Below, piece by piece: positions 1-59,121 of a stretch of 59,121 nt of DNA (positions are counted from its first letter, which is position 1; every line of letters starts with the position of its first letter). Below the pieces are notes generated by a model. That model was not told the origin of the DNA, did not search any database, and saw only the letters and a list, made by a program, of their open reading frames with translations. This stretch comes from a virus (lineage: Duplodnaviria > Caudoviricetes), in IMG/VR virus record IMGVR_UViG_3300025154_000106, positions 1 through 59,121 of that record; one strand, written 5' to 3'. The position numbers and the translations under genes are program-made.

Positions 1-1341
1 ACTGTACCGATCCTTGAGCTTTCCATCATCAATAAGATCATGGAGAGTGGAGTAAAGATTGATGAAAGAATGAAAGAAGTTCCTGTGTGGATGGCACAGA
101 TCAAACAACAGGCTAACGCCGAAGGTTTTGATACATGGGAAAAGAATAAAGATACTATTGTAGATGCCCACTGGAAATATTGGGAACAGGTTATCTTCCA
201 ACCTTATATGGATGGACTGAAAGGTTTGAACATGTATGACTCCCAGCTGTACAAGATGAACTGGGAAGCTGGATACCGTGAACCTACTAAGGAAGAAGTC
301 ATAGCCTGGATACAGAAAGAATATGGCAAGACCAAGTTTACAAAGGATGAGATAGCAGCTGAGGTAGGTAACGTTGGCTACATCAAACCAGAGGACAGGC
401 TAGTATCTGGTAAGAATGAAATCGAAAAGAGTATTGGTGATGTGTACGAAATTATAGCCAGTGCCGGGCCTAGCGTGGGTGAGGATTACAAGAACTTTAT
501 GAAGGCCTTCAAATCCCTGGGTGGTACAGACGAGGAATGGGACAGGTTCTACTATGCTGGAGACAATGTTGAATTGTGGAAAGATGTAGATGAGTACACA
601 GAGTTCTTACGCAAGGTAAAGTTAGCTGCTCTCAAAGCTGAAATACCTCCTGCTTCCAAAGAAAGATTAGAGGAATTCTCTCAGGTAAGGAAGGAAAATG
701 ATCAGTTCAGATTAGACGTAGAGAAGCAGTTAGGTAATGATGTCTGGGATTTGATGGGTGAATACTATGATCTGAGCACAGCTGAACGTGCAGTGTACAG
801 AAAAGAAAACCCGGATGAGTACTACAAGATCTCTCAGTACTATACGTTGAAAGATGTGTATGCAACTGAGCACCAACTGTGGGCTTCTTACTACCACCCA
901 GATTTTGATGGAACATTAGGTTCAACATCCAGTGGTAGTACTGGTGGAAACTATTCAGCTGGGGGTTACTCGGGGTCGGGTGGTTACTCATCCAGCTCGA
1001 AGGGTTACTCCTCAAGTTACTATGAATACAAACGTTCACCCCTTGCTGATGCTTTCCTGCCAATGGGTAAGAGAAGTAGACAGTCAGGTATGGACTTAGT
1101 AGTATATGGAATGGGTAAGGGTGGCGTAACCAGAGCACCATGGTGGCCACAGGAATTATTGGAAAAGCTACACCCGGCAGCAGTTCAACAAATACAGACT
1201 GGACAGGTAACACAGGCTGGGCTGGACTACTTGAATAGTGTAGCAGAGTCGACCCCTGAGTATTCCAAAGTAATCAGGGATAACCTAAAACTTTTAGGGT
1301 TCGGAACGGAAGCTCGCAAGAACTTACCGATGATGAAATAG
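1..1341 (+). CDS. 5'-truncated ORF, probably the C-terminus of the giant internal virion/polyvalent protein
   Basis: Frame is open from base 1. Helical/acidic composition with a Gly/Ser/Tyr linker. Sits directly before scaffold and capsid genes, as expected if it continues the ORF starting at 51012. Confidence 0.7.
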   Translation, partial: TVPILELSIINKIMESGVKIDERMKEVPVWMAQIKQQANAEGFDTWEKNKDTIVDAHWKYWEQVIFQPYMDGLKGLNMYDSQLYKMNWEAGYREPTKEEVIAWIQKEYGKTKFTKDEIAAEVGNVGYIKPEDRLVSGKNEIEKSIGDVYEIIASAGPSVGEDYKNFMKAFKSLGGTDEEWDRFYYAGDNVELWKDVDEYTEFLRKVKLAALKAEIPPASKERLEEFSQVRKENDQFRLDVEKQLGNDVWDLMGEYYDLSTAERAVYRKENPDEYYKISQYYTLKDVYATEHQLWASYYHPDFDGTLGSTSSGSTGGNYSAGGYSGSGGYSSSSKGYSSSYYEYKRSPLADAFLPMGKRSRQSGMDLVVYGMGKGGVTRAPWWPQELLEKLHPAAVQQIQTGQVTQAGLDYLNSVAESTPEYSKVIRDNLKLLGFGTEARKNLPMMK

Positions 1342-1351
1342 TGAAATACTA

Positions 1352-1381
1352 TTGACAAGCGTAGAACAAATATTTTATAAT
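1352..1381 (+). promoter_or_regulatory. Consensus sigma70/sigmaA promoter for the scaffold-capsid operon
   Basis: TTGACA (1352-1357), 18-bp spacer, TATAAT (1376-1381), then GGAG RBS and ATG at 1400. Confidence 0.75.
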
Positions 1382-1399
1382 AAACAAATAGGAGAACTA

Positions 1400-2167
1400 A
1401 TGACAATTGAAAATCAGGTTGCAGATTTGAGTAATGAAGTAAAGCCCCAGACTGTGGAAGCAGTGCAGGGTACAGGTGGAGCTGCAGGGTCGGTGACCAC
1501 CCAACCATTACCAGATGCCGGATCAGATAATAAGTTGGAAGTTTTGGAAAAGACTTTACAGGCACGTGAACAGGACATAAATAAGTTGAAATCAACTTAT
1601 GATAAGCAGATGGCACAAACCAAAAAACAGTTCGAGGAACAACAACGACAACTCGAAGAAGAACTGCGTAAAGTCAAGATGTCGGGAATGACTGATGAGC
1701 AAAAGCTACAATTTGAACGACAGTTAGAATTAGAACAAGCTCAACAGTGGCGAGAGGAAGCACTAAGACTAAAGCGTGAAAAGGAAGAAGCAGAAATTTC
1801 AGCTAACTACGCTCAATACTTTATTGAGAATGGTGTACCGAAAGAGAAGCTGGTTACCAACGCTGGTGTCGATGCACTTGTACAGTCTGGATGGGAAGGT
1901 ATCACACACGAACTGAACTCATTGAAGACTAAAGTTTCTGAGTATGAAAAGAAACTAACCCAGGGTACTGTACTCGAACAACCTCAAGCTAACCAACCCC
2001 AACAGCCAATTCAACAACGGTCTCCAATTACTGATACCCCGTCTCCAACCTCCAGGTCATGGACTTGGACAGATGTCATAGACAAGTATGGCTCTGTTGA
2101 TGAATACTTCAACAAGGTTGAAAGACAGGAAATTTCGCCAGTACCACTGGTGCAACCCAAACGATAA
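1400..2167 (+). CDS. Capsid scaffolding protein
   Basis: Glu/Gln/Lys coiled coil immediately upstream of the major capsid protein. GGAG RBS supports ATG 1400 over the ORF-track TTG start. Confidence 0.7.
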   Translation: MTIENQVADLSNEVKPQTVEAVQGTGGAAGSVTTQPLPDAGSDNKLEVLEKTLQAREQDINKLKSTYDKQMAQTKKQFEEQQRQLEEELRKVKMSGMTDEQKLQFERQLELEQAQQWREEALRLKREKEEAEISANYAQYFIENGVPKEKLVTNAGVDALVQSGWEGITHELNSLKTKVSEYEKKLTQGTVLEQPQANQPQQPIQQRSPITDTPSPTSRSWTWTDVIDKYGSVDEYFNKVERQEISPVPLVQPKR

Positions 2168-2183
2168 ACCTTGGAGGTAAATC

Positions 2184-3185
2184 ATGGCTATTGATACTTC
2201 AACTCTTTCCGACGCGGTTAAGGCAGCTTACGAGATGAGGCTGTTGACACGTGCAATTCCACGTTACGTACATGGTAGATGGGCTATGAAAGCCCGCATT
2301 TCCAAACGTGGAACGTATGAAGTTAGGCGTTACGGTTCTCTCTCAGCAAACACCACAGCTCTAACTGAAGGTACGACCCCTGCTGAAACTGCTACCCCAA
2401 CTCCCACTTTGATTACAATGACACCAGCTTTCTACGGAAGTTGGATGTCCTTTACTGACCTGGCAGATCTCGAAATCATTGATCCCATTCTGTCAGAAAT
2501 GTCAAGTATTCTTGGTGAACAGGCAGGTCTTTCTGCTGACACACTGGTTCGTAATGAACTGAATACTTATGCAACTATTGATTACTCTGCTGGTCAATCA
2601 GCTGTAGCCAGTCTTGACGCTCCTGCTCACAACATTTCCTATGCGGATATTGTTGAACAGTATGCTGCGTTAGAGGCTTCCTCAGCTCTGCCAGTAGATG
2701 GAGAAGACTTCATCCTCATCCTGCACCCACACTCATGGGCATCATTGATCTTAGATCCTACATTCGTGAACATGTTCATTCAGGAATCCCCCAACTCTGC
2801 TATTCGTAGTGGCTATGTTGGTCGCATTCTTCGTATGAAAATCTTCGTTTCGTCCAATGCCTATGAATGGGCAGACGTTGGTGTAGGAAGTACTACAGAT
2901 GTTTACTCAGCCCTCTTTATTGCCAAAGAATCCTATGCGATCCTTGGTCTGAGCGGTATTGAAGAACCCAAAGATGTAGATAATCAGGGTGACAATGGTA
3001 AACCTCTTACTGGACAACAGATCAAACCCGTTGAGATCATTATGAAACAAGTAGGATCTGCTGGTTCGTCCGATCCTTTGAACCAACGTGGTTCATTGGC
3101 TTGGAAAATGACATTGACTCCTGAGGTTTTGAATGCTGACTGGATTCGCTGCATGAAGCACACCAATATCTTCTCAGATTCCTAA
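2184..3185 (+). CDS. Major capsid protein, N4-gp56-like (HK97 fold)
   Basis: 333 aa with LTEGTTP, LGEQAG and C-terminal DPLNQRGSLAWK motifs typical of this family. GGAGG RBS. Confidence 0.88.
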   Translation: MAIDTSTLSDAVKAAYEMRLLTRAIPRYVHGRWAMKARISKRGTYEVRRYGSLSANTTALTEGTTPAETATPTPTLITMTPAFYGSWMSFTDLADLEIIDPILSEMSSILGEQAGLSADTLVRNELNTYATIDYSAGQSAVASLDAPAHNISYADIVEQYAALEASSALPVDGEDFILILHPHSWASLILDPTFVNMFIQESPNSAIRSGYVGRILRMKIFVSSNAYEWADVGVGSTTDVYSALFIAKESYAILGLSGIEEPKDVDNQGDNGKPLTGQQIKPVEIIMKQVGSAGSSDPLNQRGSLAWKMTLTPEVLNADWIRCMKHTNIFSDS

Positions 3186-3213
3186 TCAGTGATTGATATA
3201 AAGGAGGCTTACT

Positions 3214-3642
3214 ATGGCAATTGAAATCCTGAAACCACCTCCGTTCATCCCTGGACAAGGGATGTCGGAGCTAATGAAAGACGTTGTACGTATTGCATAC
3301 TCGACTACACTGGCGGTAAGTACTACAATGTCCACAGCTATAGAACTCTTTAAAGTTCCTGCCAATACCTTGATTCTTCAGGTTGGTGCAGAAGTTACTA
3401 CCACATTTGATGGTGGCTCTAGTGATGTGGGTTTGACCATCGGAGATTCCGATGATGCAGACGCACTCTTAACACTGGAACTGTCCAGCTTATTGGTTAC
3501 TACTGGTGGAACTTTATTGAAAAACTATACAGCTGCTCAAGCTATTCTCGCTTACTTTACACCTGGTGAAGGTGTTACTGGTGGGCTGAGAGTTTGGGCA
3601 ACATTCAAAACCGATTCAAATACGCAAGAAATTGCGGAGTGA
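3214..3642 (+). CDS. Putative capsid decoration/cement protein
   Basis: Small beta-rich protein after the major capsid gene. Shares (L/F)T(I/V)GDSDDxD with the next gene. Confidence 0.55.
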   Translation: MAIEILKPPPFIPGQGMSELMKDVVRIAYSTTLAVSTTMSTAIELFKVPANTLILQVGAEVTTTFDGGSSDVGLTIGDSDDADALLTLELSSLLVTTGGTLLKNYTAAQAILAYFTPGEGVTGGLRVWATFKTDSNTQEIAE

Positions 3643-3650
3643 GGTGAACT

Positions 3651-4106
3651 ATGACATATAAAATAATTCCAGCTCCTGGAGATCCCTACGCCCCGAAGGT
3701 GGGGATTGATGTCGTGCGAGTTGCCAAGGTTTCTGTTGGAAGCCCCGGTTCAACTGCTTTTGATGTCGTGCTGTCTGGTGAAATAGCAGCTACTCCTATT
3801 TTCTCTGTTGGTGCTAATGTGATGGTGCATGACTTACTTGCAAAAGTGGTTACTGCATACACAGCATCTGCAGCTTTTACTGTTGGTGATAGTGATGATG
3901 TCGATGGATACATGGCTGCTGTTGATTTGATTTGTACCGTAATTTCTTCCGAACTGCGGTCATCTAAATCTTCAACTACATTAGCCACAGTGTATGGCAT
4001 GGGTAAGATCTACAGTGCTGCACAGACCATTGATGTTACCGCTGGTGCGACATTCGCTGTTGGGCAAATGGATTGCTATTTGCTCTACTCGGTTGTCTCA
4101 ACCTAA
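3651..4106 (+). CDS. Putative capsid decoration protein, paralog of 3214-3642
   Basis: Shared DVVR(I/V)A, VxTx(F/Y) and GDSDDxD motifs, and a C-terminal Y(T/S)AAQxI. Confidence 0.55.
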   Translation: MTYKIIPAPGDPYAPKVGIDVVRVAKVSVGSPGSTAFDVVLSGEIAATPIFSVGANVMVHDLLAKVVTAYTASAAFTVGDSDDVDGYMAAVDLICTVISSELRSSKSSTTLATVYGMGKIYSAAQTIDVTAGATFAVGQMDCYLLYSVVST

Positions 4107-4120
4107 AGTAACGGTTACTT
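4106..4120. repeat. Dispersed palindrome AAGTAAC-G-GTTACTT
   Basis: Perfect 15-bp palindrome with a 1-bp centre. One of 11 matches to AAGYAAC-N-GTTRCTT. Confidence 0.9.
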
Positions 4121-4128
4121 AATCAAAT

Positions 4129-4160
4129 AGGGCAGGGTAGTATCTTTATCCTGCCCTTTT
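4129..4160 (+). terminator. Rho-independent terminator after the capsid genes
   Basis: AGGGCAGG...CCTGCCCT stem followed by a T-tract. Confidence 0.8.
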
Positions 4161-4181
4161 ATTAGTTCAAAGAAGGGAAGT

Positions 4182-5099
4182 ATGGAAGAGAAAAAAGTTT
4201 GTCTGATTGGTTTTGCTAAAACTACCCGTCATCTCGCACCTTGGGATGATACATCGTATGAATTTTGGGGCTGTAACGAAGGATACGTACAGGACTTCCC
4301 TAAGATAGATAGATGGTTTCAGATTCACATTTTTGAATCCTTCAGTCGGGCAGAGAATCCAAACGATCCTAACCATTTCAAGTGGTTGCAACAAGAACAT
4401 CCATTTGAAATCTACATGAAGCGTAAATTCCAATTTGCCCCCTCGTCTGTTGGTTATCCACTGGATGAATTAGTAATGATGTTTGGGCGTAGATATTTTA
4501 GATCTTCATTTGATTACATGATAGCCATGGCTTTAGCAGAGGGATATACTACCATTGGTGTGTATGGTTTCGAGATGGCAAGTGGGACAGAGTACGAATA
4601 CCAACGCCCCTCAGCAGAATATTGGATAGGTAGAGCAGAGGGCATGGGAGTAAAGATAGAACTTCCCCTCAATGCAAACCTGCTTCGAGGTACATTATAT
4701 GGGATGGAAGATACCTCAGTTGGATTCAGACAACAACTAGAACTTAGAAAGGGTATTCTACTGACACAGCAACGAGATGAAACTGCTCATTTCAATCGTT
4801 TACATGGAGCTATGATAGAGCTTGAGGGAATAAAGAATGCTACACTATTGAACCCAAACCAGCCAATGGATATTGGCATCTTGATTAATGAGCGTCAAGC
4901 ACAGATGATAGAGAAGACAGCTTTACTAAACCTACTCAATGGTGCTAAACTAGAAGTAGAAACTATGATCAATATTTTTGATGGACATAGTGGAACAACA
5001 GCAGTAGAAGAAAAGGAGAAAGATGACGACAAGAAAAAAGAAATCAGTGAACAACACAGCGGAGCAGATGGAACGCCTGAACAGTCAGGTAAGGCTTGA
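4182..5099 (+). CDS. Rossmann-like protein resembling MptE-like/DUF115/sialyltransferase folds, with a C-terminal coiled coil
   Basis: KVCLIG, WGCN, SS..YMIAMAL.EGYTTIGVYGFEM motifs. Confidence 0.45.
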   Translation: MEEKKVCLIGFAKTTRHLAPWDDTSYEFWGCNEGYVQDFPKIDRWFQIHIFESFSRAENPNDPNHFKWLQQEHPFEIYMKRKFQFAPSSVGYPLDELVMMFGRRYFRSSFDYMIAMALAEGYTTIGVYGFEMASGTEYEYQRPSAEYWIGRAEGMGVKIELPLNANLLRGTLYGMEDTSVGFRQQLELRKGILLTQQRDETAHFNRLHGAMIELEGIKNATLLNPNQPMDIGILINERQAQMIEKTALLNLLNGAKLEVETMINIFDGHSGTTAVEEKEKDDDKKKEISEQHSGADGTPEQSGKA

Positions 5100-5811
5100 C
5101 GGTAAAGGTGAAGATCCAGTAATCCAGGCTGTATTGTCAGACGACTTTGCCAATGCTAAAAACTCTGAGGCTATTGAGATAGCTCTCATGCTTCAGCAGT
5201 TGATACGTGGGCAGAACTCTATGCTCAGCCAGCAAGAACAATTGAATGAAGAGCTGAGTAAACTGCGTGGTAGGATGGATGGCTACGACAAGGATGCTAA
5301 GAAGTGGAATGATAACAGAGAAGATTTCATTAAGGAACAGCTAGAAAAGGCAGAGGACTTACGAATATCAGATCCCAAAGAACGGGAACGATTGCTAGCC
5401 AGAGAAGCCCAGCATGTACAGGCTACCATACAGAAAAAAATGGCAGAGAACGCAGTAGAGAAGATGAGGTTTGACGGATTGCTGAAAAGTATGCCAACGG
5501 AAATTATTCTACCTATGGGCAGGATCGTTACGGTAAATGATAACGGTGTAGTACAGCAACGAGTTGAGTCAGAAGTAATCAAGATCAAACACAGGACATG
5601 GGTATTACAGCCGGGTGTCCCTACTGAAGTTCCCAAGCTGGTAGCTGATGAATGGAAAGCAAGGAACAAAATGCAAATGGAAAATGCAGAGAGGAAAGCC
5701 CTATTGAATGCTAACGCCCCCAAAGATAACATGGTAGTAGCACAGAAATGGGGAGAGATAAATAAAAAGTATGGCTCAGCTGCTGATCAATTCAGGGCTG
5801 ACGAGAGATAA
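5023..5811 (+). CDS. Hypothetical coiled-coil protein in the head-tail region
   Basis: 262-aa ORF with AAGGAG RBS, overlapping the upstream gene. Confidence 0.6.
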   Translation: MTTRKKKSVNNTAEQMERLNSQVRLDGKGEDPVIQAVLSDDFANAKNSEAIEIALMLQQLIRGQNSMLSQQEQLNEELSKLRGRMDGYDKDAKKWNDNREDFIKEQLEKAEDLRISDPKERERLLAREAQHVQATIQKKMAENAVEKMRFDGLLKSMPTEIILPMGRIVTVNDNGVVQQRVESEVIKIKHRTWVLQPGVPTEVPKLVADEWKARNKMQMENAERKALLNANAPKDNMVVAQKWGEINKKYGSAADQFRADER

Positions 5812-5820
5812 GGAGATAAC

Positions 5821-6954
5821 ATGGCAAGACCTACCAAAACTAGAGCACAGTTGCGTAGAGACCTGGCGGTAAGGCTGATGATGCCTTTCGCTATCCGTAT
5901 GCCTGATGGTTATGGTACGGTCTCAGCAGCAGGAACACCTGTTCAACTTATTGATACAGTAAACTTACTGCAGCCAAATGATTTCTGGAACGGGCAGTGG
6001 GCATACATCATGGGTACTACAGACAGACTGAGGAAGGTTACAGACTTTGCTCAGACTGGATCTATTGTTACTCTTGAGTATGCCTTACCCGGAGCTTTAT
6101 CAACAGCAGATACCTACGAAATACACTCTGTATTCAATGCGATTGAGATGAACAGTGCTATCAACCAAGCTATTGAAGAAGGCTTCCCTGCTTTCTTTGA
6201 TACTATAGAAGATACCAGTCTGGTAGTACAGGAGAATAAGTTAGAGTATGATCTAACCACTTTGACCAGTCCGGCTTTCCTTTTGCATGAACTCTACATT
6301 GAGAGACCAGCAGTACGGATATATGCTACTGCAGTATCAGGAACATTCGCTACCCCTACAACTACAATCGTGTTAGACCCAGCAGACTTATCACAGGTAG
6401 ATACAAACTGGAGAATATCCTGCTATCAAGGAGCAGGAGAAGGATTGCAGGCAGCTGTTGTTACAGTAGATGATGGAACGAATACCATCACAGTTACTGC
6501 AGACCTGGGTGATATTGATGACAATGACAAGATATTATTATGGGATACCAGAGAACAATACCTTGACTGGTACAGGTTGAAGTATCAAAGATCAACCCCC
6601 AAAGAATGGCCGAGCAAGTTGCATCTTCCCAGCCCAGTAGATAGCTGGTTAGGCAGTAGATTGAAATTAGTTTATTCAACAGTCCCATCTAAACTTACAA
6701 CTGATGCAGGTACGACAGTAGTTCCTGCTGAGTACATCATGTTAGCTGCTATGGCTTCCTTGTATGGAAGTAGGGTAGCAGATAACAGAGTAGATCGACA
6801 ACGCTATGGTATGCTGCAAGAACAGTACAGGCGTGAGGCAGAGATCTACAAACAGATGCACTCCTTCCGTTCACCCCAGACTGAGATCAGACTTGAAGGT
6901 GAGGACAGAAGTTTTGAAGGGCTAAACATAGACGGGAATCCTATGGGGTGGTAG
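5821..6954 (+). CDS. Head-tail adaptor (tail tubular protein A-like) with inserted beta domains
   Basis: Starts TRAQLRRDL, central 'MNSAINQAI' helix, C-terminal 'VPAEYIMLAAMASLY' helix. Lies before the nozzle gene. Confidence 0.55.
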   Translation: MARPTKTRAQLRRDLAVRLMMPFAIRMPDGYGTVSAAGTPVQLIDTVNLLQPNDFWNGQWAYIMGTTDRLRKVTDFAQTGSIVTLEYALPGALSTADTYEIHSVFNAIEMNSAINQAIEEGFPAFFDTIEDTSLVVQENKLEYDLTTLTSPAFLLHELYIERPAVRIYATAVSGTFATPTTTIVLDPADLSQVDTNWRISCYQGAGEGLQAAVVTVDDGTNTITVTADLGDIDDNDKILLWDTREQYLDWYRLKYQRSTPKEWPSKLHLPSPVDSWLGSRLKLVYSTVPSKLTTDAGTTVVPAEYIMLAAMASLYGSRVADNRVDRQRYGMLQEQYRREAEIYKQMHSFRSPQTEIRLEGEDRSFEGLNIDGNPMGW

Positions 6955-6955
6955 T

Positions 6956-8857
6956 ATGACAACAGACTTAGGTGACATCAGTTTGGGTGGGGTCAAGTAC
7001 AGAGTAGACCTTACTTCCTACAAAGAAAAAGATTTGGCAGACTTCTCCCCAAGAGCTTCAGTTCCTGGGGGGTCAGTCAACATGGCAGAGCTGTTATTGT
7101 ATCAACCCCTGAACATGACAGACTGGCGACATGGGTATGGTTTCCTCTGGCATACAGATGCTATGGGGTACATGAGAAGCTACGGGGATATTGATACACG
7201 ACAGCCGGGTGCAGTAATGATGGCAAGTACTCCGGTAAGTATAGCTGATTCTACTAATGTATTCAAGCATGGTCTTGTAATGTTCAATAATGTTTTATAC
7301 TCATGGTATGATGGGGCAACTCATGGGGTAAGAAAATATACTTCTAGTACGTGGTCTGCTGTCTATACTACAGCCAATGTACAGTTTTGCCTTGCTACCG
7401 CAGACTACTTGTTTATTTGCCCAGAGGGGGCAAGACTACTAAAAATGAGTACAGCTGGTACTATAACTGATGCTGGTATTGGTGTGACTACAGCTGACAT
7501 TGCATGTATGGCAATTCATAATGGAAAGATTTATGCGAACCCAGAGGGCACAAACAGAATACACTATGGTACAGACCCAGAGCTAGATGACTTAGATACA
7601 CGAGAAGCTGACGACCCTGATCATATAAAGGTAGGTGGCGGACGCTATCAGATTATCAAGATGATAAGCTATGCAAACTATCTCTATGTGTTTACGGGTG
7701 ATGGGGTATACGTGGTGGGTGATGATAACATAGCCCGGAGAGTATTAGACTTTGCATCAGAAACCAGCTCACTCAATTACAGATCTGTTGTAGTGTACAA
7801 TGGCTACCTTTATTTTAATGTAGGATCAAAGTTTTACCAGTGGAATGGGGCAAGGCTTACAGACGTAACTCCCCCCAGGCTGGGTGACAGATACCCATAC
7901 TCAGAAATAAGATACTTTGGTGCTGCTGTTGCTTCAGGTGGATACCTGTATGTACTTGCTCAATGGTACAACGATGAGAGTACTTACAACCCATGGAATG
8001 GATACATAGAAGATGTCCAATCTTTATTCTCATTTGATGGGGTAGGATGGCACAAGCTGAATGACCTTTCATTTGGCTCAACTGGGCCAGTTATTATTTA
8101 CTGCCCGTTAATCTACAATGGAAACTATGGTCTATACTACAGTCTAATATCTGGTAGTGGGACAGGAACATGGCAGCTTCAAACTCCGTGGAGGAATGTC
8201 CCTCTTGCCCCCTTTGCTGCTAACCTCAGTTCAGATACTGCACCCTACCTGAAAACTCCACGATTGGATATGGGATTTCGCAGGGTACAAAAGTCTGTTC
8301 CATCCGTTTTGGTTGAGGCAGATAACTTATCTACTGTAAGTACAGAGTCAAGATACTTGGTAGTAGATTATTATGTTGATGGGTCAACTACTATTGAAAC
8401 CTTTGGAAGTGTAACAGCCAATGGAATAACAGAGCTGTTTCCCAATCAACAGGATGCAGACCCAGCCCCTACTCAAGAATTCAAGAACATGGTGCTAATG
8501 GTAAGGTTTGTAAATGCTGGTGCTCTTACTACACAGACTCCAATACTGGAAGGGCTTACTGTTAGATTCCTTATGAGACCAGATGTGTTCTATGGGTACA
8601 GCTTCGGTATTGTGGTAGCAGAGAACTATTTGTATGGAACTGAGCAAGCCAGTACAAGTGCGAAAGATCTTCGAGATGCTTTGCTTACCTTAAGAGATTC
8701 CAAAGCTCCCATTGAGTTCATAGATATTTATGGTGATACACATGATGTATACATCAGTTCTGTTAGCTTGCAGGCTCAGGAACGACATGAGAATTCTGAG
8801 GATGGGACTAATAATATTGAATCAATAATTGTAGTCAATCTAGTAGAGGCTGCCTAG
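6956..8857 (+). CDS. Tail nozzle / tail tubular protein B-like (beta-propeller)
   Basis: 633 aa with repeated blade-like motifs (xxNxxLYx). Podovirus-type gene position. Confidence 0.6.
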   Translation: MTTDLGDISLGGVKYRVDLTSYKEKDLADFSPRASVPGGSVNMAELLLYQPLNMTDWRHGYGFLWHTDAMGYMRSYGDIDTRQPGAVMMASTPVSIADSTNVFKHGLVMFNNVLYSWYDGATHGVRKYTSSTWSAVYTTANVQFCLATADYLFICPEGARLLKMSTAGTITDAGIGVTTADIACMAIHNGKIYANPEGTNRIHYGTDPELDDLDTREADDPDHIKVGGGRYQIIKMISYANYLYVFTGDGVYVVGDDNIARRVLDFASETSSLNYRSVVVYNGYLYFNVGSKFYQWNGARLTDVTPPRLGDRYPYSEIRYFGAAVASGGYLYVLAQWYNDESTYNPWNGYIEDVQSLFSFDGVGWHKLNDLSFGSTGPVIIYCPLIYNGNYGLYYSLISGSGTGTWQLQTPWRNVPLAPFAANLSSDTAPYLKTPRLDMGFRRVQKSVPSVLVEADNLSTVSTESRYLVVDYYVDGSTTIETFGSVTANGITELFPNQQDADPAPTQEFKNMVLMVRFVNAGALTTQTPILEGLTVRFLMRPDVFYGYSFGIVVAENYLYGTEQASTSAKDLRDALLTLRDSKAPIEFIDIYGDTHDVYISSVSLQAQERHENSEDGTNNIESIIVVNLVEAA

Positions 8858-8858
8858 C

Positions 8859-9548
8859 ATGGCCAAAAAAGCTGTGTTTACCCCAACAACTATCTACCCT
8901 TCTAAGTTCGGGAAGCGTAAGAAGATTCATATTCCACAGCCAGACTACCGAGATTATATTCTACGTAAGAGAGATGTAGTAAGATGGGAAGATATAAACC
9001 TTGAGGCAGACTGGCATACTGTACACAAGCGTGGGGTGAGACGGCCCAAGGTTGGAGAAGATCCACTTGAAGCCAGAGCAGTACAGAGAGAGTATGTCAA
9101 CGGTACACTACCTGAGAGAATAGTCCATCAATACTTAACTCAACATTTACACATGCAACCGGGGATAGATTTTGATTTCCAGAGTTCATTAGACGGTGGT
9201 AGGCTAGAGCTGGGTGGTATGGTAGTAGACTTCCTCTTCCGTTTTCTAAAGATTATCATACAGGTTCAAGGCCCAACGCACACACAATTCTTAAGGGCAG
9301 CCCGTGATGAAGAACAAGCAAATGAGTTGGCTCTCTGGGGCTATGATGTATTTGGATTAGACGATACTCTTATCTATGACGAGTATCTTTTCGAGGAAGC
9401 TATGCGTAGAATGTTTGCTCTGCCTGCTGGTATGGGTGGTAGTGGTGGTGCACATGGTTCTTATGAAGGTGATATAACAAATACAGAACAAGTATACATG
9501 GTCTTTCAAGAGATACAGGATAACTTAATCTTACAGTTTGGAGTGTAG
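8859..9548 (+). CDS. DUF559/Vsr-like PD-(D/E)XK nuclease-fold protein
   Basis: TLPERIV..L, VVDFL, IIIQVQG.TH, RDEEQ...L..WGYDV pattern. Confidence 0.6.
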   Translation: MAKKAVFTPTTIYPSKFGKRKKIHIPQPDYRDYILRKRDVVRWEDINLEADWHTVHKRGVRRPKVGEDPLEARAVQREYVNGTLPERIVHQYLTQHLHMQPGIDFDFQSSLDGGRLELGGMVVDFLFRFLKIIIQVQGPTHTQFLRAARDEEQANELALWGYDVFGLDDTLIYDEYLFEEAMRRMFALPAGMGGSGGAHGSYEGDITNTEQVYMVFQEIQDNLILQFGV

Positions 9549-9549
9549 T

Positions 9550-11868
9550 ATGGCATCAATAGAAGACATCCTTGTTATAGCAGAAGATATAAGACAGTAC
9601 GTCATTGACCTGCCTACCAGATTATTGGTAAGTGCTGGGCAAATTGTTATTTATTCTGGTCTATCTGACATCTCTGAATCTCTTGGCATGATACAGGCTG
9701 GGGAGTTTAGGGCAGGAAACAGAAATGATCCTGGAACTTTTCTTAAGACTGCAGTAGCTGGTACTGGGTTTACTGGTATGCGTATGGCTTACCCTGCTCT
9801 TATTTATGATCTGGATGGGACAGATACAGAGTTCCATTTGGTTGGCATCAATGATGATGTGCTGCAGTTCGGTGTCAACGCAGCCAATGGTACACTTGTA
9901 GCCGGGGCAGGAGCAGTTGTACTATCAGCTACAGGAATTGCTGCTACAGCTGGTACGATTGCTGGATGGACAATCAATTCAGATTATTTAGGCTCTGATG
10001 GTACACCAGGCATAAAGATTCTATCTACAGGTACTATTGAAACCTCAGACTTTGTGAGTGGTCTTTTAGGTAAAGGTTGGCGTATCAGTGAGGCTGGTAA
10101 TGCTGAGTTCAATAATGCTGTAATCAGGGGTGAGCTAAGAACAACTGTTCTAACTTATCAAGAAGTACAAGCAATAAGTGGTACGATGGGAGTGTTTCAA
10201 TCTGCCGGGGTTATTCTGGAAACTACAGGTGTAGTACCAGCAGCAGCAAGCTCAATGAATATAAAGGTAAAAGATCCAGACTATGGACATGCAGCCCTGT
10301 TTGCAGTCAATGATGTGCTCTGGATTAAAGATGGAACTAATGCTACATGGTTTACAGTTACTACCGTTACAGACAACACAACATATTATACCTATGCCTG
10401 TACAGTAGAGAGTGGAAGTACGGGTAACGTATACACAGCAGGACAGGCAATAGTAAACTTTGGTGTGAGTGGGGAAGGGTACTTGTTACTAGAAGCTGTA
10501 GGTACAGGTGCACCTTATTTCTCTGTACGAACTACAAGTGCTACGCCGTGGACTGGTGCTACTAACCTAGAACATGTACGTATGGGTAACTTGAATGGAA
10601 ACTGGGGGTATGTAGCAGATACGTATGGTGTAGCTATTGGAAAGTATGATACTAACTTACCAAACATTACCGTTGATCCAACCAATGGATTACGCATTAG
10701 ATCTTATAATAGTGCAGAGCCACTATTACAATTAGATACAAGTGGGAATGCCCTACTTAAAAATAAATTAAAGATGAGTGGGGATAGCTCAGCCATAAGT
10801 ATAGGTGCTGATCCACCAACTGCCAGTAACGCTGGTACTGGTATATGGATAGATAAGACGGGGTTATACTCACTTGATTCTGGAAATTCTCGTACCACAA
10901 TAGATGCAACTACTGGAATATTATATGCTGGGTATGATAATATATCTCTGGGATACGATGGAATTAGGATCACAACAAGCACAGCAAAATCTGGAGTAAG
11001 TCTTATATGGGAATCCAGTTTAGCAACAAGACCAAATGTGGAATTGTATACCTTGGTAGATGCTGGAAACACTGTGCCCCAGTTTTTTATAACAGGCTAT
11101 GGTGATGAGGATGTGTGTGAATTCTATATAACTGCGAATAGTGGTCTTGGTCATACTGGTGGACTGATAATAACAGACAGGTACTCAAAAACTTTGGGAC
11201 TGTGGTCTACATGGAATGAATTATACTGGCTGGGAGCGGGTGTAGTTCCAGTTTATGTGTCGTCTAGTAGCATAAAGTTTCCGGGCATTGATGTAACAAC
11301 CTACTTTCCCCCAGGGACAAAAATAAGGTTTACTCAAACAACAGTAAAATATTTTTATGTTTTATCTTCCAGTTTTTCAACAGACACAACTATTACTTTA
11401 AATGGTGGTGGAACGTACACAGTAGCAGACGCTAGTTTAGGTACGTTTTATTATTCTCATGCAGCAGTAGCAGATACCATGCCATTCGGTTCGTCTACAT
11501 TCATACCCCTTACTACTGCTCTTACCTCTACATCATGGGACGGTGACTCATTCAGCACAACCGCAAAAACAGTTATTGATTTATCAGCAGTGTTTAGTGC
11601 GCCTGCTGGTATAAAAGCAGTGTCTTTACGTGTACTTGCAAGAGACAGTGCCAGTGCTGCAAGCTCAACAACAGAAATAATTCTCTCTCCAAATGATACT
11701 GCTGCGAGTGGATTATCATGTAGATGTGCTGGGAATCCTAATGATGTTTACGAAGATACACCAATGACTGTTCCTTGTGATGCTAATGGAGACATTTATT
11801 ATCAGGTGGTGGCATCAGGAGCAGGTACGTTGGATGCAATAATTCAGATCCACGGATACTGGATTTAG
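9550..11868 (+). CDS. Tail fibre / host-specificity protein
   Basis: Gly/Thr-rich, with GTIAGWTI and GWRISEAGNAEFNNAVIRG fibre motifs and a distinct C-terminal domain. GGAG RBS before ATG 9550. Confidence 0.8.
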   Translation: MASIEDILVIAEDIRQYVIDLPTRLLVSAGQIVIYSGLSDISESLGMIQAGEFRAGNRNDPGTFLKTAVAGTGFTGMRMAYPALIYDLDGTDTEFHLVGINDDVLQFGVNAANGTLVAGAGAVVLSATGIAATAGTIAGWTINSDYLGSDGTPGIKILSTGTIETSDFVSGLLGKGWRISEAGNAEFNNAVIRGELRTTVLTYQEVQAISGTMGVFQSAGVILETTGVVPAAASSMNIKVKDPDYGHAALFAVNDVLWIKDGTNATWFTVTTVTDNTTYYTYACTVESGSTGNVYTAGQAIVNFGVSGEGYLLLEAVGTGAPYFSVRTTSATPWTGATNLEHVRMGNLNGNWGYVADTYGVAIGKYDTNLPNITVDPTNGLRIRSYNSAEPLLQLDTSGNALLKNKLKMSGDSSAISIGADPPTASNAGTGIWIDKTGLYSLDSGNSRTTIDATTGILYAGYDNISLGYDGIRITTSTAKSGVSLIWESSLATRPNVELYTLVDAGNTVPQFFITGYGDEDVCEFYITANSGLGHTGGLIITDRYSKTLGLWSTWNELYWLGAGVVPVYVSSSSIKFPGIDVTTYFPPGTKIRFTQTTVKYFYVLSSSFSTDTTITLNGGGTYTVADASLGTFYYSHAAVADTMPFGSSTFIPLTTALTSTSWDGDSFSTTAKTVIDLSAVFSAPAGIKAVSLRVLARDSASAASSTTEIILSPNDTAASGLSCRCAGNPNDVYEDTPMTVPCDANGDIYYQVVASGAGTLDAIIQIHGYWI

Positions 11869-11882
11869 AAAAGGAGAATAGA

Positions 11883-12596
11883 ATGAAAAAGGGTTTCAAT
11901 ATAAATGCACATACAGATTTAGTACCAGCATACTACGATGTAGTATATGTCAATGCTATGCTAGGTAAGACGCTTGACCCAATGTTTACAAAGTATTGGG
12001 AAGCTACCAATACACTCAAGCGTGGGCTTATTCATCAACCTGTTCTTAGTAAGGATGATGATGTAAACGACAATGCCAGTGCTTTCCTTGGAATGCTCAA
12101 CGACTTATCTTACTTGGGGTGGAACAATGATGTCCCCTTGATGATAGATATTTGGAAAGCACCCGAAGAATACAGGTACAATCTTGATCATATACGACAG
12201 CATGGTATCTACATTACTCAGTACTATAAACCAAAATTGAAACCACTGCTGAGGGTTATTGTAAGTACATGGAAAGCATGGTATGAAGCCAACACAACAG
12301 AAACTATTCGATTACTTACTGACTATACCATTCTTCTATGCCAGCCTGGAGTACAGAAACCATCCGAACTAACTGGTATAGGGGTAGCTACATGGTGGGA
12401 GTATGACTGGGGTATGTACGCACAGGATCTCAATGGTATCTTTGATGGTGTAGTAAAACCACCCGAACCTGTTGAAGAACCAGTTCCAGTAACACCACCA
12501 GCACCACCAGTAACACCACAACCCACAGCTAAAAAGAAATACAAAGTCAGCCTGTTGGGTGGGCTGATAAGTGGAACTATAGAGGAGATAGAATGA
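11883..12596 (+). CDS. Degenerate GH25-like (muramidase-fold) protein with a Pro-rich linker
   Basis: GFNIN / DPMF..YW / LKRG..H / PLMIDIW follow the GH25 motif order, but the DVS and DxE catalytic motifs are altered. Confidence 0.45.
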   Translation: MKKGFNINAHTDLVPAYYDVVYVNAMLGKTLDPMFTKYWEATNTLKRGLIHQPVLSKDDDVNDNASAFLGMLNDLSYLGWNNDVPLMIDIWKAPEEYRYNLDHIRQHGIYITQYYKPKLKPLLRVIVSTWKAWYEANTTETIRLLTDYTILLCQPGVQKPSELTGIGVATWWEYDWGMYAQDLNGIFDGVVKPPEPVEEPVPVTPPAPPVTPQPTAKKKYKVSLLGGLISGTIEEIE

Positions 12597-12940
12597 AGTT
12601 AACTTTGTTAGATTTGTTTAGTCCTTCTGGACAGTTGGTTATTAATAAGTTAGGAGAAAGTAAGGAAGCTGACATACAGACTACCCGTATGGCTATTCGC
12701 TTATTGAAGGCAGTCAAAGAATACAACGATGAACTACAGGCTATTGTCAATAAGCTGAATGAAAAGTATGCAGGTAAGATTGAAGAATCAGTAGTAGAAA
12801 TCAATCAAGAGATTACTGACGAACTCAATAAGGTAGAGATTGAACTGGATATACAGCAACTTACTATCGAACAACTGCATCAGGCAGGACTGAATGGCAA
12901 AGAAATCTTTGCAGTAAGCTGGCTTTTGTCTGACGTTTAG
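12593..12940 (+). CDS. Hypothetical helical protein (DUF1617-like)
   Basis: 115 aa, acidic and helical, translationally coupled to the upstream gene. Confidence 0.45.
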   Translation: MKLTLLDLFSPSGQLVINKLGESKEADIQTTRMAIRLLKAVKEYNDELQAIVNKLNEKYAGKIEESVVEINQEITDELNKVEIELDIQQLTIEQLHQAGLNGKEIFAVSWLLSDV

Positions 12941-12955
12941 GGGTATAATAAGACT

Positions 12956-12970
12956 AAGTAACGGTTACTT
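12956..12970. repeat. Dispersed palindrome AAGTAAC-G-GTTACTT upstream of the endolysin
   Basis: Perfect copy between TATAAT (12944-12949) and ATG 12971. Confidence 0.9.
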
Positions 12971-13873
12971 ATGAACAATGTCTACTTACCACTTATTATG
13001 AACGGAGAAGAACCTATGGCAGATGGTGAATATATTTCATTTGGACAAACATTTACGAAGGTACTTGATGTAAGTAAATTTCAAGATAAGAATGAAACTG
13101 CAGCAAGACCAGACTTCAAGAAAGCCAGAGCCAAAGGTACACGTGGTGTAGTTATCAGGGTATCTGCAAACTTTGGAGTAGACGAGGATGCTGAGTACAA
13201 CTGGAAAGCTGTACAAGATGCAGACATGATACCCCTTGCTTATCACTGGTTTGAATACCGGGCAGGCATTATGAAAAGTGGTGGTGATCAGGCGAAGACA
13301 TGCTTAGATACAATAGATATGATTAATGGTACTGTAGAAAACGTGCCCATCTTTTTGGACTACGAACAGCCATCAGCAGCATGGCCTCCTCTGCCTGAAT
13401 ACTACACAAGTATTGCTAACTTATCCAGGTTTTATGAAGTAACAGATCCCAACACAAAACGGTTGACGGGGCTATATGGTAACCGGAATACTGTGTATGC
13501 CATATCCCCCGTTCCAACCCGTACATTATTGAGACCCTTCTGGCCAGCAGGCTGGATATTCAGCAGGCTTATGAGAGCAGAAGAAATTACTGGACTATCA
13601 TGGAGACCTAATATATCTCCGTGGACTAAGTTTACTGTATGGCAGTGTGGTCTTACGTATGGGTATGAGTATGGGATGGAGTCAGCAGAAGTAGATTTGA
13701 ATTTCTTCAATGGAACGTTTGATCAATTGGCTGAGTTTGCTGGGTATACTATACCTACAGAACCGACACAGCCTCCCATTGTTTTTCCAGAATTAGAAGA
13801 AAGGGTAAGTAAGTTAGAACAGGACATCCAAAATTTACGACAAGAGGCAATACTACATGGGTGGTTTGTCTAA
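12971..13873 (+). CDS. Endolysin, glycoside hydrolase family 25 muramidase
   Basis: LDVSKFQ, AYHWF, IFLDYE, WQ and VDLN motifs. An alternative start at 13016 has a GGAG RBS. Confidence 0.85.
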   Translation: MNNVYLPLIMNGEEPMADGEYISFGQTFTKVLDVSKFQDKNETAARPDFKKARAKGTRGVVIRVSANFGVDEDAEYNWKAVQDADMIPLAYHWFEYRAGIMKSGGDQAKTCLDTIDMINGTVENVPIFLDYEQPSAAWPPLPEYYTSIANLSRFYEVTDPNTKRLTGLYGNRNTVYAISPVPTRTLLRPFWPAGWIFSRLMRAEEITGLSWRPNISPWTKFTVWQCGLTYGYEYGMESAEVDLNFFNGTFDQLAEFAGYTIPTEPTQPPIVFPELEERVSKLEQDIQNLRQEAILHGWFV

Positions 13874-13893
13874 ATTTATAACAAGGAGGTTTC

Positions 13894-14292
13894 ATGGAAG
13901 AACAAATACCACTCGTATGGATAATATTAGGTGCTTATGTACTACCTGGAGCATTAGGTATTGCAAATTATATTTCAACTCACAAGAAAGACAGGCATAA
14001 AGAACACATAGATGATGACAGTCTATCTCTTGAGTGGTCAAAAGAATTTATGAAACGCCTGACAGATGTAGAAGATGAGAGTAAGGCATTACGAACAGAG
14101 CTGATAGTAGTACAGAAAGAAAAGCTCTGCCTTGAACACGAGATAAATAAGCTAAAGCTATTGAATGCAGATCAGACAGCCAGAATTATAAAGTTGGAAA
14201 ACGAAAGAGCTGGGTTGATAACCGAGATTGCCAGCTTACGGGATAGAATACGTGAGCTTGAAGATGAAAATAAAAGACTAAAGGAGAGTTAA
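13894..14292 (+). CDS. Membrane-anchored coiled-coil lysis-module protein
   Basis: N-terminal transmembrane helix then a long coiled coil, between endolysin and holin. Confidence 0.55.
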   Translation: MEEQIPLVWIILGAYVLPGALGIANYISTHKKDRHKEHIDDDSLSLEWSKEFMKRLTDVEDESKALRTELIVVQKEKLCLEHEINKLKLLNADQTARIIKLENERAGLITEIASLRDRIRELEDENKRLKES

Positions 14293-14293
14293 T

Positions 14294-14647
14294 ATGTTAG
14301 AGAGAATCGTTGTTGAATTTAGTGCACTGCTTGGCTTCGCTGCTTTAATTGCACTGCTGGTAAACGTTGCCAAATTTTTTGGCTGGATCAAAGATGGTGA
14401 TGCACTGTACTGGACATCGGGTGCGAACTTCCTTGTCATCATAACCATGTATGCCCTAAAGTTATTCAAGCCAGAGTTCGACTTTGCAAACATTGATCCT
14501 ATTGTAGCTGAGATTGCTGCTGTTGGTACTATGTTGTTCCAACTTATCTCTGGCATCTTAGCCAGTAGACTGACACACTATGCAGTAAAAGGACTCCCCG
14601 TTATTGGAAAGTCCTTTACTCAAGAACGTGAACAGTACTTAGGTTAA
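14294..14647 (+). CDS. Holin
   Basis: 117 aa with 2-3 hydrophobic segments at the end of the lysis cassette. Confidence 0.65.
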   Translation: MLERIVVEFSALLGFAALIALLVNVAKFFGWIKDGDALYWTSGANFLVIITMYALKLFKPEFDFANIDPIVAEIAAVGTMLFQLISGILASRLTHYAVKGLPVIGKSFTQEREQYLG

Positions 14648-14656
14648 ACCTAACAA

Positions 14657-15226
14657 CTAGGTTACATCACCTATATAATCGGTGATACATGCGAGGGCTA
14701 CTCCTATGGAGTCAGCCCCGTTATGGTTTATGTTTACGAATAGATCCTTGGCTGACTTCTTGCCAGATCCAAATGCTTTCTTCCGTGCTGTAGATGGTGG
14801 GATGTACTTGATATTGTCCTGATATACAAACTTACTGAACCCCTGCACAAAGCCAAAGCGTACCTGCTCTAACTCTACCTGACCATACCTGCTTTTGTAT
14901 GCTGCCCCCTCTACATACACATGCAAGTTCTTTGGATCATAGGAGGCAAGGTCATACTCATAGCCCAGCTTTTCAATAAGGTGCATAGAGTTCATGCCAG
15001 CAAACTCTCCCAGCCTTGGCAGTCTCCCATACATTATCTCAATGACAGAGGTAGAGATAAGAGTAATGCCAAAGTTTATACCTGGGTCTACCCCAATGAA
15101 CAGGTGCTTACCAGAGGGAAAGCCGGGGTACTTTGTGTCTATGAAGATAGACTTGACAGAGCACATACCCAAACTAATTTTCGTCTGATTCAATTTCTTC
15201 GTAAAGTCCAGGGTTTCCCAGAACAT
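14657..15226 (-). CDS. ruvC: RuvC-like Holliday junction resolvase
   Basis: IGVDPG, VYVEG, PSTARKKAFGSG and ADSIGVA motifs. Confidence 0.75.
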   Translation of the reverse strand: MFWETLDFTKKLNQTKISLGMCSVKSIFIDTKYPGFPSGKHLFIGVDPGINFGITLISTSVIEIMYGRLPRLGEFAGMNSMHLIEKLGYEYDLASYDPKNLHVYVEGAAYKSRYGQVELEQVRFGFVQGFSKFVYQDNIKYIPPSTARKKAFGSGKKSAKDLFVNINHNGADSIGVALACITDYIGDVT

Positions 15227-16184
15227 TTTTGTTTTTCTCCTTCTCTAGTTTTTCAAATATGGGATCAAACTTGGATGTGTTACCAGTTACAGCAGCTTCA
15301 AATAGTTTAGAGATGTATCCGATTGACTTACCATCTACCTTGACTACTGACCCACGGTCTATTAGCTCTAAGTTAGCTGCATCATACAGTGCAGTTAGCT
15401 CTCTGCTAACACCATAGCTTGGTACAATAACCAGCTCGAACTTCCTACCCTTACCACCATACCTGAGCTTCTCTACCTGCCCACCCACACGGTAACCAAT
15501 GATGTCCTCACCAGACTTGACTGCCTCCTTTTGCCACAGTGTAATCCTGACTGCAGATAAGTACTTGAGTGTATCACCACCTGCAGTAATGTGTCCCTGC
15601 CCAGCAAGCACAGAGTGGGTGTGATTGATATAGATAACATTGATAGGCTTCTCTCTTACATTCATAAAGTTTACGCAGCGTCTTGCCCATTGACCCAAAG
15701 CAAACGCCCGTCTGCCCATGTTAGCCTCACCAATATCACCAGCTGACTCAGAGTCAGGGATGAATGCCCCAACACTATCAAGAATGACTACCCGTATATT
15801 TTCATTCTTCCCTATAGCATCAGCTGATTCAGTAATCATGTCAGTGTGTGATCTGATCCTGCCTTTGATCACATCATCAACGAGATGTACCTTACCACGA
15901 AAGCCCGACACCCCAATAGCCTGGCTAAGATAGTCTACGTCCAGCCCTTCAAGATCTACTACCTCTATCTGGTCAGTCTTACTACCATTCTTAGCCAGTG
16001 CGCCAGAGATAAAATAAGAAGAAGTAGATTTACCTACCCCTGTCTTGCCTGCTATCTCAAAGAGTGTAGCGTTTGGTACACCTAGCTTACCCTTCTCACT
16101 GAGTGCAAGGTCAAGAGAGTATAGCCCTGTTGGAACTCTAACGATTGGTCGTCTGTTGCCTACATCTATTTGTATACCTTCCAT
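15174..16184 (-). CDS. recA: RecA/UvsX-like recombinase
   Basis: VPTGLYSLDLAL, Walker A GKTGVGKS, Walker B VILDS, TAGGDTLKY. Confidence 0.85.
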   Translation of the reverse strand: MEGIQIDVGNRRPIVRVPTGLYSLDLALSEKGKLGVPNATLFEIAGKTGVGKSTSSYFISGALAKNGSKTDQIEVVDLEGLDVDYLSQAIGVSGFRGKVHLVDDVIKGRIRSHTDMITESADAIGKNENIRVVILDSVGAFIPDSESAGDIGEANMGRRAFALGQWARRCVNFMNVREKPINVIYINHTHSVLAGQGHITAGGDTLKYLSAVRITLWQKEAVKSGEDIIGYRVGGQVEKLRYGGKGRKFELVIVPSYGVSRELTALYDAANLELIDRGSVVKVDGKSIGYISKLFEAAVTGNTSKFDPIFEKLEKEKNKNVLGNPGLYEEIESDEN

Positions 16185-16873
16185 TACTTCTCCATCATGT
16201 TCGTACTGGATACTATCTTTGCTATGGCTGCCTCAATAAGATCATTCTTATCTCGCTGTGATACCAGCAACATTCCAACAACTTCTAACTGACTGCCCTT
16301 GCGTACAGATATTGCACCTGTAGTAAGACTGAGTTCAAGCATCATAGCAGTAGAGCTGGATGTTCTCTCGCCCCGGATGTCTCGCACAATCCCTCTGACT
16401 TCTGAGGATGTAGTTGCTTCTGCTACTCGTTCCCAATCTTCCCCACTCAACTGACCCTCACGTGCTGCTGCAGTAAGAAGAAGTAAAGACTTCATTGGCT
16501 TACCTTCAATACCCTGTTTGACTTCATCAGGTATCTCCGGGTTCTCAAACACAGCCTTCCACATATTGATATACTTGTATGCTGTTGAGTGTGCAATACC
16601 CATCTCTGTGTAGAAAACTTCATACATGTCATCTTCATAATTGAACATGCTTTCCCACACATCAGATACTCTTGACAAGAGCTTAGCCAACGCCAGCCCA
16701 CTCGCCTGAATATTTCTTTTGAGTGCACGACCCATAGCCATGATAGGTTGTATATCACCCTGAGCAACAGCCTGATCAACAGTAGTATCTACCATGTCAA
16801 ATACTTTTCTATCGCCTGGGGTAAGAACTACTGCCATATCCACACCAGTATTAAAGATCATATCTTCACTCAT
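16184..16873 (-). CDS. Putative DNA-binding protein (DUF3102-like HTH)
   Basis: The segment EMGIAHSTAYKYINMW looks like an HTH. Confidence 0.4.
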   Translation of the reverse strand: MSEDMIFNTGVDMAVVLTPGDRKVFDMVDTTVDQAVAQGDIQPIMAMGRALKRNIQASGLALAKLLSRVSDVWESMFNYEDDMYEVFYTEMGIAHSTAYKYINMWKAVFENPEIPDEVKQGIEGKPMKSLLLLTAAAREGQLSGEDWERVAEATTSSEVRGIVRDIRGERTSSSTAMMLELSLTTGAISVRKGSQLEVVGMLLVSQRDKNDLIEAAIAKIVSSTNMMEK

Positions 16874-17364
16874 ACAATACCTCTTTTCAAACTCTTCAGT
16901 GCTAATCTAAACTCACCATTGTAGCCATTGATACTACCATACAGTTCCCCAGTAGCCACAACATTACCCTGTACACCCAATGATTTTATTCCACCCAACT
17001 GAATGCCCTGAATATCCTTAAGGTTTACACCTACCATACCCAGAACATTTGTTAAGGTATTACCTACCAATAGAATACCTTTTCTATTAATGAGAAGTTC
17101 AGGCATACATGTATTTACAAAGTGCTCACGTAAACATTCCTGAGTTGTATCAAGATGCGGATAGGCAGTAACCAATCGACAGGCAGTAAGCTGGATACCT
17201 ACACGTGCAAGTTCATAGGCAAGGAACTCTCCAACCTTTCCAGTAAAGGGAAGCCCAACCTTGAGATCATCATAGGATGGGTACTCTCCAACAATAAGCC
17301 AGTCAGCATTCTGTTTACCATTTGCCCTGACACTGTACCGATTACACGTTGGGCAGTTGTACAT
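16870..17364 (-). CDS. Uracil-DNA glycosylase family-4-like protein, divergent
   Basis: CPTC, LIVGEYP and GLPFTGKVG motifs. GGAG RBS before ATG 17364. No clear C-terminal HP motif. Confidence 0.7.
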   Translation of the reverse strand: MYNCPTCNRYSVRANGKQNADWLIVGEYPSYDDLKVGLPFTGKVGEFLAYELARVGIQLTACRLVTAYPHLDTTQECLREHFVNTCMPELLINRKGILLVGNTLTNVLGMVGVNLKDIQGIQLGGIKSLGVQGNVVATGELYGSINGYNGEFRLALKSLKRGIV

Positions 17365-17566
17365 CTGTATCTCCCATCTTAGCCTGTGCACCTATGGCTT
17401 TAGCCATGGCTACCCCGAACCAGTAAGCAGCTACAACCGCATCACGTTTTCGGGTAACATCTAACTTGTATGGTACACCCTGTGGAGTAATCATGTCTTT
17501 AGCTATGGCTGCCACGATCTGCTTGTACTGTGCATTCATCTGATCTTCATATTCTTTTTTATTCAT
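17342..17566 (-). CDS. Hypothetical protein
   Basis: Coupled ORF in the replication operon. Confidence 0.55.
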   Translation of the reverse strand: MNKKEYEDQMNAQYKQIVAAIAKDMITPQGVPYKLDVTRKRDAVVAAYWFGVAMAKAIGAQAKMGDTDVQLPNV

Positions 17567-17823
17567 CGTGCCCTCTCTAAGAATTCTTCTACTGTCAATT
17601 TATCTGAATAGGTTACATTCAACTGCAGTAATTCACTCAATCGTTCTGCAACCTGCACAATGTGGAATCTATCATTGGTTCGAAATACTCGAACAATCTC
17701 GTTCTTGTGAAGACCCCATGGTTCTTGATATATGTTTATAACAAACTCATCAGGCTCATCCTCCTGAATTATTATTCCAACTCTTATTGTTGCCCACATT
17801 TTCTCTCCCATCTCTACTCCCAA
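17563..17823 (-). CDS. Hypothetical protein
   Basis: Coupled ORF. The true start is probably the ATG near 17811. Confidence 0.55.
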   Translation of the reverse strand: MGVEMGEKMWATIRVGIIIQEDEPDEFVINIYQEPWGLHKNEIVRVFRTNDRFHIVQVAERLSELLQLNVTYSDKLTVEEFLERAR

Positions 17824-18077
17824 TACTTTCTTAGTGTTTCAAATATATCATCGCCATAAACCAGCTTCATGGCAGATGAGAATACCCAATGTTCCTCTTC
17901 GTCTAAGTCCATTGTTTCAGTAGTCATAACAGCTTTAACATATTCACTACAATGGTATCTTAATTCATTCATTGGACGAGAGGTAAACACACCTACTTGT
18001 GGGATACCCTTATCTACTTGTTCTAACTTTTCCTGTAGAATTTCAATTTGCTTTTTGATTTCTTCTTTTGTTGCCAT
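17814..18077 (-). CDS. Hypothetical protein
   Basis: AAGGAG RBS, directly after the polymerase gene. Confidence 0.6.
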   Translation of the reverse strand: MATKEEIKKQIEILQEKLEQVDKGIPQVGVFTSRPMNELRYHCSEYVKAVMTTETMDLDEEEHWVFSSAMKLVYGDDIFETLRKYWE

Positions 18078-18079
18078 CT

Positions 18080-19801
18080 CTACTCCTTACATGCCCAGCT
18101 ATCCCCATGTCCTACCTCATAGATGAAAGGAACAGGAGAGTTTGGCACAGCTAATGCTACTGCATCTTTGAATGACTTATCTATTAGTTCTAAATAAGTG
18201 TCCAGTAATTCTTTTCTTACATCCAGTACAACCTCATCATGGATAAGCATGGTCAATCCAAAAGGTATACCTGCCTGCCTTGTGTACTCCAGTAAGAAGT
18301 ACGTCCATGGTTTCAGCATGTCAACCCCACCACCCTGATGTGGATAGTTCATACATGCACGTTCCCATCCATTGGAATGAATGTTGATATGGATTTTTCT
18401 GCCTGCTGGGGTACGTACATACTCATTCCTGTACCCTTCCTGTACCAGACGATCAACCATCCTCTTGACAGCAGGGAATTTCTTGAAGTAGTTATCAATA
18501 AACTCCTGACACTTCTCTACTGTCAGGTTCTCAATCTCTGGTGCTTTCTCTTTGAGGTTGGTATACAACCCATCTGCAGACAGACCATAAGCAATACCTA
18601 AGCCTACTTCCTTACCGATCTTTCTACGAGGATCAGACTTCTCTATCTCATCCAGTCCAAACAAAGTCTTAGCAACTGCACTGTGTACATCTTCTCCATT
18701 ATTGAAAGCAGCAATAAGGGTAGGGTCTTTGGATAGTAAGGCTGTAATCCTTGGCTCTTGTTGAGATACATCAGCTACTATGATTACCCCATCCTCACCA
18801 TACTTAGAGATAAAGAACTCTCTGAACACTGGCATCTTCCTTGATGGTATCTGCTGCAAGTTGGGGGAATTAGAACTCATACGACCAGACACAGCCCCCG
18901 TTACATTGAAGGAAGCCTGGACTAATCCATTCTCATCAGCATGTTTCTCTAACCATGACTCCCCGTATGTACTGACAGCTTTACGATAGGCTCGTGCTTC
19001 ACGTACTCCATCTACAAAAGGATGCCCAGCATGTTCAGCAAGGATTTCATCTCCAGTACTGTCAACCTTTATTCCTTCCTCAAGTAACCGTTGCTTAACC
19101 TGCTTGGGAGACATGACATTGACACCCAGCTGTGCCTCAAGGCTCTTGGCTTTGGAAGCATTGACTACTGACAGCTCTCGCCAGCGTACCTTATCTACCT
19201 TGACTGGGCTGAGGTTTACTACTACCCATACCATAGGGTTATCTATCTTTCCCAGCACAAAGTTAGACTTCTCATCTTCAGCTAATTGTTTGAACTGTAT
19301 TTCCTCTATCTTCCTTGTCCAGACTGCATCATCTATTGCATAGGCATTCAGTATGTCTGCATTGATGGTACGATCCTTGATGTCTTCGTACTTATCTTTC
19401 TCCAATACTACCCCGAAGTATCTGCGAACCATATCCTTCAGGGAAAAGTTAGTATAATACCCAGAGTATAAATCTTTCTCAGCCAGCATAGTATCATAGA
19501 TAGTATGCAGTGGGACACCAGGTCGTTGAATGTTACACAAAGCATTCAACTGGATAAGATCATACGTAGCATTCTGGAATACCCATACAGGCACATCCCA
19601 GAGTACATCCATTACAGGCTGCAGTAACTTGAGATCGTTGATCAGATAGTTTGTTCCATCTTCCATTGAGATAGAGAGACAAGCAAACGTACCATGTGGA
19701 ATGTGTAGTCGTTCCTTATCCTGGCCAAACATCTCCAAATCTATTGCAGCAAAGTTATTCTCCCCTATTACAGGGATTTCATTGACAGTGAAATCATTCA
19801 T
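18080..19801 (-). CDS. polA: Family A DNA polymerase with 3'-5' exonuclease domain
   Basis: Exo motifs IDLE, NATYD, YAIDD. SGRMSSNSPNLQQIP. Motif A ADVSQQEPRI, motif B RKIGKEVGLGIAYG, motif C IHDEV. Confidence 0.95.
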   Translation of the reverse strand: MNDFTVNEIPVIGENNFAAIDLEMFGQDKERLHIPHGTFACLSISMEDGTNYLINDLKLLQPVMDVLWDVPVWVFQNATYDLIQLNALCNIQRPGVPLHTIYDTMLAEKDLYSGYYTNFSLKDMVRRYFGVVLEKDKYEDIKDRTINADILNAYAIDDAVWTRKIEEIQFKQLAEDEKSNFVLGKIDNPMVWVVVNLSPVKVDKVRWRELSVVNASKAKSLEAQLGVNVMSPKQVKQRLLEEGIKVDSTGDEILAEHAGHPFVDGVREARAYRKAVSTYGESWLEKHADENGLVQASFNVTGAVSGRMSSNSPNLQQIPSRKMPVFREFFISKYGEDGVIIVADVSQQEPRITALLSKDPTLIAAFNNGEDVHSAVAKTLFGLDEIEKSDPRRKIGKEVGLGIAYGLSADGLYTNLKEKAPEIENLTVEKCQEFIDNYFKKFPAVKRMVDRLVQEGYRNEYVRTPAGRKIHINIHSNGWERACMNYPHQGGGVDMLKPWTYFLLEYTRQAGIPFGLTMLIHDEVVLDVRKELLDTYLELIDKSFKDAVALAVPNSPVPFIYEVGHGDSWACKE

Positions 19802-20018
19802 GTTGATTCCAGTCCCAAACTATTGTGTGCATTATTGGGGATACTACAGGTATCTCTTCTCCCTCTTTTACTTCACGGAGTTCTGGGTGCTCAACAACCA
19901 TTCCAAGTGTGTTGTCTGTAGAATCCAGCCAGACTTCTTCAATCGTAGTTTCTATTGGCATGCGTAGTACCTCCTTTAGGTAATCAATATCCAGCTTAAA
20001 TACTGCTAAGTTATTCAT
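19794..20018 (-). CDS. Hypothetical protein
   Basis: AAGGAG RBS, overlaps the polA start. Confidence 0.55.
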   Translation of the reverse strand: MNNLAVFKLDIDYLKEVLRMPIETTIEEVWLDSTDNTLGMVVEHPELREVKEGEEIPVVSPIMHTIVWDWNQHE

Positions 20019-20031
20019 CTTTCTCCTTTAT

Positions 20032-20232
20032 TTAATATGTATACCCACAAGAATCACACTCTCCTCTGTGGTACTCGTAGTCCATCCATGCTCTGTCCTT
20101 ATCCCAAAGAACAACTTGAGAAACTATGCCAGTTTCCTGCAGTTCATACTCAACTACCTCTGCTAGACTACAGTAGTAATCAAATAATCTCTGCCCTTCT
20201 GCACACAACTTCAACTCACCTTTTATTTCCAT
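20032..20232 (-). CDS. Hypothetical protein, possibly Zn-binding
   Basis: GGAG RBS, C-terminal HxxxCxxC. Confidence 0.55.
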   Translation of the reverse strand: MEIKGELKLCAEGQRLFDYYCSLAEVVEYELQETGIVSQVVLWDKDRAWMDYEYHRGECDSCGYTY

Positions 20233-20240
20233 CTTACTCC

Positions 20241-21431
20241 TTACACACTGTTAAGATTGAACCAACCCCAGCTCTGGCTACCCCATGAAGCCTTGCCATC
20301 AAAGTCAACCTGTATTGCACCAACCCCACCCTCTTTGTATCCGAACCTTGACTTACCTATAATCAGATAGCCCTTGCCCGGTATGGCTGGTAGCCTGTCA
20401 TCAGAACCCTGAGTAGCAAAGATCTGATTGGGATTGTAAATCAGTATGATCAGTGCTCCCAATGCTTCTGCTAACCCTGAGTACCTGAGATGGTTGATCT
20501 TTGGTACACCACCTGTATAGTTTCTGTTCAGTTGACTGAGCAAGAATACTGGTGCTCCTGCTGTGTTCTTCTTAGCAAGGTTCGCACACTTCCTATACAC
20601 ATACGCCATTGATTGTTCATCTTCCTCCTTCTCTATAAGTAAGTCTGAGAAATCTATGAAGACTGCATACACATTCATGGTATTGCATAACCTCATAGCA
20701 TCAGCATAGACTTCATCTGCACTCATTATCTCTTCACAAATAATAACATGGGACTGTTGTTCTACTGTAAGCCCAGTCATGGAGACCTGTAAGATACGCC
20801 TTGCTATCTGTCCTGTTGTCATCTCTAAGGTATAGAGCAGAACTGTTTTCAATTGCTTAGCTAAGCCTGCTATGATCTTGGCAATCAAAGATGTTTTTCC
20901 CGTGCCAGGGGGGCCGGCTATGATGGTAAGACCTGACTCCGGTACACCTACCATGCTCATGTCTCCGGGATCTCCAAGGTGCTCATCAATAGGGGAGTAG
21001 TATGTCCGTCTCCAGATAGGAGAAGTATCCTCTACATCTGACATGCGTACATACTTACCCTTGTAGTCCTCTGTCTTATCCATCAGGGCTACGATCTTAT
21101 CTATCTGTATGTTCTCTCCACGTTCCAGTACCCTGATCTGATCCTTGAAAGTTTTGATCTGTTCTTCCCTACGATAGGCAGACATCAATAGCTTCAGCAA
21201 TTCCTCAATGGTATTCTCTGTGAACTTTACAGTATGGGCTGCCTCCCTTGCTGCCTGTATGGGTAACAGTCCTACAATATCTAGCAGCTCAGCAGGTGTC
21301 TTACCATCCTTGGTCTTGGAGATGATGATGTCGTAGGGTGCAGCAAGGTAAGATGGGATGACATAATCAGCAGACATCTTACCTTCCAGTACTAGCCCTG
21401 CACAGATCTCTGATATATCTGTATGCTTCAC
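20241..21431 (-). CDS. dnaB: DnaB-like replicative helicase
   Basis: Walker A GPPGTGKT, TLEM, FIDF, LLSQLNR, LRYSG and KSRFG motifs. Confidence 0.9.
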   Translation of the reverse strand: MKHTDISEICAGLVLEGKMSADYVIPSYLAAPYDIIISKTKDGKTPAELLDIVGLLPIQAAREAAHTVKFTENTIEELLKLLMSAYRREEQIKTFKDQIRVLERGENIQIDKIVALMDKTEDYKGKYVRMSDVEDTSPIWRRTYYSPIDEHLGDPGDMSMVGVPESGLTIIAGPPGTGKTSLIAKIIAGLAKQLKTVLLYTLEMTTGQIARRILQVSMTGLTVEQQSHVIICEEIMSADEVYADAMRLCNTMNVYAVFIDFSDLLIEKEEDEQSMAYVYRKCANLAKKNTAGAPVFLLSQLNRNYTGGVPKINHLRYSGLAEALGALIILIYNPNQIFATQGSDDRLPAIPGKGYLIIGKSRFGYKEGGVGAIQVDFDGKASWGSQSWGWFNLNSV

Positions 21432-21640
21432 GGTTGTTCCCTGATATGGTAGCCTATTTGTTGTAGACTAATTACTAGATCGTTGTATTTGTACTCAACA
21501 AGATACAGTCTGCCAAGTTCCATCCTCATCCTAGCATTCTCGCTGATCAATTCTTCATACATGTTTTCTTTGTTGTAGTGCTCAAGCTCTAACCAATACT
21601 CAATGGGTTTACCTAAGAATATATCACCAAAGTTATTCAT
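21428..21640 (-). CDS. Hypothetical protein
   Basis: Coupled ORF. Confidence 0.5.
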   Translation of the reverse strand: MNNFGDIFLGKPIEYWLELEHYNKENMYEELISENARMRMELGRLYLVEYKYNDLVISLQQIGYHIREQP

Positions 21641-21839
21641 CTTCTATCTCCGAGATGTCTACCAGATCTACCAGCACAGTCCCACCTCTCCACAGCTTAT
21701 CCCATATTCCATGGTCACTGCTGTTCTTACTCCAGAACATATCTGTTTTCACAATAGCAGCAGGGAAACCTTCCTCATCCTGTATCTCTGTTATCTCCCA
21801 GTAACCTGCTATCTTTCTTGGAACTAATTTTATAATCAC
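21633..21839 (-). CDS. Hypothetical protein
   Basis: Coupled ORF. Confidence 0.5.
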   Translation of the reverse strand: MIIKLVPRKIAGYWEITEIQDEEGFPAAIVKTDMFWSKNSSDHGIWDKLWRGGTVLVDLVDISEIEDE

Positions 21840-22678
21840 AGTACACTCCTTATTGCATTGATCATAGATTGTCCATACCCCTCAAGGTATAGATCATTCG
21901 GGTCTTTACACTCAGAGGGATAGGGGTACTCTACTACTCTACCTCTCCATCCCAGCTTACGGTACATGTCCCTGGCTTTCCCTTCTTCATCCTTATCAGG
22001 AAAGAATACAATAGGTTTCCTTACCCAGTCCAGTAGATTTAGATTGATTGTCTTACCATAGATAGATGACGCTGCAGGTATCCTCATCTTGGTAAGGGTA
22101 ATGGCATCCAAGATACCAAATGTAATTACTAAGTAATCACCCCTCCTTGCCAAGTACCAGTCAGGAAAGTATAGGCCAGCTGTACTCTTGATGACATAGC
22201 GTAGACCTGTAGCCTGTTGGATGTGCTGACCTGCCCTCAATACCATGCCCTTGTAAGCATCATCATAGTCATAGGTAGGGAAGGTATACCATCCGTTGTA
22301 CCATCCTATCTTTTGGGGTAGGATCTGATCTTCAATACCTCTCAGCCTTAGATACCATGCCAGACTTTCAGAGAACCTTACTAAGGTTTCGTGCGCATCC
22401 ATGGCAAAGTACTCTGAGTTGGTAGGGATGGGGGGTATGTGGTAATCGGTTACTTCTTGTCTGATCCTATGGCTGGTAGTTGTCCAGCCATGCAGTACCT
22501 TGTGTAAGGTATGTAAATCACCACTTTTCCCACACCCCAGACACTTGAACCACCCATCCTTGAACAAAAGAAAGGAAGGTTTTGTATCATCATGGAAGGG
22601 ACATAACGCTGAGTAATACTTCTCATACTCTTTGAGTTGTTGTAGCTTAGGCAGTACTTGAGATAGTGTTATCTTCAT
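21836..22678 (-). CDS. dnaG: DNA primase (CHC2 zinc finger plus TOPRIM)
   Basis: CPFHDDTKPSF, CLGCG, FPDKDEEG and KDPNDL motifs. Confidence 0.85.
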   Translation of the reverse strand: MKITLSQVLPKLQQLKEYEKYYSALCPFHDDTKPSFLLFKDGWFKCLGCGKSGDLHTLHKVLHGWTTTSHRIRQEVTDYHIPPIPTNSEYFAMDAHETLVRFSESLAWYLRLRGIEDQILPQKIGWYNGWYTFPTYDYDDAYKGMVLRAGQHIQQATGLRYVIKSTAGLYFPDWYLARRGDYLVITFGILDAITLTKMRIPAASSIYGKTINLNLLDWVRKPIVFFPDKDEEGKARDMYRKLGWRGRVVEYPYPSECKDPNDLYLEGYGQSMINAIRSVL

Positions 22679-23082
22679 TGTATTGGTTCTAAATCCATAA
22701 CTGAATCAGGAAAGAATGAGAAGATACCAAAGGTTTGATTGCTTGCTTGTGCACTGAATAACCAACCATTCATTTCTATCTTAGTATTAGTAAGACTTAC
22801 ATCTTCTAAAGGATTAACTGATTCATACGATTCAACATACTCTTTAGCTCGTTCAAACTTATCTGTATAGTATGGTACAGATGCTGCTTGAATGATGATA
22901 ACGAACCCGAATATTACTATTAAACACACACTGAAATACTGCACAAAAAAGTACTCATTATATTCATCAAGTACCCTGGTAGCAATATAAACTGCGAGCA
23001 GAAAACCAACAACTAAAATCCATCCTAACATAATAAGTATGGGGCAGAGCATTACACCCTGCCCCTTCTCCTTTCTATTCAA
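22675..23082 (-). CDS. Membrane protein
   Basis: Two hydrophobic segments. Confidence 0.55.
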   Translation of the reverse strand: MNRKEKGQGVMLCPILIMLGWILVVGFLLAVYIATRVLDEYNEYFFVQYFSVCLIVIFGFVIIIQAASVPYYTDKFERAKEYVESYESVNPLEDVSLTNTKIEMNGWLFSAQASNQTFGIFSFFPDSVMDLEPIQ

Positions 23083-23869
23083 AACCTAGCTTAGCAAGTA
23101 GAGCTACAATCTCTTCCTTGTCCTTACCCTCTGCAGTTTGAGCAGCCTTGCGTAGTTGATCAATAGCAGGGTTGGGGCTGACAACTTCCTCTTTAGCTGG
23201 AGGTTCAGCTGGTTCAACAACTTCTGACTCATCATCAGGTGCTGGAACAATAGTGTCTACCCATCCCTTGTTATTGAGACTAATCACGACTGTCTTATCT
23301 TTCTTCAATAACATCTTCTCAACATACGGAAGTACATTCTCACTGAATGGGATGTCGTCAGCCCCAAAGTCTACACCCAACACCTGTAAGAAGTCTTCCA
23401 ATTTCTGTGACCCATCACCCTTGATCATGGTTATCCCATGCTCGTACTCGAGGAAAGCATAGAATAAATTGTTACTGATCTGATATTTCTTCCATTTCTT
23501 TGGGGATTGAATTTCAAACAGAGCAGTAAACTCAAGATGTTCTGGGATTTTGTATGGCTTTCCTGCACCTGACGTACCAGTCCTTGCATCAACTTTCTTT
23601 GCTACTGGTGGCTCACCTTCACGAGACCAGAAACCAATAAACTTGCAGAAGTATGAACCACCAATAGGTTTGGCAGAAAAGATTTTGTTGTTGTCTCCCG
23701 ACAACACTACGATCTGGCGACCTGAGATCATGTAGTCTGGTGCATCCTCACGAATTACATCAATGACCTGACCGCCTTCTTCAAACTCAACACGTACTCT
23801 ACTGGAAGTAACCGTTACTTCGGCTACCCCACTCGCACCCTTACCACCACGTACAACTGGAATAGGCAT
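23075..23869 (-). CDS. Putative single-stranded DNA-binding protein
   Basis: Beta-rich core with an acidic Pro-rich C-terminal region, upstream of primase/helicase. Strong RBS. Confidence 0.4.
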   Translation of the reverse strand: MPIPVVRGGKGASGVAEVTVTSSRVRVEFEEGGQVIDVIREDAPDYMISGRQIVVLSGDNNKIFSAKPIGGSYFCKFIGFWSREGEPPVAKKVDARTGTSGAGKPYKIPEHLEFTALFEIQSPKKWKKYQISNNLFYAFLEYEHGITMIKGDGSQKLEDFLQVLGVDFGADDIPFSENVLPYVEKMLLKKDKTVVISLNNKGWVDTIVPAPDDESEVVEPAEPPAKEEVVSPNPAIDQLRKAAQTAEGKDKEEIVALLAKLGFE

Positions 23870-23883
23870 TACAATCTCCTCAT

Positions 23884-24243
23884 CTAAAATGTTTTACTTC
23901 TACCACGAAACTCGTTGTAGTTCTCCTCAATTGCTGAGGCCAGCTGATCAGCTATCATTACTGAACCACGGGGGGTCAGTACGATAATGTCCTGATCTTT
24001 ATAATAATGAACCACTTCACTCAGAGGTATAGTAACTTCAACATAGATATGGTTGACTGAATAGCCCATGCCATAGGGTTTGTACTGTACTCTGTCTGGT
24101 GAAAGTTGACCCATTGGTAGATAGATTGATACTGATTCATTCTCTTTGTTTACCCGTACCTTGCGGATGTCAGTCCACGTATCATTTGTATAAGTGGAGG
24201 TAACAAAGCAATCTTCATTGATTGGATCTTGATTTTCAGACAT
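23884..24243 (-). CDS. Hypothetical protein
   Basis: GAAAGGA RBS. Confidence 0.55.
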   Translation of the reverse strand: MSENQDPINEDCFVTSTYTNDTWTDIRKVRVNKENESVSIYLPMGQLSPDRVQYKPYGMGYSVNHIYVEVTIPLSEVVHYYKDQDIIVLTPRGSVMIADQLASAIEENYNEFRGRSKTF

Positions 24244-24308
24244 TAGTTATTTCCTTTCGTAGATATAAGCTGATACCATTACGGTCTTGCCAGTATATGT
24301 TAGGGTAA

Positions 24309-24491
24309 TCATCTCCTTCCGTTTACAGATTCTTTCCAAGCAGTCATGGCTTCGATAGCCTTATCGACATCTGGTTCGGAGAGCCTGAGCTGTGGGTTAG
24401 ACCACGTACCGAACTTCATGTGCATCACGACTGCATCTTGGCTGGTTGTATCCCAATCAATACTAACTTTTGTTTTTATTAATTCATCCAT
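24309..24491 (-). CDS. Hypothetical protein
   Basis: GGAG RBS, coupled to the helicase stop. Confidence 0.5.
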   Translation of the reverse strand: MDELIKTKVSIDWDTTSQDAVVMHMKFGTWSNPQLRLSEPDVDKAIEAMTAWKESVNGRR

Positions 24492-26032
24492 TATTCTCCT
24501 ACTTGTAGTAAATCATTCACGGGTATGTCATCAAAGTTTATGACCTGTCCCAATACTTCTTGTTTCTTCTGTATGATCTGATGTATGCGGTCATCTATTG
24601 TACCCTTGGCTATGATGTAGTGTACCGTAACGGGATTGACTTGACCTATCCTATGGATACGTGAGTATACCTGTTCCTCTTTACCGGGACTCCACGATCT
24701 CTCAACAAAGATAAGAGTTGAGGCTGAGTAAAGGTTGATCCCTTCCCCACCTGCCTCAGATATAATAGCTACCCGTACATCTGGATCATTCAGGAATGTA
24801 GAAACTAAATCATTACGATCTTTCTGTGGTGTATCACCAACAATCTTTATCATTTTATAATCTTTTAGTTTCTTTTCCAACTCTGCCACCACTGCTTTGT
24901 GTATGGCAAACAGCACTACCTTCTCACCACCATTCAATACTTCCTCAGCTAACTCAACGCCCGGCTCTACCTTGAGCATACCAATAGCCTGACGTACAGC
25001 CATGAACCGTTGGGAGTTAGACTTAGACTTGGTATCTTCTGTTGCCAGCTTGAGTGCATCGAAGTATTGTGTAACCAGTTTCTCAGTCTCACTGATGTAC
25101 GGGAAGTAGTTCTTTGTTACAGGTGGGAGATCTTTCAATACTTCCTGCTTCGTTCTGCGTAACATGATATGACTTAGCTTTTCTTTTAGTTCAGGTAAGT
25201 TGTCAGCCCCATCAAAGTCCCAATGTCCGAAGTGATCTTGCTTAGCATCACAGTATCTATGTGCAAACTTCCAGAAGGAACTCCACACGGTGGGAAGCAG
25301 TAAGTTTAGTATTGGGAATAATTCTTTTGGTCTATTGAGGAAAGGTGTACCTGATAATCCTATTACATTTGGTGCATTCAATAAGCGTGAGGCTCGTGAT
25401 CTCTGTGATCTCATGTCCTTGAGGTAGTGTATTTCATCATAGATAACCAGATCAAAACTGAAACCTCTCATCATGTATACCCTGTTAGTAAACACAGGAT
25501 AAGAACAGATCAATACTCTTGGTTTGTTATTGAAATCTTTTGTGAACCCCTGAATAACTTCTGAGTCCCATCCCAACCACTCCTTGATCTTCTCCTTCCA
25601 CATGTATGTTACACTGGCTGGACTGACTATCAATACCTTGGCTGGTGCTGTCTCTTCCATGTATGCCAGGGTTTGGATGGTCTTCCCTAACCCTGGATGG
25701 TCAGCTAACAATGCCCTACCACCTGAAGCATGAAGGAACTCAAGTCCCTCTACCTGATAGGGGTACAGTTTTGTACGTGATGTCTTGGTAACCTTATGAT
25801 TGTTACGGGATAACTTCAGTGTAACTGCATCAATAAAGAAACCATACTCACGTGCGAAGGAAGCAACAAACAAAGCGTGCATCTTGGTGGGGGGTAAGTA
25901 CCATAACTTTTCATCACCATCAAAACGTGCATCAGGTATTGCTTTTACTTTTTCTTTCAGTCCATTTGAATAGGGGAACTCTAATTCTATTCTATATTTT
26001 TCAGGATTATAAGTGATCGCCTTTACTGTCAT
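24491..26032 (-). CDS. SNF2-family (SMARCAL1/HARP-like) helicase/annealing ATPase
   Basis: LYPYQ, ADHPGLGKT, DEIH, LSGTP, GEGINL and QVYSRIHRIGQ motifs, with an N-terminal HARP-like segment. ATG 26032 has a GAGG RBS. Confidence 0.9.
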   Translation of the reverse strand: MTVKAITYNPEKYRIELEFPYSNGLKEKVKAIPDARFDGDEKLWYLPPTKMHALFVASFAREYGFFIDAVTLKLSRNNHKVTKTSRTKLYPYQVEGLEFLHASGGRALLADHPGLGKTIQTLAYMEETAPAKVLIVSPASVTYMWKEKIKEWLGWDSEVIQGFTKDFNNKPRVLICSYPVFTNRVYMMRGFSFDLVIYDEIHYLKDMRSQRSRASRLLNAPNVIGLSGTPFLNRPKELFPILNLLLPTVWSSFWKFAHRYCDAKQDHFGHWDFDGADNLPELKEKLSHIMLRRTKQEVLKDLPPVTKNYFPYISETEKLVTQYFDALKLATEDTKSKSNSQRFMAVRQAIGMLKVEPGVELAEEVLNGGEKVVLFAIHKAVVAELEKKLKDYKMIKIVGDTPQKDRNDLVSTFLNDPDVRVAIISEAGGEGINLYSASTLIFVERSWSPGKEEQVYSRIHRIGQVNPVTVHYIIAKGTIDDRIHQIIQKKQEVLGQVINFDDIPVNDLLQVGE

Positions 26033-26078
26033 ACCAATCCTCTCTAGTTTATAAGGTCGTAACCAAACTTGTAGATAT

Positions 26079-26106
26079 ATCTTACCACGAATAAAATGGA
26101 TTGCAA
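26079..26106 (-). promoter_or_regulatory. Promoter for the leftward replication operon
   Basis: On the minus strand: TTGCAA, 16 bp, TAAGAT with a TG extension. Confidence 0.5.
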
Positions 26107-26151
26107 GGGGCAAATGTTCTATCTTAGATTAGAAAATTCTCATCTGATTGT

Positions 26152-26180
26152 TTGGTATTAGAAAGGGAAAGTGGTATAAT
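26152..26180 (+). promoter_or_regulatory. Promoter for the rightward 26.2-27.7 kb operon
   Basis: TTGGTA, 17 bp, TATAAT with a TG extension, followed by an AAGGAG RBS. Confidence 0.65.
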
Positions 26181-26199
26181 AAAGGGGAAGGAGAATAAC

Positions 26200-26526
26200 A
26201 TGGAAGAAAAAGAATATGTAAATTATACAAGGATACCAAACATAATACTAGATGACGAAAGGGTGTCAGTCTATGCACTGAATTTGTACGCAGTAATACT
26301 AAGAACATGTAAGATACACAAGATGTGTTGGAAGAGTATAGATACTCTAACCAAAGAAGCTAAGATGAGCAGGACGTTAGTAATAAAGTCGCGGAAGGAA
26401 TTGGAAAAACTTGGATACATTGAGACGGGAACATTTCAGGATGGAAATTTATTAAGGTATGGATCGAGACCAACAGATATAAAAGATACAAACGAAAAGT
26501 ACCAGTCCATATATGGACTCTATTAA
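26200..26526 (+). CDS. Winged-helix (HTH_36-like) protein resembling the N-terminus of phage replication initiators
   Basis: YTRIPNIILDD, CWKSIDTL, MSRTLVIKSRKELEKLGYI. Confidence 0.7.
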   Translation: MEEKEYVNYTRIPNIILDDERVSVYALNLYAVILRTCKIHKMCWKSIDTLTKEAKMSRTLVIKSRKELEKLGYIETGTFQDGNLLRYGSRPTDIKDTNEKYQSIYGLY

Positions 26527-26578
26527 TAGTCTTATATATAGTTATAATTAACAGTTACTTGAGTCCATATATGGACTG
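26503..26578. repeat. Two copies of palindrome AGTCCATATATGGACT flanking an AT-rich spacer (candidate origin or operator)
   Basis: Copies at 26504-26519 and 26562-26577. With flanking bases they form an 18-bp inverted repeat. Confidence 0.85.
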
Positions 26579-26614
26579 CTGAACAGGGGCTTTTTGAAAA
26601 ATAAATCAGAGTAA

Positions 26615-27034
26615 ATGGCAGCTACACGCATGAATAAACTAACAGAAGATATGAGAAACGAATACAAAGAGAGAAGGAAGATGAGCAAGGAAGATTGGAA
26701 GTATATCTATGTGCTTACCCAAACGATCTACCCTTTTCTTATCAAACGTCTTGAGCAGTTCGTCAGTACGTGGGGGGCAGAGAACATACAGCTTGATCAT
26801 ACCTTGATGGACTACCCACCCAGGATCATGGTCTTTGCTGACTTCAGTAGGGGTGGGAAGATGTTAGAAGATTTTGGTACTATGATGGGTGAGTATTGTA
26901 TCAAGTTCAACCTTGTATCATGGTGTATTGATGGGCATGTACCACATGGATGGGACGTAAGAAAGAATTACATATTGAAAAAGGATATAGAGAAAGAGAT
27001 GGAGATAAAAGATAAGTATGAATCCAATGGATAG
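26615..27034 (+). CDS. Hypothetical protein
   Basis: ORF in the rightward operon. Confidence 0.55.
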   Translation: MAATRMNKLTEDMRNEYKERRKMSKEDWKYIYVLTQTIYPFLIKRLEQFVSTWGAENIQLDHTLMDYPPRIMVFADFSRGGKMLEDFGTMMGEYCIKFNLVSWCIDGHVPHGWDVRKNYILKKDIEKEMEIKDKYESNG

Positions 27035-27500
27035 AAAGATAGTTATTGATCTATACAATGAGATGGTAGCAGAGAGGGGTAAGGAAGTTTCGTATCGTGA
27101 AGTGGCAGAGGAGTTAGCCAGTCGAGGGGTATTCAATCCAGATACACGCAAGCCCTATACCTTATCGACCATGTATTATATTCTTTCACGTACCCCCGAA
27201 GGTAAGAAGAACAGGAAGCAACAGGTCAAGAAGCAACCGTTACTTATCCTGATGAGGAAGTACCCGAAGATCAGTCAGTGGATGGTAGATAACTTAGAGG
27301 GTGAGGTTATAGATGAGTTCGCAGTTACACCTGAGATCGTAAAGGGCAAGCACGTGTATGGTTTTGCTGATGTACCCAGCATGATGGGAGCAAGTAAGAT
27401 GTGGTGGGTATGCAGGGGTAACAGTAAGGTATTGATAACCGAGGATGAGATACCAGAGGATGTAACATGGAGACAGGTAGAGATAAGGGTACTGTATTGA
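27018..27500 (+). CDS. HTH protein fused to a Csx16-like domain
   Basis: N-terminal YREVAEELASRG..NP....YTLSTMYYIL (recombinase-type HTH). C-terminal VTPEIVKGKHVYG resembles Csx16-like proteins. Confidence 0.45.
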   Translation: MNPMDRKIVIDLYNEMVAERGKEVSYREVAEELASRGVFNPDTRKPYTLSTMYYILSRTPEGKKNRKQQVKKQPLLILMRKYPKISQWMVDNLEGEVIDEFAVTPEIVKGKHVYGFADVPSMMGASKMWWVCRGNSKVLITEDEIPEDVTWRQVEIRVLY

Positions 27501-27709
27501 TAGACAGATGTTATGTTTGCTTGAAACCAGCAGTCAATACCCATGAGATAGTACCGAGAAGTAAGGGTGGTGAGCTGGAGAGTTCTAATCAGGTAAGGCT
27601 ATGTCTTTCCTGCCATGAGAAGATACACCGAGAGGGTACAGCCAAGTGGCAGGAAAGATTATTGTTAGCCAAGCAATACTATGAGGAAGTCTTTATTCCA
27701 GATCAATAA
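27467..27709 (+). CDS. Small HNH endonuclease
   Basis: CYVC, THEI..RSKGG, N...LCLSCHEKIH. Confidence 0.8.
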   Translation: METGRDKGTVLIDRCYVCLKPAVNTHEIVPRSKGGELESSNQVRLCLSCHEKIHREGTAKWQERLLLAKQYYEEVFIPDQ

Positions 27710-28187
27710 TAACCCTGATCAACTCACCTTCTGTATTGTAGATAGGTAAAGTTCTAGGTTTATTCCTAGTTGTTATAGTACCTTCAATAAACCATTTATC
27801 TTTCTTCAGTGGTGGTACAAGTCCAGAGTTTATTAGTTTTTCTAGTTCACTGATGTTACTTGCACTGTGTTGTTCTAAATCTTTCAAGTCCTGTGTAAGT
27901 TCATGGTCTTTGGATGTCATGCGTGCTGAAAGTTTCTCATCAAAGTATTGTTTCCATAGTTTAGTACGTACTTCTTTTCTTAGAGGAGCAAGAGCTTTGG
28001 TAAGGGCAACCCGTCTACCTTTCTCATAAGAAAAGTTATCCTTTGGATTACACACAGCCCTACCCTCACTCAGAAAATCAAGCATACTGTTCTCACTCTT
28101 CAGGATATAGCAGTGAGTAAAGCGTTTATCATCACCATCAATCATTCCATGTTTGAAATCAATTTTGTATTCCATCATCATCTCCAT
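27693..28187 (-). CDS. Hypothetical protein with an N4 gp49/Sf6 gp66-like motif
   Basis: AVCNPKDNFSYEKGRRVALTKAL. Confidence 0.45.
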   Translation of the reverse strand: MEMMMEYKIDFKHGMIDGDDKRFTHCYILKSENSMLDFLSEGRAVCNPKDNFSYEKGRRVALTKALAPLRKEVRTKLWKQYFDEKLSARMTSKDHELTQDLKDLEQHSASNISELEKLINSGLVPPLKKDKWFIEGTITTRNKPRTLPIYNTEGELIRVIIDLE

Positions 28188-28377
28188 CTTTTATATACTC
28201 AAAGAAAAAATAAAGGGCATAGAGAGGAATTACAAACAAACAGATACCAAATCCCATAGATACTAGCCCACACGCCACAGGTTGCCAGAAAAGTTGGTAT
28301 GCTAGGTAAGAATACATCGTCCAGATACCCAACCCTATCAGTGCTAACCACACAACAACAGTTACAATAAGTTTCAT
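28159..28377 (-). CDS. Small membrane protein
   Basis: Two transmembrane segments. Confidence 0.55.
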   Translation of the reverse strand: MKLIVTVVVWLALIGLGIWTMYSYLAYQLFWQPVACGLVSMGFGICLFVIPLYALYFFFEYIKDGDDDGIQN

Positions 28378-28565
28378 AGTTCATCACCTCTCACAGCCAC
28401 AGCAAATCCTATTACCCACAGTACCAATGCGATAGCAGTAAGTACGATAGCCTTAGATACTTCTAACCCTTCATTGATCAGGGTAATGAACGACATGATG
28501 CAGAAGTAGCTCAACATCATTGACATAATAAACGCACCGAACTTTCTCATTCCATGTACCTCCAC
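28374..28565 (-). CDS. Small membrane protein
   Basis: Two transmembrane segments. Confidence 0.55.
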   Translation of the reverse strand: MEVHGMRKFGAFIMSMMLSYFCIMSFITLINEGLEVSKAIVLTAIALVLWVIGFAVAVRGDEL

Positions 28566-28786
28566 TTCGTATAGGTTTCATTCTCTGTATCATGTTCAAG
28601 GATCATGTTCATGGTAGTGTGTAACTTCAGTTCACCCAGTATAGATTCACCTGATACAAACTCATTCATCCTGCGACAGGTAAAGAGAATATCTTTATAA
28701 GATAATTCAAACAGCCTATTGTTCTCTGGTATAGAGAAGTGTATTAGATTCCATTCTTTTGCTTGTGGTCTTGTAATCATTGTCAT
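28547..28786 (-). CDS. Hypothetical protein
   Basis: AGAAAGGA RBS before ATG 28786. Confidence 0.5.
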   Translation of the reverse strand: MTMITRPQAKEWNLIHFSIPENNRLFELSYKDILFTCRRMNEFVSGESILGELKLHTTMNMILEHDTENETYTKWRYME

Positions 28787-28787
28787 G

Positions 28788-29198
28788 TTAGTTATCCTTT
28801 CTGCCACCCAGTAGATTAATAACTTCACTAAGAAAGTTTTTGAAATCATCATAATACCATGAGTAGTCAGCCTCAAAGTCATGCGAAGTAAAGTAGTTTA
28901 GTGCATCTTCTTTAGATTCAAACCACGCAATACTATTGTAGAGATCATCCATAAGTTCTTGCACTTGACTCATGCTACTACATGCCTGAAGTGCATCACA
29001 TCCAGAGCATGACCCCCATCCAAAGCAGAGGTAGCCATACTTACCATCGTTTTTATACAGTAGCCAGCTATCACCTTGATAGTCAGCCTGATCAACTTGT
29101 ATTAATATGTTACCAAATTCTTCCAGCATTGGTTGATAGTTACTTATATAGAATCCCCATTCAGTATCTTTTTCATATAGTTCTTTAGCAGTTTTCAT
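28788..29198 (-). CDS. Hypothetical acidic protein with a GSCSGCD motif
   Basis: AGAAAGGA RBS. DYQGD and GWGSCSGCDALQ motifs. Confidence 0.65.
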   Translation of the reverse strand: MKTAKELYEKDTEWGFYISNYQPMLEEFGNILIQVDQADYQGDSWLLYKNDGKYGYLCFGWGSCSGCDALQACSSMSQVQELMDDLYNSIAWFESKEDALNYFTSHDFEADYSWYYDDFKNFLSEVINLLGGRKDN

Positions 29199-29243
29199 TT
29201 TGTTTTCCTTTCTGTTATAATAAATTGATAAGGAGATAAGCCT

Positions 29244-29519
29244 ATGTTACCAAACACATCTATGCCACGTAGTCCTATGCCCGGTGGGCAAGCACCTGCT
29301 GGTCAGCCACCGATGGGACAGCCACCGCAAGGTGGTGGACAGGGAGCTGATCAAGGTCAAGTAGTAGAAGCAATCAAGCAAGTTCTAACTAGGGTCAAAG
29401 CCTTAGCAGATCAGAACGGGATTGACTTCATGTCTATTGTGAATGAGATGGCGAGTTCAGGTAGTAAGGGTAAAGCACCCATGCCACCGCCACCTGTGCC
29501 CAGTCAGCCACCCATGTAG
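29244..29519 (+). CDS. Pro/Gln/Gly-rich small protein in its own inverted transcription unit
   Basis: TG-n-TATAAT (29213-29221), AAGGAG RBS, downstream hairpin at 29546-29568. Confidence 0.7.
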   Translation: MLPNTSMPRSPMPGGQAPAGQPPMGQPPQGGGQGADQGQVVEAIKQVLTRVKALADQNGIDFMSIVNEMASSGSKGKAPMPPPPVPSQPPM

Positions 29520-29545
29520 AGTTAGTAAAGTTCAGCCTATCATCG

Positions 29546-29568
29546 AGGGAAGTAACGATTACTTCCCT
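29546..29568. terminator. Hairpin between convergent genes, containing a variant of the dispersed palindrome
   Basis: AGGGAAGTAA-CGA-TTACTTCCCT. Confidence 0.55.
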
Positions 29569-29924
29569 TGTTTCATTTCAGCCAGTCGCATACGTATCTT
29601 AGTGTACATATCTTGCTGACTGTCACCGACAGAGACATACATATAATTAGCATTGAGTTCCTTTAGTATCACCTCTCTTCGTTTAGTAGCCTGTGTTTTA
29701 CTTCCCCTTATAGTAAGGGTATCAATGTATAAGTAACCATGAGGGGTAAGGATAACAGCAGGTACATACAGCCACTTGTTTCTCTTCTCATCCCCACCCA
29801 CCCATTTGTAGGGCAGGAAAGAATAACCTGTTTGTTTGATAGCATTGTAAAGGTTCTGTTCCCATCGTTCATGTGAATACTTTCTACCGAGTGGGTGAGG
29901 GGAAGTTGTATGATCAAATCTCAT
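29559..29924 (-). CDS. Hypothetical basic protein
   Basis: 121-aa coupled ORF. Confidence 0.5.
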   Translation of the reverse strand: MRFDHTTSPHPLGRKYSHERWEQNLYNAIKQTGYSFLPYKWVGGDEKRNKWLYVPAVILTPHGYLYIDTLTIRGSKTQATKRREVILKELNANYMYVSVGDSQQDMYTKIRMRLAEMKQGK

Positions 29925-31228
29925 TGGATAAACACAGTCCTTGTGTCGAGTAGATTATAGATGACAGCCATGTGTCCATTGTCCTGAATAAGTTTACAGT
30001 TGATAGGGATAAGATCATCCCGTCTTTCAAGTTCCTCTCTTACATCATCCAACATGACAGGGTTACGCTTATCAATGTTGCAGGTAAGCAGGGCATAGTA
30101 ATCCTGAAGGGTATCGGATGAAACAAATTCAAGGTCAGCTTTAGTTAGTGTCATCTCATCCCTCCAAGAATATAGTAGTGCCTTTGTCTGATTCAGTGTG
30201 TAGAATTTCTTTTATCATGTCAAGATATACGTAGGTTATTTGAATTTTTTCTGTTTGTTGGAGCAGGACACATCCTAGCTCTTCTGGTCTTATTTCAGCA
30301 GTAAAGTGTCCAGCCAGAAATTTAGAATTAAAATTAGGGTGATGTATGACAATCATATTACTGTTATGTATGATACAAGCAAGTGCTTCTAAGTTTATTT
30401 TCATAGCAGGTCTCCGTTCTCATCATAAATTTGTACATCATCTTCCTCTACATACACGAGGATAGAATCTCTGAAGTCTCGTAACATAGGACTGACGGGG
30501 TAGTTACCTCTATAAATATCTGTCTCACCCTGTTCTATCTCATCATCGTCTACCAAAGTAACCGTTACTTTATCAGCCTCGGATGATACGATGTCCCATA
30601 TAACACCACCATGTACATGAATAATAATGTCAATCATTTGTACCTCCATTGGAATTTAGTTTGTGCATCAGGGGATAAGCAGTCACATCTCCAGCCATTG
30701 AAGTAATCTTCTCCACAGATAGGGCAGTTAGTACGTGAGATAGCAACCTTATCAAATCCATTGAGATAATTTTCTACATCAGGATCAATCTCATCCTCAT
30801 CGAGTTCAATAATCATACAGTCGGGGAAGTAATCCATAGCATTATGATTCTTACTAAGTGGGGCTTCCATTCCATAAGCAAGCACCTTATCATAAGACTG
30901 CACATCATCAGGGCTTACAAGTTTAGCCAGCATCATACACATCCTTTCGTAATTTGTTTTGATCAACAACAATATTTACATATTCATCAGAGAAAGTTAT
31001 CTCAACAACAGCACTCCAGTTTACGGTTATCCAAGAGTTATTGTCACCCGATAGGGTAAAGCCATCGAAGGGGCAGGCATACATACCGTCAGATTTATAG
31101 TGATTACAGTCATGCACATCGAAGTGCAGGTCAAAGTGACAGTCTACCTCATGGATAGTAGCATACTTACGTTCTCTAATAGCACTGATAATATTTTTCT
31201 TGCCTAAGTTATCTGTAAAAGTTTCCAT
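29921..31228 (-). CDS. Run of five small coupled hypothetical genes (29921-30154, 30156-30404, 30401-30649, 30634-30972, 30923-31228)
   Basis: Tightly packed same-strand ORFs, several acidic. Exact starts are uncertain. Confidence 0.5.
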
Positions 31229-31229
31229 C

Positions 31230-31523
31230 TTATAATCCCTTCTGTCTTAGAATTTCTTTATATCTTTCTCTTGTCATGTCAGGGGTAATCCTCTTGACAA
31301 TTTTCAGATCATCATAACCGATAGAGATAAGTTCTTCTAACAGATCCTTATACTCATCGGGGGTAGCTGGTTGTGTAGTTCTGTACCATCCTGATGTACA
31401 TGCACTATGTTGTCCGACAATTGCATAGCTCCACATGGTAGACAAGTCAAGCGTGCCTGGTTCAGCAGGGAATACAGCTACAATTTCTTTGCCATCCTTA
31501 CGAAAGATTACGGGGGTAGTCAT
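31230..31523 (-). CDS. Early hypothetical protein
   Basis: TTPVIFRKD..IVAVFP..YAIVGQHSAC pattern recalls small early/leading-region proteins. GGA RBS. Confidence 0.6.
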   Translation of the reverse strand: MTTPVIFRKDGKEIVAVFPAEPGTLDLSTMWSYAIVGQHSACTSGWYRTTQPATPDEYKDLLEELISIGYDDLKIVKRITPDMTRERYKEILRQKGL

Positions 31524-31526
31524 GGG

Positions 31527-31916
31527 TTATCCTTCCTGAATGTCGTTCAGTATTCTATTGCACACAATTTCAAAAGAGTACCATGCCAGCAGATTTTGAT
31601 TAGATGTATCCAAGATGAGGGGGTCAGTATCATCCCATCCATTGAGCATGGTCAATACATTCTCACCGTAGGAATCTGTTTCATCTTTGATAAGTTGATT
31701 GATGTCAGTCTTGAATTTCTTATACCATTTCAAGGTATCAGTATAATAGATCAACGCACCTACCATGCCAGAGATACACCCGTACTGTGTTACATCTTCG
31801 AGGAAGGAAGTAACATCCTCTTCTTGATTGACAATAGATACAACTTTCTTTTCGAGGGGGGTAAGTTCCTCATCTGTTCTGATTTTATTACGTACTAAGA
31901 AAAACATTTCACACAT
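31527..31916 (-). CDS. Acidic early protein, candidate DNA mimic
   Basis: LEDVTQYGCISGMVGALIYYTDT motif. AGAAAGGA RBS. Confidence 0.55.
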   Translation of the reverse strand: MCEMFFLVRNKIRTDEELTPLEKKVVSIVNQEEDVTSFLEDVTQYGCISGMVGALIYYTDTLKWYKKFKTDINQLIKDETDSYGENVLTMLNGWDDTDPLILDTSNQNLLAWYSFEIVCNRILNDIQEG

Positions 31917-32100
31917 CCTTTCTGTTTGTTTTGATCCAAGTTTTGATTACATCTCTACACTGACGTTCAAATCGGTAGTCAGTTTGGGGGTCAAGGTCAC
32001 CTGATTTTATTTGAGGTAAGCTATTGGCAACCGATTCCCAGAATTTATAGATAGCGTCTTCAGTTATTTGCATCAGTTCTTGATTAGTTATATCGTCCAT
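31909..32100 (-). CDS. Early hypothetical protein
   Basis: AGAAAGGA RBS before ATG 32100. Confidence 0.55.
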   Translation of the reverse strand: MDDITNQELMQITEDAIYKFWESVANSLPQIKSGDLDPQTDYRFERQCRDVIKTWIKTNRKDV

Positions 32101-32113
32101 TTGTTTTTCCTTT

Positions 32114-32341
32114 CTAGTTCTGTCTAGTAACTCTCTTGATTGAAAGTTCAAACGCCTGTCTTCCAAGTTCAAAGTATATAGTAGGTTCAGCGTTATCATT
32201 CCCATTACTACCAATGAATTGATTCTTTACTCTATCAGTGGGGAATCCTACATGGTACTCACTCATGCCAACCAGTCCCATCAAGGTATCATATATTTGA
32301 TTAAGTATTTCATCAGTCTCTATTCTTTTATTCATCTTCAC
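32114..32341 (-). CDS. Early hypothetical protein
   Basis: GGAG RBS, coupled. Confidence 0.5.
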   Translation of the reverse strand: MKMNKRIETDEILNQIYDTLMGLVGMSEYHVGFPTDRVKNQFIGSNGNDNAEPTIYFELGRQAFELSIKRVTRQN

Positions 32342-32471
32342 TTACTCCAAACTCTTCAATAGTATCTATCATAGCTGAAAGACTAGACTTTGCCTCATCA
32401 AGATAGTCCGACATACCATCAAGGTATTGAAACAAACTGTTCAAAGCTCTCAATAATTCTTTCTCTTCCAT
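32328..32471 (-). CDS. 47-aa acidic peptide, not in the ORF track
   Basis: AGAAAGGA RBS. Sequence MEEKELLRALNSLFQYLDGMSDYLDEAK...SEDE. Confidence 0.6.
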   Translation of the reverse strand: MEEKELLRALNSLFQYLDGMSDYLDEAKSSLSAMIDTIEEFGVSEDE

Positions 32472-32486
32472 TTTGTTTATCCTTTC

Positions 32487-32726
32487 TTACAGCATGGTCT
32501 CAATATTGTTACGAAGTTTAATATCTCTTGTAGCATGGGGTTTATATTGGAATCGAATCTCCGCACCCATAGCTGACATAAAAATCTTTGGCAACAAATA
32601 ATTATCATCATAAGATTCTAAGTCTACTGCACCACTAGCCACTATGCTTTCAGCTTTCTTTATAATCCATTCGTTCATGTCGGGGATCATTTCATTTACT
32701 TTAGATAGAAATTGTTCTTTGTTCAT
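32487..32726 (-). CDS. Early hypothetical protein
   Basis: AGAAAGGA RBS. Confidence 0.6.
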   Translation of the reverse strand: MNKEQFLSKVNEMIPDMNEWIIKKAESIVASGAVDLESYDDNYLLPKIFMSAMGAEIRFQYKPHATRDIKLRNNIETML

Positions 32727-32756
32727 GTTGTTGTCCTTTCTTATTCTTATCTTAGT

Positions 32757-32807
32757 ATGTCATGGTAGTAACTACCAGTGTAGAAAATCATATTACTACC
32801 ATGACAT
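32757..32807 (-). repeat. Perfect 15-bp intergenic inverted repeat with a TACACT loop motif
   Basis: ATGTCATGGTAGTAA / TTACTACCATGACAT. Confidence 0.8.
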
Positions 32808-32813
32808 TAATCC

Positions 32814-33434
32814 TTAGTGCATAGATCCATCAGCTAAGAATTCATACTCATTAGCAATAAGGGATTCCTTGATTGCTTCATCAGATGTCATATATTCATA
32901 GTCACGTTCAAGTTCCTTGTATATCTTATGACAATAATCCAATCGCCAGTCTTCCATCCACGATTCAAACTCATCTATTCTTTTTTGGTAGGGAGCTTTC
33001 ATGTCATCATATTCTTTTTGAGTAAGCTCACCATCATACATGAATTCTACATAGTCCACTTCAAATCTAGCAGTTCTCTCATGGGAATAGTAAGTTGATC
33101 CTCTGTGTATACTGAATCCGAATTCAATCAGTCCATCCATATACCAGTCGTATATATCCCGAAAGTTTTCTTTGATAAAGGTAGTAAGGATAGTATCAAA
33201 GTCTATTGACTTACATTCAAACACAGCCCCGTCCCCTTGATTTGAGAATCCAGAGAAATAAATACTTACATTATTGAATCCCATTTTTTGTAGTTCATCG
33301 GTATGATAATCAATCGTTGATTCATACCACCATGAGTCGTCTACATTCCATTCCCTATGTTTATCAATGACTTGTTCTTGTATGTCAGGGTCAAGCTCAT
33401 CAAATTTATACAGCTTAATAATTTCTTCTCTCAT
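32814..33434 (-). CDS. Highly acidic early protein, resembling a family found in phage/plasmid leading regions
   Basis: YKFDEL, WWYE, IYFSGFSNQGDGA, YEYMTSDEAI..ANEYEF.ADG motifs. AGAAAGGA RBS. Confidence 0.6.
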   Translation of the reverse strand: MREEIIKLYKFDELDPDIQEQVIDKHREWNVDDSWWYESTIDYHTDELQKMGFNNVSIYFSGFSNQGDGAVFECKSIDFDTILTTFIKENFRDIYDWYMDGLIEFGFSIHRGSTYYSHERTARFEVDYVEFMYDGELTQKEYDDMKAPYQKRIDEFESWMEDWRLDYCHKIYKELERDYEYMTSDEAIKESLIANEYEFLADGSMH

Positions 33435-33438
33435 TAGG

Positions 33439-33513
33439 TTATCCTTTCTCAAATAGTAAGGTATAAATTAGCATGATAAGAATGACAAAGATTACGAGGG
33501 GGAATAGTTGCAT
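33439..33513 (-). CDS. 24-aa single-pass membrane peptide, not in the ORF track
   Basis: MQLFPLVIFVILIMLIYTLLFEKG with AGAAAGGA RBS. Confidence 0.55.
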   Translation of the reverse strand: MQLFPLVIFVILIMLIYTLLFEKG

Positions 33514-33516
33514 GTG

Positions 33517-33861
33517 TTATCCTTTCTTTATCATTCTGAAAATTGAGTACGTCCATTCAGCAAATAGATCATCTAAATAATCACCCAACCCATCACCACA
33601 GGCACAGATGGTACTAGGGTCAACCTCACAATCAAACTGTACAAATAATAAGGAAAGATCATCACGTTGAAATGCCGCATAAAAATCATAGCAGTGACAG
33701 TAACCACCCCACTCATCCATAGCATCATACGTATTGAAGCATTGTAATTGATTGTCGGTAAAGATTAGAGACCAGTCCCCATTAACACCGCTCCCATGTG
33801 GAAGTTCATTAAGTAAGAAATCTATCAGCTCATCATCAGTAAAGTTATTAAAGTTTTTCAT
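33517..33861 (-). CDS. Acidic early protein
   Basis: AGAAAGGA RBS, LPHGSG motif. Confidence 0.6.
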   Translation of the reverse strand: MKNFNNFTDDELIDFLLNELPHGSGVNGDWSLIFTDNQLQCFNTYDAMDEWGGYCHCYDFYAAFQRDDLSLLFVQFDCEVDPSTICACGDGLGDYLDDLFAEWTYSIFRMIKKG

Positions 33862-33951
33862 TAGTTTATCCTTTCTTTATAGTAAGTTTATCCGATAGGG
33901 TAAGGATAAGACAGTGTAATTAATCCTATCCTTACCATGTAGAATGTCATG

Positions 33952-34344
33952 TTAGCAATTCCTTTGCCAATATTCTACGCCGTCAATCTCAACGCAAGAG
34001 TAATCCATTTTCAGATCATCGCATACACCATTCCAGTCAATATTAGATTCAATATAAGACGGTAAGTTATTCGGTAAGTCTCCAATGTCATATACCAATT
34101 CAATAAGATAATCATTCATGTATGAATTACGAATTAAAGTTTCGTCTAGATCAAGGTACTCTAATGTTTTCTTTAGTTGATCAACCGATTCTTGCAATTC
34201 GATAAAGTCTTCGTCGTCTTCGGGAGTCTCATCATCTATCATAGCATCAAGGTCAGATTGCATGTCATACAATAGTTCTAATAGCTTGCGTGGTTCGATA
34301 AAGTTTTCACTTGTAAAGTCAGATAGTTTGGTATAGTATTTCAT
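33952..34344 (-). CDS. ArdA-like acidic antirestriction (DNA mimic) candidate
   Basis: Very Asp/Glu rich. LPSYIESNIDWNGVCDDLKMDY resembles the ArdA C-terminal pattern. Confidence 0.5.
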   Translation of the reverse strand: MKYYTKLSDFTSENFIEPRKLLELLYDMQSDLDAMIDDETPEDDEDFIELQESVDQLKKTLEYLDLDETLIRNSYMNDYLIELVYDIGDLPNNLPSYIESNIDWNGVCDDLKMDYSCVEIDGVEYWQRNC

Positions 34345-34357
34345 TTCATAATCCTTT

Positions 34358-34597
34358 CTATTTCAGTTCAATAAATAAAATTTTAGATTGATAAGATACA
34401 TCATACAAGTATGACTCATGGACGGTTATAAAATTATCATCATCTTTAGCAATCATCATGCCATTATTGACCTTAGTTATTTTAAAGTTAGGTAAGTTGA
34501 ATGTCATACGTCCATCAAATTTATTCATACCTTGAATGATGATAGTATCTATTGCTTTATTATTCATAATATGATTAAGTTTTTCTAGGGTAGTCAT
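34358..34597 (-). CDS. Early hypothetical protein
   Basis: GAAAGGA RBS. Confidence 0.55.
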   Translation of the reverse strand: MTTLEKLNHIMNNKAIDTIIIQGMNKFDGRMTFNLPNFKITKVNNGMMIAKDDDNFITVHESYLYDVSYQSKILFIELK

Positions 34598-34631
34598 TAG
34601 ATTAATCCTTTCGTTTATTTATATCTATTGT

Positions 34632-34685
34632 AAGTAACTGTTACTTATAAGATAAGTGTAGGAAGTAACTAAGTAACGGTTACTT
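34632..34685. repeat. Pair of AAGTAAC-N-GTTACTT palindromes forming a long inverted repeat
   Basis: Copies at 34632-34646 and 34671-34685. Confidence 0.9.
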
Positions 34686-34694
34686 TCGTCCTGT

Positions 34695-34970
34695 TTACAT
34701 GTCCCATGTTTTATATACACCATAAACTTTCAGATCATACACGTTACAACCTAAGTTAATAATGTCAGGTCGCCATGTAAAATACGCCTCGTTGTTTTCA
34801 TCAGGACAATCAATAATAATATGGGAGTAGCTAGAATTTTTTGTTAGCTTTTCTTCCCATAATTGGAGTGCTTTTAACTCATCATTAGTTAGTCCTTGAC
34901 TATCACCGTTAACAATAAGAGGTAAGAAAAAGTCAGGTATTTTATAGGTATCAATTAGTTCTGTTTTCAT
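34695..34970 (-). CDS. Early hypothetical protein (IP...L.NGD.xGL..DE motif)
   Basis: GAAAGGA RBS. Confidence 0.6.
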   Translation of the reverse strand: MKTELIDTYKIPDFFLPLIVNGDSQGLTNDELKALQLWEEKLTKNSSYSHIIIDCPDENNEAYFTWRPDIINLGCNVYDLKVYGVYKTWDM

Positions 34971-35053
34971 TGATCAATCCTTTCATAATCAATCAATCCA
35001 GAGATAGATAATCCGAGTAAGATAAGAAATACAAGAGTAGTTATAACGTACAT
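34967..35053 (-). CDS. 28-aa single-pass membrane peptide, not in the ORF track
   Basis: MYVITTLVFLILLGLSISGLIDYERIDQ with AGAAAGGA RBS, ATGA-coupled to the next gene. Confidence 0.55.
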   Translation of the reverse strand: MYVITTLVFLILLGLSISGLIDYERIDQ

Positions 35054-35106
35054 GATAAGTCCTTTCTGATTGTCTAACCTAAGCTACAATCAAGGGTAAG
35101 AATAGA

Positions 35107-35367
35107 TTATAAATTTTCAGAGATAAGGTTAAGGAAGTCCTTATTATCTATGGGTTGAAAGTCAATTTTCATTAATGACATCTCACGAGCAAATAAATTA
35201 ATATGTTTTGATGTAGTAACGGAGAAAAACTCATTGACTTTATAGTATCCCTTGCCACTTATCCAACATGCAACCGCGACCCCGTAAGAAAAACAGACTT
35301 GACAATTATCCTTGATAAGGATGTGACAGTTATTATTAATAGTATCTAATCGAATATAGTTGTTCAT
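35107..35367 (-). CDS. First early gene, small protein with FSY..VA and SxTTSKHIN motifs
   Basis: GAAAGGA RBS, with minus-strand TATAAT near 35402-35407. Confidence 0.65.
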   Translation of the reverse strand: MNNYIRLDTINNNCHILIKDNCQVCFSYGVAVACWISGKGYYKVNEFFSVTTSKHINLFAREMSLMKIDFQPIDNKDFLNLISENL

Positions 35368-35599
35368 GTTATTATCCTTTCATAATTTCAATCTATACTC
35401 TTATTATAGGGATAAGAGATAAGATAAACAGTGTCATAAGTAATAAGAAAAGGATGACAAGGTTGGCATGATACTTGCATATTAAAGAAAGGGGATATAT
35501 AGGGGATAGAATAGATCAAGCGGTATGATGCTAACCTTAAGTGTTTTGACTTGGGCGATTGTCTATTCATTCTATGACTATTCATTTAATGAGTAGTTT

Positions 35600-35687
35600 G
35601 CAACGGGCGGCTTTCGGTTTAGCAACGGGCGGCTTTATTTGTACGCTTGGATTGTTACGATTGTGTTACTAAGTAACGGGCGGCTTT
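35600..35687 (+). repeat. Three direct repeats of AACGGGCGGCTTT in the long divergent non-coding region
   Basis: Copies ending at 35614, 35636 and 35687. Confidence 0.85.
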
Positions 35688-36003
35688 GATCGACGGGTAA
35701 GTTATATATAGGCATAGTAGGATGAAAGGATAAGACTGATGAGAGAGGGGGAGATTGCGATTGGGATTAGATTAGGTGGGGTAGGTAGTTTAGATTGGTT
35801 GTATTATTTGTATTTGTTGCTCCCCTATTTCCCACATTGAAAAAGTTATTAGAAAGAATAGGTTCAGTATAAGTTTTATTTATATTCCAGGCGTGAAGAG
35901 TTATTGAATTTTGTTGATTTAAAAAGCTCAGGCGTGCTCAAATAAGTTTTACTTATACTACGGGTGATGATGGTATTACTTATATAGATAGATCTTCTTC
36001 CTT

Positions 36004-36047
36004 CTCTAATATAGATTTAATGTACGGCTTACCCTTTTTGGTACAAT
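36004..36047 (+). promoter_or_regulatory. Tandem-box promoter 1
   Basis: CTCTAAT-atag-ATTTAAT, 20 bp, TACAAT with a TG extension. Confidence 0.65.
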
Positions 36048-36070
36048 AGATTGAGAAAGGAGAAAAGTAA

Positions 36071-36436
36071 ATGAATGAATGTAAGTTATGCGGAAGTAAG
36101 CCAATGAGTATCTATCATTATGATGGGACACACAAAAGAAATCCTGGAACTGGTTGTACTAATCCACATTGTCCACTGTATGAGGCAGAGTTATCTGAAG
36201 ACGAGTGGGAGAAGTTGATGAGTACTGCAGAACTCCCCAGACTATGGCTGAAAGTCGGACAAGATTTGAAGCATGATTGTAATGTCTATCTGGTAAGTGA
36301 AGATTCAGAAGGATGGATTGGATTCTTTTCAACGTACGGACAGGCCAAGGATCACGCTGAGTTCTTTTCCAAAATGTTTGGTGGAATCCCTATTGAGTAC
36401 TATGAGGAAGTTATTGTAGTAAGAGAAAAGAAGTAA
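36071..36436 (+). CDS. Zn-finger hypothetical protein
   Basis: CxxC...CxxxxC pattern. GAAAGGAG RBS. Confidence 0.6.
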   Translation: MNECKLCGSKPMSIYHYDGTHKRNPGTGCTNPHCPLYEAELSEDEWEKLMSTAELPRLWLKVGQDLKHDCNVYLVSEDSEGWIGFFSTYGQAKDHAEFFSKMFGGIPIEYYEEVIVVREKK

Positions 36437-36448
36437 TATAATAAGATC

Positions 36449-36575
36449 AATAGTACCCGGCAGGCTTAGGACTCCACAAGAACATGGGAGAAACCGCCGA
36501 CCGAGCCGGGTCGTCTCTGCTCTGTCTCAACAGGCATCAGAATTTCCCCTGCCAGTATTGGTGGGGGTTTCTTAT
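36449..36575 (+). ncRNA. Candidate structured small RNA
   Basis: TTGTAG-17-TATAAT promoter (36414-36442), GC-rich ACCCGGC/GCCGGGT stem, terminator hairpin near 36545-36575, no ORF. Confidence 0.5.
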
Positions 36576-36808
36576 TAACTCTTACGCATTAAGATGACCA
36601 TACAAACTATACATTTTTGTATAGTATATGCAATCGGATTGCCAAACTGTACAATAAAACCCGTCCAAAGTGCATAGTAACTCGTCATTCCTTGCACTTT
36701 AGTGTGAAACTCCCACATTATTCCTTTGAGTTCTGTGATGATCTACACGGAATACGTTTGTGTTTTGTGTACAATTTGTTCAGTACTGCTGATTAAATTG
36801 TAGGGAAA

Positions 36809-36852
36809 CTCTAATCTGGTTCTAATATAATCAGGATTATTAAACGTATAAT
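36809..36852 (+). promoter_or_regulatory. Tandem-box promoter 2
   Basis: CTCTAAT-ctgg-TTCTAAT, 20 bp, TATAAT, then AGAAAGGA RBS. Confidence 0.7.
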
Positions 36853-36875
36853 TTGTATATAGAAAGGAAGGTAAG

Positions 36876-37208
36876 ATGAACATAATCAAGATTGTAGTGG
36901 ATGGTGATCTACCGATAAGATGTGCATATTGTGACATACCGCTTAGATTGTGTATAAATAAAGTTAGCATGACACTAAACAGAACGGCTCTGCTTGAAAT
37001 GGAAACCCGCCCCTCATGGTGTCCGCTTGTTGTTGAGGATGTGTGCAGGTATGTTGGTGAATATGGTGGGTGTGACGAGCATGGAGATATGATTTTCTTT
37101 TCAAGAAAAACTGGATGTAGTGATGAACATATCCAAAAGATCATTGTACCAGATTATAAATTTTGTCCAAATTGTGGTAGGCCTGTCAAGTATGTGGAGG
37201 TGGAGTAA
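36876..37208 (+). CDS. Cys-rich Zn-binding protein
   Basis: CxxC, RPSWCPL and FCPNCG motifs. Confidence 0.65.
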   Translation: MNIIKIVVDGDLPIRCAYCDIPLRLCINKVSMTLNRTALLEMETRPSWCPLVVEDVCRYVGEYGGCDEHGDMIFFSRKTGCSDEHIQKIIVPDYKFCPNCGRPVKYVEVE

Positions 37209-37624
37209 TGGAAAAATTGAAAGACTGCCCGTTTTGTGGAAAACATAATCTATGGACTTATCGTGGTACTTTTGCACCCGAAGAATATAGGCATGTAAAA
37301 TGTGCTGAAGATCCAAAAGAAGATGATGGCTGTGTTAGTGGCGTATCAGTATCTACTTGGAATAAAAGACCCATCGAAGATGCCCTCACTGCTACCATAG
37401 CACAGAAGGACGCTGAGATTGAGAGGTTGACACAAGAAAACGCATGGCTGACAGAAAAGGCATTGATGACACCTGATGAACTTGAACTAATGGAAAAACT
37501 GAAGCTGCTTTATGAAGCATGTATGAAAGCCGACCTAGAGGGAGAATTGTCAGAATATATTGACGGTTCAATTCTTGATAATGTCAGTGAAACATTAAAA
37601 ACACTAGAGGTGAACGATGACTGA
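37208..37624 (+). CDS. Lar-family restriction-alleviation-like Zn-finger protein
   Basis: LKDCPFCG...C...C...WNKR followed by a coiled coil. Confidence 0.6.
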   Translation: MEKLKDCPFCGKHNLWTYRGTFAPEEYRHVKCAEDPKEDDGCVSGVSVSTWNKRPIEDALTATIAQKDAEIERLTQENAWLTEKALMTPDELELMEKLKLLYEACMKADLEGELSEYIDGSILDNVSETLKTLEVNDD

Positions 37625-37997
37625 ATTTACACCTGAATGGATTGAGGAACAAAAAAAATTGATGGAAGAATATAGTGCAGAGGGTGTGTTTGAAAATCCT
37701 AACGTTGACTATTCTAAAGAGTTAGATATTTTGTATGAATATTACCCAAACGCTTTATCAGAAATCCAACGTCTCCAATCACGTGTGCAGGAGTTGGAAG
37801 CCGAGCAAAGGTGGATACCTGTGAGTGAGTGGAAATTAGTAAGCTCGATTGATCTTTACTGGGTCGTTGATAATAATTTGTGCTACCATGAGGCATATAG
37901 ATTTGAAGGCAAATGGTACACATATTCTGGTGATAATCGCATTTACCCAACACATTATAGACAACTACCCAAACCCCCAAAGGACAGATCACAATGA
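37617..37997 (+). CDS. DUF551-like protein
   Basis: WIPVSE...THYRQLPKPP. Confidence 0.65.
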   Translation: MTEFTPEWIEEQKKLMEEYSAEGVFENPNVDYSKELDILYEYYPNALSEIQRLQSRVQELEAEQRWIPVSEWKLVSSIDLYWVVDNNLCYHEAYRFEGKWYTYSGDNRIYPTHYRQLPKPPKDRSQ

Positions 37998-38110
37998 CCC
38001 ACTTCTGGATTGGCTTCGTCTGGTTTGTTATCGGAGCATTTGTAGGAGCAGTAGCTATGTCTTGGTTTGTTGCTGCTGGGAATGACGATATGAGAGCAGG
38101 GAGAAAGTAA
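37994..38110 (+). CDS. 38-aa membrane peptide, not in the ORF track
   Basis: MTHFWIGFVWFVIGAFVGAVAMSWFVAAG..., coupled at both ends. Confidence 0.55.
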   Translation: MTHFWIGFVWFVIGAFVGAVAMSWFVAAGNDDMRAGRK

Positions 38111-38760
38111 TGGCAACTATATTGATTATCAGTAACAATGCTTATCTTGCAGCGTTGGTAAAGAAGACCATGTTATATGAAGGACATGATGTAGAGATAG
38201 CCTATGATCTAATATCAGGAAAGGATCTGTGTGTAAAGTCTACCCCGGACTTGATCGTTACAGATTGGGAAACATTTCAGATATGTGCATTTGATTACAT
38301 CAAGAAAGTAAGCTCAGCTCCTGTTATTGTTATGATGGAAAACCCACGTTATGCTATTACTGAAGAAGTAGTCTGGTGTTTGAATGATGGTGCTGATGAT
38401 GTTGTCGAGTTTCCTTTTCATCCTGCAGAACTGGCGGCCCGTTCCCGTGCACTATTACGAAGACATGCTAATAAGAAAACTTTACAGGTAGGAGATCTAA
38501 ACCTTTCATGGAAAGGACAGCTGCATTATACAGACAGGACTATCATTCTTACTGCCAGAGAGTTTGACTTATTGAAAGTCTTTATGCTACATCCGGGCCA
38601 GGCTCTGTCAAAAGAATTGTTGTCAACCAGTGTATGGGGGGATACGTATGGAATGGACAGTAAGCAGCTGGATATTTACATAGGAAGGTTGAGAAGTAAG
38701 ATAGGAAGTGATAAGATAAAGTCTATACGAGATTATGGTTGGATGCTGGAGAACAAATAA
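38110..38760 (+). CDS. Orphan OmpR/PhoB-family response regulator with an atypical receiver domain
   Basis: PDLIVTD, GADD, ELAARSRALLRR, LTAREFDLL, VWG, LDIYIGRLRSKI, IKSIRDYG. Confidence 0.9.
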   Translation: MATILIISNNAYLAALVKKTMLYEGHDVEIAYDLISGKDLCVKSTPDLIVTDWETFQICAFDYIKKVSSAPVIVMMENPRYAITEEVVWCLNDGADDVVEFPFHPAELAARSRALLRRHANKKTLQVGDLNLSWKGQLHYTDRTIILTAREFDLLKVFMLHPGQALSKELLSTSVWGDTYGMDSKQLDIYIGRLRSKIGSDKIKSIRDYGWMLENK

Positions 38761-38996
38761 TGTGGTTAGCTACTATTGATAGAAGGTTATTGCTTGAGTT
38801 GTTGGGTGAGCTGTTGGGAAACCAGCAGGCTTTTACCGATTTGGTATCTGCCATACTTGAAAGAATCAGACAGGATGAAAGTGATCTGGCTGAAGACCTG
38901 ACAGATACAATTATTGAGTACTCTTTACGAGTGCATGGTGATGTTGCAGCTAAGATACATCAAGAAGTACTAAGACAGAAAGCGAGATTGAATTGA
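38760..38996 (+). CDS. Hypothetical helical protein
   Basis: TAATG-coupled to the regulator gene. Confidence 0.55.
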   Translation: MWLATIDRRLLLELLGELLGNQQAFTDLVSAILERIRQDESDLAEDLTDTIIEYSLRVHGDVAAKIHQEVLRQKARLN

Positions 38997-39739
38997 GCGA
39001 AACAGTTCAGATAAAATTAGAAGGACAACCGAAATGCCCTGTGTGTGGACAGGGTAGAGTAGAAGATGGTCGTGGATATGGAACAAAGTTTCTCGGAGTA
39101 GAGTTATATTATGCTCTTTGCAGGATCTGTGGGAACTATTGGCTCGTAAATCGTATGACGGATGAGTTTACGGACGAGTATTACGAGACAATCTACAGGA
39201 AAATCACTTCTCCAACAGAGGAAATGAAGGAAAGGAACGTAGAATTCGAGAACTTACGTGCACAATACCAGCTTGAATTCCTCAGACAGCACCATATTGA
39301 TGGAAAAGTTGTTCTAGATGTTGGTTGTTCACTGGGAATTCTGATACAAAAGCTGAAAGACGAACTGGATTGCACAGTTTTTGGGGTAGATAAGAACAAA
39401 ACAAGTGGTATTCCATGGATTTTGCCAGACATTTCTGCAGTTGAAGACGAAAGTGTAGACGTTTTGATCCTCTCACACGTTCTCGAACACCAAAACCACC
39501 CCCTAAAGTTCCTCCAAGATGCCATGAAGAAGCTAAAACCGGGTGGAAAGGTACTGTTGGACATGCCAAACTCCAATGTAGACTCACTTTCCTTCCGTTT
39601 ACACCACCCAATAGCCTTCACATGGGCAGGATTGCAGTATTTTGTGGGTTTATTGGGGCTGGAAATAGAAGATACCCTGTGGTATGACCCATTTTCAACC
39701 CCAATCTTGATAAGTATGATGGTTTACTTGAATAGTTAG
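38993..39739 (+). CDS. Class I SAM-dependent methyltransferase with an N-terminal Zn finger
   Basis: CPVCG...CRICG, VLDVGCSLG, DVLILSHVLEH, LKPGG. Confidence 0.85.
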   Translation: MSETVQIKLEGQPKCPVCGQGRVEDGRGYGTKFLGVELYYALCRICGNYWLVNRMTDEFTDEYYETIYRKITSPTEEMKERNVEFENLRAQYQLEFLRQHHIDGKVVLDVGCSLGILIQKLKDELDCTVFGVDKNKTSGIPWILPDISAVEDESVDVLILSHVLEHQNHPLKFLQDAMKKLKPGGKVLLDMPNSNVDSLSFRLHHPIAFTWAGLQYFVGLLGLEIEDTLWYDPFSTPILISMMVYLNS

Positions 39740-39757
39740 AGGGCTTACGCCCTCTTT
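39738..39757. terminator. Hairpin terminator between convergent genes
   Basis: AGAGGGC-TTAC-GCCCTCT followed by TT. Confidence 0.65.
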
Positions 39758-40684
39758 CTACTCTTGTGGGTACACAGTCCCCTGAAATATGTCATTAGTT
39801 GGGGATAAGGGGGATGGGCTGTGTATTATTGGCTCTACAGCTACAATGGGACGCTTACTTTGTCTGCCAGATGTAGCAGTAATCTTTATAAATGCCCCAC
39901 CCAGCGGTTTTGGTACTCCTCCCCGTGTTACTTCCCATCCAACCGTGCCATCTCCATAGGATTGCATGTACCCAGGGGTACGTACATGGTGTTGGGTGTC
40001 GAAATACTGGTCTCCCTTGTTACCAAGCCTCTCTCGTGTTATTGGAATATGATAAGAATTATGCGAATGCCCGTTTATAACTACATCAGCATCTGGTAAG
40101 TAGACCGCCTGCCTATTTGTTTGTATTGCCCCCCGTGTTACTGGTGCTTCTCCCCCTGCTCCATGAAAGTATTTGATTTTTATTGCACTTCCCCCTGCTC
40201 CTGTCCCATCTTTGATCAGTGCTCTGATCCATCCTCCATATCCTCCGTGTTGTACATCTCCACCTTCCTTGTTTAGTTCCCTCACGATTCTGTCTGATAG
40301 GTATGTGTTTGCGTTCTTCAGAACAGCTAACTCGTGATTGCCTGGGGAGATAAGTTTCATCCACTTGGCGTAAGGACTAAGAAGTCCTGCTATGTCGTAG
40401 ACAACAAAGTCATAGTAATCTGCCCTACGATACTCAGGTCTGAGCATACTCATGTCTCGCCTGGGATCAAAGCGTCCCTGCATGGCATCTACTAGATCTC
40501 CGTTTATTACTATTGCTGCTTCTCTCTTGCTTGCCTCATCAAGGTCGGAGAGGAAAAGTTTTCTGTTGCTATACACACTGTCTACATGAACGTCAGAAGT
40601 GACCCAAATGTATTGTGTTTGTCCCACATCCAATGCTAGTTCAAGGGTAGTAACTGCCCCCTTCTGGCTTGTACCTATTATCAT
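39758..40684 (-). CDS. Calcineurin-like metallophosphoesterase
   Basis: SDVH, NGDLVD, GNHE, FHG and GHSH motifs. Confidence 0.85.
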   Translation of the reverse strand: MIIGTSQKGAVTTLELALDVGQTQYIWVTSDVHVDSVYSNRKLFLSDLDEASKREAAIVINGDLVDAMQGRFDPRRDMSMLRPEYRRADYYDFVVYDIAGLLSPYAKWMKLISPGNHELAVLKNANTYLSDRIVRELNKEGGDVQHGGYGGWIRALIKDGTGAGGSAIKIKYFHGAGGEAPVTRGAIQTNRQAVYLPDADVVINGHSHNSYHIPITRERLGNKGDQYFDTQHHVRTPGYMQSYGDGTVGWEVTRGGVPKPLGGAFIKITATSGRQSKRPIVAVEPIIHSPSPLSPTNDIFQGTVYPQE

Positions 40685-40761
40685 AATGCCTCCATCGTGA
40701 ACACATACCCCCTTATAATAACCTTTTTGGTACTAAAAGTCCACGAAACTCTAATCTTTTC

Positions 40762-41298
40762 TTAATGTAAATACAGGTAATCAGCAGCAGATTGAAAAAT
40801 TTTGGGGTCTTCTTTTAGTAATCCAATTCCTCTGTTGCACGCACCACACAGTAATCCACGAACTACATCAGTGGTATGACAATGGTCAACGTGTGCCTTT
40901 ATTGATTCTGAAAATTTATTCCCACATATAGCACACGAACCACCTTGATTTTCCATTAGTTTGATGTAGTCTTCTCTAGTTAGTCCATACTTGTATTTAT
41001 ACATTCTAAACATCTGTGCTTCTGGGTCTTGTTTGTTTTTTTCTCTGGCTTTTTTTAGTATCTCATCCCTGTTTTTACTGTATAGTTTTTTGTTTCTTTC
41101 CCTTTGATACGCCCTTCTTTTATCCTTTCGTTTTGGTTCTTCATAGTACTCATTCCAACACGGTTTACACATGTAAACATATCCACGTGTAGTGTTTTTG
41201 TCTTTAATAAATTCAGACGGGTTTTTATACTGTCCACATTTTGAGCATCTTAATAGATTTTCCATTGGATCTCCTTTGTATATAGACAATTTTACCAC
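40762..41298 (-). CDS. Endonuclease VII-family (His-Me) nuclease, probably a free-standing homing endonuclease
   Basis: CAIC, HVDHCH, VRGLLCGACNRGIG. AT-rich gene. Confidence 0.85.
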   Translation of the reverse strand: MVKLSIYKGDPMENLLRCSKCGQYKNPSEFIKDKNTTRGYVYMCKPCWNEYYEEPKRKDKRRAYQRERNKKLYSKNRDEILKKAREKNKQDPEAQMFRMYKYKYGLTREDYIKLMENQGGSCAICGNKFSESIKAHVDHCHTTDVVRGLLCGACNRGIGLLKEDPKIFQSAADYLYLH

Positions 41299-41323
41299 CT
41301 TTGTTATCTATATACAAGAAAAA

Positions 41324-41368
41324 CTCTAATTTAGTTTTAATATTTAATCCATTAAATCGGAGTATTAT
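41324..41368 (+). promoter_or_regulatory. Tandem-box promoter 3
   Basis: CTCTAAT-ttag-TTTTAAT, 21 bp, TATTAT, then GAAAGGA RBS. Confidence 0.65.
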
Positions 41369-41390
41369 CTAGTTACGAAAGGAAGAAAAG

Positions 41391-42769
41391 ATGAATAAAT
41401 ATTCTGAGTGGTCAACGAGTGAACTTGAATATGAGTTAGAAGATGTGGAGTATGAGATTGAGATGTGTGAGTTCTGGTTATTATGTGGATCAGATACAAT
41501 GCCCAGAACAGATGTTCCAGTTCTTGAGCAGCTGAATAAGAGCAGGACAGACAAAGCTCTTGTTGAGGCAGAATTGGAAAGGAGAAAAGATGCCAATACC
41601 AGTGGGCAGTCTGAAGAAATGTAATTGTCGTGGACTAGCTGTGTATAAGTTATCTGGTCTGGGATGGTCGGTGTATTGTATAGAGTGTGAGAACAAGACC
41701 AGAGAATATAAATTGAAAGCTGATGCCCAGAAAGAATGGAATACAGAAGTATGTTATGAGGGGTATGACCCTTATGATGACTGGACGCTAGATCCAGAGG
41801 AAGGAAGTAGATAATGAATACAATACCAGAAGTTATATGGAGTTCATTTACATGCCAGACATGTTGGGGGAATGGGCAGCATTGGTATCTTGGAGAGATG
41901 GTAGAGTGTCCAATATGTCAAGGGCAAGGAGAGATCGTGGAGGTTATTGAGGTAAGAGATGGAAAGGAAATAGTAGAATATGAATGAAGAATGGGATGGG
42001 AAAGTAAGGTTTACTCCTGACTATGTTCCAATGAATCCAGATCCATATAATTTTGTGTGGATTGCTGCACCTATTGGAACTAATGAAATGATTGCAACTT
42101 CATCTGATGCAAGTTGGTCAAGTTTCCAGAAGCAGTATCCAAGTGTCTGTCCTAAGTGTAAGATAGCAGACGGGTTGGACGAGAACAGGAAATGCCAGTA
42201 CTGTGATTATGATGATTCCCCAAAGGAATGTACAAAGTGTGGTGGTGAGTACAGAGGAGAGGACTACACCAAACCACTATGTCAAACCTGCTATGATAAA
42301 AAGCAGGCCAAGAAATTGAAAGCCCAACAGAAAAGATGGGCAGAGCAGGAAAGAATACAACAAGAACAATACGAGAGAGAGCGTATTGCATGGCGAGCCA
42401 GTGTTGAAGAAAAAGATGGTGAGATTGTTGTTGACCTTGATCCTAACTACTATTGGGATTATGTAGAGCCAAAGAAACTTACACGTGAACAGGCATTGGA
42501 CTTGTGGGAAAAGTTGGGAAGGGTGTTGGGATATGAGTAGAAAAGTATATGAAGTAGTAGTCCATCTCAGTGGAACACAGATAAAGTATTTGCAGAAAAG
42601 ATTTCCCAAGGAGTGGAGCTTTACAAGAAAGTTGATCACATGGAAGTTAGCATCATGGTTATCACGTGAAGAGCAAGATGAACCAAGGATAAAAGAGATC
42701 ATTGAAGATCTGGAAGATTACTATGCAGTACCAACTGATCCACAGATTCCTGCTTTCCCCTTGCAATAA
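41391..42769 (+). CDS. Operon of five small genes, mostly Zn-finger (41391-41624, ~41589-41814, 41814-41987, 41980-42540, ~42533-42769)
   Basis: Coupled ORFs with multiple CxxC pairs. 41814-41987 is not in the track and has two CxxCxGxG motifs. Confidence 0.55.
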
Positions 42770-42789
42770 AGATAAATTCGTGCTACAGT
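42761..42789 (+). promoter_or_regulatory. sigma70/sigmaA-type promoter
   Basis: TTGCAA, 17 bp, TACAGT with a TG extension. Confidence 0.6.
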
Positions 42790-42795
42790 ATTAAA

Positions 42796-42853
42796 CAATC
42801 CTTTCTGAAAGAGAGAACCGGGTTACGTCCTTTCTCTGGTTCTCTCTCTATTT
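42796..42853 (+). ncRNA. Candidate ~58-nt sRNA with two anti-SD (UCCUUUCU) motifs
   Basis: TCCTTTCT at 42799-42806 and 42828-42835, the second in the loop of an AGAGAGAACC/GGTTCTCTCT stem. Confidence 0.5.
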
Positions 42854-42939
42854 AAGTAACGGTTGCTTTTCTTTTACTATACTACTATAATTAGTTATAG
42901 GCTAATGACAGTAGTATGTTTTAATTTAAGGAGATAACC

Positions 42940-43254
42940 ATGACATTTCAAGTACGTAATCAACCAACAGCTCAGACAATTATTGAACTATCCTCTGACT
43001 TTACTGGTATAACAGCAGTTACGACTGCAGAGACAGAGGTACAGCTGGCAGCTATTACCAACGCAGGTGGGTTTTGGGTAAAGGGACATCCAGACAATAC
43101 AGATACTGTATGGGTAATGTTTGAAGGACAGACCAAAGCATCTGCATTCCCACTCAATGCGAGTGAAGTAATGTATCTGGCTGTCAATGATCTAACTCAT
43201 GTGTTTATTGATGCAGACGTAAATGGTGAAAAAGTTTGTTGGATAAAGGCATAG
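42940..43254 (+). CDS. Small beta-sandwich virion accessory protein
   Basis: AAGGAG RBS. VKGHPDNTDTVWV motif. Confidence 0.5.
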   Translation: MTFQVRNQPTAQTIIELSSDFTGITAVTTAETEVQLAAITNAGGFWVKGHPDNTDTVWVMFEGQTKASAFPLNASEVMYLAVNDLTHVFIDADVNGEKVCWIKA

Positions 43255-43258
43255 TACT

Positions 43259-43777
43259 ATGTCCTGGAATCCACCCTTATACAATCAAGCACAGGCACTC
43301 AAGTTACACAAGGTTGATCCAGTTACTTTCGTAGATGCCAATACATGGTACGACATTACTTTTGACACAAAGAATGATAATGAGTCTACACCAGATTTTG
43401 ACTTCTTTAGTTCAGATGTTCTAAGTGTAATCAAGAGTAACACAACCGGGATATTTTTTGTGGGTGGATGTGTAAGACCGAAGTGGGGAGGGGCAGCCAA
43501 CACAGCAGTATCAATTCTTACAAGGATAGTAGTAAGTACAGATGCTGGAGAAACCTACGTAGAGAAAAGATGTTTACAGTCTATTGTAGGAAGAGCACTG
43601 AGTGAGGCAGAGGTTGGAACACAGCAATACGCCGGGTCGGTCATGGTAAGTCCAGACGATCTTATAAAGTTACAGGCACAGGTATCAAGTACAGACATGA
43701 CCTTTACTGGTTCAACCTCTTTTGATAACCCTGTTTCTGTTTCACTACAGATTTATGGTGGACAGCTGGAGGTATAG
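43259..43777 (+). CDS. Beta-rich (C1q/TNF-like) putative fibre or decoration protein
   Basis: TWYDITFD, TGIFFV and DLIKLQ jelly-roll-like pattern. Confidence 0.4.
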   Translation: MSWNPPLYNQAQALKLHKVDPVTFVDANTWYDITFDTKNDNESTPDFDFFSSDVLSVIKSNTTGIFFVGGCVRPKWGGAANTAVSILTRIVVSTDAGETYVEKRCLQSIVGRALSEAEVGTQQYAGSVMVSPDDLIKLQAQVSSTDMTFTGSTSFDNPVSVSLQIYGGQLEV

Positions 43778-43821
43778 GTGAAAAGTTTTCTAGCGATAAA
43801 GCAGGGGAGAGGAGTGTAACG

Positions 43822-44487
43822 ATGAATAGTGCGCAGAAGTTGTTGGTGTTGATGGGGGGCAAGCAAAATATACCTTGGTATCTTCCTGCTGGTGTTTCTG
43901 CTGTTAATTGTATTGGAGCGTTTAAAGCCATTGGTGTAGCGGATATAGCAACAAGTTATATAAATTTAATTACACCTGGAACTAATGATTTAATTGTTTC
44001 GGCTACAGGTGATGCTCCAACATTTGATACGTCTTATGGTTGGGCGTTCAATGGCAGTAGCAATTTACTTGAAACACAGATAGTACCAACGAGCCAAAAT
44101 TATTCAATGATGATTAGATTTTCAGATTCGGAAGATGTAACCTGGCAAGCAATTATAGGACAAAATACAACTAATGCGAATTTTTCAATATATCCACAAT
44201 CAGCAGCAAACGCAGTTAATTATTATAATGGTGGAACATTACAAATAGCAACAAGGGTTGCAACTGGTATTTTGGGTGTTGCTGGAAATAAAGGATATAG
44301 AAATGGAAATGCAGAAGCAGGCGAAATAGCAGATTGGGCGGCAGCCAACACCAAGAAAATTCATATTGGTTCTAGTTCTGCTAGTCAATTTGGGCCGGCT
44401 TGTAAAATTCAGGCGGTAGTGATATTTAATACAACATTGACGCCTACACAAATGATGGGACTTTATACCGCAATGGCAGCACTATGA
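43822..44487 (+). CDS. Concanavalin A/LamG-like putative receptor-binding protein
   Basis: GWAFNGSSNLL, IHIG and IQAVVIFNTTLT..Q motifs. Confidence 0.55.
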   Translation: MNSAQKLLVLMGGKQNIPWYLPAGVSAVNCIGAFKAIGVADIATSYINLITPGTNDLIVSATGDAPTFDTSYGWAFNGSSNLLETQIVPTSQNYSMMIRFSDSEDVTWQAIIGQNTTNANFSIYPQSAANAVNYYNGGTLQIATRVATGILGVAGNKGYRNGNAEAGEIADWAAANTKKIHIGSSSASQFGPACKIQAVVIFNTTLTPTQMMGLYTAMAAL

Positions 44488-45959
44488 AACAAGCTAAGTT
44501 ATTAATATTAATGAATAATAATAATCGTATTTTGTTTCGAGACACATTTACCGATACAGATGATGTTAATCTGGAAGATCATACCCCCGAAACAGGCAAT
44601 AGCTGGATAAAGGGTGCTGACGGTTACAACATAATAATAAACAGTAATCATGCCGTAATTACAGTTGATAGCATTTATTTAGTAGATGTTGGAGAAAATT
44701 CTTATGATGTAACAATAAATTATAAGGCAGGAATTGCAGAGCAATGGACAAGATTTTATTGGGCTATGGCTGATATTGTCGATAAATATTTTTTTGAGAT
44801 TACGCCAACAAGATATTCTGGTTCTGAATGGTTTTTATATAAAAGATCAACTACTTTTGCCAACGGTAGAATTACATGGAGTCCAAGTGTTGACCACAAA
44901 ATAAGAATAACAGTCAGTAAATTTGGAATTGTAACTGTTTATGCAGACACCACACAATTATTTCAATTTCTCATGGACGCTTATCAAACAAATACTAAAG
45001 TCGGAATTGGCTATCAAGATTATGCCGGAGTTTACTTTGATGATATTTTAGTAAGACAATTCAGGGGACAATCTTCAATACCTTATTGCAGTGAGTTATT
45101 ATCTGCAACAGCCACAAACGCAGCAACACCATTGACAATTCCAACGTATGATGAAAGCGGTCAGGTAGTACATCCAGACGTAATTGATACAGGTGTGTCG
45201 GGGTGGAATAGTTATAGATATTGGATGGTTATGACACCTTATCCAGCATCTGATGAAACTTACGAAAATCCATCAGTTGTCGCATCAAACGATAAAACAA
45301 CATGGGTTGTACCAGAAGGGCTGACAAATCCAATAGTAGCAAATTTAGCTGATGGGAGTTATTGGTCTGATCCTGATATGGCATTTGTAAACAATAAACT
45401 TTATATGGTTTATAGGTTACGATTGTCAGACAATGTTACCGATATTCTTTATATTTCAGAATCAAGCAATGGTACAACTTGGAGTGATCGTGTTGAAATA
45501 ATGAGGGGAGGAAAAAACGAGTATCAATCTCCATCACTTGTTTATAAAGATAGTTTATGGTACTTGTTTTTTCACAACGAAACAGCAACACCAAACACAT
45601 ATTATCTAAAAACATCAAGCGATATTTACACAGGTTGGTCGTCACAAAAACAATTATATCTGAACAATCATGCTCGCTGGTCACACGTTGATATTATTTA
45701 TGATACCGATAGATTTTATGGTCTGTTTCATACGGATGATTACAACCTATATCTTGGTATGAGTGAAGATGGAATAAATTGGACAAGAAAATTAACAGAT
45801 ATTTTGTTGAAAAGTACAGCTCCAGCATGGGATTCTTATGGATTATATAGAGCGAGTATTGTTAAGACAACAACAGGACTTGATTTATATTACACAGGAA
45901 AAGTAAGTATTGATGATTGGCAAGTTGGGCTAACAGAAATAACATGGAGTGAGTCATGA
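44484..45959 (+). CDS. Lectin-like domain plus five-bladed beta-propeller glycoside hydrolase-like domain
   Basis: N-terminal DTF...YFDDI domain, then VHPDV, YWMVMTPYP, YENPS, WSDPD, SPSL and SEDGINW motifs. Confidence 0.65.
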   Translation: MKQAKLLILMNNNNRILFRDTFTDTDDVNLEDHTPETGNSWIKGADGYNIIINSNHAVITVDSIYLVDVGENSYDVTINYKAGIAEQWTRFYWAMADIVDKYFFEITPTRYSGSEWFLYKRSTTFANGRITWSPSVDHKIRITVSKFGIVTVYADTTQLFQFLMDAYQTNTKVGIGYQDYAGVYFDDILVRQFRGQSSIPYCSELLSATATNAATPLTIPTYDESGQVVHPDVIDTGVSGWNSYRYWMVMTPYPASDETYENPSVVASNDKTTWVVPEGLTNPIVANLADGSYWSDPDMAFVNNKLYMVYRLRLSDNVTDILYISESSNGTTWSDRVEIMRGGKNEYQSPSLVYKDSLWYLFFHNETATPNTYYLKTSSDIYTGWSSQKQLYLNNHARWSHVDIIYDTDRFYGLFHTDDYNLYLGMSEDGINWTRKLTDILLKSTAPAWDSYGLYRASIVKTTTGLDLYYTGKVSIDDWQVGLTEITWSES

Positions 45960-46035
45960 CCATTCTATACAACGATTATCAAGATTAGCATGAGGCGTGA
46001 TGGATAGTATCAAGTTTGAGGCAGAGGAGAAGTAA

Positions 46036-47625
46036 TTGAGTAGAGTAGAAGAGAAAGAAAAAATAGTTTTACCAGACATGTATGGAGAAGTTCAACCCTT
46101 CTCCATTCCTTTTATTGATTGGGTAGACAAGTATGGTTTCTTTATTAGAGATACATGGAACAGTAAGACACAAAAGTGGGGGAGTAGTGGATGGTTAGAG
46201 TTACAATCTTTACAGAAAGATATTCTAGGGTTTGCTCTAAGTCAGAATGAAGATAAGGAATTCAAATACTCTACTGTTCTATTCAGTACAACGAAGAAGA
46301 GTGGAAAAACTTTGATCTCGGCTGCTATTGCTGGATGGTATGCAGAAGTATGCCCGGCTGGAAGTGAGATATATGTAATAGCAAATGATGTAGAGCAGGC
46401 TGAGGGGCGGGTCATGCGAGATCTGAAATACCATGCTGCTGCACGAGAGTACAAAGTAAATAAGTATGAGATAGAGATACCTAATGGAACTACTATAAAG
46501 GTACTAGCCCAATCATATAAATCAGTAGCAGGTTCTCGTCATGCTCTAGTTTTGTTCGATGAATTATGGGGCATTAATAGTGAGCTTACCAGACGTACCT
46601 ATGAAGAACTTACTCCTATTCCTACTATTCCGTGGTCATTAAGATTTATCTCTACTTACGCAGGATTTATAAATGAGTCTGACCTTCTTTGGGACATGTA
46701 TTTGAACGGGGTTGGAAGGGACGAACACGAAGATGGAAAGGGTGCACCAGTATTTGAGCTGGCAGAATACCCTTGTTGGGAAACAGGGAAGCAATTTACC
46801 TATTGGAATCACGAACCTACTATGCCCTGGCAAGATGACTCATACTATGAAAGCCAGAGAAATTCTTTACGGCCAGCAGCATACCTCAGGTTACACGAAA
46901 ATAGATGGGTAACTACACACGAAGAATTCATTCCTATGGACTGGTGGGAGTATGCAGCTTCACAGATCCAAGACTCTGCAGAATTATGGAAAGACCACCC
47001 CTATGCTAAGTTCCCGTTGTATTTAGGTATTGATGCTGCCCCCAAGCGAGACTCAACCGCACTCGTAGCTTGTTGTTACGATTCAAGTAAGGGTGTAGTT
47101 GTAGATGTATTGCATAAGATCTGGACACCTACTAATGAGCAGCTGGATTTGGATGCTACCTTGAAACAGATGATTATAAAACTGTATACTGAATTCAAGG
47201 TTGTTGACATAAGCTATGATCCTGCACATTTGTATCAATTAATGCTACAATTAGAACAAATGGGCTACCCGGTTTCCGAGTTTACACAAACTGCTGGAAA
47301 CATGGTAAAGGCAAGTCAAAACCTATATGATCTTTTAAAATTCAAACGACTTCATTCTTATAAAGATGAGGAAGCCCGTACCCACATTCAGAACACTGTT
47401 GCTCAGAGTGAGACCAACGGGTTCAGAATTGTAAAACAGAAACAAACTTCAAAGGGAATAAGGAAACCGATGGACTATTCAGTAGCATTATCTATAGCAG
47501 CATACAAAGCTGTGCAGGGGGGTGGGGTAGATGTATCAATTCCGGTACACATATCTTATCCGTTCTCTGATAAGGGAGAAGTAGATACTGCTAATAGTAA
47601 ATTACCATGGATGTTTCGGAGTTAG
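46036..47625 (+). CDS. terL: Terminase large subunit
   Basis: Walker A KKSGKT, Walker B VLFDEL, nuclease motif LGIDAAPKRDST, YDP and KPMDYSVAL. Confidence 0.92.
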   Translation: MSRVEEKEKIVLPDMYGEVQPFSIPFIDWVDKYGFFIRDTWNSKTQKWGSSGWLELQSLQKDILGFALSQNEDKEFKYSTVLFSTTKKSGKTLISAAIAGWYAEVCPAGSEIYVIANDVEQAEGRVMRDLKYHAAAREYKVNKYEIEIPNGTTIKVLAQSYKSVAGSRHALVLFDELWGINSELTRRTYEELTPIPTIPWSLRFISTYAGFINESDLLWDMYLNGVGRDEHEDGKGAPVFELAEYPCWETGKQFTYWNHEPTMPWQDDSYYESQRNSLRPAAYLRLHENRWVTTHEEFIPMDWWEYAASQIQDSAELWKDHPYAKFPLYLGIDAAPKRDSTALVACCYDSSKGVVVDVLHKIWTPTNEQLDLDATLKQMIIKLYTEFKVVDISYDPAHLYQLMLQLEQMGYPVSEFTQTAGNMVKASQNLYDLLKFKRLHSYKDEEARTHIQNTVAQSETNGFRIVKQKQTSKGIRKPMDYSVALSIAAYKAVQGGGVDVSIPVHISYPFSDKGEVDTANSKLPWMFRS

Positions 47626-47633
47626 GAGATAGC

Positions 47634-48080
47634 ATGAGAAAGACAATAAAAGAGCGATTTTATGAGAAGGTTGGGCTAGACTGGCGTTGGAGAAATGCAA
47701 CGGGGAAAGACGGATATGGAAGGATGATATTTAGGGGGAAAATGACAGACGCACATGGGATTTCTTACATGATTCATAACGGTGCAATTCCAGAAGGTGT
47801 GCATGTTTTACATTCATGTGATGATCCAGGCTGTGTTAATCCAGAACATCTTCATCTTGGTACACATGCTGATAACATGAGAGAAATGATGGAAAGAGGA
47901 AGAAGGGGAGGAAAAGGGGGAGGGGGTGTTGGTAGAGCAAAATTAACTCCAGCACAGGTATTAGAAATACGAGAGAAGTATAAAATTGGTGCAATTCAAA
48001 GAAGTCTTGCTAAGGAGTACGAGGTGAACTTTAGAACTATTAATTATATTGTTAATAGAGTGAACTGGAAACACATATAG
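47634..48080 (+). CDS. HNH homing endonuclease between terL and portal
   Basis: AHGISY, VLHSCDDPGCVNPEHLHLGTHADNM, and C-terminal AKLT..QV.EIR HTH. Confidence 0.88.
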   Translation: MRKTIKERFYEKVGLDWRWRNATGKDGYGRMIFRGKMTDAHGISYMIHNGAIPEGVHVLHSCDDPGCVNPEHLHLGTHADNMREMMERGRRGGKGGGGVGRAKLTPAQVLEIREKYKIGAIQRSLAKEYEVNFRTINYIVNRVNWKHI

Positions 48081-48093
48081 AGGCGAGGAATAA

Positions 48094-49860
48094 ATGGATA
48101 CTAACTTAGAAAAGGTTACGCAGAACATAGCATTTGCTAAAGCGTTTATGACTGACTGGCATAAGAATATTGACAGGTGGAGAAACCTATATGACTCCAA
48201 ACACTACTCTGGTACACCCAAGCCGGGTGAGGATAGATTTGCAGACCCAACCTTTACCAACCACGTAGACTTAGCGGTTGGTATTTTGCTTACCAACCCA
48301 TTAGTATGGAAAGCTACTGCATGGAAACCCGGAACAGAAACTCAGAAACTTGAGTCACAGGTAGAGAAATTCCTGGTTGGTGTAATGGAAACTAATATAA
48401 ACAGGAATGAATATGATACCCTTTATGAAGTTCTTCTGCACTATGTTCGTGATGGCGGTTGTGTCTTATATACGGTCTGGGATGAAGATGCAGAAAAGAA
48501 AACCGAGACAGTAATCAATGAGTATGGGGAAGAAGTTCCCGTTCAGGTATATGATGAATGCCCACTGGTTCAAAAGGTTATAGATCCCAGTACAGTATAT
48601 TTCCTTCCAGGGGGGAAGAAAAGATGGATAGCAGTAGCCAGGGAAGAAAAGACATCAGCCTTTGATGTACTTATGCGTTTTGGTAAGTTACCATCTAGTA
48701 TGAGTTACTTGAAATCTACAGAAGACTTGGTAAGCAGGCAAGGAATGCTGGTAGATTATTGGGATGCTACTGAAAAGGATAAAAAAGGAAACATAATTAT
48801 TCGTAATGCTGTATTGTTTGACAATGAGTTTGTTCCTGATCGGGAACTTACTGTCATGCCAAAGTACAAGTCATTACCATATACTCTTGGTTTATACAAG
48901 CCAACAGATAGGACTGATTCAGGAAAGTGGCACAGTATTATTACCCCACTGGAAGAACCAGTAAAACATTTGGAACAGAACATCAACCGCAGACAGCGAC
49001 AGATCAATTTATACTCTTCGCTTCCTGTGGTATCTAAGACATCCAATGGTAGAGCAGTCAGCATGGATGCGGTCATGGGGCAGATTGTAACCTTATCTCA
49101 GGATGAGGATATTGCTTTCCCACAGTGGCCAGGTAATGCTCCTGATGTAGAAAGACAGATTGACTTCCAGAGATCAAGGGTACAGCAATCAGGTTTCTCT
49201 GATGTATTTATTGGCTCTGGTTCTAGTCAGGCATCCGGGTATTCCTTATCACAGTTGGGTGACCAGAACAGGATCAGACTTGAACAACCTATCGCACATC
49301 TCAAAAGATTCTGGGAGTGGGCAGGAAGTAAAGCTATTGAAGTAGCTGTCGATCATGCTGAGGATAATTGTTATCTACGCATGTATGGAAAAATAAAGGG
49401 GAAGCCATTCACAGAACTTATTCCTATAAAAGATCTGGAAGGCTTCCATGTTAGCTGTGAGATTACTCCTAACTTCCCGAATGATCAGGTACGCAAACAC
49501 GCTATGGGCAACCAGGTACGTGGAGTATTGTCAGAAGAAACAATCATGGAAAGATACCTTGACATTCAGCAGCCTGATGAAGAGTATGATCGAAAAGTTA
49601 TTGAGATGACTCAGACACATCCTATTGCACTGCAGTATTCCATGATGAAAGTTCTGGAAGCACAAGCTAAAAACAATGATCCAATCGCAGCCATGGTATT
49701 GCAACAACTACAGCAACAGGGAATGCAGGGTCAGCCGGGTGCACCCACACAGCCACAAGGAATGGAACAACCAGCAGGTGGGATGCCAGCAGTAAACAGA
49801 AAGCCAGAAGCAGAGGCAGGATCAACTGAAACTGCCCCAGATATGACAGGGATGATATGA
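48094..49860 (+). CDS. Portal protein
   Basis: 588 aa after terL, with IDP..V and ASG..LSQL motifs and a Gln/Pro/Gly-rich tail. Confidence 0.8.
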   Translation: MDTNLEKVTQNIAFAKAFMTDWHKNIDRWRNLYDSKHYSGTPKPGEDRFADPTFTNHVDLAVGILLTNPLVWKATAWKPGTETQKLESQVEKFLVGVMETNINRNEYDTLYEVLLHYVRDGGCVLYTVWDEDAEKKTETVINEYGEEVPVQVYDECPLVQKVIDPSTVYFLPGGKKRWIAVAREEKTSAFDVLMRFGKLPSSMSYLKSTEDLVSRQGMLVDYWDATEKDKKGNIIIRNAVLFDNEFVPDRELTVMPKYKSLPYTLGLYKPTDRTDSGKWHSIITPLEEPVKHLEQNINRRQRQINLYSSLPVVSKTSNGRAVSMDAVMGQIVTLSQDEDIAFPQWPGNAPDVERQIDFQRSRVQQSGFSDVFIGSGSSQASGYSLSQLGDQNRIRLEQPIAHLKRFWEWAGSKAIEVAVDHAEDNCYLRMYGKIKGKPFTELIPIKDLEGFHVSCEITPNFPNDQVRKHAMGNQVRGVLSEETIMERYLDIQQPDEEYDRKVIEMTQTHPIALQYSMMKVLEAQAKNNDPIAAMVLQQLQQQGMQGQPGAPTQPQGMEQPAGGMPAVNRKPEAEAGSTETAPDMTGMI

Positions 49861-50078
49861 GGAAAGCAACTGTTACTTCGGGATTTGAAAGAACAATGAA
49901 AGCAGTTCAATCTGGGCTTCAGCGTACTATGGAACGCTCAGGCATAGAGACAGACCGGGATGTAATGTTGTATAATACAATGACACCAGAAGACTTGTTA
50001 GATTTATCAAACATCTATGGTCAAGATGGTGTATTGGATTATGTAAGAGAGATGGAAAGAAAAAGATTTTTCAAGTAG
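49857..50078 (+). CDS. Hypothetical protein
   Basis: Coupled to the portal gene. Confidence 0.55.
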   Translation: MRKATVTSGFERTMKAVQSGLQRTMERSGIETDRDVMLYNTMTPEDLLDLSNIYGQDGVLDYVREMERKRFFK

Positions 50079-50089
50079 GAGAGTGAATT

Positions 50090-50998
50090 ATGGCAACTTA
50101 TTATCCACCACCCCCGTCCCCAACAGTATGGAACTGGAGAAACCTACCGGGTAAACCAGCATCCGTGCAGCCAGAGTTCATGGTAAACACACGGGGCATT
50201 TCAAATAAGCCAGTAGATCCAAGGATACCTTTAGGTCTTGGCATTGAGTTTGATACGTGGAGTCCCTACTATCAGAACCAGGCTACTAATTATCTCAATC
50301 AATTCAATACCACTACAGGTGGGGGTAGTGGTGGGGGTACGTATACTGGGTCATCCCCTCAACCAGCCCCACAACCAGAGCCACTTACATGGTCAGACAA
50401 GTATCAGCTAGAAGGCTCACCTTCGTGGTGGAAGGGAATGATGCCCAGCAGGCTGACACCCGAAACAGAGGTAGCTTCTATTATGAATGCACTCATTCCT
50501 TATTTGTCCACTGAAGATCAGCGACAGATGGCTTCCAGTTTATCTCGTCTATTCCCTGATGCTTTTGGTAACTACTCTCCAGAGAAGTCTAACCTTGGAA
50601 CTCCTACTCCAGGTGTAAACGATCAACAGAGAGAGTACTTCTTATCCCAGCAACGAGCAGGAAACATTTTGAGCGCCATGGATAAGATGAAGGAAGCCAG
50701 TGGTAAGGGAGAGAAAGACTTCGGGCCGGGATATCAGTATGTCAGGCAGCTTGCAGCTACAATGAAAGATTTTGGATCAGCTGCAGGATACAAACAACCA
50801 TCCCGTAGACAGATCATAGACATGTACTCAGCCTTCGATCCTTTGTTAGCAGAGGGTGGTGGGGAGAAACTTGGTGCGTATAGTGAGCTGGCGAGATCTA
50901 TTGCACAGCCATTCTTTGGTGCAGGAAAATTAGTCCCAGTAAGTAAAACTGAGTCTGGTGATTGGAAATTCGGGGAAGTAAATAAATCTTGGTTTTAG
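50090..50998 (+). CDS. Putative internal virion (ejection) protein
   Basis: Pro/Gly-rich N-terminus, upstream of the giant ORF. Confidence 0.5.
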   Translation: MATYYPPPPSPTVWNWRNLPGKPASVQPEFMVNTRGISNKPVDPRIPLGLGIEFDTWSPYYQNQATNYLNQFNTTTGGGSGGGTYTGSSPQPAPQPEPLTWSDKYQLEGSPSWWKGMMPSRLTPETEVASIMNALIPYLSTEDQRQMASSLSRLFPDAFGNYSPEKSNLGTPTPGVNDQQREYFLSQQRAGNILSAMDKMKEASGKGEKDFGPGYQYVRQLAATMKDFGSAAGYKQPSRRQIIDMYSAFDPLLAEGGGEKLGAYSELARSIAQPFFGAGKLVPVSKTESGDWKFGEVNKSWF

Positions 50999-51011
50999 GA
51001 TAGGATAACTC

Positions 51012-54000
51012 ATGGTAGATGCCTTTTGGAAAACCGGACAGTTTGCTCAGTTGCTCAGTGCTGTACGAGAACAACGAGCCAAACAGTCTGCTATAAACAA
51101 CTATGCCTCCACATTTACTCAAGCAGTAAATAAATCGAAAACAGAAAAGCCTCCTGTAGATCCAAACAAGAAGGCTTTATTTGATTGGGGTCAGCGTACC
51201 TATGGAGTAAAGATACCTACCCAAACAGTAGATCCTGCTTTGAGGTTGGATGATAGAAAGCAAGCGTTACTTCACAACCAGTTCTTTGCTGATAAGCGAG
51301 TTGCTGACAGCATTGAACAGGCAAGAATAAGTGCATGGCAGAGAGACCAGACTTTCAAAAGTCAACAGGTAAAGAAAGATGTTCTTACTGGTAAGATAGA
51401 GAAGCCAGCTGGTCAAACTTTTGAAGAGTGGAATCAAGCAAGGCTGGAAGAAGAGAATGCTCTGGCAGCCAGCATCAAGTTCGATCCTGAACTAAAGCCT
51501 GGGGATAAATTGTATCTGGACTACAAACAAAATGTAGTAACCAACAAACCAACAGAGCTTGAGCTATTCAAGTACATGGGAGTTTACATTCCTGTTGAGA
51601 GAAACAAGGCAGGAAACTTAAGCTACCCTGAAGGATACGAAGATCTTGTTATTGATATGACCAAGCTGCAGGATGCTACCTATACACCAGAGGTAGATAT
51701 ATTCCTGCGTGGGTTAGAGTCCAAGTATGAAACAGCCAAGCCCCCAACTTTTGCTTCAAACATACAACCAACCGGGACACCAGCTTACTTGAATGTCTTG
51801 ACAAACGAGATAACAAATGATCAAACTCAGATCCCGTTGTATTGGGATCAGGATACAAAACAAGTTACCCAGTTTGAAGAAAACTATAAGGGTGAAAAGA
51901 ATAGTCCAGTTGTTCTAAATCAAGAGACATTGGATTCTCTTGGTACTGGATTACAACAGGCTATGCAAGTATACATAGCCAACGAACAGAACGCTGACTG
52001 GGGTGTAGGGTCTAACCCTGCAGCAGTATCCATGATAGCCCCTATTGTTACCAGAGAGAACGTATTGGATGGAGTAACAGTTAGGTTTCCATCTGCTACC
52101 AACCAACAGGAAACACAAACAGTAAACTTAGATCCAGTTACTAACGCACCAACCTTCTTAGAAAAGTTCCCAGAGAAGCCTGAGTTCATTAGAAATCTTC
52201 CTGAGCCATTGAGTAATGGATTGGCAGCAAACATATTCAGTGCCACCTGGTGGGAAGTAATGTGGGGTGGTAATGTAACCAAGCAGTTGATGAATACCCC
52301 AACAAGTAAGTTTATGAGTAAGCCAATATTGGGTACAGTATCCTTGAATACGGTTATGGCTGGAGCTGGGGTAGGCTTTACTCTTCTATATAATATACCT
52401 ACAACTCTAGTGAGACAAACGACCTGGCTATTTGGAAATGAGAAGGCTGGAGAAGACTTAAATAATTCTTGGGAGAACTTTGAAGATAAGCTAAGCGTAC
52501 TTCGACAAAGTTACAATATGGACAAAGCTAAGTCCATAAACAAGAATGAAACAAAGACCAACCAGATAGATGAAGCCAGAGCTACTACTCAGTCTATCAG
52601 TGAAGAGTTAGTGAAGTGGAGAAGCGGAACAGTAAAGGGATGGGACAAGTTATCTGATCAACAGAAGGTAACCCGTATTGCTGATCTGGAAGCTCAATGG
52701 GAAAAGTCATTGGAGTATGAAGCAGCCTTAAATAAACTCCAGGCAGACACCATTGGAAAGTTCTCAGAACAGGCTGGGTATTCTGCACAATATTACCGGG
52801 CTGGCAATCTTCCAGTAGCCACAGCTGAATTAGCTTACGGGTATGAGAAGTTGTACGAAGGGGCAGACTGGAATTTAGCCAAGCAATATGCTGGTTCAGT
52901 AAAAGAACACATGTTCACTCCTAATCTGCTTGATCTTCAGAATCGTGGAAGAATACCACAGGAGCAAATACACTTTATGTTGGGTGTACGTGGAATGTCA
53001 GAGCCTGAGATTTCATCTTTTGAACAGTTCATCAACAGCGGATATGTTACTTCCAATATCTTATCCAATGTAGACAATGATACGAAAGCATCCATGCAGC
53101 GTAACCAGACTACAACTGTGTTGGGTGCGAACATGTTATTCCTGCAGGATGTAGCCAAGAAGTCTATTGAGACTGGTCGTACTATGACTACGGCAGAGCA
53201 GTATGATTATCTTGTAGATGAGTGGTTACCAAAGTATCTATACAATTCAGCTACTAACCCCAAGAGGTTAGAGAATACTTACTACAATACTAACCAACAA
53301 CTAACCGCTGACATGGCGAATACAATGTTCCAGCAGTTACAGGTATCCAATAATTATCTGGCCATGGCCAGTCAATATGAAGAAGGAAGCCCAGAGCAGC
53401 AGGAAGTATTGAATAATGCCAAGACATGGATGGATGAGGCTTACCGATTAGGGGATAGAGTAATTGAATACCACTCCAGATCTGGTAATCTCAATCCTTA
53501 TGCAGCATGGACATATAATTTGAGTGAGGAAAAGAAGAACGAGTTCAGGAAGAATGTAGTAGAAGCTATGTTCCAGGCTGGAAGACTTCTTTCAATGGAA
53601 GAGATAACACAGATCTCCTACATTACGCAAGACCCAGCGTTAGAAATGTTGGGTGAGATATTCTTAGATGTAAACAACCTTGCACTCCCTATAGTTGCCG
53701 GGCTGAGTAAGTCATTGATAAAGAGCTTGGGTAGAGTAGCTATGAAAGTTCCATTCATAGGTAAATCTGCTACTGCAATCTCAAACAATACTATAGTAAA
53801 GACTTTACTTGATCGTTCAGTACAGACTGTAGCTTCAAAGCAGGGCAAGGCAGCTACAAATATCTTCTGGTCTGTTGCTCAGACCAAGCCAGCTACTGAA
53901 TCAGAGTTTGTAAAACAGGTATCCAATATTGCAGCATGGGCAAAGCAAGCTACCACAGTAACAGATGAGTTGACTGAAGGTGCAGCTAAGCTATTGAAAG

Positions 54001-57000
54001 AGACTCCATTCAGGGGTGTACCACCAACCATTTCTGCACAGGAGTCATTGATTCAATTAGCCAGAACTATTGATCCAGATGAGTGGGCAGGAATAGCAGC
54101 CAAGGCATGGGAAGCTACACATGAATTCTATGTCAAGGGTGTAACCAAACAAATACTAAGTCAGAACCCAGGCAAGCTGATAAGTGATCCAGTCATAGCC
54201 AATAATATTTCTGATGCAGTGGAGAGACTGGTAGCAAGTTACCGGGGAACATCAAGACTTGGGCAGGAATTTGGTGAGGCATTCAGACAGACATCCTTAC
54301 GAGGAAACCTTGTGAAGTTGGGATCAAACTTAGTTCCTAAAGATACTATCTATGGTGCTATTGCACAGAAATATGGTACTACCAGAGCAGGACAGTTGCT
54401 GGGTGGTATTGCTGAGGTTCAGTCCCGGTTTATGAAAGCATGGATCTGGGCTACGTTAGCTAGACGACCAGCGTGGGCTATCTTCAACTTCGTTGACAAT
54501 ACATTCAGATATACAATGGCTTCAATTCGGTATGGTGGTCAGTTCGGGGATGATATGAAAGCCATGTTGAAAATGTATGGAGATACCGAAGGGGTAATGA
54601 AGACCGTCAAGCAGGGTCAATACAATGTCAAGGCTGAGATAGAAAGTTCTGGGTTGATGAGCTTGACAGATGAGGCGTTTACCAAAGCTGCATCCATGGG
54701 TATTGACAAGAACATGCTCAGCCAAAACCCGTTGTCCTTCCTATCTTATTATAAAAGTTTTGTACAGATAAATGGCACAGGTAAGAACCTGTTAGGTAAA
54801 GTTCTTGGTACTTTCACAGCTTTCCCTGCCAGCATCAAGGCATTGAACAACTCTATTGAGATGGGCATGAAGACTATGATGTACATTCGTTTCTATGAAA
54901 AGAACATAGCCAAGATGAATCATCTCTTCCTTACAGATGTAATAAGTCATCTGTCTGAAGTAGTACAGGCTAAGGGTCTAAGTGCTATTGAAGCAGACAT
55001 GATCCAGAAGCACGTATTGAATTCTATTAACAGTTCAGGTGGGAATGCTGCCAAACTGTATGACTTATTGAGACACAATAGAGTAGATCCAAAGTTATCT
55101 GGATACAATATTTATATCCCAGAGAGCTTAAGAAATGCTGAGTGGTTTGATGAGGCTGCACAGAGAGCCTTCCTTTATGATGTAACTACACGCTTCCAGA
55201 AATTCCAGGCAAGGTTAGCTAAGAGTAATGTTAAAGAAATCTTGCCAGAACACCTTGATCAATTCTTTGATGAGACACTGAGTGTACTCCAGGCAGAATC
55301 CAATATGATTGTGCAGGGGATGAACAGGGATTACTCCATTGTAACTGGTGCAGAGATAGGATCGAATGGAGAGCAAGTAAAAGCTGCTCGCTATTCTAAA
55401 TCCATAGAGAAGGAACTAAAGGGTGTAGATAAGGATACTGCAGATTTCTTAAAGAATCTGGATGATAGCAAACCTTTTGACAGAAAGACTAAGGGTAAGA
55501 TCAAGAAGTATCTACAGGACAATGACATCAAGTTTGAAGATACAGATGAAGGGTTGAAGGATGGTCTTGCCAAGTTACGAGCAAAGAGAGATGAGTACCC
55601 TGACAGCCAACCACGTGCTGCAACCCCAGAAGAACTCAAAGCTATTGATGAGAATAAAGAAGGGGTGCTTACTAACAGTGAAGAGCTTACTGGTTGGGAT
55701 GCTAACGTTCACAGTGCTGATGATAAGGTTTCTGGAAAATGGAATGAGAGAGCACTCTGGGAATCCAAGACACATGAAGCAATTGCCCAGATAGAAAATG
55801 TAAAAGGCTTTAGTGGATTAACCCCAGCAGAACTTACAAAGCTGCAGAGTATAGCAAAGGGTATGCTAGATAGAACAAACAACATTAGCTCCAGGGTAAA
55901 CAAATTCTTTAGGGAAGTCTACCCCGGCCCAGGCATGATCAACAATAAAGCAAGATGGGAGGATTACTATGCAAGAGTAATCAATCAACTTGACAACCGT
56001 ATTGGATACCAAAACGCAGAAGTATTAGTTCCTCTACAGAACGGAACATTAAAAGCTACTGCAGATGTGAACATGGAAGATATATTACAGCTGTCTGGTA
56101 TTGAACTGCTCTATGATACAGATGGAATGATTACTTCCTTCCGTGCTATCAACCCATTCAGTGGGAAGCCAGAGCTGGTTGAGAATACTGTATTTGTAAA
56201 CCAACTCAAGAGACGGTTGGGTATCAATACAAAGGCAGACGCACGTAGAGGATTGGTAGATGACTACTTCAAGATAAAGGGGCAAGCTCCTGTTGGAGAG
56301 ATGGAACGTATCAACATAGCTTACAGTTTGAAAGTACCAGAAGTCCGACCACTCGAAACCATGGTAGCAGATGATGTAAGACTTGACCTGGCCATACGTG
56401 AGGGAAGAAATCAGGATGCTGCAGTATTGTTGGCAGAGAAATTCCAGTTCCCATTGATGTATGAGAAGGGTGGACAGTTACTTCCCAACTATGCACACCT
56501 ATTGAACAAGGCTAAGAAAGAATTAGGATTGAAGGGTGATGATGCAATCAAGACATTGAATGACATCAAGCCTGAAGATCTATATAAAGTTTTGAAGAAC
56601 TGGTATGAAACAACTACTGGCGTTACACTTGCCAGCATAAAGGGAAACCTGAAAGAGGGAATGGTAAAAGCCATTTCAAATATTTTCAATACCCCAACCA
56701 ACATAGCTGAGGGAATATTTGAAACCTACAACAGACTTGCCCTTACTATTGGTAAGCACATGGGTGGTAAGAGTGAGGCTGAGGTATGGCAGGATGTTCT
56801 GTATGGTGTAATGAAAGCAGGAGATTCTGGTGCAGTAGATGTAGTTCGTGCAACAGATACTTTATTCTGGTTCAACACAGAGGTTAGAAACTATGTTACC
56901 AATCTTGTCGGTAATGGTAAGGTAGTCAAGGGAATAAAGAGACCCATTACTAAAGCTGAACTTCTCAAGGCTCTCAAGAAACGATTCAATCAGGAACGCT

Positions 57001-59121
57001 TAGAGTCCTCTGGAGTATTAGAGTTACTGGCAGGTACTGGTAAAGTAACCAGAGAACAGATCATAAAAGCTCTGGATGAGAATGAACGCTTTATTGTTTC
57101 AGTTCCCAGAGGAAAGACAAAAGAGTGGCAGATCAACATACTTGATTACAACCATTCCAACCGGGCTAACATTACAGCTGATTTAGTTTCAGAAGAGTTA
57201 GCTGATGGGAACATAGCCATCGGGTTGAAAGTAAAGAGTATGGCTGGAGATCTGGATGAACGATCTAAGCAACGGTTACTTAGATGGGCAGCAGAAAACC
57301 AGTACAGCTTTATTGAATTCTCCCCATCACAGATAGAACGCTTTCCTACAATTACTGTTCAAGGTGTATTCGCTGAGGGTACGTATGGTATTACTTCCTT
57401 TATAAAGGGAGAGCTGGATAAGCAACAGGCAATCATTCGTGGATTTACAAATGCTAACCCAACAACTGCTATGGAAGAACTGTTCCACGCTTTTGAACCA
57501 TTCCTACCAGCTGAACATTATAAAGTTCTGGACGAGTGGGCAGGGAAGATAGCAAAGAAACAGATGAAAGCCAACCCCAATATTGGATTACCTTTTGATA
57601 ACTTGAAGAGTGAGGTAATGGCGAAGGGTTTCCAGAAGCATGTCGTTACGGGTAAGGGCGTACCGAAAGACATAGCTGAGATCTTTGATACGATGAGGAA
57701 TACCATGCTGGCTATTTATCGAAAGATGAAAGACTGGTTTGCTGGCATTGAAGTTACTCCAGAAGTAGAACAAGTATTCAATAAGATGTTGGATGCTGAC
57801 TATGTAGCTGAGAGAGTAAAGAATGTACCAAAGCCAAAGAGATCACAGAAGCCTCTATATCAACAGGTTGGAGACACAGAAGGTAAGAGAATTGTAGATC
57901 CTTTCTACTTGAAGTCTGCTGATATAGTAAACCGATTAGTTCCAGAGAAGACAACAGCTGGAAAAGTTGGGGCTATATTGAAGAACAACATTAAGAAAGA
58001 AGAGTACGAGTGGTTGGGGTTGAATGACTTTTTGAAGGGTAAGGATAAGGTTACCAAGCAAGAAATGTTAGACTACATAAAGCAGAACAACGTAGAGATT
58101 GTTGAGATAAAGAAAGGTGATTGGAGAGGTGCTGACCATGAGCTGCAGAGCAACATATCAAAGAGAGTAGATGTACTATTTGAACATACAGAAGCTACTG
58201 GAAGAGCAGCAGGTGTTAGTGATGTTGAAGCTCGTGCTGCTGTTGAATCTTTTGTAAAAAGCTCTGATGCAGATGTAGCACTAGAAGTAAATAGTATAGC
58301 TAGAATATATCCAGACCTTAAAAATTATGAACCGCTTATAAAAGCACGGGAAGTATGGAAGAGAATAAGTCGTACTGCTAAAGTACCAACAACCTTTGAA
58401 TCACTCACAATTCCTGGGGGGAAAAACTATAGAGAGCTATTACTTACTCTTCCAGAGCTGGAGCCACAGTTTTTTGTAGAGCAGCATTGGGGCGATATAC
58501 CAAATGTGTTTGGACATATTCGTATGCAGGAATTCGCAGACGTAGATGGAAAGCGTGTTCTATTTATTGAGGAAATTCAATCTGACCTACATCAGAAGGG
58601 CAGAAAGTTAGGATATGGTAAGCCACTTACTGAGCACCCACAGGTTAAGTTAGAGGATTTTGAGATAGTTCCAAGTATGTATGGAAGGTACAGAATAGCT
58701 CTTCCGCACAATGGATCTCAGTGGGAAATATTTATGGACACTGCTGATGGCACACCAGCTGGGTGGATAAACCTGGTAGATGATATGGTTTATGATACAC
58801 CAAGAGAAGCTGTGGATGGATTAAACACATACTTTAAGGGTATTACTTTAAGGGATTGGAACAGAGGGATTAGTGGAATACCCAATGCCCCATTCAAAGA
58901 TACATGGGAAGAGTTAGCACTCAAGAGAATAACGAGACTGGCAAGTGAAGAAGGATATGATAGAGTAGCATGGACTACAGGTAAGATGCAGGCTGATAGG
59001 TATGCTCTTACAAACTATGTAGATGAAATATCATACAAGAAAAATGCTAATGGAAACTACACAATCTATGCAAAACCAAAAAATAGTCAGACTGCCATAG
59101 ACAATATTGCTGGGCAGGATA
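51012..59121 (+). CDS. Giant internal virion/large polyvalent protein (>=2703 aa), 3'-truncated
   Basis: ATG 51012 after AGGA. The same frame is still coding at 57471 and at the window end, and its absence from the ORF track is consistent with no stop. Contains PGGKNYRELLLTLP, VLFIEEIQSDLHQ and PNAPFKDTW..LALKR motifs of large polyvalent proteins. Confidence 0.85.
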   Translation, partial: MVDAFWKTGQFAQLLSAVREQRAKQSAINNYASTFTQAVNKSKTEKPPVDPNKKALFDWGQRTYGVKIPTQTVDPALRLDDRKQALLHNQFFADKRVADSIEQARISAWQRDQTFKSQQVKKDVLTGKIEKPAGQTFEEWNQARLEEENALAASIKFDPELKPGDKLYLDYKQNVVTNKPTELELFKYMGVYIPVERNKAGNLSYPEGYEDLVIDMTKLQDATYTPEVDIFLRGLESKYETAKPPTFASNIQPTGTPAYLNVLTNEITNDQTQIPLYWDQDTKQVTQFEENYKGEKNSPVVLNQETLDSLGTGLQQAMQVYIANEQNADWGVGSNPAAVSMIAPIVTRENVLDGVTVRFPSATNQQETQTVNLDPVTNAPTFLEKFPEKPEFIRNLPEPLSNGLAANIFSATWWEVMWGGNVTKQLMNTPTSKFMSKPILGTVSLNTVMAGAGVGFTLLYNIPTTLVRQTTWLFGNEKAGEDLNNSWENFEDKLSVLRQSYNMDKAKSINKNETKTNQIDEARATTQSISEELVKWRSGTVKGWDKLSDQQKVTRIADLEAQWEKSLEYEAALNKLQADTIGKFSEQAGYSAQYYRAGNLPVATAELAYGYEKLYEGADWNLAKQYAGSVKEHMFTPNLLDLQNRGRIPQEQIHFMLGVRGMSEPEISSFEQFINSGYVTSNILSNVDNDTKASMQRNQTTTVLGANMLFLQDVAKKSIETGRTMTTAEQYDYLVDEWLPKYLYNSATNPKRLENTYYNTNQQLTADMANTMFQQLQVSNNYLAMASQYEEGSPEQQEVLNNAKTWMDEAYRLGDRVIEYHSRSGNLNPYAAWTYNLSEEKKNEFRKNVVEAMFQAGRLLSMEEITQISYITQDPALEMLGEIFLDVNNLALPIVAGLSKSLIKSLGRVAMKVPFIGKSATAISNNTIVKTLLDRSVQTVASKQGKAATNIFWSVAQTKPATESEFVKQVSNIAAWAKQATTVTDELTEGAAKLLKETPFRGVPPTISAQESLIQLARTIDPDEWAGIAAKAWEATHEFYVKGVTKQILSQNPGKLISDPVIANNISDAVERLVASYRGTSRLGQEFGEAFRQTSLRGNLVKLGSNLVPKDTIYGAIAQKYGTTRAGQLLGGIAEVQSRFMKAWIWATLARRPAWAIFNFVDNTFRYTMASIRYGGQFGDDMKAMLKMYGDTEGVMKTVKQGQYNVKAEIESSGLMSLTDEAFTKAASMGIDKNMLSQNPLSFLSYYKSFVQINGTGKNLLGKVLGTFTAFPASIKALNNSIEMGMKTMMYIRFYEKNIAKMNHLFLTDVISHLSEVVQAKGLSAIEADMIQKHVLNSINSSGGNAAKLYDLLRHNRVDPKLSGYNIYIPESLRNAEWFDEAAQRAFLYDVTTRFQKFQARLAKSNVKEILPEHLDQFFDETLSVLQAESNMIVQGMNRDYSIVTGAEIGSNGEQVKAARYSKSIEKELKGVDKDTADFLKNLDDSKPFDRKTKGKIKKYLQDNDIKFEDTDEGLKDGLAKLRAKRDEYPDSQPRAATPEELKAIDENKEGVLTNSEELTGWDANVHSADDKVSGKWNERALWESKTHEAIAQIENVKGFSGLTPAELTKLQSIAKGMLDRTNNISSRVNKFFREVYPGPGMINNKARWEDYYARVINQLDNRIGYQNAEVLVPLQNGTLKATADVNMEDILQLSGIELLYDTDGMITSFRAINPFSGKPELVENTVFVNQLKRRLGINTKADARRGLVDDYFKIKGQAPVGEMERINIAYSLKVPEVRPLETMVADDVRLDLAIREGRNQDAAVLLAEKFQFPLMYEKGGQLLPNYAHLLNKAKKELGLKGDDAIKTLNDIKPEDLYKVLKNWYETTTGVTLASIKGNLKEGMVKAISNIFNTPTNIAEGIFETYNRLALTIGKHMGGKSEAEVWQDVLYGVMKAGDSGAVDVVRATDTLFWFNTEVRNYVTNLVGNGKVVKGIKRPITKAELLKALKKRFNQERLESSGVLELLAGTGKVTREQIIKALDENERFIVSVPRGKTKEWQINILDYNHSNRANITADLVSEELADGNIAIGLKVKSMAGDLDERSKQRLLRWAAENQYSFIEFSPSQIERFPTITVQGVFAEGTYGITSFIKGELDKQQAIIRGFTNANPTTAMEELFHAFEPFLPAEHYKVLDEWAGKIAKKQMKANPNIGLPFDNLKSEVMAKGFQKHVVTGKGVPKDIAEIFDTMRNTMLAIYRKMKDWFAGIEVTPEVEQVFNKMLDADYVAERVKNVPKPKRSQKPLYQQVGDTEGKRIVDPFYLKSADIVNRLVPEKTTAGKVGAILKNNIKKEEYEWLGLNDFLKGKDKVTKQEMLDYIKQNNVEIVEIKKGDWRGADHELQSNISKRVDVLFEHTEATGRAAGVSDVEARAAVESFVKSSDADVALEVNSIARIYPDLKNYEPLIKAREVWKRISRTAKVPTTFESLTIPGGKNYRELLLTLPELEPQFFVEQHWGDIPNVFGHIRMQEFADVDGKRVLFIEEIQSDLHQKGRKLGYGKPLTEHPQVKLEDFEIVPSMYGRYRIALPHNGSQWEIFMDTADGTPAGWINLVDDMVYDTPREAVDGLNTYFKGITLRDWNRGISGIPNAPFKDTWEELALKRITRLASEEGYDRVAWTTGKMQADRYALTNYVDEISYKKNANGNYTIYAKPKNSQTAIDNIAGQD

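Follow-up and report, generated by a model that had tools for sequence, protein, structure and literature searches.

The window analysed here is the whole of a 59,121-bp IMG/VR virus sequence, which is about 90% complete and has a G+C content of 41%. The gene under study, the focal gene, stands third in a row of four genes of like orientation, with overlapping or closely spaced ends (Table 1). Its reading frame is the one given in a preliminary description of this DNA, and the 160-residue product contains the motif strings quoted there. The first gene of the cluster encodes a replication-initiator-like protein that has a Pfam HTH_36 match and, among the PHROGs, matches families of replication-initiation and of DnaD-like proteins (E-values from 7e-11 to 4e-5). 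It is followed by a 139-residue ORF for which no Pfam or PHROG match was found; a homologue of this ORF (113 residues) occupies the same position in only one related locus, L001. The last gene encodes a small HNH endonuclease that matches both Pfam HNH (E 1.5e-6) and HNH_5 (E 1.9e-6), as well as PHROG HNH families. A divergently transcribed gene for a SNF2-family helicase, which serves as a marker of the lineage, lies on the other side of the cluster.

Table 1. Positions of the focal gene, its parts and its neighbours in the window.
Feature	Position	Strand	Remarks
SNF2-family helicase gene	24491..26113	-	Divergent; lineage marker; SNF2-rel_dom E 9.8e-31, phrog_62 E 9.5e-106
HTH_36/replication-initiator-like gene	26152..26526	+	First of cluster; Pfam HTH_36 E 4.4e-6
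139-aa ORF	26615..27034	+	No assigned function; 17-nt overlap with focal start
Focal gene	27018..27500	+	160 aa, two domains; stop codon included; start at M1 or M4
N-terminal winged-helix-like domain	27018..27215	+	Residues 1-66
K/Q-rich linker	27216..27236	+	Residues 67-73; lowest-confidence part of model
Palindrome copy within the gene (AGTAACNGTTACT)	27232..27244	.	One mismatch; coding sequence, codons 72-76
C-terminal Csx16-like alpha/beta domain	27237..27497	+	Residues 74-160, 87 aa
Small HNH endonuclease gene	27467..27709	+	80 aa; 34-nt overlap with focal 3' end

The preliminary description proposed that the protein joins an N-terminal helix-turn-helix of recombinase type to a C-terminal domain resembling Csx16. 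The two-domain layout is reproduced by an AlphaFold2 model built with the family alignment (whole-protein pLDDT 87), whereas the likeness to Csx16 emerges only through relatives of the protein. The match to the Pfam family Recombinase (PF07508) has an E-value of 0.036 and lies below the cut-off; membership of that family is defined by a gathering score of 21.1 bits together with a resolvase catalytic domain, and the focal protein falls outside it. When the protein was scanned directly against Pfam, PHROGs and NCBIfam, nothing significant was returned, the best rows being this one and NOGCT (E 0.0016), each under its cut-off.

Conservation was assessed over 28 distinct aligned sequences, for which six locus-derived copies had been added, two of them duplicating stored proteins. 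The most conserved part of the N-terminal domain is the loop N40-x-x-T43-x-x-P46-[YF]47-[ST]48, in which Thr43 and Pro46 are each conserved at 93%, immediately preceding the helix formed by residues 49-57. No match was returned by a sequence search of the PDB with the single focal protein, and a profile search gave weak rows for the N-terminal domain only (SBDS, E 0.034; a sigma-54 RpoN domain, E 0.26). Judged from its predicted fold, the domain probably binds DNA. The linker that follows varies in length in the alignment (A1), and the model has a pLDDT of 62 for the block of residues 61-70.

The C-terminal domain is modelled as five strands with three short helices, and when predicted alone it reaches a pLDDT of 94.4 and a pTM of 0.82. 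Its signature residues are Trp88, [RK]111, Tyr114, Gly115 and Ala125. Within its first half Pro74, Trp88, Thr104, Gly110 and [RK]111 (93%) are conserved, and within its second half Tyr114 (93%), Gly115 (100%), Ala125 (89%) and Asp143 (79%). No histidine is conserved across the 28 sequences. The loop after strand 1, where we take the [ST]-R-H motif of Csx16 to lie, differs between subgroups of the family, which carry sequences of the M-RKYP, N-PxYP or ET-R-P type.

An exhaustive phmmer search of 1.84 billion representatives yielded 21 homologues at E<=1e-3, nine of them at E<=1e-10. All are 98-178 residues long, with no longer fused form among them, and 20 of the 21 have both domains; the exception, P0006 (98 residues), consists of the C-terminal domain only, perhaps because it is a stand-alone form or because the gene call is cut short. 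The family is small, with about 28 sequences that are all metagenomic. Word-based searches with profiles A1 and A3 recovered family members only. A tblastn search of 50,697 phage records with the focal protein gave no match, and the same search with the relative P0023 gave two rows, both at chance level. No PHROG family was matched by more than two of the 23 aligned members, with a best E-value of 0.012.

Csx16 is described as a five-stranded sheet flanked by helices (PMC12409355), and as an experimentally confirmed ring nuclease specific for cA4 that is also borne by phages, having been counted at 69 type III loci in a set of 38,742 genomes and in two of 28,114 phage genomes (bioRxiv 10.1101/2024.09.24.614671; PMC12409355). 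No Csx16 model is matched by the focal protein itself, whether in Pfam and NCBIfam at E<=10 or in the PADLOC alignment scan, but full-length relatives do match such models. Only four PADLOC families were matched by the 23 aligned members. The two Csx16 models were the most frequent, PDLC01635 being matched by four members (best E 2.2e-4) and PDLC01356 by three, and the other two families by one member each. In Pfam, Csx16 (PF09652) was matched by three of the 23 (best E 0.0074) and is, jointly with Recombinase, the top family; the NCBIfam model TIGR02620 was matched by one.

When proteins were scanned singly, five of the ten (P0014, P0017, P0019, P0021 and P0023) matched Csx16 in a common register running from the first strand, and P0015, P0022, P0016, P0012 and P0018 gave no match. 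Two of the alignments cover nearly the whole 91-position model: residues 81-156 of P0017 correspond to positions 7-86 and residues 76-157 of P0023 to positions 2-87, each at about 19.5 bits (E ~2.2e-4). In phage G003 a six-frame search found a homologue whose alignment, again spanning positions 2-87, has a score of 20 bits and a genome-wide E-value of 3.5e-5; it is the sole match to PDLC01635 across the genomes G001-G005. PF09652 is absent from the source record, from pSYSA and pTT27, from E. coli K-12 and from 50 viral records. The scores of the relatives (13.5-20 bits) lie under the curated 25-bit cut-off of Pfam, so that by this measure neither they nor the focal protein belong to Csx16; by fold, the modelled domain has the approximate 90-residue length and the helix-flanked five-stranded sheet that characterise it, a derived Rossmann fold of CARF-like kind. 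The focal protein is tied to these relatives by an alignment with P0023 that spans both domains (residues 4-124, E 6e-16).

Comparisons in the ESM Atlas point the same way. For residues 70-160 of the focal protein the three nearest clusters are all Csx16 (0.85, 0.84 and 0.84, with 195, 191 and 191 shared features), and these clusters are 83-95% viral. Residues 72-164 of P0023 lie closer still (0.92, 0.91 and 0.91, with 221 shared features at best), and all 30 of its 30 matches are Csx16. The Atlas model of the P0023 domain superimposes with a TM score of 0.74 over 92 residues on a mostly viral Csx16 cluster of 293 members, whereas the next structural rows (formyltransferase, flavodoxin and others) reach 0.52-0.59. 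Altogether the Atlas Csx16 clusters near the family are 83-100% viral, and their representatives are 92-114 residues long. Because full-length relatives match the Csx16 models and the Atlas and TM results agree, we consider it likely that the C-terminal domain is a diverged offshoot of the Csx16 family, recognised through sub-threshold or transitive matches of its relatives. The focal protein thus fails formal membership of Csx16 by HMM cut-off but shares its fold, and the two probably share ancestry.

The preliminary description had suggested modelling the protein as a dimer. Two copies of the C-terminal domain, predicted together with alignment A3, gave a dimer score of 0.57 (runs of 0.60, 0.57 and 0.57), and the best of three controls scored 0.00; the mark used for this score is reached by 20 of 30 solved homodimers and by one of 23 solved monomers. 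Contacts agree between runs to at least 92%, with a partner pLDDT of at least 87. In the model the last strand (residues 152-160) pairs across the axis, and residues 79-82 after strand 1, 115-123 after strand 3, 128-132 and 137-141 complete the interface. Csx16 is characterised by a homodimer that builds the site for cyclic oligoadenylates, and for the C-terminal domain the prediction supports a homodimer. It would bring the loops at the strands' C-terminal ends together at the two-fold axis, which is the geometry that a CARF-like ligand site needs, but the same arrangement is equally to be expected of a plain dimer interface. The conservation of Tyr114-Gly115 could be purely structural, because the predicted interface uses this region.

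The genomic surroundings could be read at seven loci, those of the source record, L001 and L005-L009, on viral contigs of 15-66 kb. At all seven a homologous small HNH gene (72-98 residues) directly follows or overlaps the focal gene, with the SNF2 helicase gene upstream, on the opposite strand. In the source record and L001, replication-initiator-like genes and a small ORF are interposed before the pair; at L005-L009 the pair stands alone behind some 500-700 bp without long ORFs (L005 5494..6000; L006 5302..5994; L007 5486..5991; L008 4334..5000; L009 4425..4988). This ORF-poor stretch between the pair and the divergent helicase may have a regulatory function or contain an origin. The short palindromes that precede the gene at these five loci have arms of 6-9 bp and occur at about the number estimated from chance alone.

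The distribution of the family was followed through its helicase marker: 80 viral loci with relatives of the helicase (L010-L089) were searched with HMMs built for the family and for the HNH protein. The family gene is present at six of them (L010, L012 and L014-L017), all on contigs already known to carry it; at two close relatives, L011 and L013, the upstream DNA is too short to judge. At L018, from a sister phage with a helicase 40% identical, a close HNH gene is kept (E 3.4e-34) and an unrelated 82-residue ORF takes the place of the focal gene. More distant relatives of the HNH gene, with no family gene, are present at L019 and L021, and a partial HNH relative at L020. At the remaining 68 loci (L022-L089), with helicases at most 37% identical, neither gene was found, and a profile search of five of these helicase-relative records in full, two of them at least 96% complete, gave no family member. 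The survey therefore confines the gene to one clade of uncultured phages with genomes of about 60 kb. An obligate partnership with the HNH protein is weakened by L018, L019 and L021; the HNH gene can exist without the family gene, which is therefore dispensable for it.

Several other features of these loci are recorded here. The 82-residue ORF of L018 (272..771 and 1435..3492 being the stretches concerned) is tryptophan-rich and overlaps the HNH start, and the region up to the helicase also encodes a second HNH protein of 200 residues and a 173-residue protein with a DPPW motif, which we would guess to be a methyltransferase. The L009 helicase (1845..4424, minus strand) has 859 residues rather than the usual 515-540 or so, owing to an insertion of about 340 residues directly after the GLGK Walker A motif that looks like an intein. 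A gene convergent with the HNH gene, present in the source record (27693..28187, minus strand), L001 (6722..7306, minus strand) and L006 (2692..3024, minus strand), encodes a C-terminal motif CNPKDxFxYxKGRRxA common to the three phages; the source-record copy has no Pfam or PHROG match. The source record (29244..29519, plus strand), L001 (8208..8486), L019 (540..785) and L021 (2534..2809) encode, at similar positions, a small protein that is rich in P, G and Q in its N-terminal half and shares a conserved helical core, QVLxRVKxxADxxGIDF. At the far end of the window an ORF of at least 2,703 residues (51012..59120, plus strand) runs off the record.

As the preliminary description had noticed, the linker-coding DNA contains a copy of a dispersed palindrome. 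This element, AGTAACNGTTACT, extends to the 15-bp AAGTAACNGTTACTT and occurs in the source record at 13 sites with at most one mismatch, against 0.21 expected. Six copies are perfect (4107, 12957, 23807, 30557, 34633 and 34672) and seven have one mismatch (19083, 26547, 27232, 29551, 42855, 49865 and 57268). Nine of the 13 lie outside ORFs of at least 100 residues, and several stand just before gene starts or after gene ends, one of them ending 1 nt before the ATG at 12971. The palindrome looks like an operator or promoter element of some dimeric regulator. It is likewise enriched in the related genomes G001 (11 sites) and G002 (10 sites), and absent from G003. As a candidate operator of the focal protein it was rejected: G002 has 10 sites and G003 none despite similar putative recognition helices, and the source record and G002 share the palindrome though their helices differ. 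Because its presence does not track the sequence of the putative recognition helix, we do not assign it to the focal protein.

The closest known system is Csx16 (PF09652 Cas_VVA1548, TIGR02620 and the PADLOC models), a type III CRISPR-associated family with many stand-alone viral homologues. The protein shares with it a five-stranded alpha/beta domain of about 90 residues, to which relatives add the in-register matches and the structural likeness of P0023, and its domain too is predicted to dimerise. It differs in scoring below the family cut-offs, in having no conserved histidine and in its fused N-terminal winged-helix domain. Cellular Csx16 genes occur near type III CRISPR loci, whereas the focal gene sits in a phage cluster of replication type beside an HNH gene; viral Csx16 homologues, like the focal gene, are found outside a type III CRISPR context. 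No fusion of Csx16 to a helix-turn-helix domain was found in the accessible text of the Csx16 and ring-nuclease literature, and the supplementary tables of phage ring nucleases might list one. Csx15, which is related to Csx16, is reported to act largely as a cA4 sponge (PMC13148439).

In its logic the protein resembles Csa3, which combines a CARF domain with a winged helix-turn-helix and comprises cA4-responsive transcription factors in archaea and bacteria (PMC8699464; PMC8844856). The shared elements would be a CARF-like dimer that binds a cyclic oligoadenylate and a winged-helix domain. In Csa3, however, the CARF domain is N-terminal and the winged helix-turn-helix C-terminal, the reverse of the order seen here; Csa3 is cellular and the focal protein viral; and no Csa3-family match was found at E<=10 in Pfam, NCBIfam or PADLOC. 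A second analogy is with Acr-Aca arrangements and fusions, in which a phage counter-defence domain is controlled by, or joined to, a DNA-binding regulator. Fusions of a helix-turn-helix to an anti-CRISPR are represented by the AcrIIA1 type. Neither Acr-Aca proteins nor AcrIII-1/Crn2, a phage cA4 nuclease (bioRxiv 10.1101/2024.09.24.614671; PMC12409355), showed a sequence relation to the focal protein. By analogy, then, the functional resemblance would be to a Csa3 in reverse order or to an Acr-Aca fusion.

The Rex redox repressors share with the focal protein the order of domains, an N-terminal winged helix and a C-terminal Rossmann dimer, and, by analogy, the idea of a dimeric repressor that senses a nucleotide. 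They appear as weak rows in a Foldseek search with the whole model (3ikt_A, E 0.38; 2dt5, 1xcb, 5zz7 and 2vt3, E 0.6-1.3), which are not significant and have rmsd values of 12-15 Å. In contrast to Rex, the C-terminal domain of the focal protein is half the size and no NAD-binding family signature was detected in it.

The reading that we tentatively favour is of a DNA-bound dimer, a regulator or a sponge, by which cA4 or a related nucleotide is bound rather than cleaved. A short basic linker would connect the winged-helix-like domain, which probably binds DNA and would place the protein there, to a diverged, CARF-like domain of the Csx16 family. The dimeric Csx16-like module would still bind an adenine-nucleotide signal, most likely cyclic tetra-adenylate from a type III CRISPR system of the host, and because no histidine is conserved the signal would be held rather than quickly cut. 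The outcome could be a self-regulating anti-CRISPR sponge, in the manner of an Acr-Aca fusion, or a signal-responsive regulator of the protein's own operon, the HNH gene included. The predicted dimer and the lack of a conserved histidine fit the binding-only sensor, sponge or anti-CRISPR put forward in the preliminary description. That idea is weakened by the strand-1 loop, which varies across the family, and by the gene's constant place next to replication genes and an HNH gene; anti-defence genes typically occupy patchy, cassette-like positions.

The variable loop, the constant place and the HNH coupling would all be explained by an alternative that we regard as almost as likely, namely that the protein binds DNA independently of any ligand as part of an early or replication module, its Csx16-derived fold being only a dimerisation module for two winged helices. 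It could then be a regulator, or help the translationally coupled HNH nuclease as an accessory protein or by targeting it to DNA. The HNH gene adjoins or overlaps the focal gene at every readable locus, the SNF2 helicase is always near and, in the source record, so is a replication-initiator-like gene; the loop presumed to contact a ligand is variable, no histidine is conserved, and the predicted interface includes the conserved Tyr114-Gly115. Against this, the HNH gene persists without the family gene at L018, and likewise at L019 and L021, the family is missing from the five records searched in full, and the HNH protein evidently needs no focal protein. Moreover, ligand-sensing regulators are usually built in this way, with a winged helix attached to a Rossmann-like dimer, and Rex repressors are among the weak Foldseek rows.

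It is unlikely that the resemblance to Csx16 reflects chance or convergence of a generic small Rossmann-like domain with no evolutionary link to CRISPR. Csx16 is the top family in PADLOC, joint top with Recombinase in Pfam and present in NCBIfam, the matches share a register that in P0017, P0023 and the G003 homologue extends over nearly the full model, and both the Atlas matches and the TM score of P0023 set Csx16 apart from other folds. Very unlikely is an active viral ring nuclease that degrades cA4 as canonical Csx16 does, with the N-terminal domain as a built-in Aca-like autorepressor: Csx16 is a confirmed cA4 nuclease found in phage genomes and in predominantly viral Atlas clusters (bioRxiv 10.1101/2024.09.24.614671; PMC12409355 for the former), some phage and plasmid Crn4 ring nucleases carry N-terminal extensions of 60-80 residues without known function (PMC12830947), and Aca proteins are usually helix-turn-helix regulators, with Csx20 homologues in predicted Aca-regulated phage operons (PMC13551039), but the lack of any conserved histidine among the 28 members makes fast ring-nuclease activity doubtful, whereas a review credits Csx16 with conserved His, Arg and Asp/Glu residues that would suit catalysis (PMC8284326, citing Makarova 2020), the strand-1 loop differs between subgroups, and the similarity to Csx16 models stays below the family cut-offs.

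The family lends itself to experiment, since the focal protein has 160 residues, looks soluble and is dimeric by model. Against immune systems that work by signalling, viruses are known to deploy ring nucleases and nucleotide sponges. If the C-terminal domain still binds cA4, the protein would be an autoregulated anti-CRISPR of the sponge type, or a means by which the phage senses CRISPR signalling; if it does not, a ring-nuclease fold would have been re-used as the dimerisation module of a phage DNA-binding protein. In a more specific and rather improbable form of the sensing idea, the Csx16-derived dimer would detect host cA4 and the winged helix would re-programme the phage's own operon, including the HNH gene. 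Were this so, the phage would alter its replication or attack programme once recognised by its host, and the protein would be the first case of a CRISPR second messenger gating a transcription factor of a virus.

What the first reader, a model, noticed from the sequence alone, without database searches (positions are those of the whole stretch)
42761..42853. Candidate anti-Shine-Dalgarno sRNA matching the early-gene RBS class
Seen: a promoter (TTGCAA-17-TACAGT) precedes about 58 nt with no ORF. The segment carries UCCUUUCU twice, once near the 5' end and once in the loop of a 13-bp stem whose G-U pairs favour the + strand. About 15 early leftward genes (24.2-35.4 kb) use GAAAGGA as RBS, whereas most late genes use GGAG. 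Established: UCCUUUCU is the 3' tail of 16S rRNA in many bacteria, and anti-SD loop sRNAs repress translation. Inference: a 16S-tail mimic at the start of the late region that shuts off early or host translation by RBS class.
Basis: partly seen in the sequence, partly recalled or inferred. Interest (0 to 1): 0.78.

Follow-up and report, generated by a model that had tools for sequence, protein, structure and literature searches.

The report
Possible phage anti-ribosome-site small RNA
Between the middle and late genes of an uncultured phage lies a conserved promoter followed by a short non-coding stretch whose first ten letters mirror the ribosome-binding sites of the phage's early genes, so it may make a small RNA that turns early protein synthesis down, but no transcript has been seen.

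Summary
At 42761-42853 there is a sigma-70-like promoter (TTGCAA-17-TGC-TACAGT), no ORF, UCCUUUCU twice, and a 13-bp hairpin. GAAAGGA lies upstream of 17 of 37 early genes and of 0 of 38 late or replication genes.

New evidence:
- A relative with 77% terminase identity (L006) keeps the promoter hexamers at 17-bp spacing. It also keeps the 10-mer AAUCCUUUCU at about +1 and a hairpin of different sequence.
- L006 does not keep the loop copy of the motif.
- The invariant block after the hairpin is a copy of a genome-wide 15-bp palindrome that overlaps a second promoter.
- The hairpin lacks a good U-tract.
- A third, distant lineage (L015) has the same layout: promoter, short structured unit, palindrome, promoter.

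No RNA data exist.

Best reading (about 0.36): a small RNA gene sharing the 3' end of the upstream operon. Its unpaired 5' end would pair with the early RBS flavour AGAAAGGAU. The main rival is a leader or attenuator of the late operon.

This scan has already noted similar candidate phage anti-RBS RNAs on other DNA: 50 notes in at least 48 genomes.

The parts
42533..42769 (+). Last gene (78 aa) of the rightward middle operon. Its last two codons and its stop codon carry the -35 of P1.
   Evidence: ORF. Orthologues: L006 5755-6012 (46% identity) and L015 892-1158 (35% identity, E 5e-10). No family found. The fold model has pLDDT 57.
42761..42789 (+). Promoter P1: -35 TTGCAA (42761-42766), 17-nt spacer, TGC extended -10 (42781-42783), -10 TACAGT (42784-42789).
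   Evidence: Letters checked. In L006 it reads TTGCAA-17-TGC-TACACT with a diverged spacer. L015 has TGCTACAAT 15 nt after the homologous stop codon. It is unchanged in L002 and L010. It is below the scan's 9-of-12 threshold.
42797..42806 (+). Invariant 10-mer AAUCCUUUCU at the predicted transcript start. It is the candidate seed and the reverse complement of the early RBS AGAAAGGAUU.
   Evidence: Identical in the window, L002, L010 and L006. P(unpaired) is 0.92-0.98. The reverse complement of its 7-mer lies in 14 TIRs of the window and 15 of G001.
42810..42847 (+). Hairpin with a 13-bp stem (42810-42822 / 42835-42847) and a 12-nt loop (42823-34). It probably ends both the upstream operon's transcript and P1's.
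   Evidence: L006 has a hairpin of different sequence at the same place (-20.9 kcal/mol, z -2.5). The arms are unchanged in L002 and L010.
42828..42835 (+). Second UCCUUUCU, in the loop. It is kept only in the close clade.
   Evidence: mean P(unpaired) 0.83-0.86. It is absent in L006.
42848..42860 (+). Tail CUAUUUAAGUAAC after the stem, a weak U-tract.
   Evidence: It has 4 T in the best 8-nt window. The site is not listed as terminator-like. UUUAA(G/A)UAAC is kept in all four relatives.
42854..42868 (.). Copy (AAGTAACGGTTGCTT) of a genome-wide 15-bp palindrome, AAGTAAC(C/G)GTTACTT. It is probably a protein-binding site.
   Evidence: With at most 1 mismatch there are 11 copies in the window and 10 in G001, against 0 in shuffles. 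G002 has 8 and the control 0. One copy lies in the same intergenic region of L006 and of L015.
42863..42891 (+). Second promoter P2: TTGCTT-17-TATAAT, upstream of the first late gene.
   Evidence: Letters checked. TATAAT is kept in L010 and L006. The -35 is lost in L010 through a 15-nt deletion. A contig of run X5 shows a 15-nt deletion at the same place.
42927..42942 (+). SD AAGGAGA and ATG of the first late gene (104 aa, 42940-43254).
24252..35381 (-). 14 leftward early RBSs of the GAAAGGA class. These are the proposed targets.
   Evidence: One search lists each site with its start codon and ORF length.
35724..41968 (+). 6 rightward early or middle RBSs of the GAAAGGA class.

Best explanation
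This is a small non-coding transcription unit set into the 3' end of the rightward middle operon.

Proposed mechanism:
1. A host-type promoter (P1) has its -35 on the last codons and stop codon of the 78-aa gene.
2. P1 starts an RNA at about 42797.
3. The first ten bases of the RNA, AAUCCUUUCU, are unpaired.
4. A 13-bp hairpin follows. It also ends the upstream operon, giving an RNA of about 50-57 nt, probably with some read-through.
5. The 5' end pairs over 8-10 bp with the phage's own early ribosome-binding sites, (A)GAAAGGAU(U). This hides them from the 30S subunit and lowers early-gene translation.
6. Late genes use AAGGAG or GGAGG and pair much less well.

Shown:
- The elements exist.
- The promoter, the 5' motif and the hairpin are conserved.
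- The RBS split is real, and so is the complementarity.

Inferred: that the RNA is made, where it ends, when it is made, and that it acts in trans.

The conserved seed is the 5' copy, not the loop copy. The match extends into an 'AU' that fits the RNA rather than the 16S tail.
For: (1) Promoter. The -35, the 17-bp spacing and TGC-TACA(G/C)T are kept between the window and L006, while the spacer and the flanks diverge. TGCTACAAT also follows the homologous stop codon in the distant L015.

(2) Seed. AATCCTTTCT is identical in 4 of 4 relatives. P(unpaired) is 0.92-0.98.

(3) Hairpin. Its position and stability are kept in L006 with another sequence.

(4) Distribution of changes. The five substitutions of L010 and the three changes of L002 within 42767-42860 all fall outside the P1 hexamers, both motif copies and both stem arms.

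(5) RBS class.
- GAAAGGA is upstream of 17 of 37 early genes and 0 of 38 late or replication genes.
- There are 20 such RBSs in the window and 19 in G001.

(6) The base after GAAAGGA is T in 22 of 39 RBSs (A 11, G 5, C 1). Binomial p = 3e-4 against a T frequency of 0.285. T pairs with the RNA's A. The 16S tail, as inferred from the phage's own SD tiling, would want G.

(7) Predicted duplexes of the 14-nt 5' end with the TIRs:
- Median -10.9 kcal/mol for early-left and -10.1 for early-right genes.
- Median -6.4 for late and -6.95 for replication genes.
- Mann-Whitney p = 0.002.
- This follows from point 5 and is not independent of it.

(8) In L015/G002 the same intergenic region holds a CU-rich GUCUCCUUCUC between two hairpins. 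The reverse complement of its 7-mer (AAGGAGA) lies in 10 TIRs of that phage.

(9) The architecture has precedents. A promoter at the stop codon of the upstream gene occurs in DapZ (passage read in PMC9438474). Unpaired C/U-rich motifs that block SDs occur in the Rsa sRNAs (passages read in PMC2790875).
Against: - No transcript has been seen.
- The hairpin is followed by CUAUUUAAG, which has 4 T in 8 nt, and its loop is 12 nt. The terminator scan does not list it. The phage's clear terminators have T-runs. P1 transcripts may therefore simply run into the late genes.
- The loop copy is lost in L006.
- Only two diverged lineages carry the seed, and both the seed and the RBS are invariant in them. 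There is therefore no true covariation.
- A 10-nt identical run between the window and L006 is only moderately unlikely (my estimate is about 0.01).
- In L015 the P1-proximal unit has no CU-rich seed. Its CU-rich stretch lies in the next unit and is partly paired.
- The seed equals 8 nt of a common 16S tail. It would also touch host and some late SDs: 5 of 24 late TIRs reach -9 kcal/mol or lower.
- The T after GAAAGGA could reflect an AT-rich spacer or avoidance of an over-strong SD.
- P1 looks constitutive, so late timing is unsupported.
Confidence: 0.36

Rival explanations
1. This is a structured leader or attenuator of the late operon. P1 is a late-operon promoter. The hairpin is a regulated or leaky terminator, or an insulator against read-through from the middle operon. 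The pyrimidine-rich stretches act in cis and keep the first late gene's ribosome site closed on transcripts that start upstream of P2. The short RNA is then a by-product, as lambda 6S RNA is of PR'-tR' (recalled).
For: - The element lies directly before the first late gene.
- The U-tract is weak.
- In L010 the -35 of P2 is deleted, so P1 may be the main promoter there.
- In whole-leader MFE folds, sequence upstream of P2's start pairs with the SD or start region. In the window, GGUUGCUUUUCUUUU pairs with AAGGAGAUAACC. In L006, UUUUCCCA pairs with the start codon region. In L010 the 5' UCCUU pairs with AAGGA. In L015, ACCUCU pairs with AGGAGGUG, z -5.6.
- L015 repeats the promoter, terminator, promoter layout.
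Against: - The invariant 10-mer fits the late SD poorly: only UCCUU:AAGGA, 5 bp. It fits the early RBS over 9-10 bp.
- The cis pairings differ in each lineage, and T-rich promoter spacers pair with purine-rich SDs by composition.
- I saw no -10-like pause element in the first transcribed bases (read by eye).
- No antiterminator was recognised.
- P2's TATAAT is kept in all four relatives.
Confidence: 0.3
2. This is only the terminator of the upstream operon, with a chance pyrimidine-rich neighbourhood. The TTGCAA...TACAGT match is not a working promoter.
For: - The hexamers match at only 8 of 12 positions.
- TTGCAATAA also encodes a conserved C-terminal Leu-Gln-stop.
- The region is low in complexity, with AG and CT runs that raise the chance of such motifs.
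- The - strand folds about as well as the + strand.
Against: - Two hexamers, the TG and the exact 17-bp spacing are kept across a diverged spacer.
- TGCTACAAT is also present in L015.
- The 10-mer is invariant while its neighbours vary.
- Two TCCTTTCT copies lie within 37 nt, where about 1.5 per strand are expected in 59 kb.
- By the scan's criteria it is a poor terminator.
Confidence: 0.15
3. This is a DNA-level control region. The conserved 10-mer and the palindrome are binding sites for phage regulators, for example the small protein encoded just upstream or the OmpR-like regulator. These would set the switch to late transcription at P1 and P2. The likeness to the RBS complement would be incidental.
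For: - The palindrome is genome-wide and conserved in three lineages.
- It overlaps the -35 of P2.
- The phage encodes an OmpR-type regulator.
Against: - The 10-mer is not repeated elsewhere outside RBS contexts on that strand. Only 57899 remains.
- It is not palindromic and has no partner half-site.
- It lies downstream of the -10, at the transcript start.
Confidence: 0.08
4. This is a decoy of the 16S 3' tail for a protein. The RNA would titrate a host or phage factor that recognises the 16S 3' end, for example a ribosome-targeting nuclease, rather than pairing with mRNAs.
For: The 8-nt identity with the inferred host anti-SD tail. The phage's SD motifs tile AGAAAGGAGGTGAT.
Against: There is no candidate factor. 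Only 8 nt are shared, and the bases 5' of them differ from the tail (AA instead of CC/CU).
Confidence: 0.04

Closest known systems
UCCC-motif sRNAs of low-GC Gram-positive bacteria (RsaE and other Rsa RNAs, RNAIII loops; LhrC recalled)
   Same: An unpaired C/U-rich motif pairs with Shine-Dalgarno sequences of several mRNAs and blocks initiation-complex formation (PMC2790875, abstract and passages read). They are short RNAs ending in a hairpin.
   Different: - There is no sequence or structure homology. Rfam gives nothing at gathering score. LhrC scores 15 bits against a cut-off of 110, at E 8.8.
- The motif here is UCCUUUCU at the extreme 5' end, not UCCC in loops.
- It is phage-encoded, and the proposed targets are the phage's own early genes as a class.
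- Expression is not shown.
3'-end-embedded sRNAs with their own promoter at the end of the upstream CDS (DapZ, MicL)
   Same: The promoter lies at or just before the stop codon of the upstream gene, and the sRNA shares that mRNA's terminator (PMC9438474, passage read).
   Different: Those are Hfq-dependent enterobacterial sRNAs with U-rich terminators. Here the U-tract is weak, the host is unknown, and there are no data on any chaperone.
icaR mRNA 3'UTR anti-SD (Staphylococcus aureus)
   Same: A pyrimidine motif in a 3'UTR pairs with an SD and blocks initiation (PMC3868564, abstract read). Here the motifs also lie in the 3'UTR of an operon, and 3 of its 5 genes (41391, 41590, 41980) have GAAAGGA RBSs.
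   Different: icaR acts on its own mRNA and creates an RNase III substrate. Here a separate promoter is conserved, and most matching RBSs are on other transcripts of the opposite strand.
T4 RegB endoribonuclease
   Same: The logic is the same: early phage mRNAs are inactivated as a class through a sequence in their SD. RegB cleaves GGAG (PMC1702504, abstract start seen in the search listing).
   Different: RegB is a protein nuclease, not an RNA. Nothing RegB-like was identified here.
Lambda PR'-tR' 6S RNA / Q antitermination, and the c4 antisense RNA of phages P1/P7 (both recalled, not read here)
   Same: Lambda has a promoter immediately before the late genes, followed by a short terminated transcript. 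The c4 RNA is a small phage RNA that masks a ribosome-binding region.
   Different: There is no recognisable Q-like protein and no pause element. c4 is processed from the leader of the operon it controls and has a single target region.

Membership tests
Trans-acting anti-SD base-pairing sRNA (Rsa/LhrC-like class) | Own promoter | tested here: met
   The -35, the 17-bp spacing and the extended -10 are kept in L006 over a diverged spacer. The extended -10 is also in L015. Activity was not measured.
Trans-acting anti-SD base-pairing sRNA (Rsa/LhrC-like class) | Discrete transcript with a defined 3' end | tested here: inconclusive
   The hairpin is conserved. The tail has only 4 T in 8 nt and the loop is 12 nt, so the scan does not list it. 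No RNA run was available.
Trans-acting anti-SD base-pairing sRNA (Rsa/LhrC-like class) | Unpaired pyrimidine-rich motif, conserved | tested here: met
   The 5' 10-mer is invariant in 4 of 4 relatives, with P(unpaired) 0.92-0.98. The loop copy is not conserved.
Trans-acting anti-SD base-pairing sRNA (Rsa/LhrC-like class) | Complementarity to the SD regions of several mRNAs | tested here: met
   There are 20 GAAAGGA RBSs in the window and 19 in G001. Early TIR duplexes have medians of -10.9 and -10.1 kcal/mol, against -6.4 and -6.95 for the other classes.
Trans-acting anti-SD base-pairing sRNA (Rsa/LhrC-like class) | Repression of translation in vivo or in vitro | not testable with these tools
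   This needs toeprinting or reporter assays.
Any Rfam RNA family | Covariance-model match at gathering score | tested here: not met
   There are 0 matches in the whole window. With the E-value threshold the best match is 20.6 bits against a cut-off of 60, at E 1.1.
Intrinsic (rho-independent) terminator | G+C-rich stem, loop of 3-8 nt, at least 5 T in the 8 nt after the stem | tested here: not met
   The window hairpin is not listed. The loop is 12 nt and the tail is CTATTTAA. In L006 only an inner 6-bp stem with the tail CTCTTTCC is listed.
Lambda-type Q antitermination unit (PR'-tR') | Q-like protein gene upstream, and a -10-like pause element in the first transcribed bases | tested here: not met
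   The upstream proteins have no Q or other family hits. The fold model of the 78-aa protein is of low confidence. No TAnnnT-like hexamer lies within AATCCTTTCTGAAAG (read by eye).
3'-end-embedded sRNA with its own promoter (DapZ type) | Promoter at the end of the upstream CDS, with a terminator shared with that mRNA | tested here: inconclusive
   The position of the promoter is met, since the -35 covers the last two codons and the stop. Shared termination is inferred only.

The most novel reading that the evidence does not exclude
The phage times its own programme with an RNA that copies the end of 16S rRNA. Its early genes carry a private RBS flavour, AGAAAGGAU. A roughly 55-nt RNA made at the middle/late boundary masks exactly that flavour through its 5' end and so shifts ribosomes to late messages. 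The RNA and the RBS flavour would drift together between lineages: AAUCC with GGAUU here, and GUCUCC with GGAGAC in the L015 lineage.
Probability: 0.25. Interest if true: 0.8.

Novelty: new variant of a known kind. Interest (0 to 1): 0.55.

Why it matters
If the RNA is real, it would be an RNA-based counterpart of T4 RegB. A phage would sort its messages by ribosome-site flavour and switch one class off with a single short RNA. That would give a simple, portable translational timer.

It would also explain why early and late genes of this phage group use different parts of the same Shine-Dalgarno sequence.

The RBS split is conserved in two phages and stands whatever the RNA does. The promoter, hairpin, palindrome, promoter layout is kept in three lineages. 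Together they mark the regulatory centre of the switch to late genes in an uncultured phage group.

The scan has flagged similar candidates in many other phages. One experimental proof would therefore bear on a possibly widespread mechanism.

Tried and rejected
Searches that gave nothing useful:
- DNA search of the phage collection: no match.
- Protein search with the 104-aa protein: no match.
- Terminase search: only relatives below 25% identity, so no host could be named.
- tRNA scan: none.
- Rfam: none at gathering score, and only chance-level hits at E > 1.

Relatives:
- The 172-aa neighbour gave none.
- The metagenome scan gave only near-identical loci.
- The genome scan gave one distant MAG locus without the element.
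- Loci L003, L004, L014 and L016-L039 were read upstream of the gene. They lack a comparable intergenic region. They were left out of all counts.
- The 20-mer block was found only in L006's and L002's contigs.
- The pattern of P1 plus the seed found three further loci, L043-L045. They are RBS plus ATG of opposite-strand genes in unrelated AT-rich contigs, so they are chance hits.

The DNA around the 16 homologues of 62-70% identity (P0002-P0017) could not be read. This is the main gap.

RNA evidence:
- No RNA holder is listed.
- Only contigs could be laid.
- One run, labelled cDNA but marked 'probably DNA', has a 151-nt contig over 42672-42822. I draw nothing from it.
- Only 40 of 97 differences were printed, so I make no claim about population conservation.

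Analyses that did not help:
- RNAalifold on a MAFFT alignment of the four hairpins was not meaningful, because the L006 hairpin does not align. The statement that the structure is kept rests on separate folds.
- The 78-aa protein: the homologue search found only itself. The Atlas was uninformative. AlphaFold gave pLDDT 57, so I ran no fold search. My guess of a ribbon-helix-helix fold is unsupported.

Readings rejected:
- A leftward gene start at the motif. No start codon lies at a workable distance in the window or in L006.
- A conserved leader peptide. L006 has a 24-codon TTG frame; the window has none.
- A - strand promoter. It is not kept in L006.
- A 5'-hairpin mRNA stabiliser. About 13 nt are unpaired at the 5' end.
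- Cis masking of the late SD by the 10-mer. Only 5 bp form.

Slips:
- Script bug, fixed.
- Wrong frame, fixed.
- Bad search term, fixed.

Papers:
- PMC2790875: abstract and passages read.
- PMC3868564: abstract and outline read.
- PMC9438474: two passages read.
- PMC1702504 and PMC3014915: search listing and abstract start only.
- Lambda 6S/Q, P1 c4, LhrC and the B. subtilis-type 16S tail: recalled.
- No supplements were opened.
- That no generic 16S-tail-mimic phage sRNA is in print rests only on the searches.
Full report
**Setting**

The window is one IMG/VR virus record of 59,121 bases, estimated 90% complete. It has 41% G+C.

Gene map:
- Late and structural genes are on the + strand, from 42940 to the end and from 1 to 14647. 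They include terminase (46036), a portal-like gene (48094) and a giant ORF of at least 2703 aa.
- Replication genes are on the - strand at 14.6-24 kb (RecA-like, family A DNA polymerase, DnaB-like).
- Many small - strand early genes lie at 24-35.4 kb.
- Rightward early or middle genes lie at 36-42.8 kb. They include an OmpR-type regulator, a methyltransferase, and small Cys-rich proteins.

The finding lies in the 170-nt gap between the last rightward middle gene (42533-42769, 78 aa) and the first late gene (42940-43254, 104 aa).

No cultured relative exists. There is no DNA match in the phage collection, and terminase relatives are below 25% identity.

**The observation**

- TTGCAA at 42761.
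- A 17-nt spacer that begins with the stop codon.
- TGC-TACAGT at 42781-42789.
- No ORF.
- TCCTTTCT at 42799 and 42828.
- A 13-bp stem (42810-42822 / 42835-42847) with two G-U pairs and the loop UUACGUCCUUUC.

Two caveats apply:
- The hexamers match the consensus at only 8 of 12 positions, so the scan does not list the promoter.
- The - strand folds almost as well as the + strand: -20.0 against -21.4 kcal/mol. The G-U argument for strand is therefore weak.

The 8-mer is far over-represented. The window holds 18 copies, against 2.94 expected. Fourteen of these are RBSs read from the other strand.

**RBS classes**

The split is real.
- GAAAGGA lies 3-12 nt before the start of an ORF of 30 aa or more at 20 places: 14 leftward and 6 rightward, all between 24.2 and 42.0 kb.
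- On a curated start list it precedes 12 of 25 early-left, 5 of 12 early-right, 0 of 24 late and 0 of 14 replication genes. Fisher p = 5e-7.
- Late genes carry GGAG in 16 of 24 cases.
- The phage's SD motifs together tile AGAAAGGAGGTGAT. The host's 16S tail therefore probably ends ...CCUCCUUUCU. That this is a common tail is recalled knowledge.

The early class uses the distal part of that tail and the late class uses the core.

**Relatives**

Only a few relatives could be read.
- L002, and the same contig under other ids: 91% identity in the 104-aa protein.
- L010: 93% identity.
- L006, in virus record G001: 64% identity in that protein and 77% in terminase.
- L015, in the complete record G002: 43% identity in the 104-aa protein. 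The upstream 78-aa gene is homologous at 35%, E 5e-10.

**What is conserved between the window and L006**

Against a background near random, four islands stand out:
- (a) TTGCAATAA.
- (b) TGCTACA(G/C)T, exactly 17 bp after TTGCAA. The spacer between them differs.
- (c) AATCCTTTCT, 7-8 nt after the -10. This is where a transcript would start.
- (d) TTTAAGTAACGGTTGCTTTT, after the hairpin.

The hairpin itself has a wholly different sequence in L006: AGGAAGAGC..UGGC-UUCAC-GCCA..GCUCUUUCCU. It sits at the same place and has similar stability, -20.9 kcal/mol and z -2.5. Its loop has no UCCUUUCU.

The 5' copy passes.

In the short RNA the 5' motif is predicted to be unpaired, with P 0.92-0.98 in the window, L006 and L010.

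Within the close clade, the five substitutions of L010 and the three changes of L002 in 42767-42860 all miss the hexamers, both motif copies and both arms. My rough estimate for that by chance is about 0.002. This estimate is my inference, not a tool result.

**Island (d) is something else**

It is a copy of a 15-bp palindrome, AAGTAAC(C/G)GTTACTT.
- With at most 1 mismatch, the window has 11 copies and G001 has 10. None occur in shuffles.
- A 12-mer version with up to 2 mismatches gives 27 matches against 4.3 expected.
- G002 has 8 copies and the control has 0.
- One copy lies in this same gap in all three lineages.

In the window it overlaps the -35 of a second promoter, TTGCTT-17-TATAAT (42863-42891).

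L010 has lost the right half of the palindrome and that -35 through a 15-nt deletion, but keeps TATAAT. A contig of run X5 shows a 15-nt deletion at the same place.

The conservation after the hairpin therefore belongs to a DNA site and a promoter, not to the tail of an RNA.

**The third lineage**

In L015 the gap is 339 nt. After the homologous stop codon come, in order:
1. TGCTACAAT.
2. About 90 nt with hairpins, ending in GGGAGGG..CCCUCCC and a U-run.
3. The palindrome.
4. TTACAT-17-TGC-TATAAT.
5. A very stable two-hairpin leader (z -7.5) whose linker is GUCUCCUUCUC.
6. TGTATAAT, the SD and ATG.

The layout of promoter, short structured unit, palindrome, promoter is thus old. This favours a real small transcription unit or leader at this boundary.

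The UCCUUUCU seed is not old. In G002 the early RBSs read GAAAGGAG(A). The 7-mer of the gap whose reverse complement is commonest in TIRs is UCUCCUU, with 10 TIRs.

This may mean that a CU-rich stretch tracks each phage's RBS flavour. It is one comparison only. AAGGAGA is a generic SD, and the stretch is partly paired in the fold.

**Does the seed fit the early RBS better than a plain 16S mimic would?**

The base after GAAAGGA is T in 22 of 39 RBSs of the window and G001. It is A in 11, G in 5 and C in 1. Binomial p = 3e-4 against 28.5% T.

T pairs with the A that precedes UCCUUUCU in the RNA. The inferred 16S tail has C there and would prefer G.

This is the only evidence that separates pairing with this RNA from ordinary SD use. 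It has other possible causes, such as an AT-rich spacer or avoidance of too strong an SD.

Duplex energies favour early TIRs, with medians of -10.9 and -10.1 kcal/mol against -6.4 and -6.95, p = 0.002. That follows from the RBS split and adds nothing independent.

**Termination**

The phage's clear terminators have T-runs directly after the stem:
- 4127-4160: GGGCAGG..CCTGCCC TTTTATT (context).
- 36546 and 29544.

The hairpin here is followed by CUAUUUAAG, and in L006 by GUUUAAG. It may therefore be leaky.

If so, P1 transcripts enter the late genes and the element is a leader. Whole-leader folds in four sequences pair the late gene's SD or start region with pyrimidine-rich sequence lying upstream of the proximal promoter's start. 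That would keep read-through transcripts untranslated. The partners differ in each lineage, so this is weak.

**Weighing**

- The invariant, unpaired 10-mer at the start of a conserved promoter's transcript fits the early RBS over 9-10 bp and the late SD over only 5 bp. This is best explained by an RNA that pairs with early RBSs.
- The architecture matches known sRNAs that start at the end of an upstream CDS and share its terminator (DapZ, PMC9438474).
- The mechanism matches the UCCC-motif sRNAs (PMC2790875) and the icaR 3'UTR (PMC3868564).
- The logic of class-wise shut-off of early messages has a protein precedent in T4 RegB (PMC1702504, abstract start).
- Against it stand the lack of any transcript evidence, the weak terminator, the loss of the loop copy, the narrow phylogenetic base, and the generic nature of an 8-nt anti-SD.

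Confidences:

| Reading | Confidence |
|---|---|
| Trans-acting anti-RBS RNA | 0.36 |
| Leader or attenuator | 0.30 |
| Plain terminator with chance motifs | 0.15 |
| DNA site | 0.08 |
| Protein decoy | 0.04 |

**Novelty and the rest of the scan**

Phage sRNAs and anti-SD sRNAs are both known. A phage RNA aimed at its own early RBS class would be a new variant.

A word search of this scan's notes found 50 notes in at least 48 genomes about candidate phage anti-RBS RNAs. Several had follow-ups claiming co-variation. I did not test those. They show that the idea has come up before on other DNA, not that it is true.

Two literature searches found no paper on a phage RNA that mimics the 16S tail to sort messages. 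This is a limited search, not proof of absence.

Noticed in passing
window 4106, 12956, 19082, 23806, 27231, 29550, 30556, 34632, 34671, 42854, 57267 (15 bp each); G001 and G002: The 15-bp palindrome AAGTAAC(C/G)GTTACTT has 11, 10 and 8 copies in three related phages, against 0 expected. It lies inside genes as well as between them, and several copies are at syntenic places. The central G tends to lie on the coding strand, by my count 7 of 9 in the window and 7 of 10 in G001. It is probably the site of a conserved dimeric DNA-binding protein.
   Followed up: partly
window 35600-35614, 35622-35636, 35673-35687: Three direct repeats, (G/T)CAACGGGCGGCTTT and GTAACGGGCGGCTTT, lie in the 700-nt divergent control region. 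They share the left half (AGCAACGG / AGTAACGG) with the palindrome. They may be iterons or half-sites.
   Followed up: no
window 24252-41968 and G001 (L040-L042): The early RBS flavour is (A)GAAAGGA followed by T in 22 of 39 cases and by G in only 5. The late and replication genes of the window never use GAAAGGA. G001 shows the same early class; its late genes were not tallied. This holds whatever the RNA does.
   Followed up: yes
L015 1373-1462 (record G002): A very stable two-hairpin leader or small RNA lies behind TTACAT-17-TGC-TATAAT (-43.4 kcal/mol, z -7.5). It has a CU-rich linker, GUCUCCUUCUC. Another unit of about 90 nt, ending in a GGGAGGG/CCCUCCC hairpin and a U-run, lies behind TGCTACAAT at 1173-1270.
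   Followed up: partly
window 42861-42876 with 42926-42939; L006 6105-6180; L015 1455-1500: In whole-leader MFE folds the SD or start region of the first late gene pairs with pyrimidine-rich sequence upstream of the proximal -10. Transcripts from upstream promoters may therefore be translationally closed.
   Followed up: partly
window 38110-38760: The phage encodes an OmpR-type response regulator: Trans_reg_C at E 5e-18, and a weak receiver domain below Pfam's cut-off.
   Followed up: no
window 12942-12970 and the syntenic site in G001: TATAAT (TACAAT with TGG in G001) lies 2-6 nt before a perfect palindrome copy inside the late region. It looks like an internal late promoter with an operator at its start site.
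   Followed up: no
window 51012-59120: A giant ORF of at least 2703 aa runs off the record. It has no Pfam family at E 0.01 or better.
   Followed up: no
L010 1425-1445; run X5 contig: A natural variant has lost 15 nt: the right half of the palindrome and the -35 of P2. In this lineage that block is therefore dispensable.
   Followed up: partly
P0004: One homologue of the 104-aa protein, at 66% identity, is filed under a Candidatus Dojkabacteria MAG on a 4.9-kb contig. All 12 runs holding more than a fifth of the stretch's words are DNA runs, 11 labelled groundwater metagenome and one soil metagenome. This is a lead on host and habitat only.
   Followed up: no
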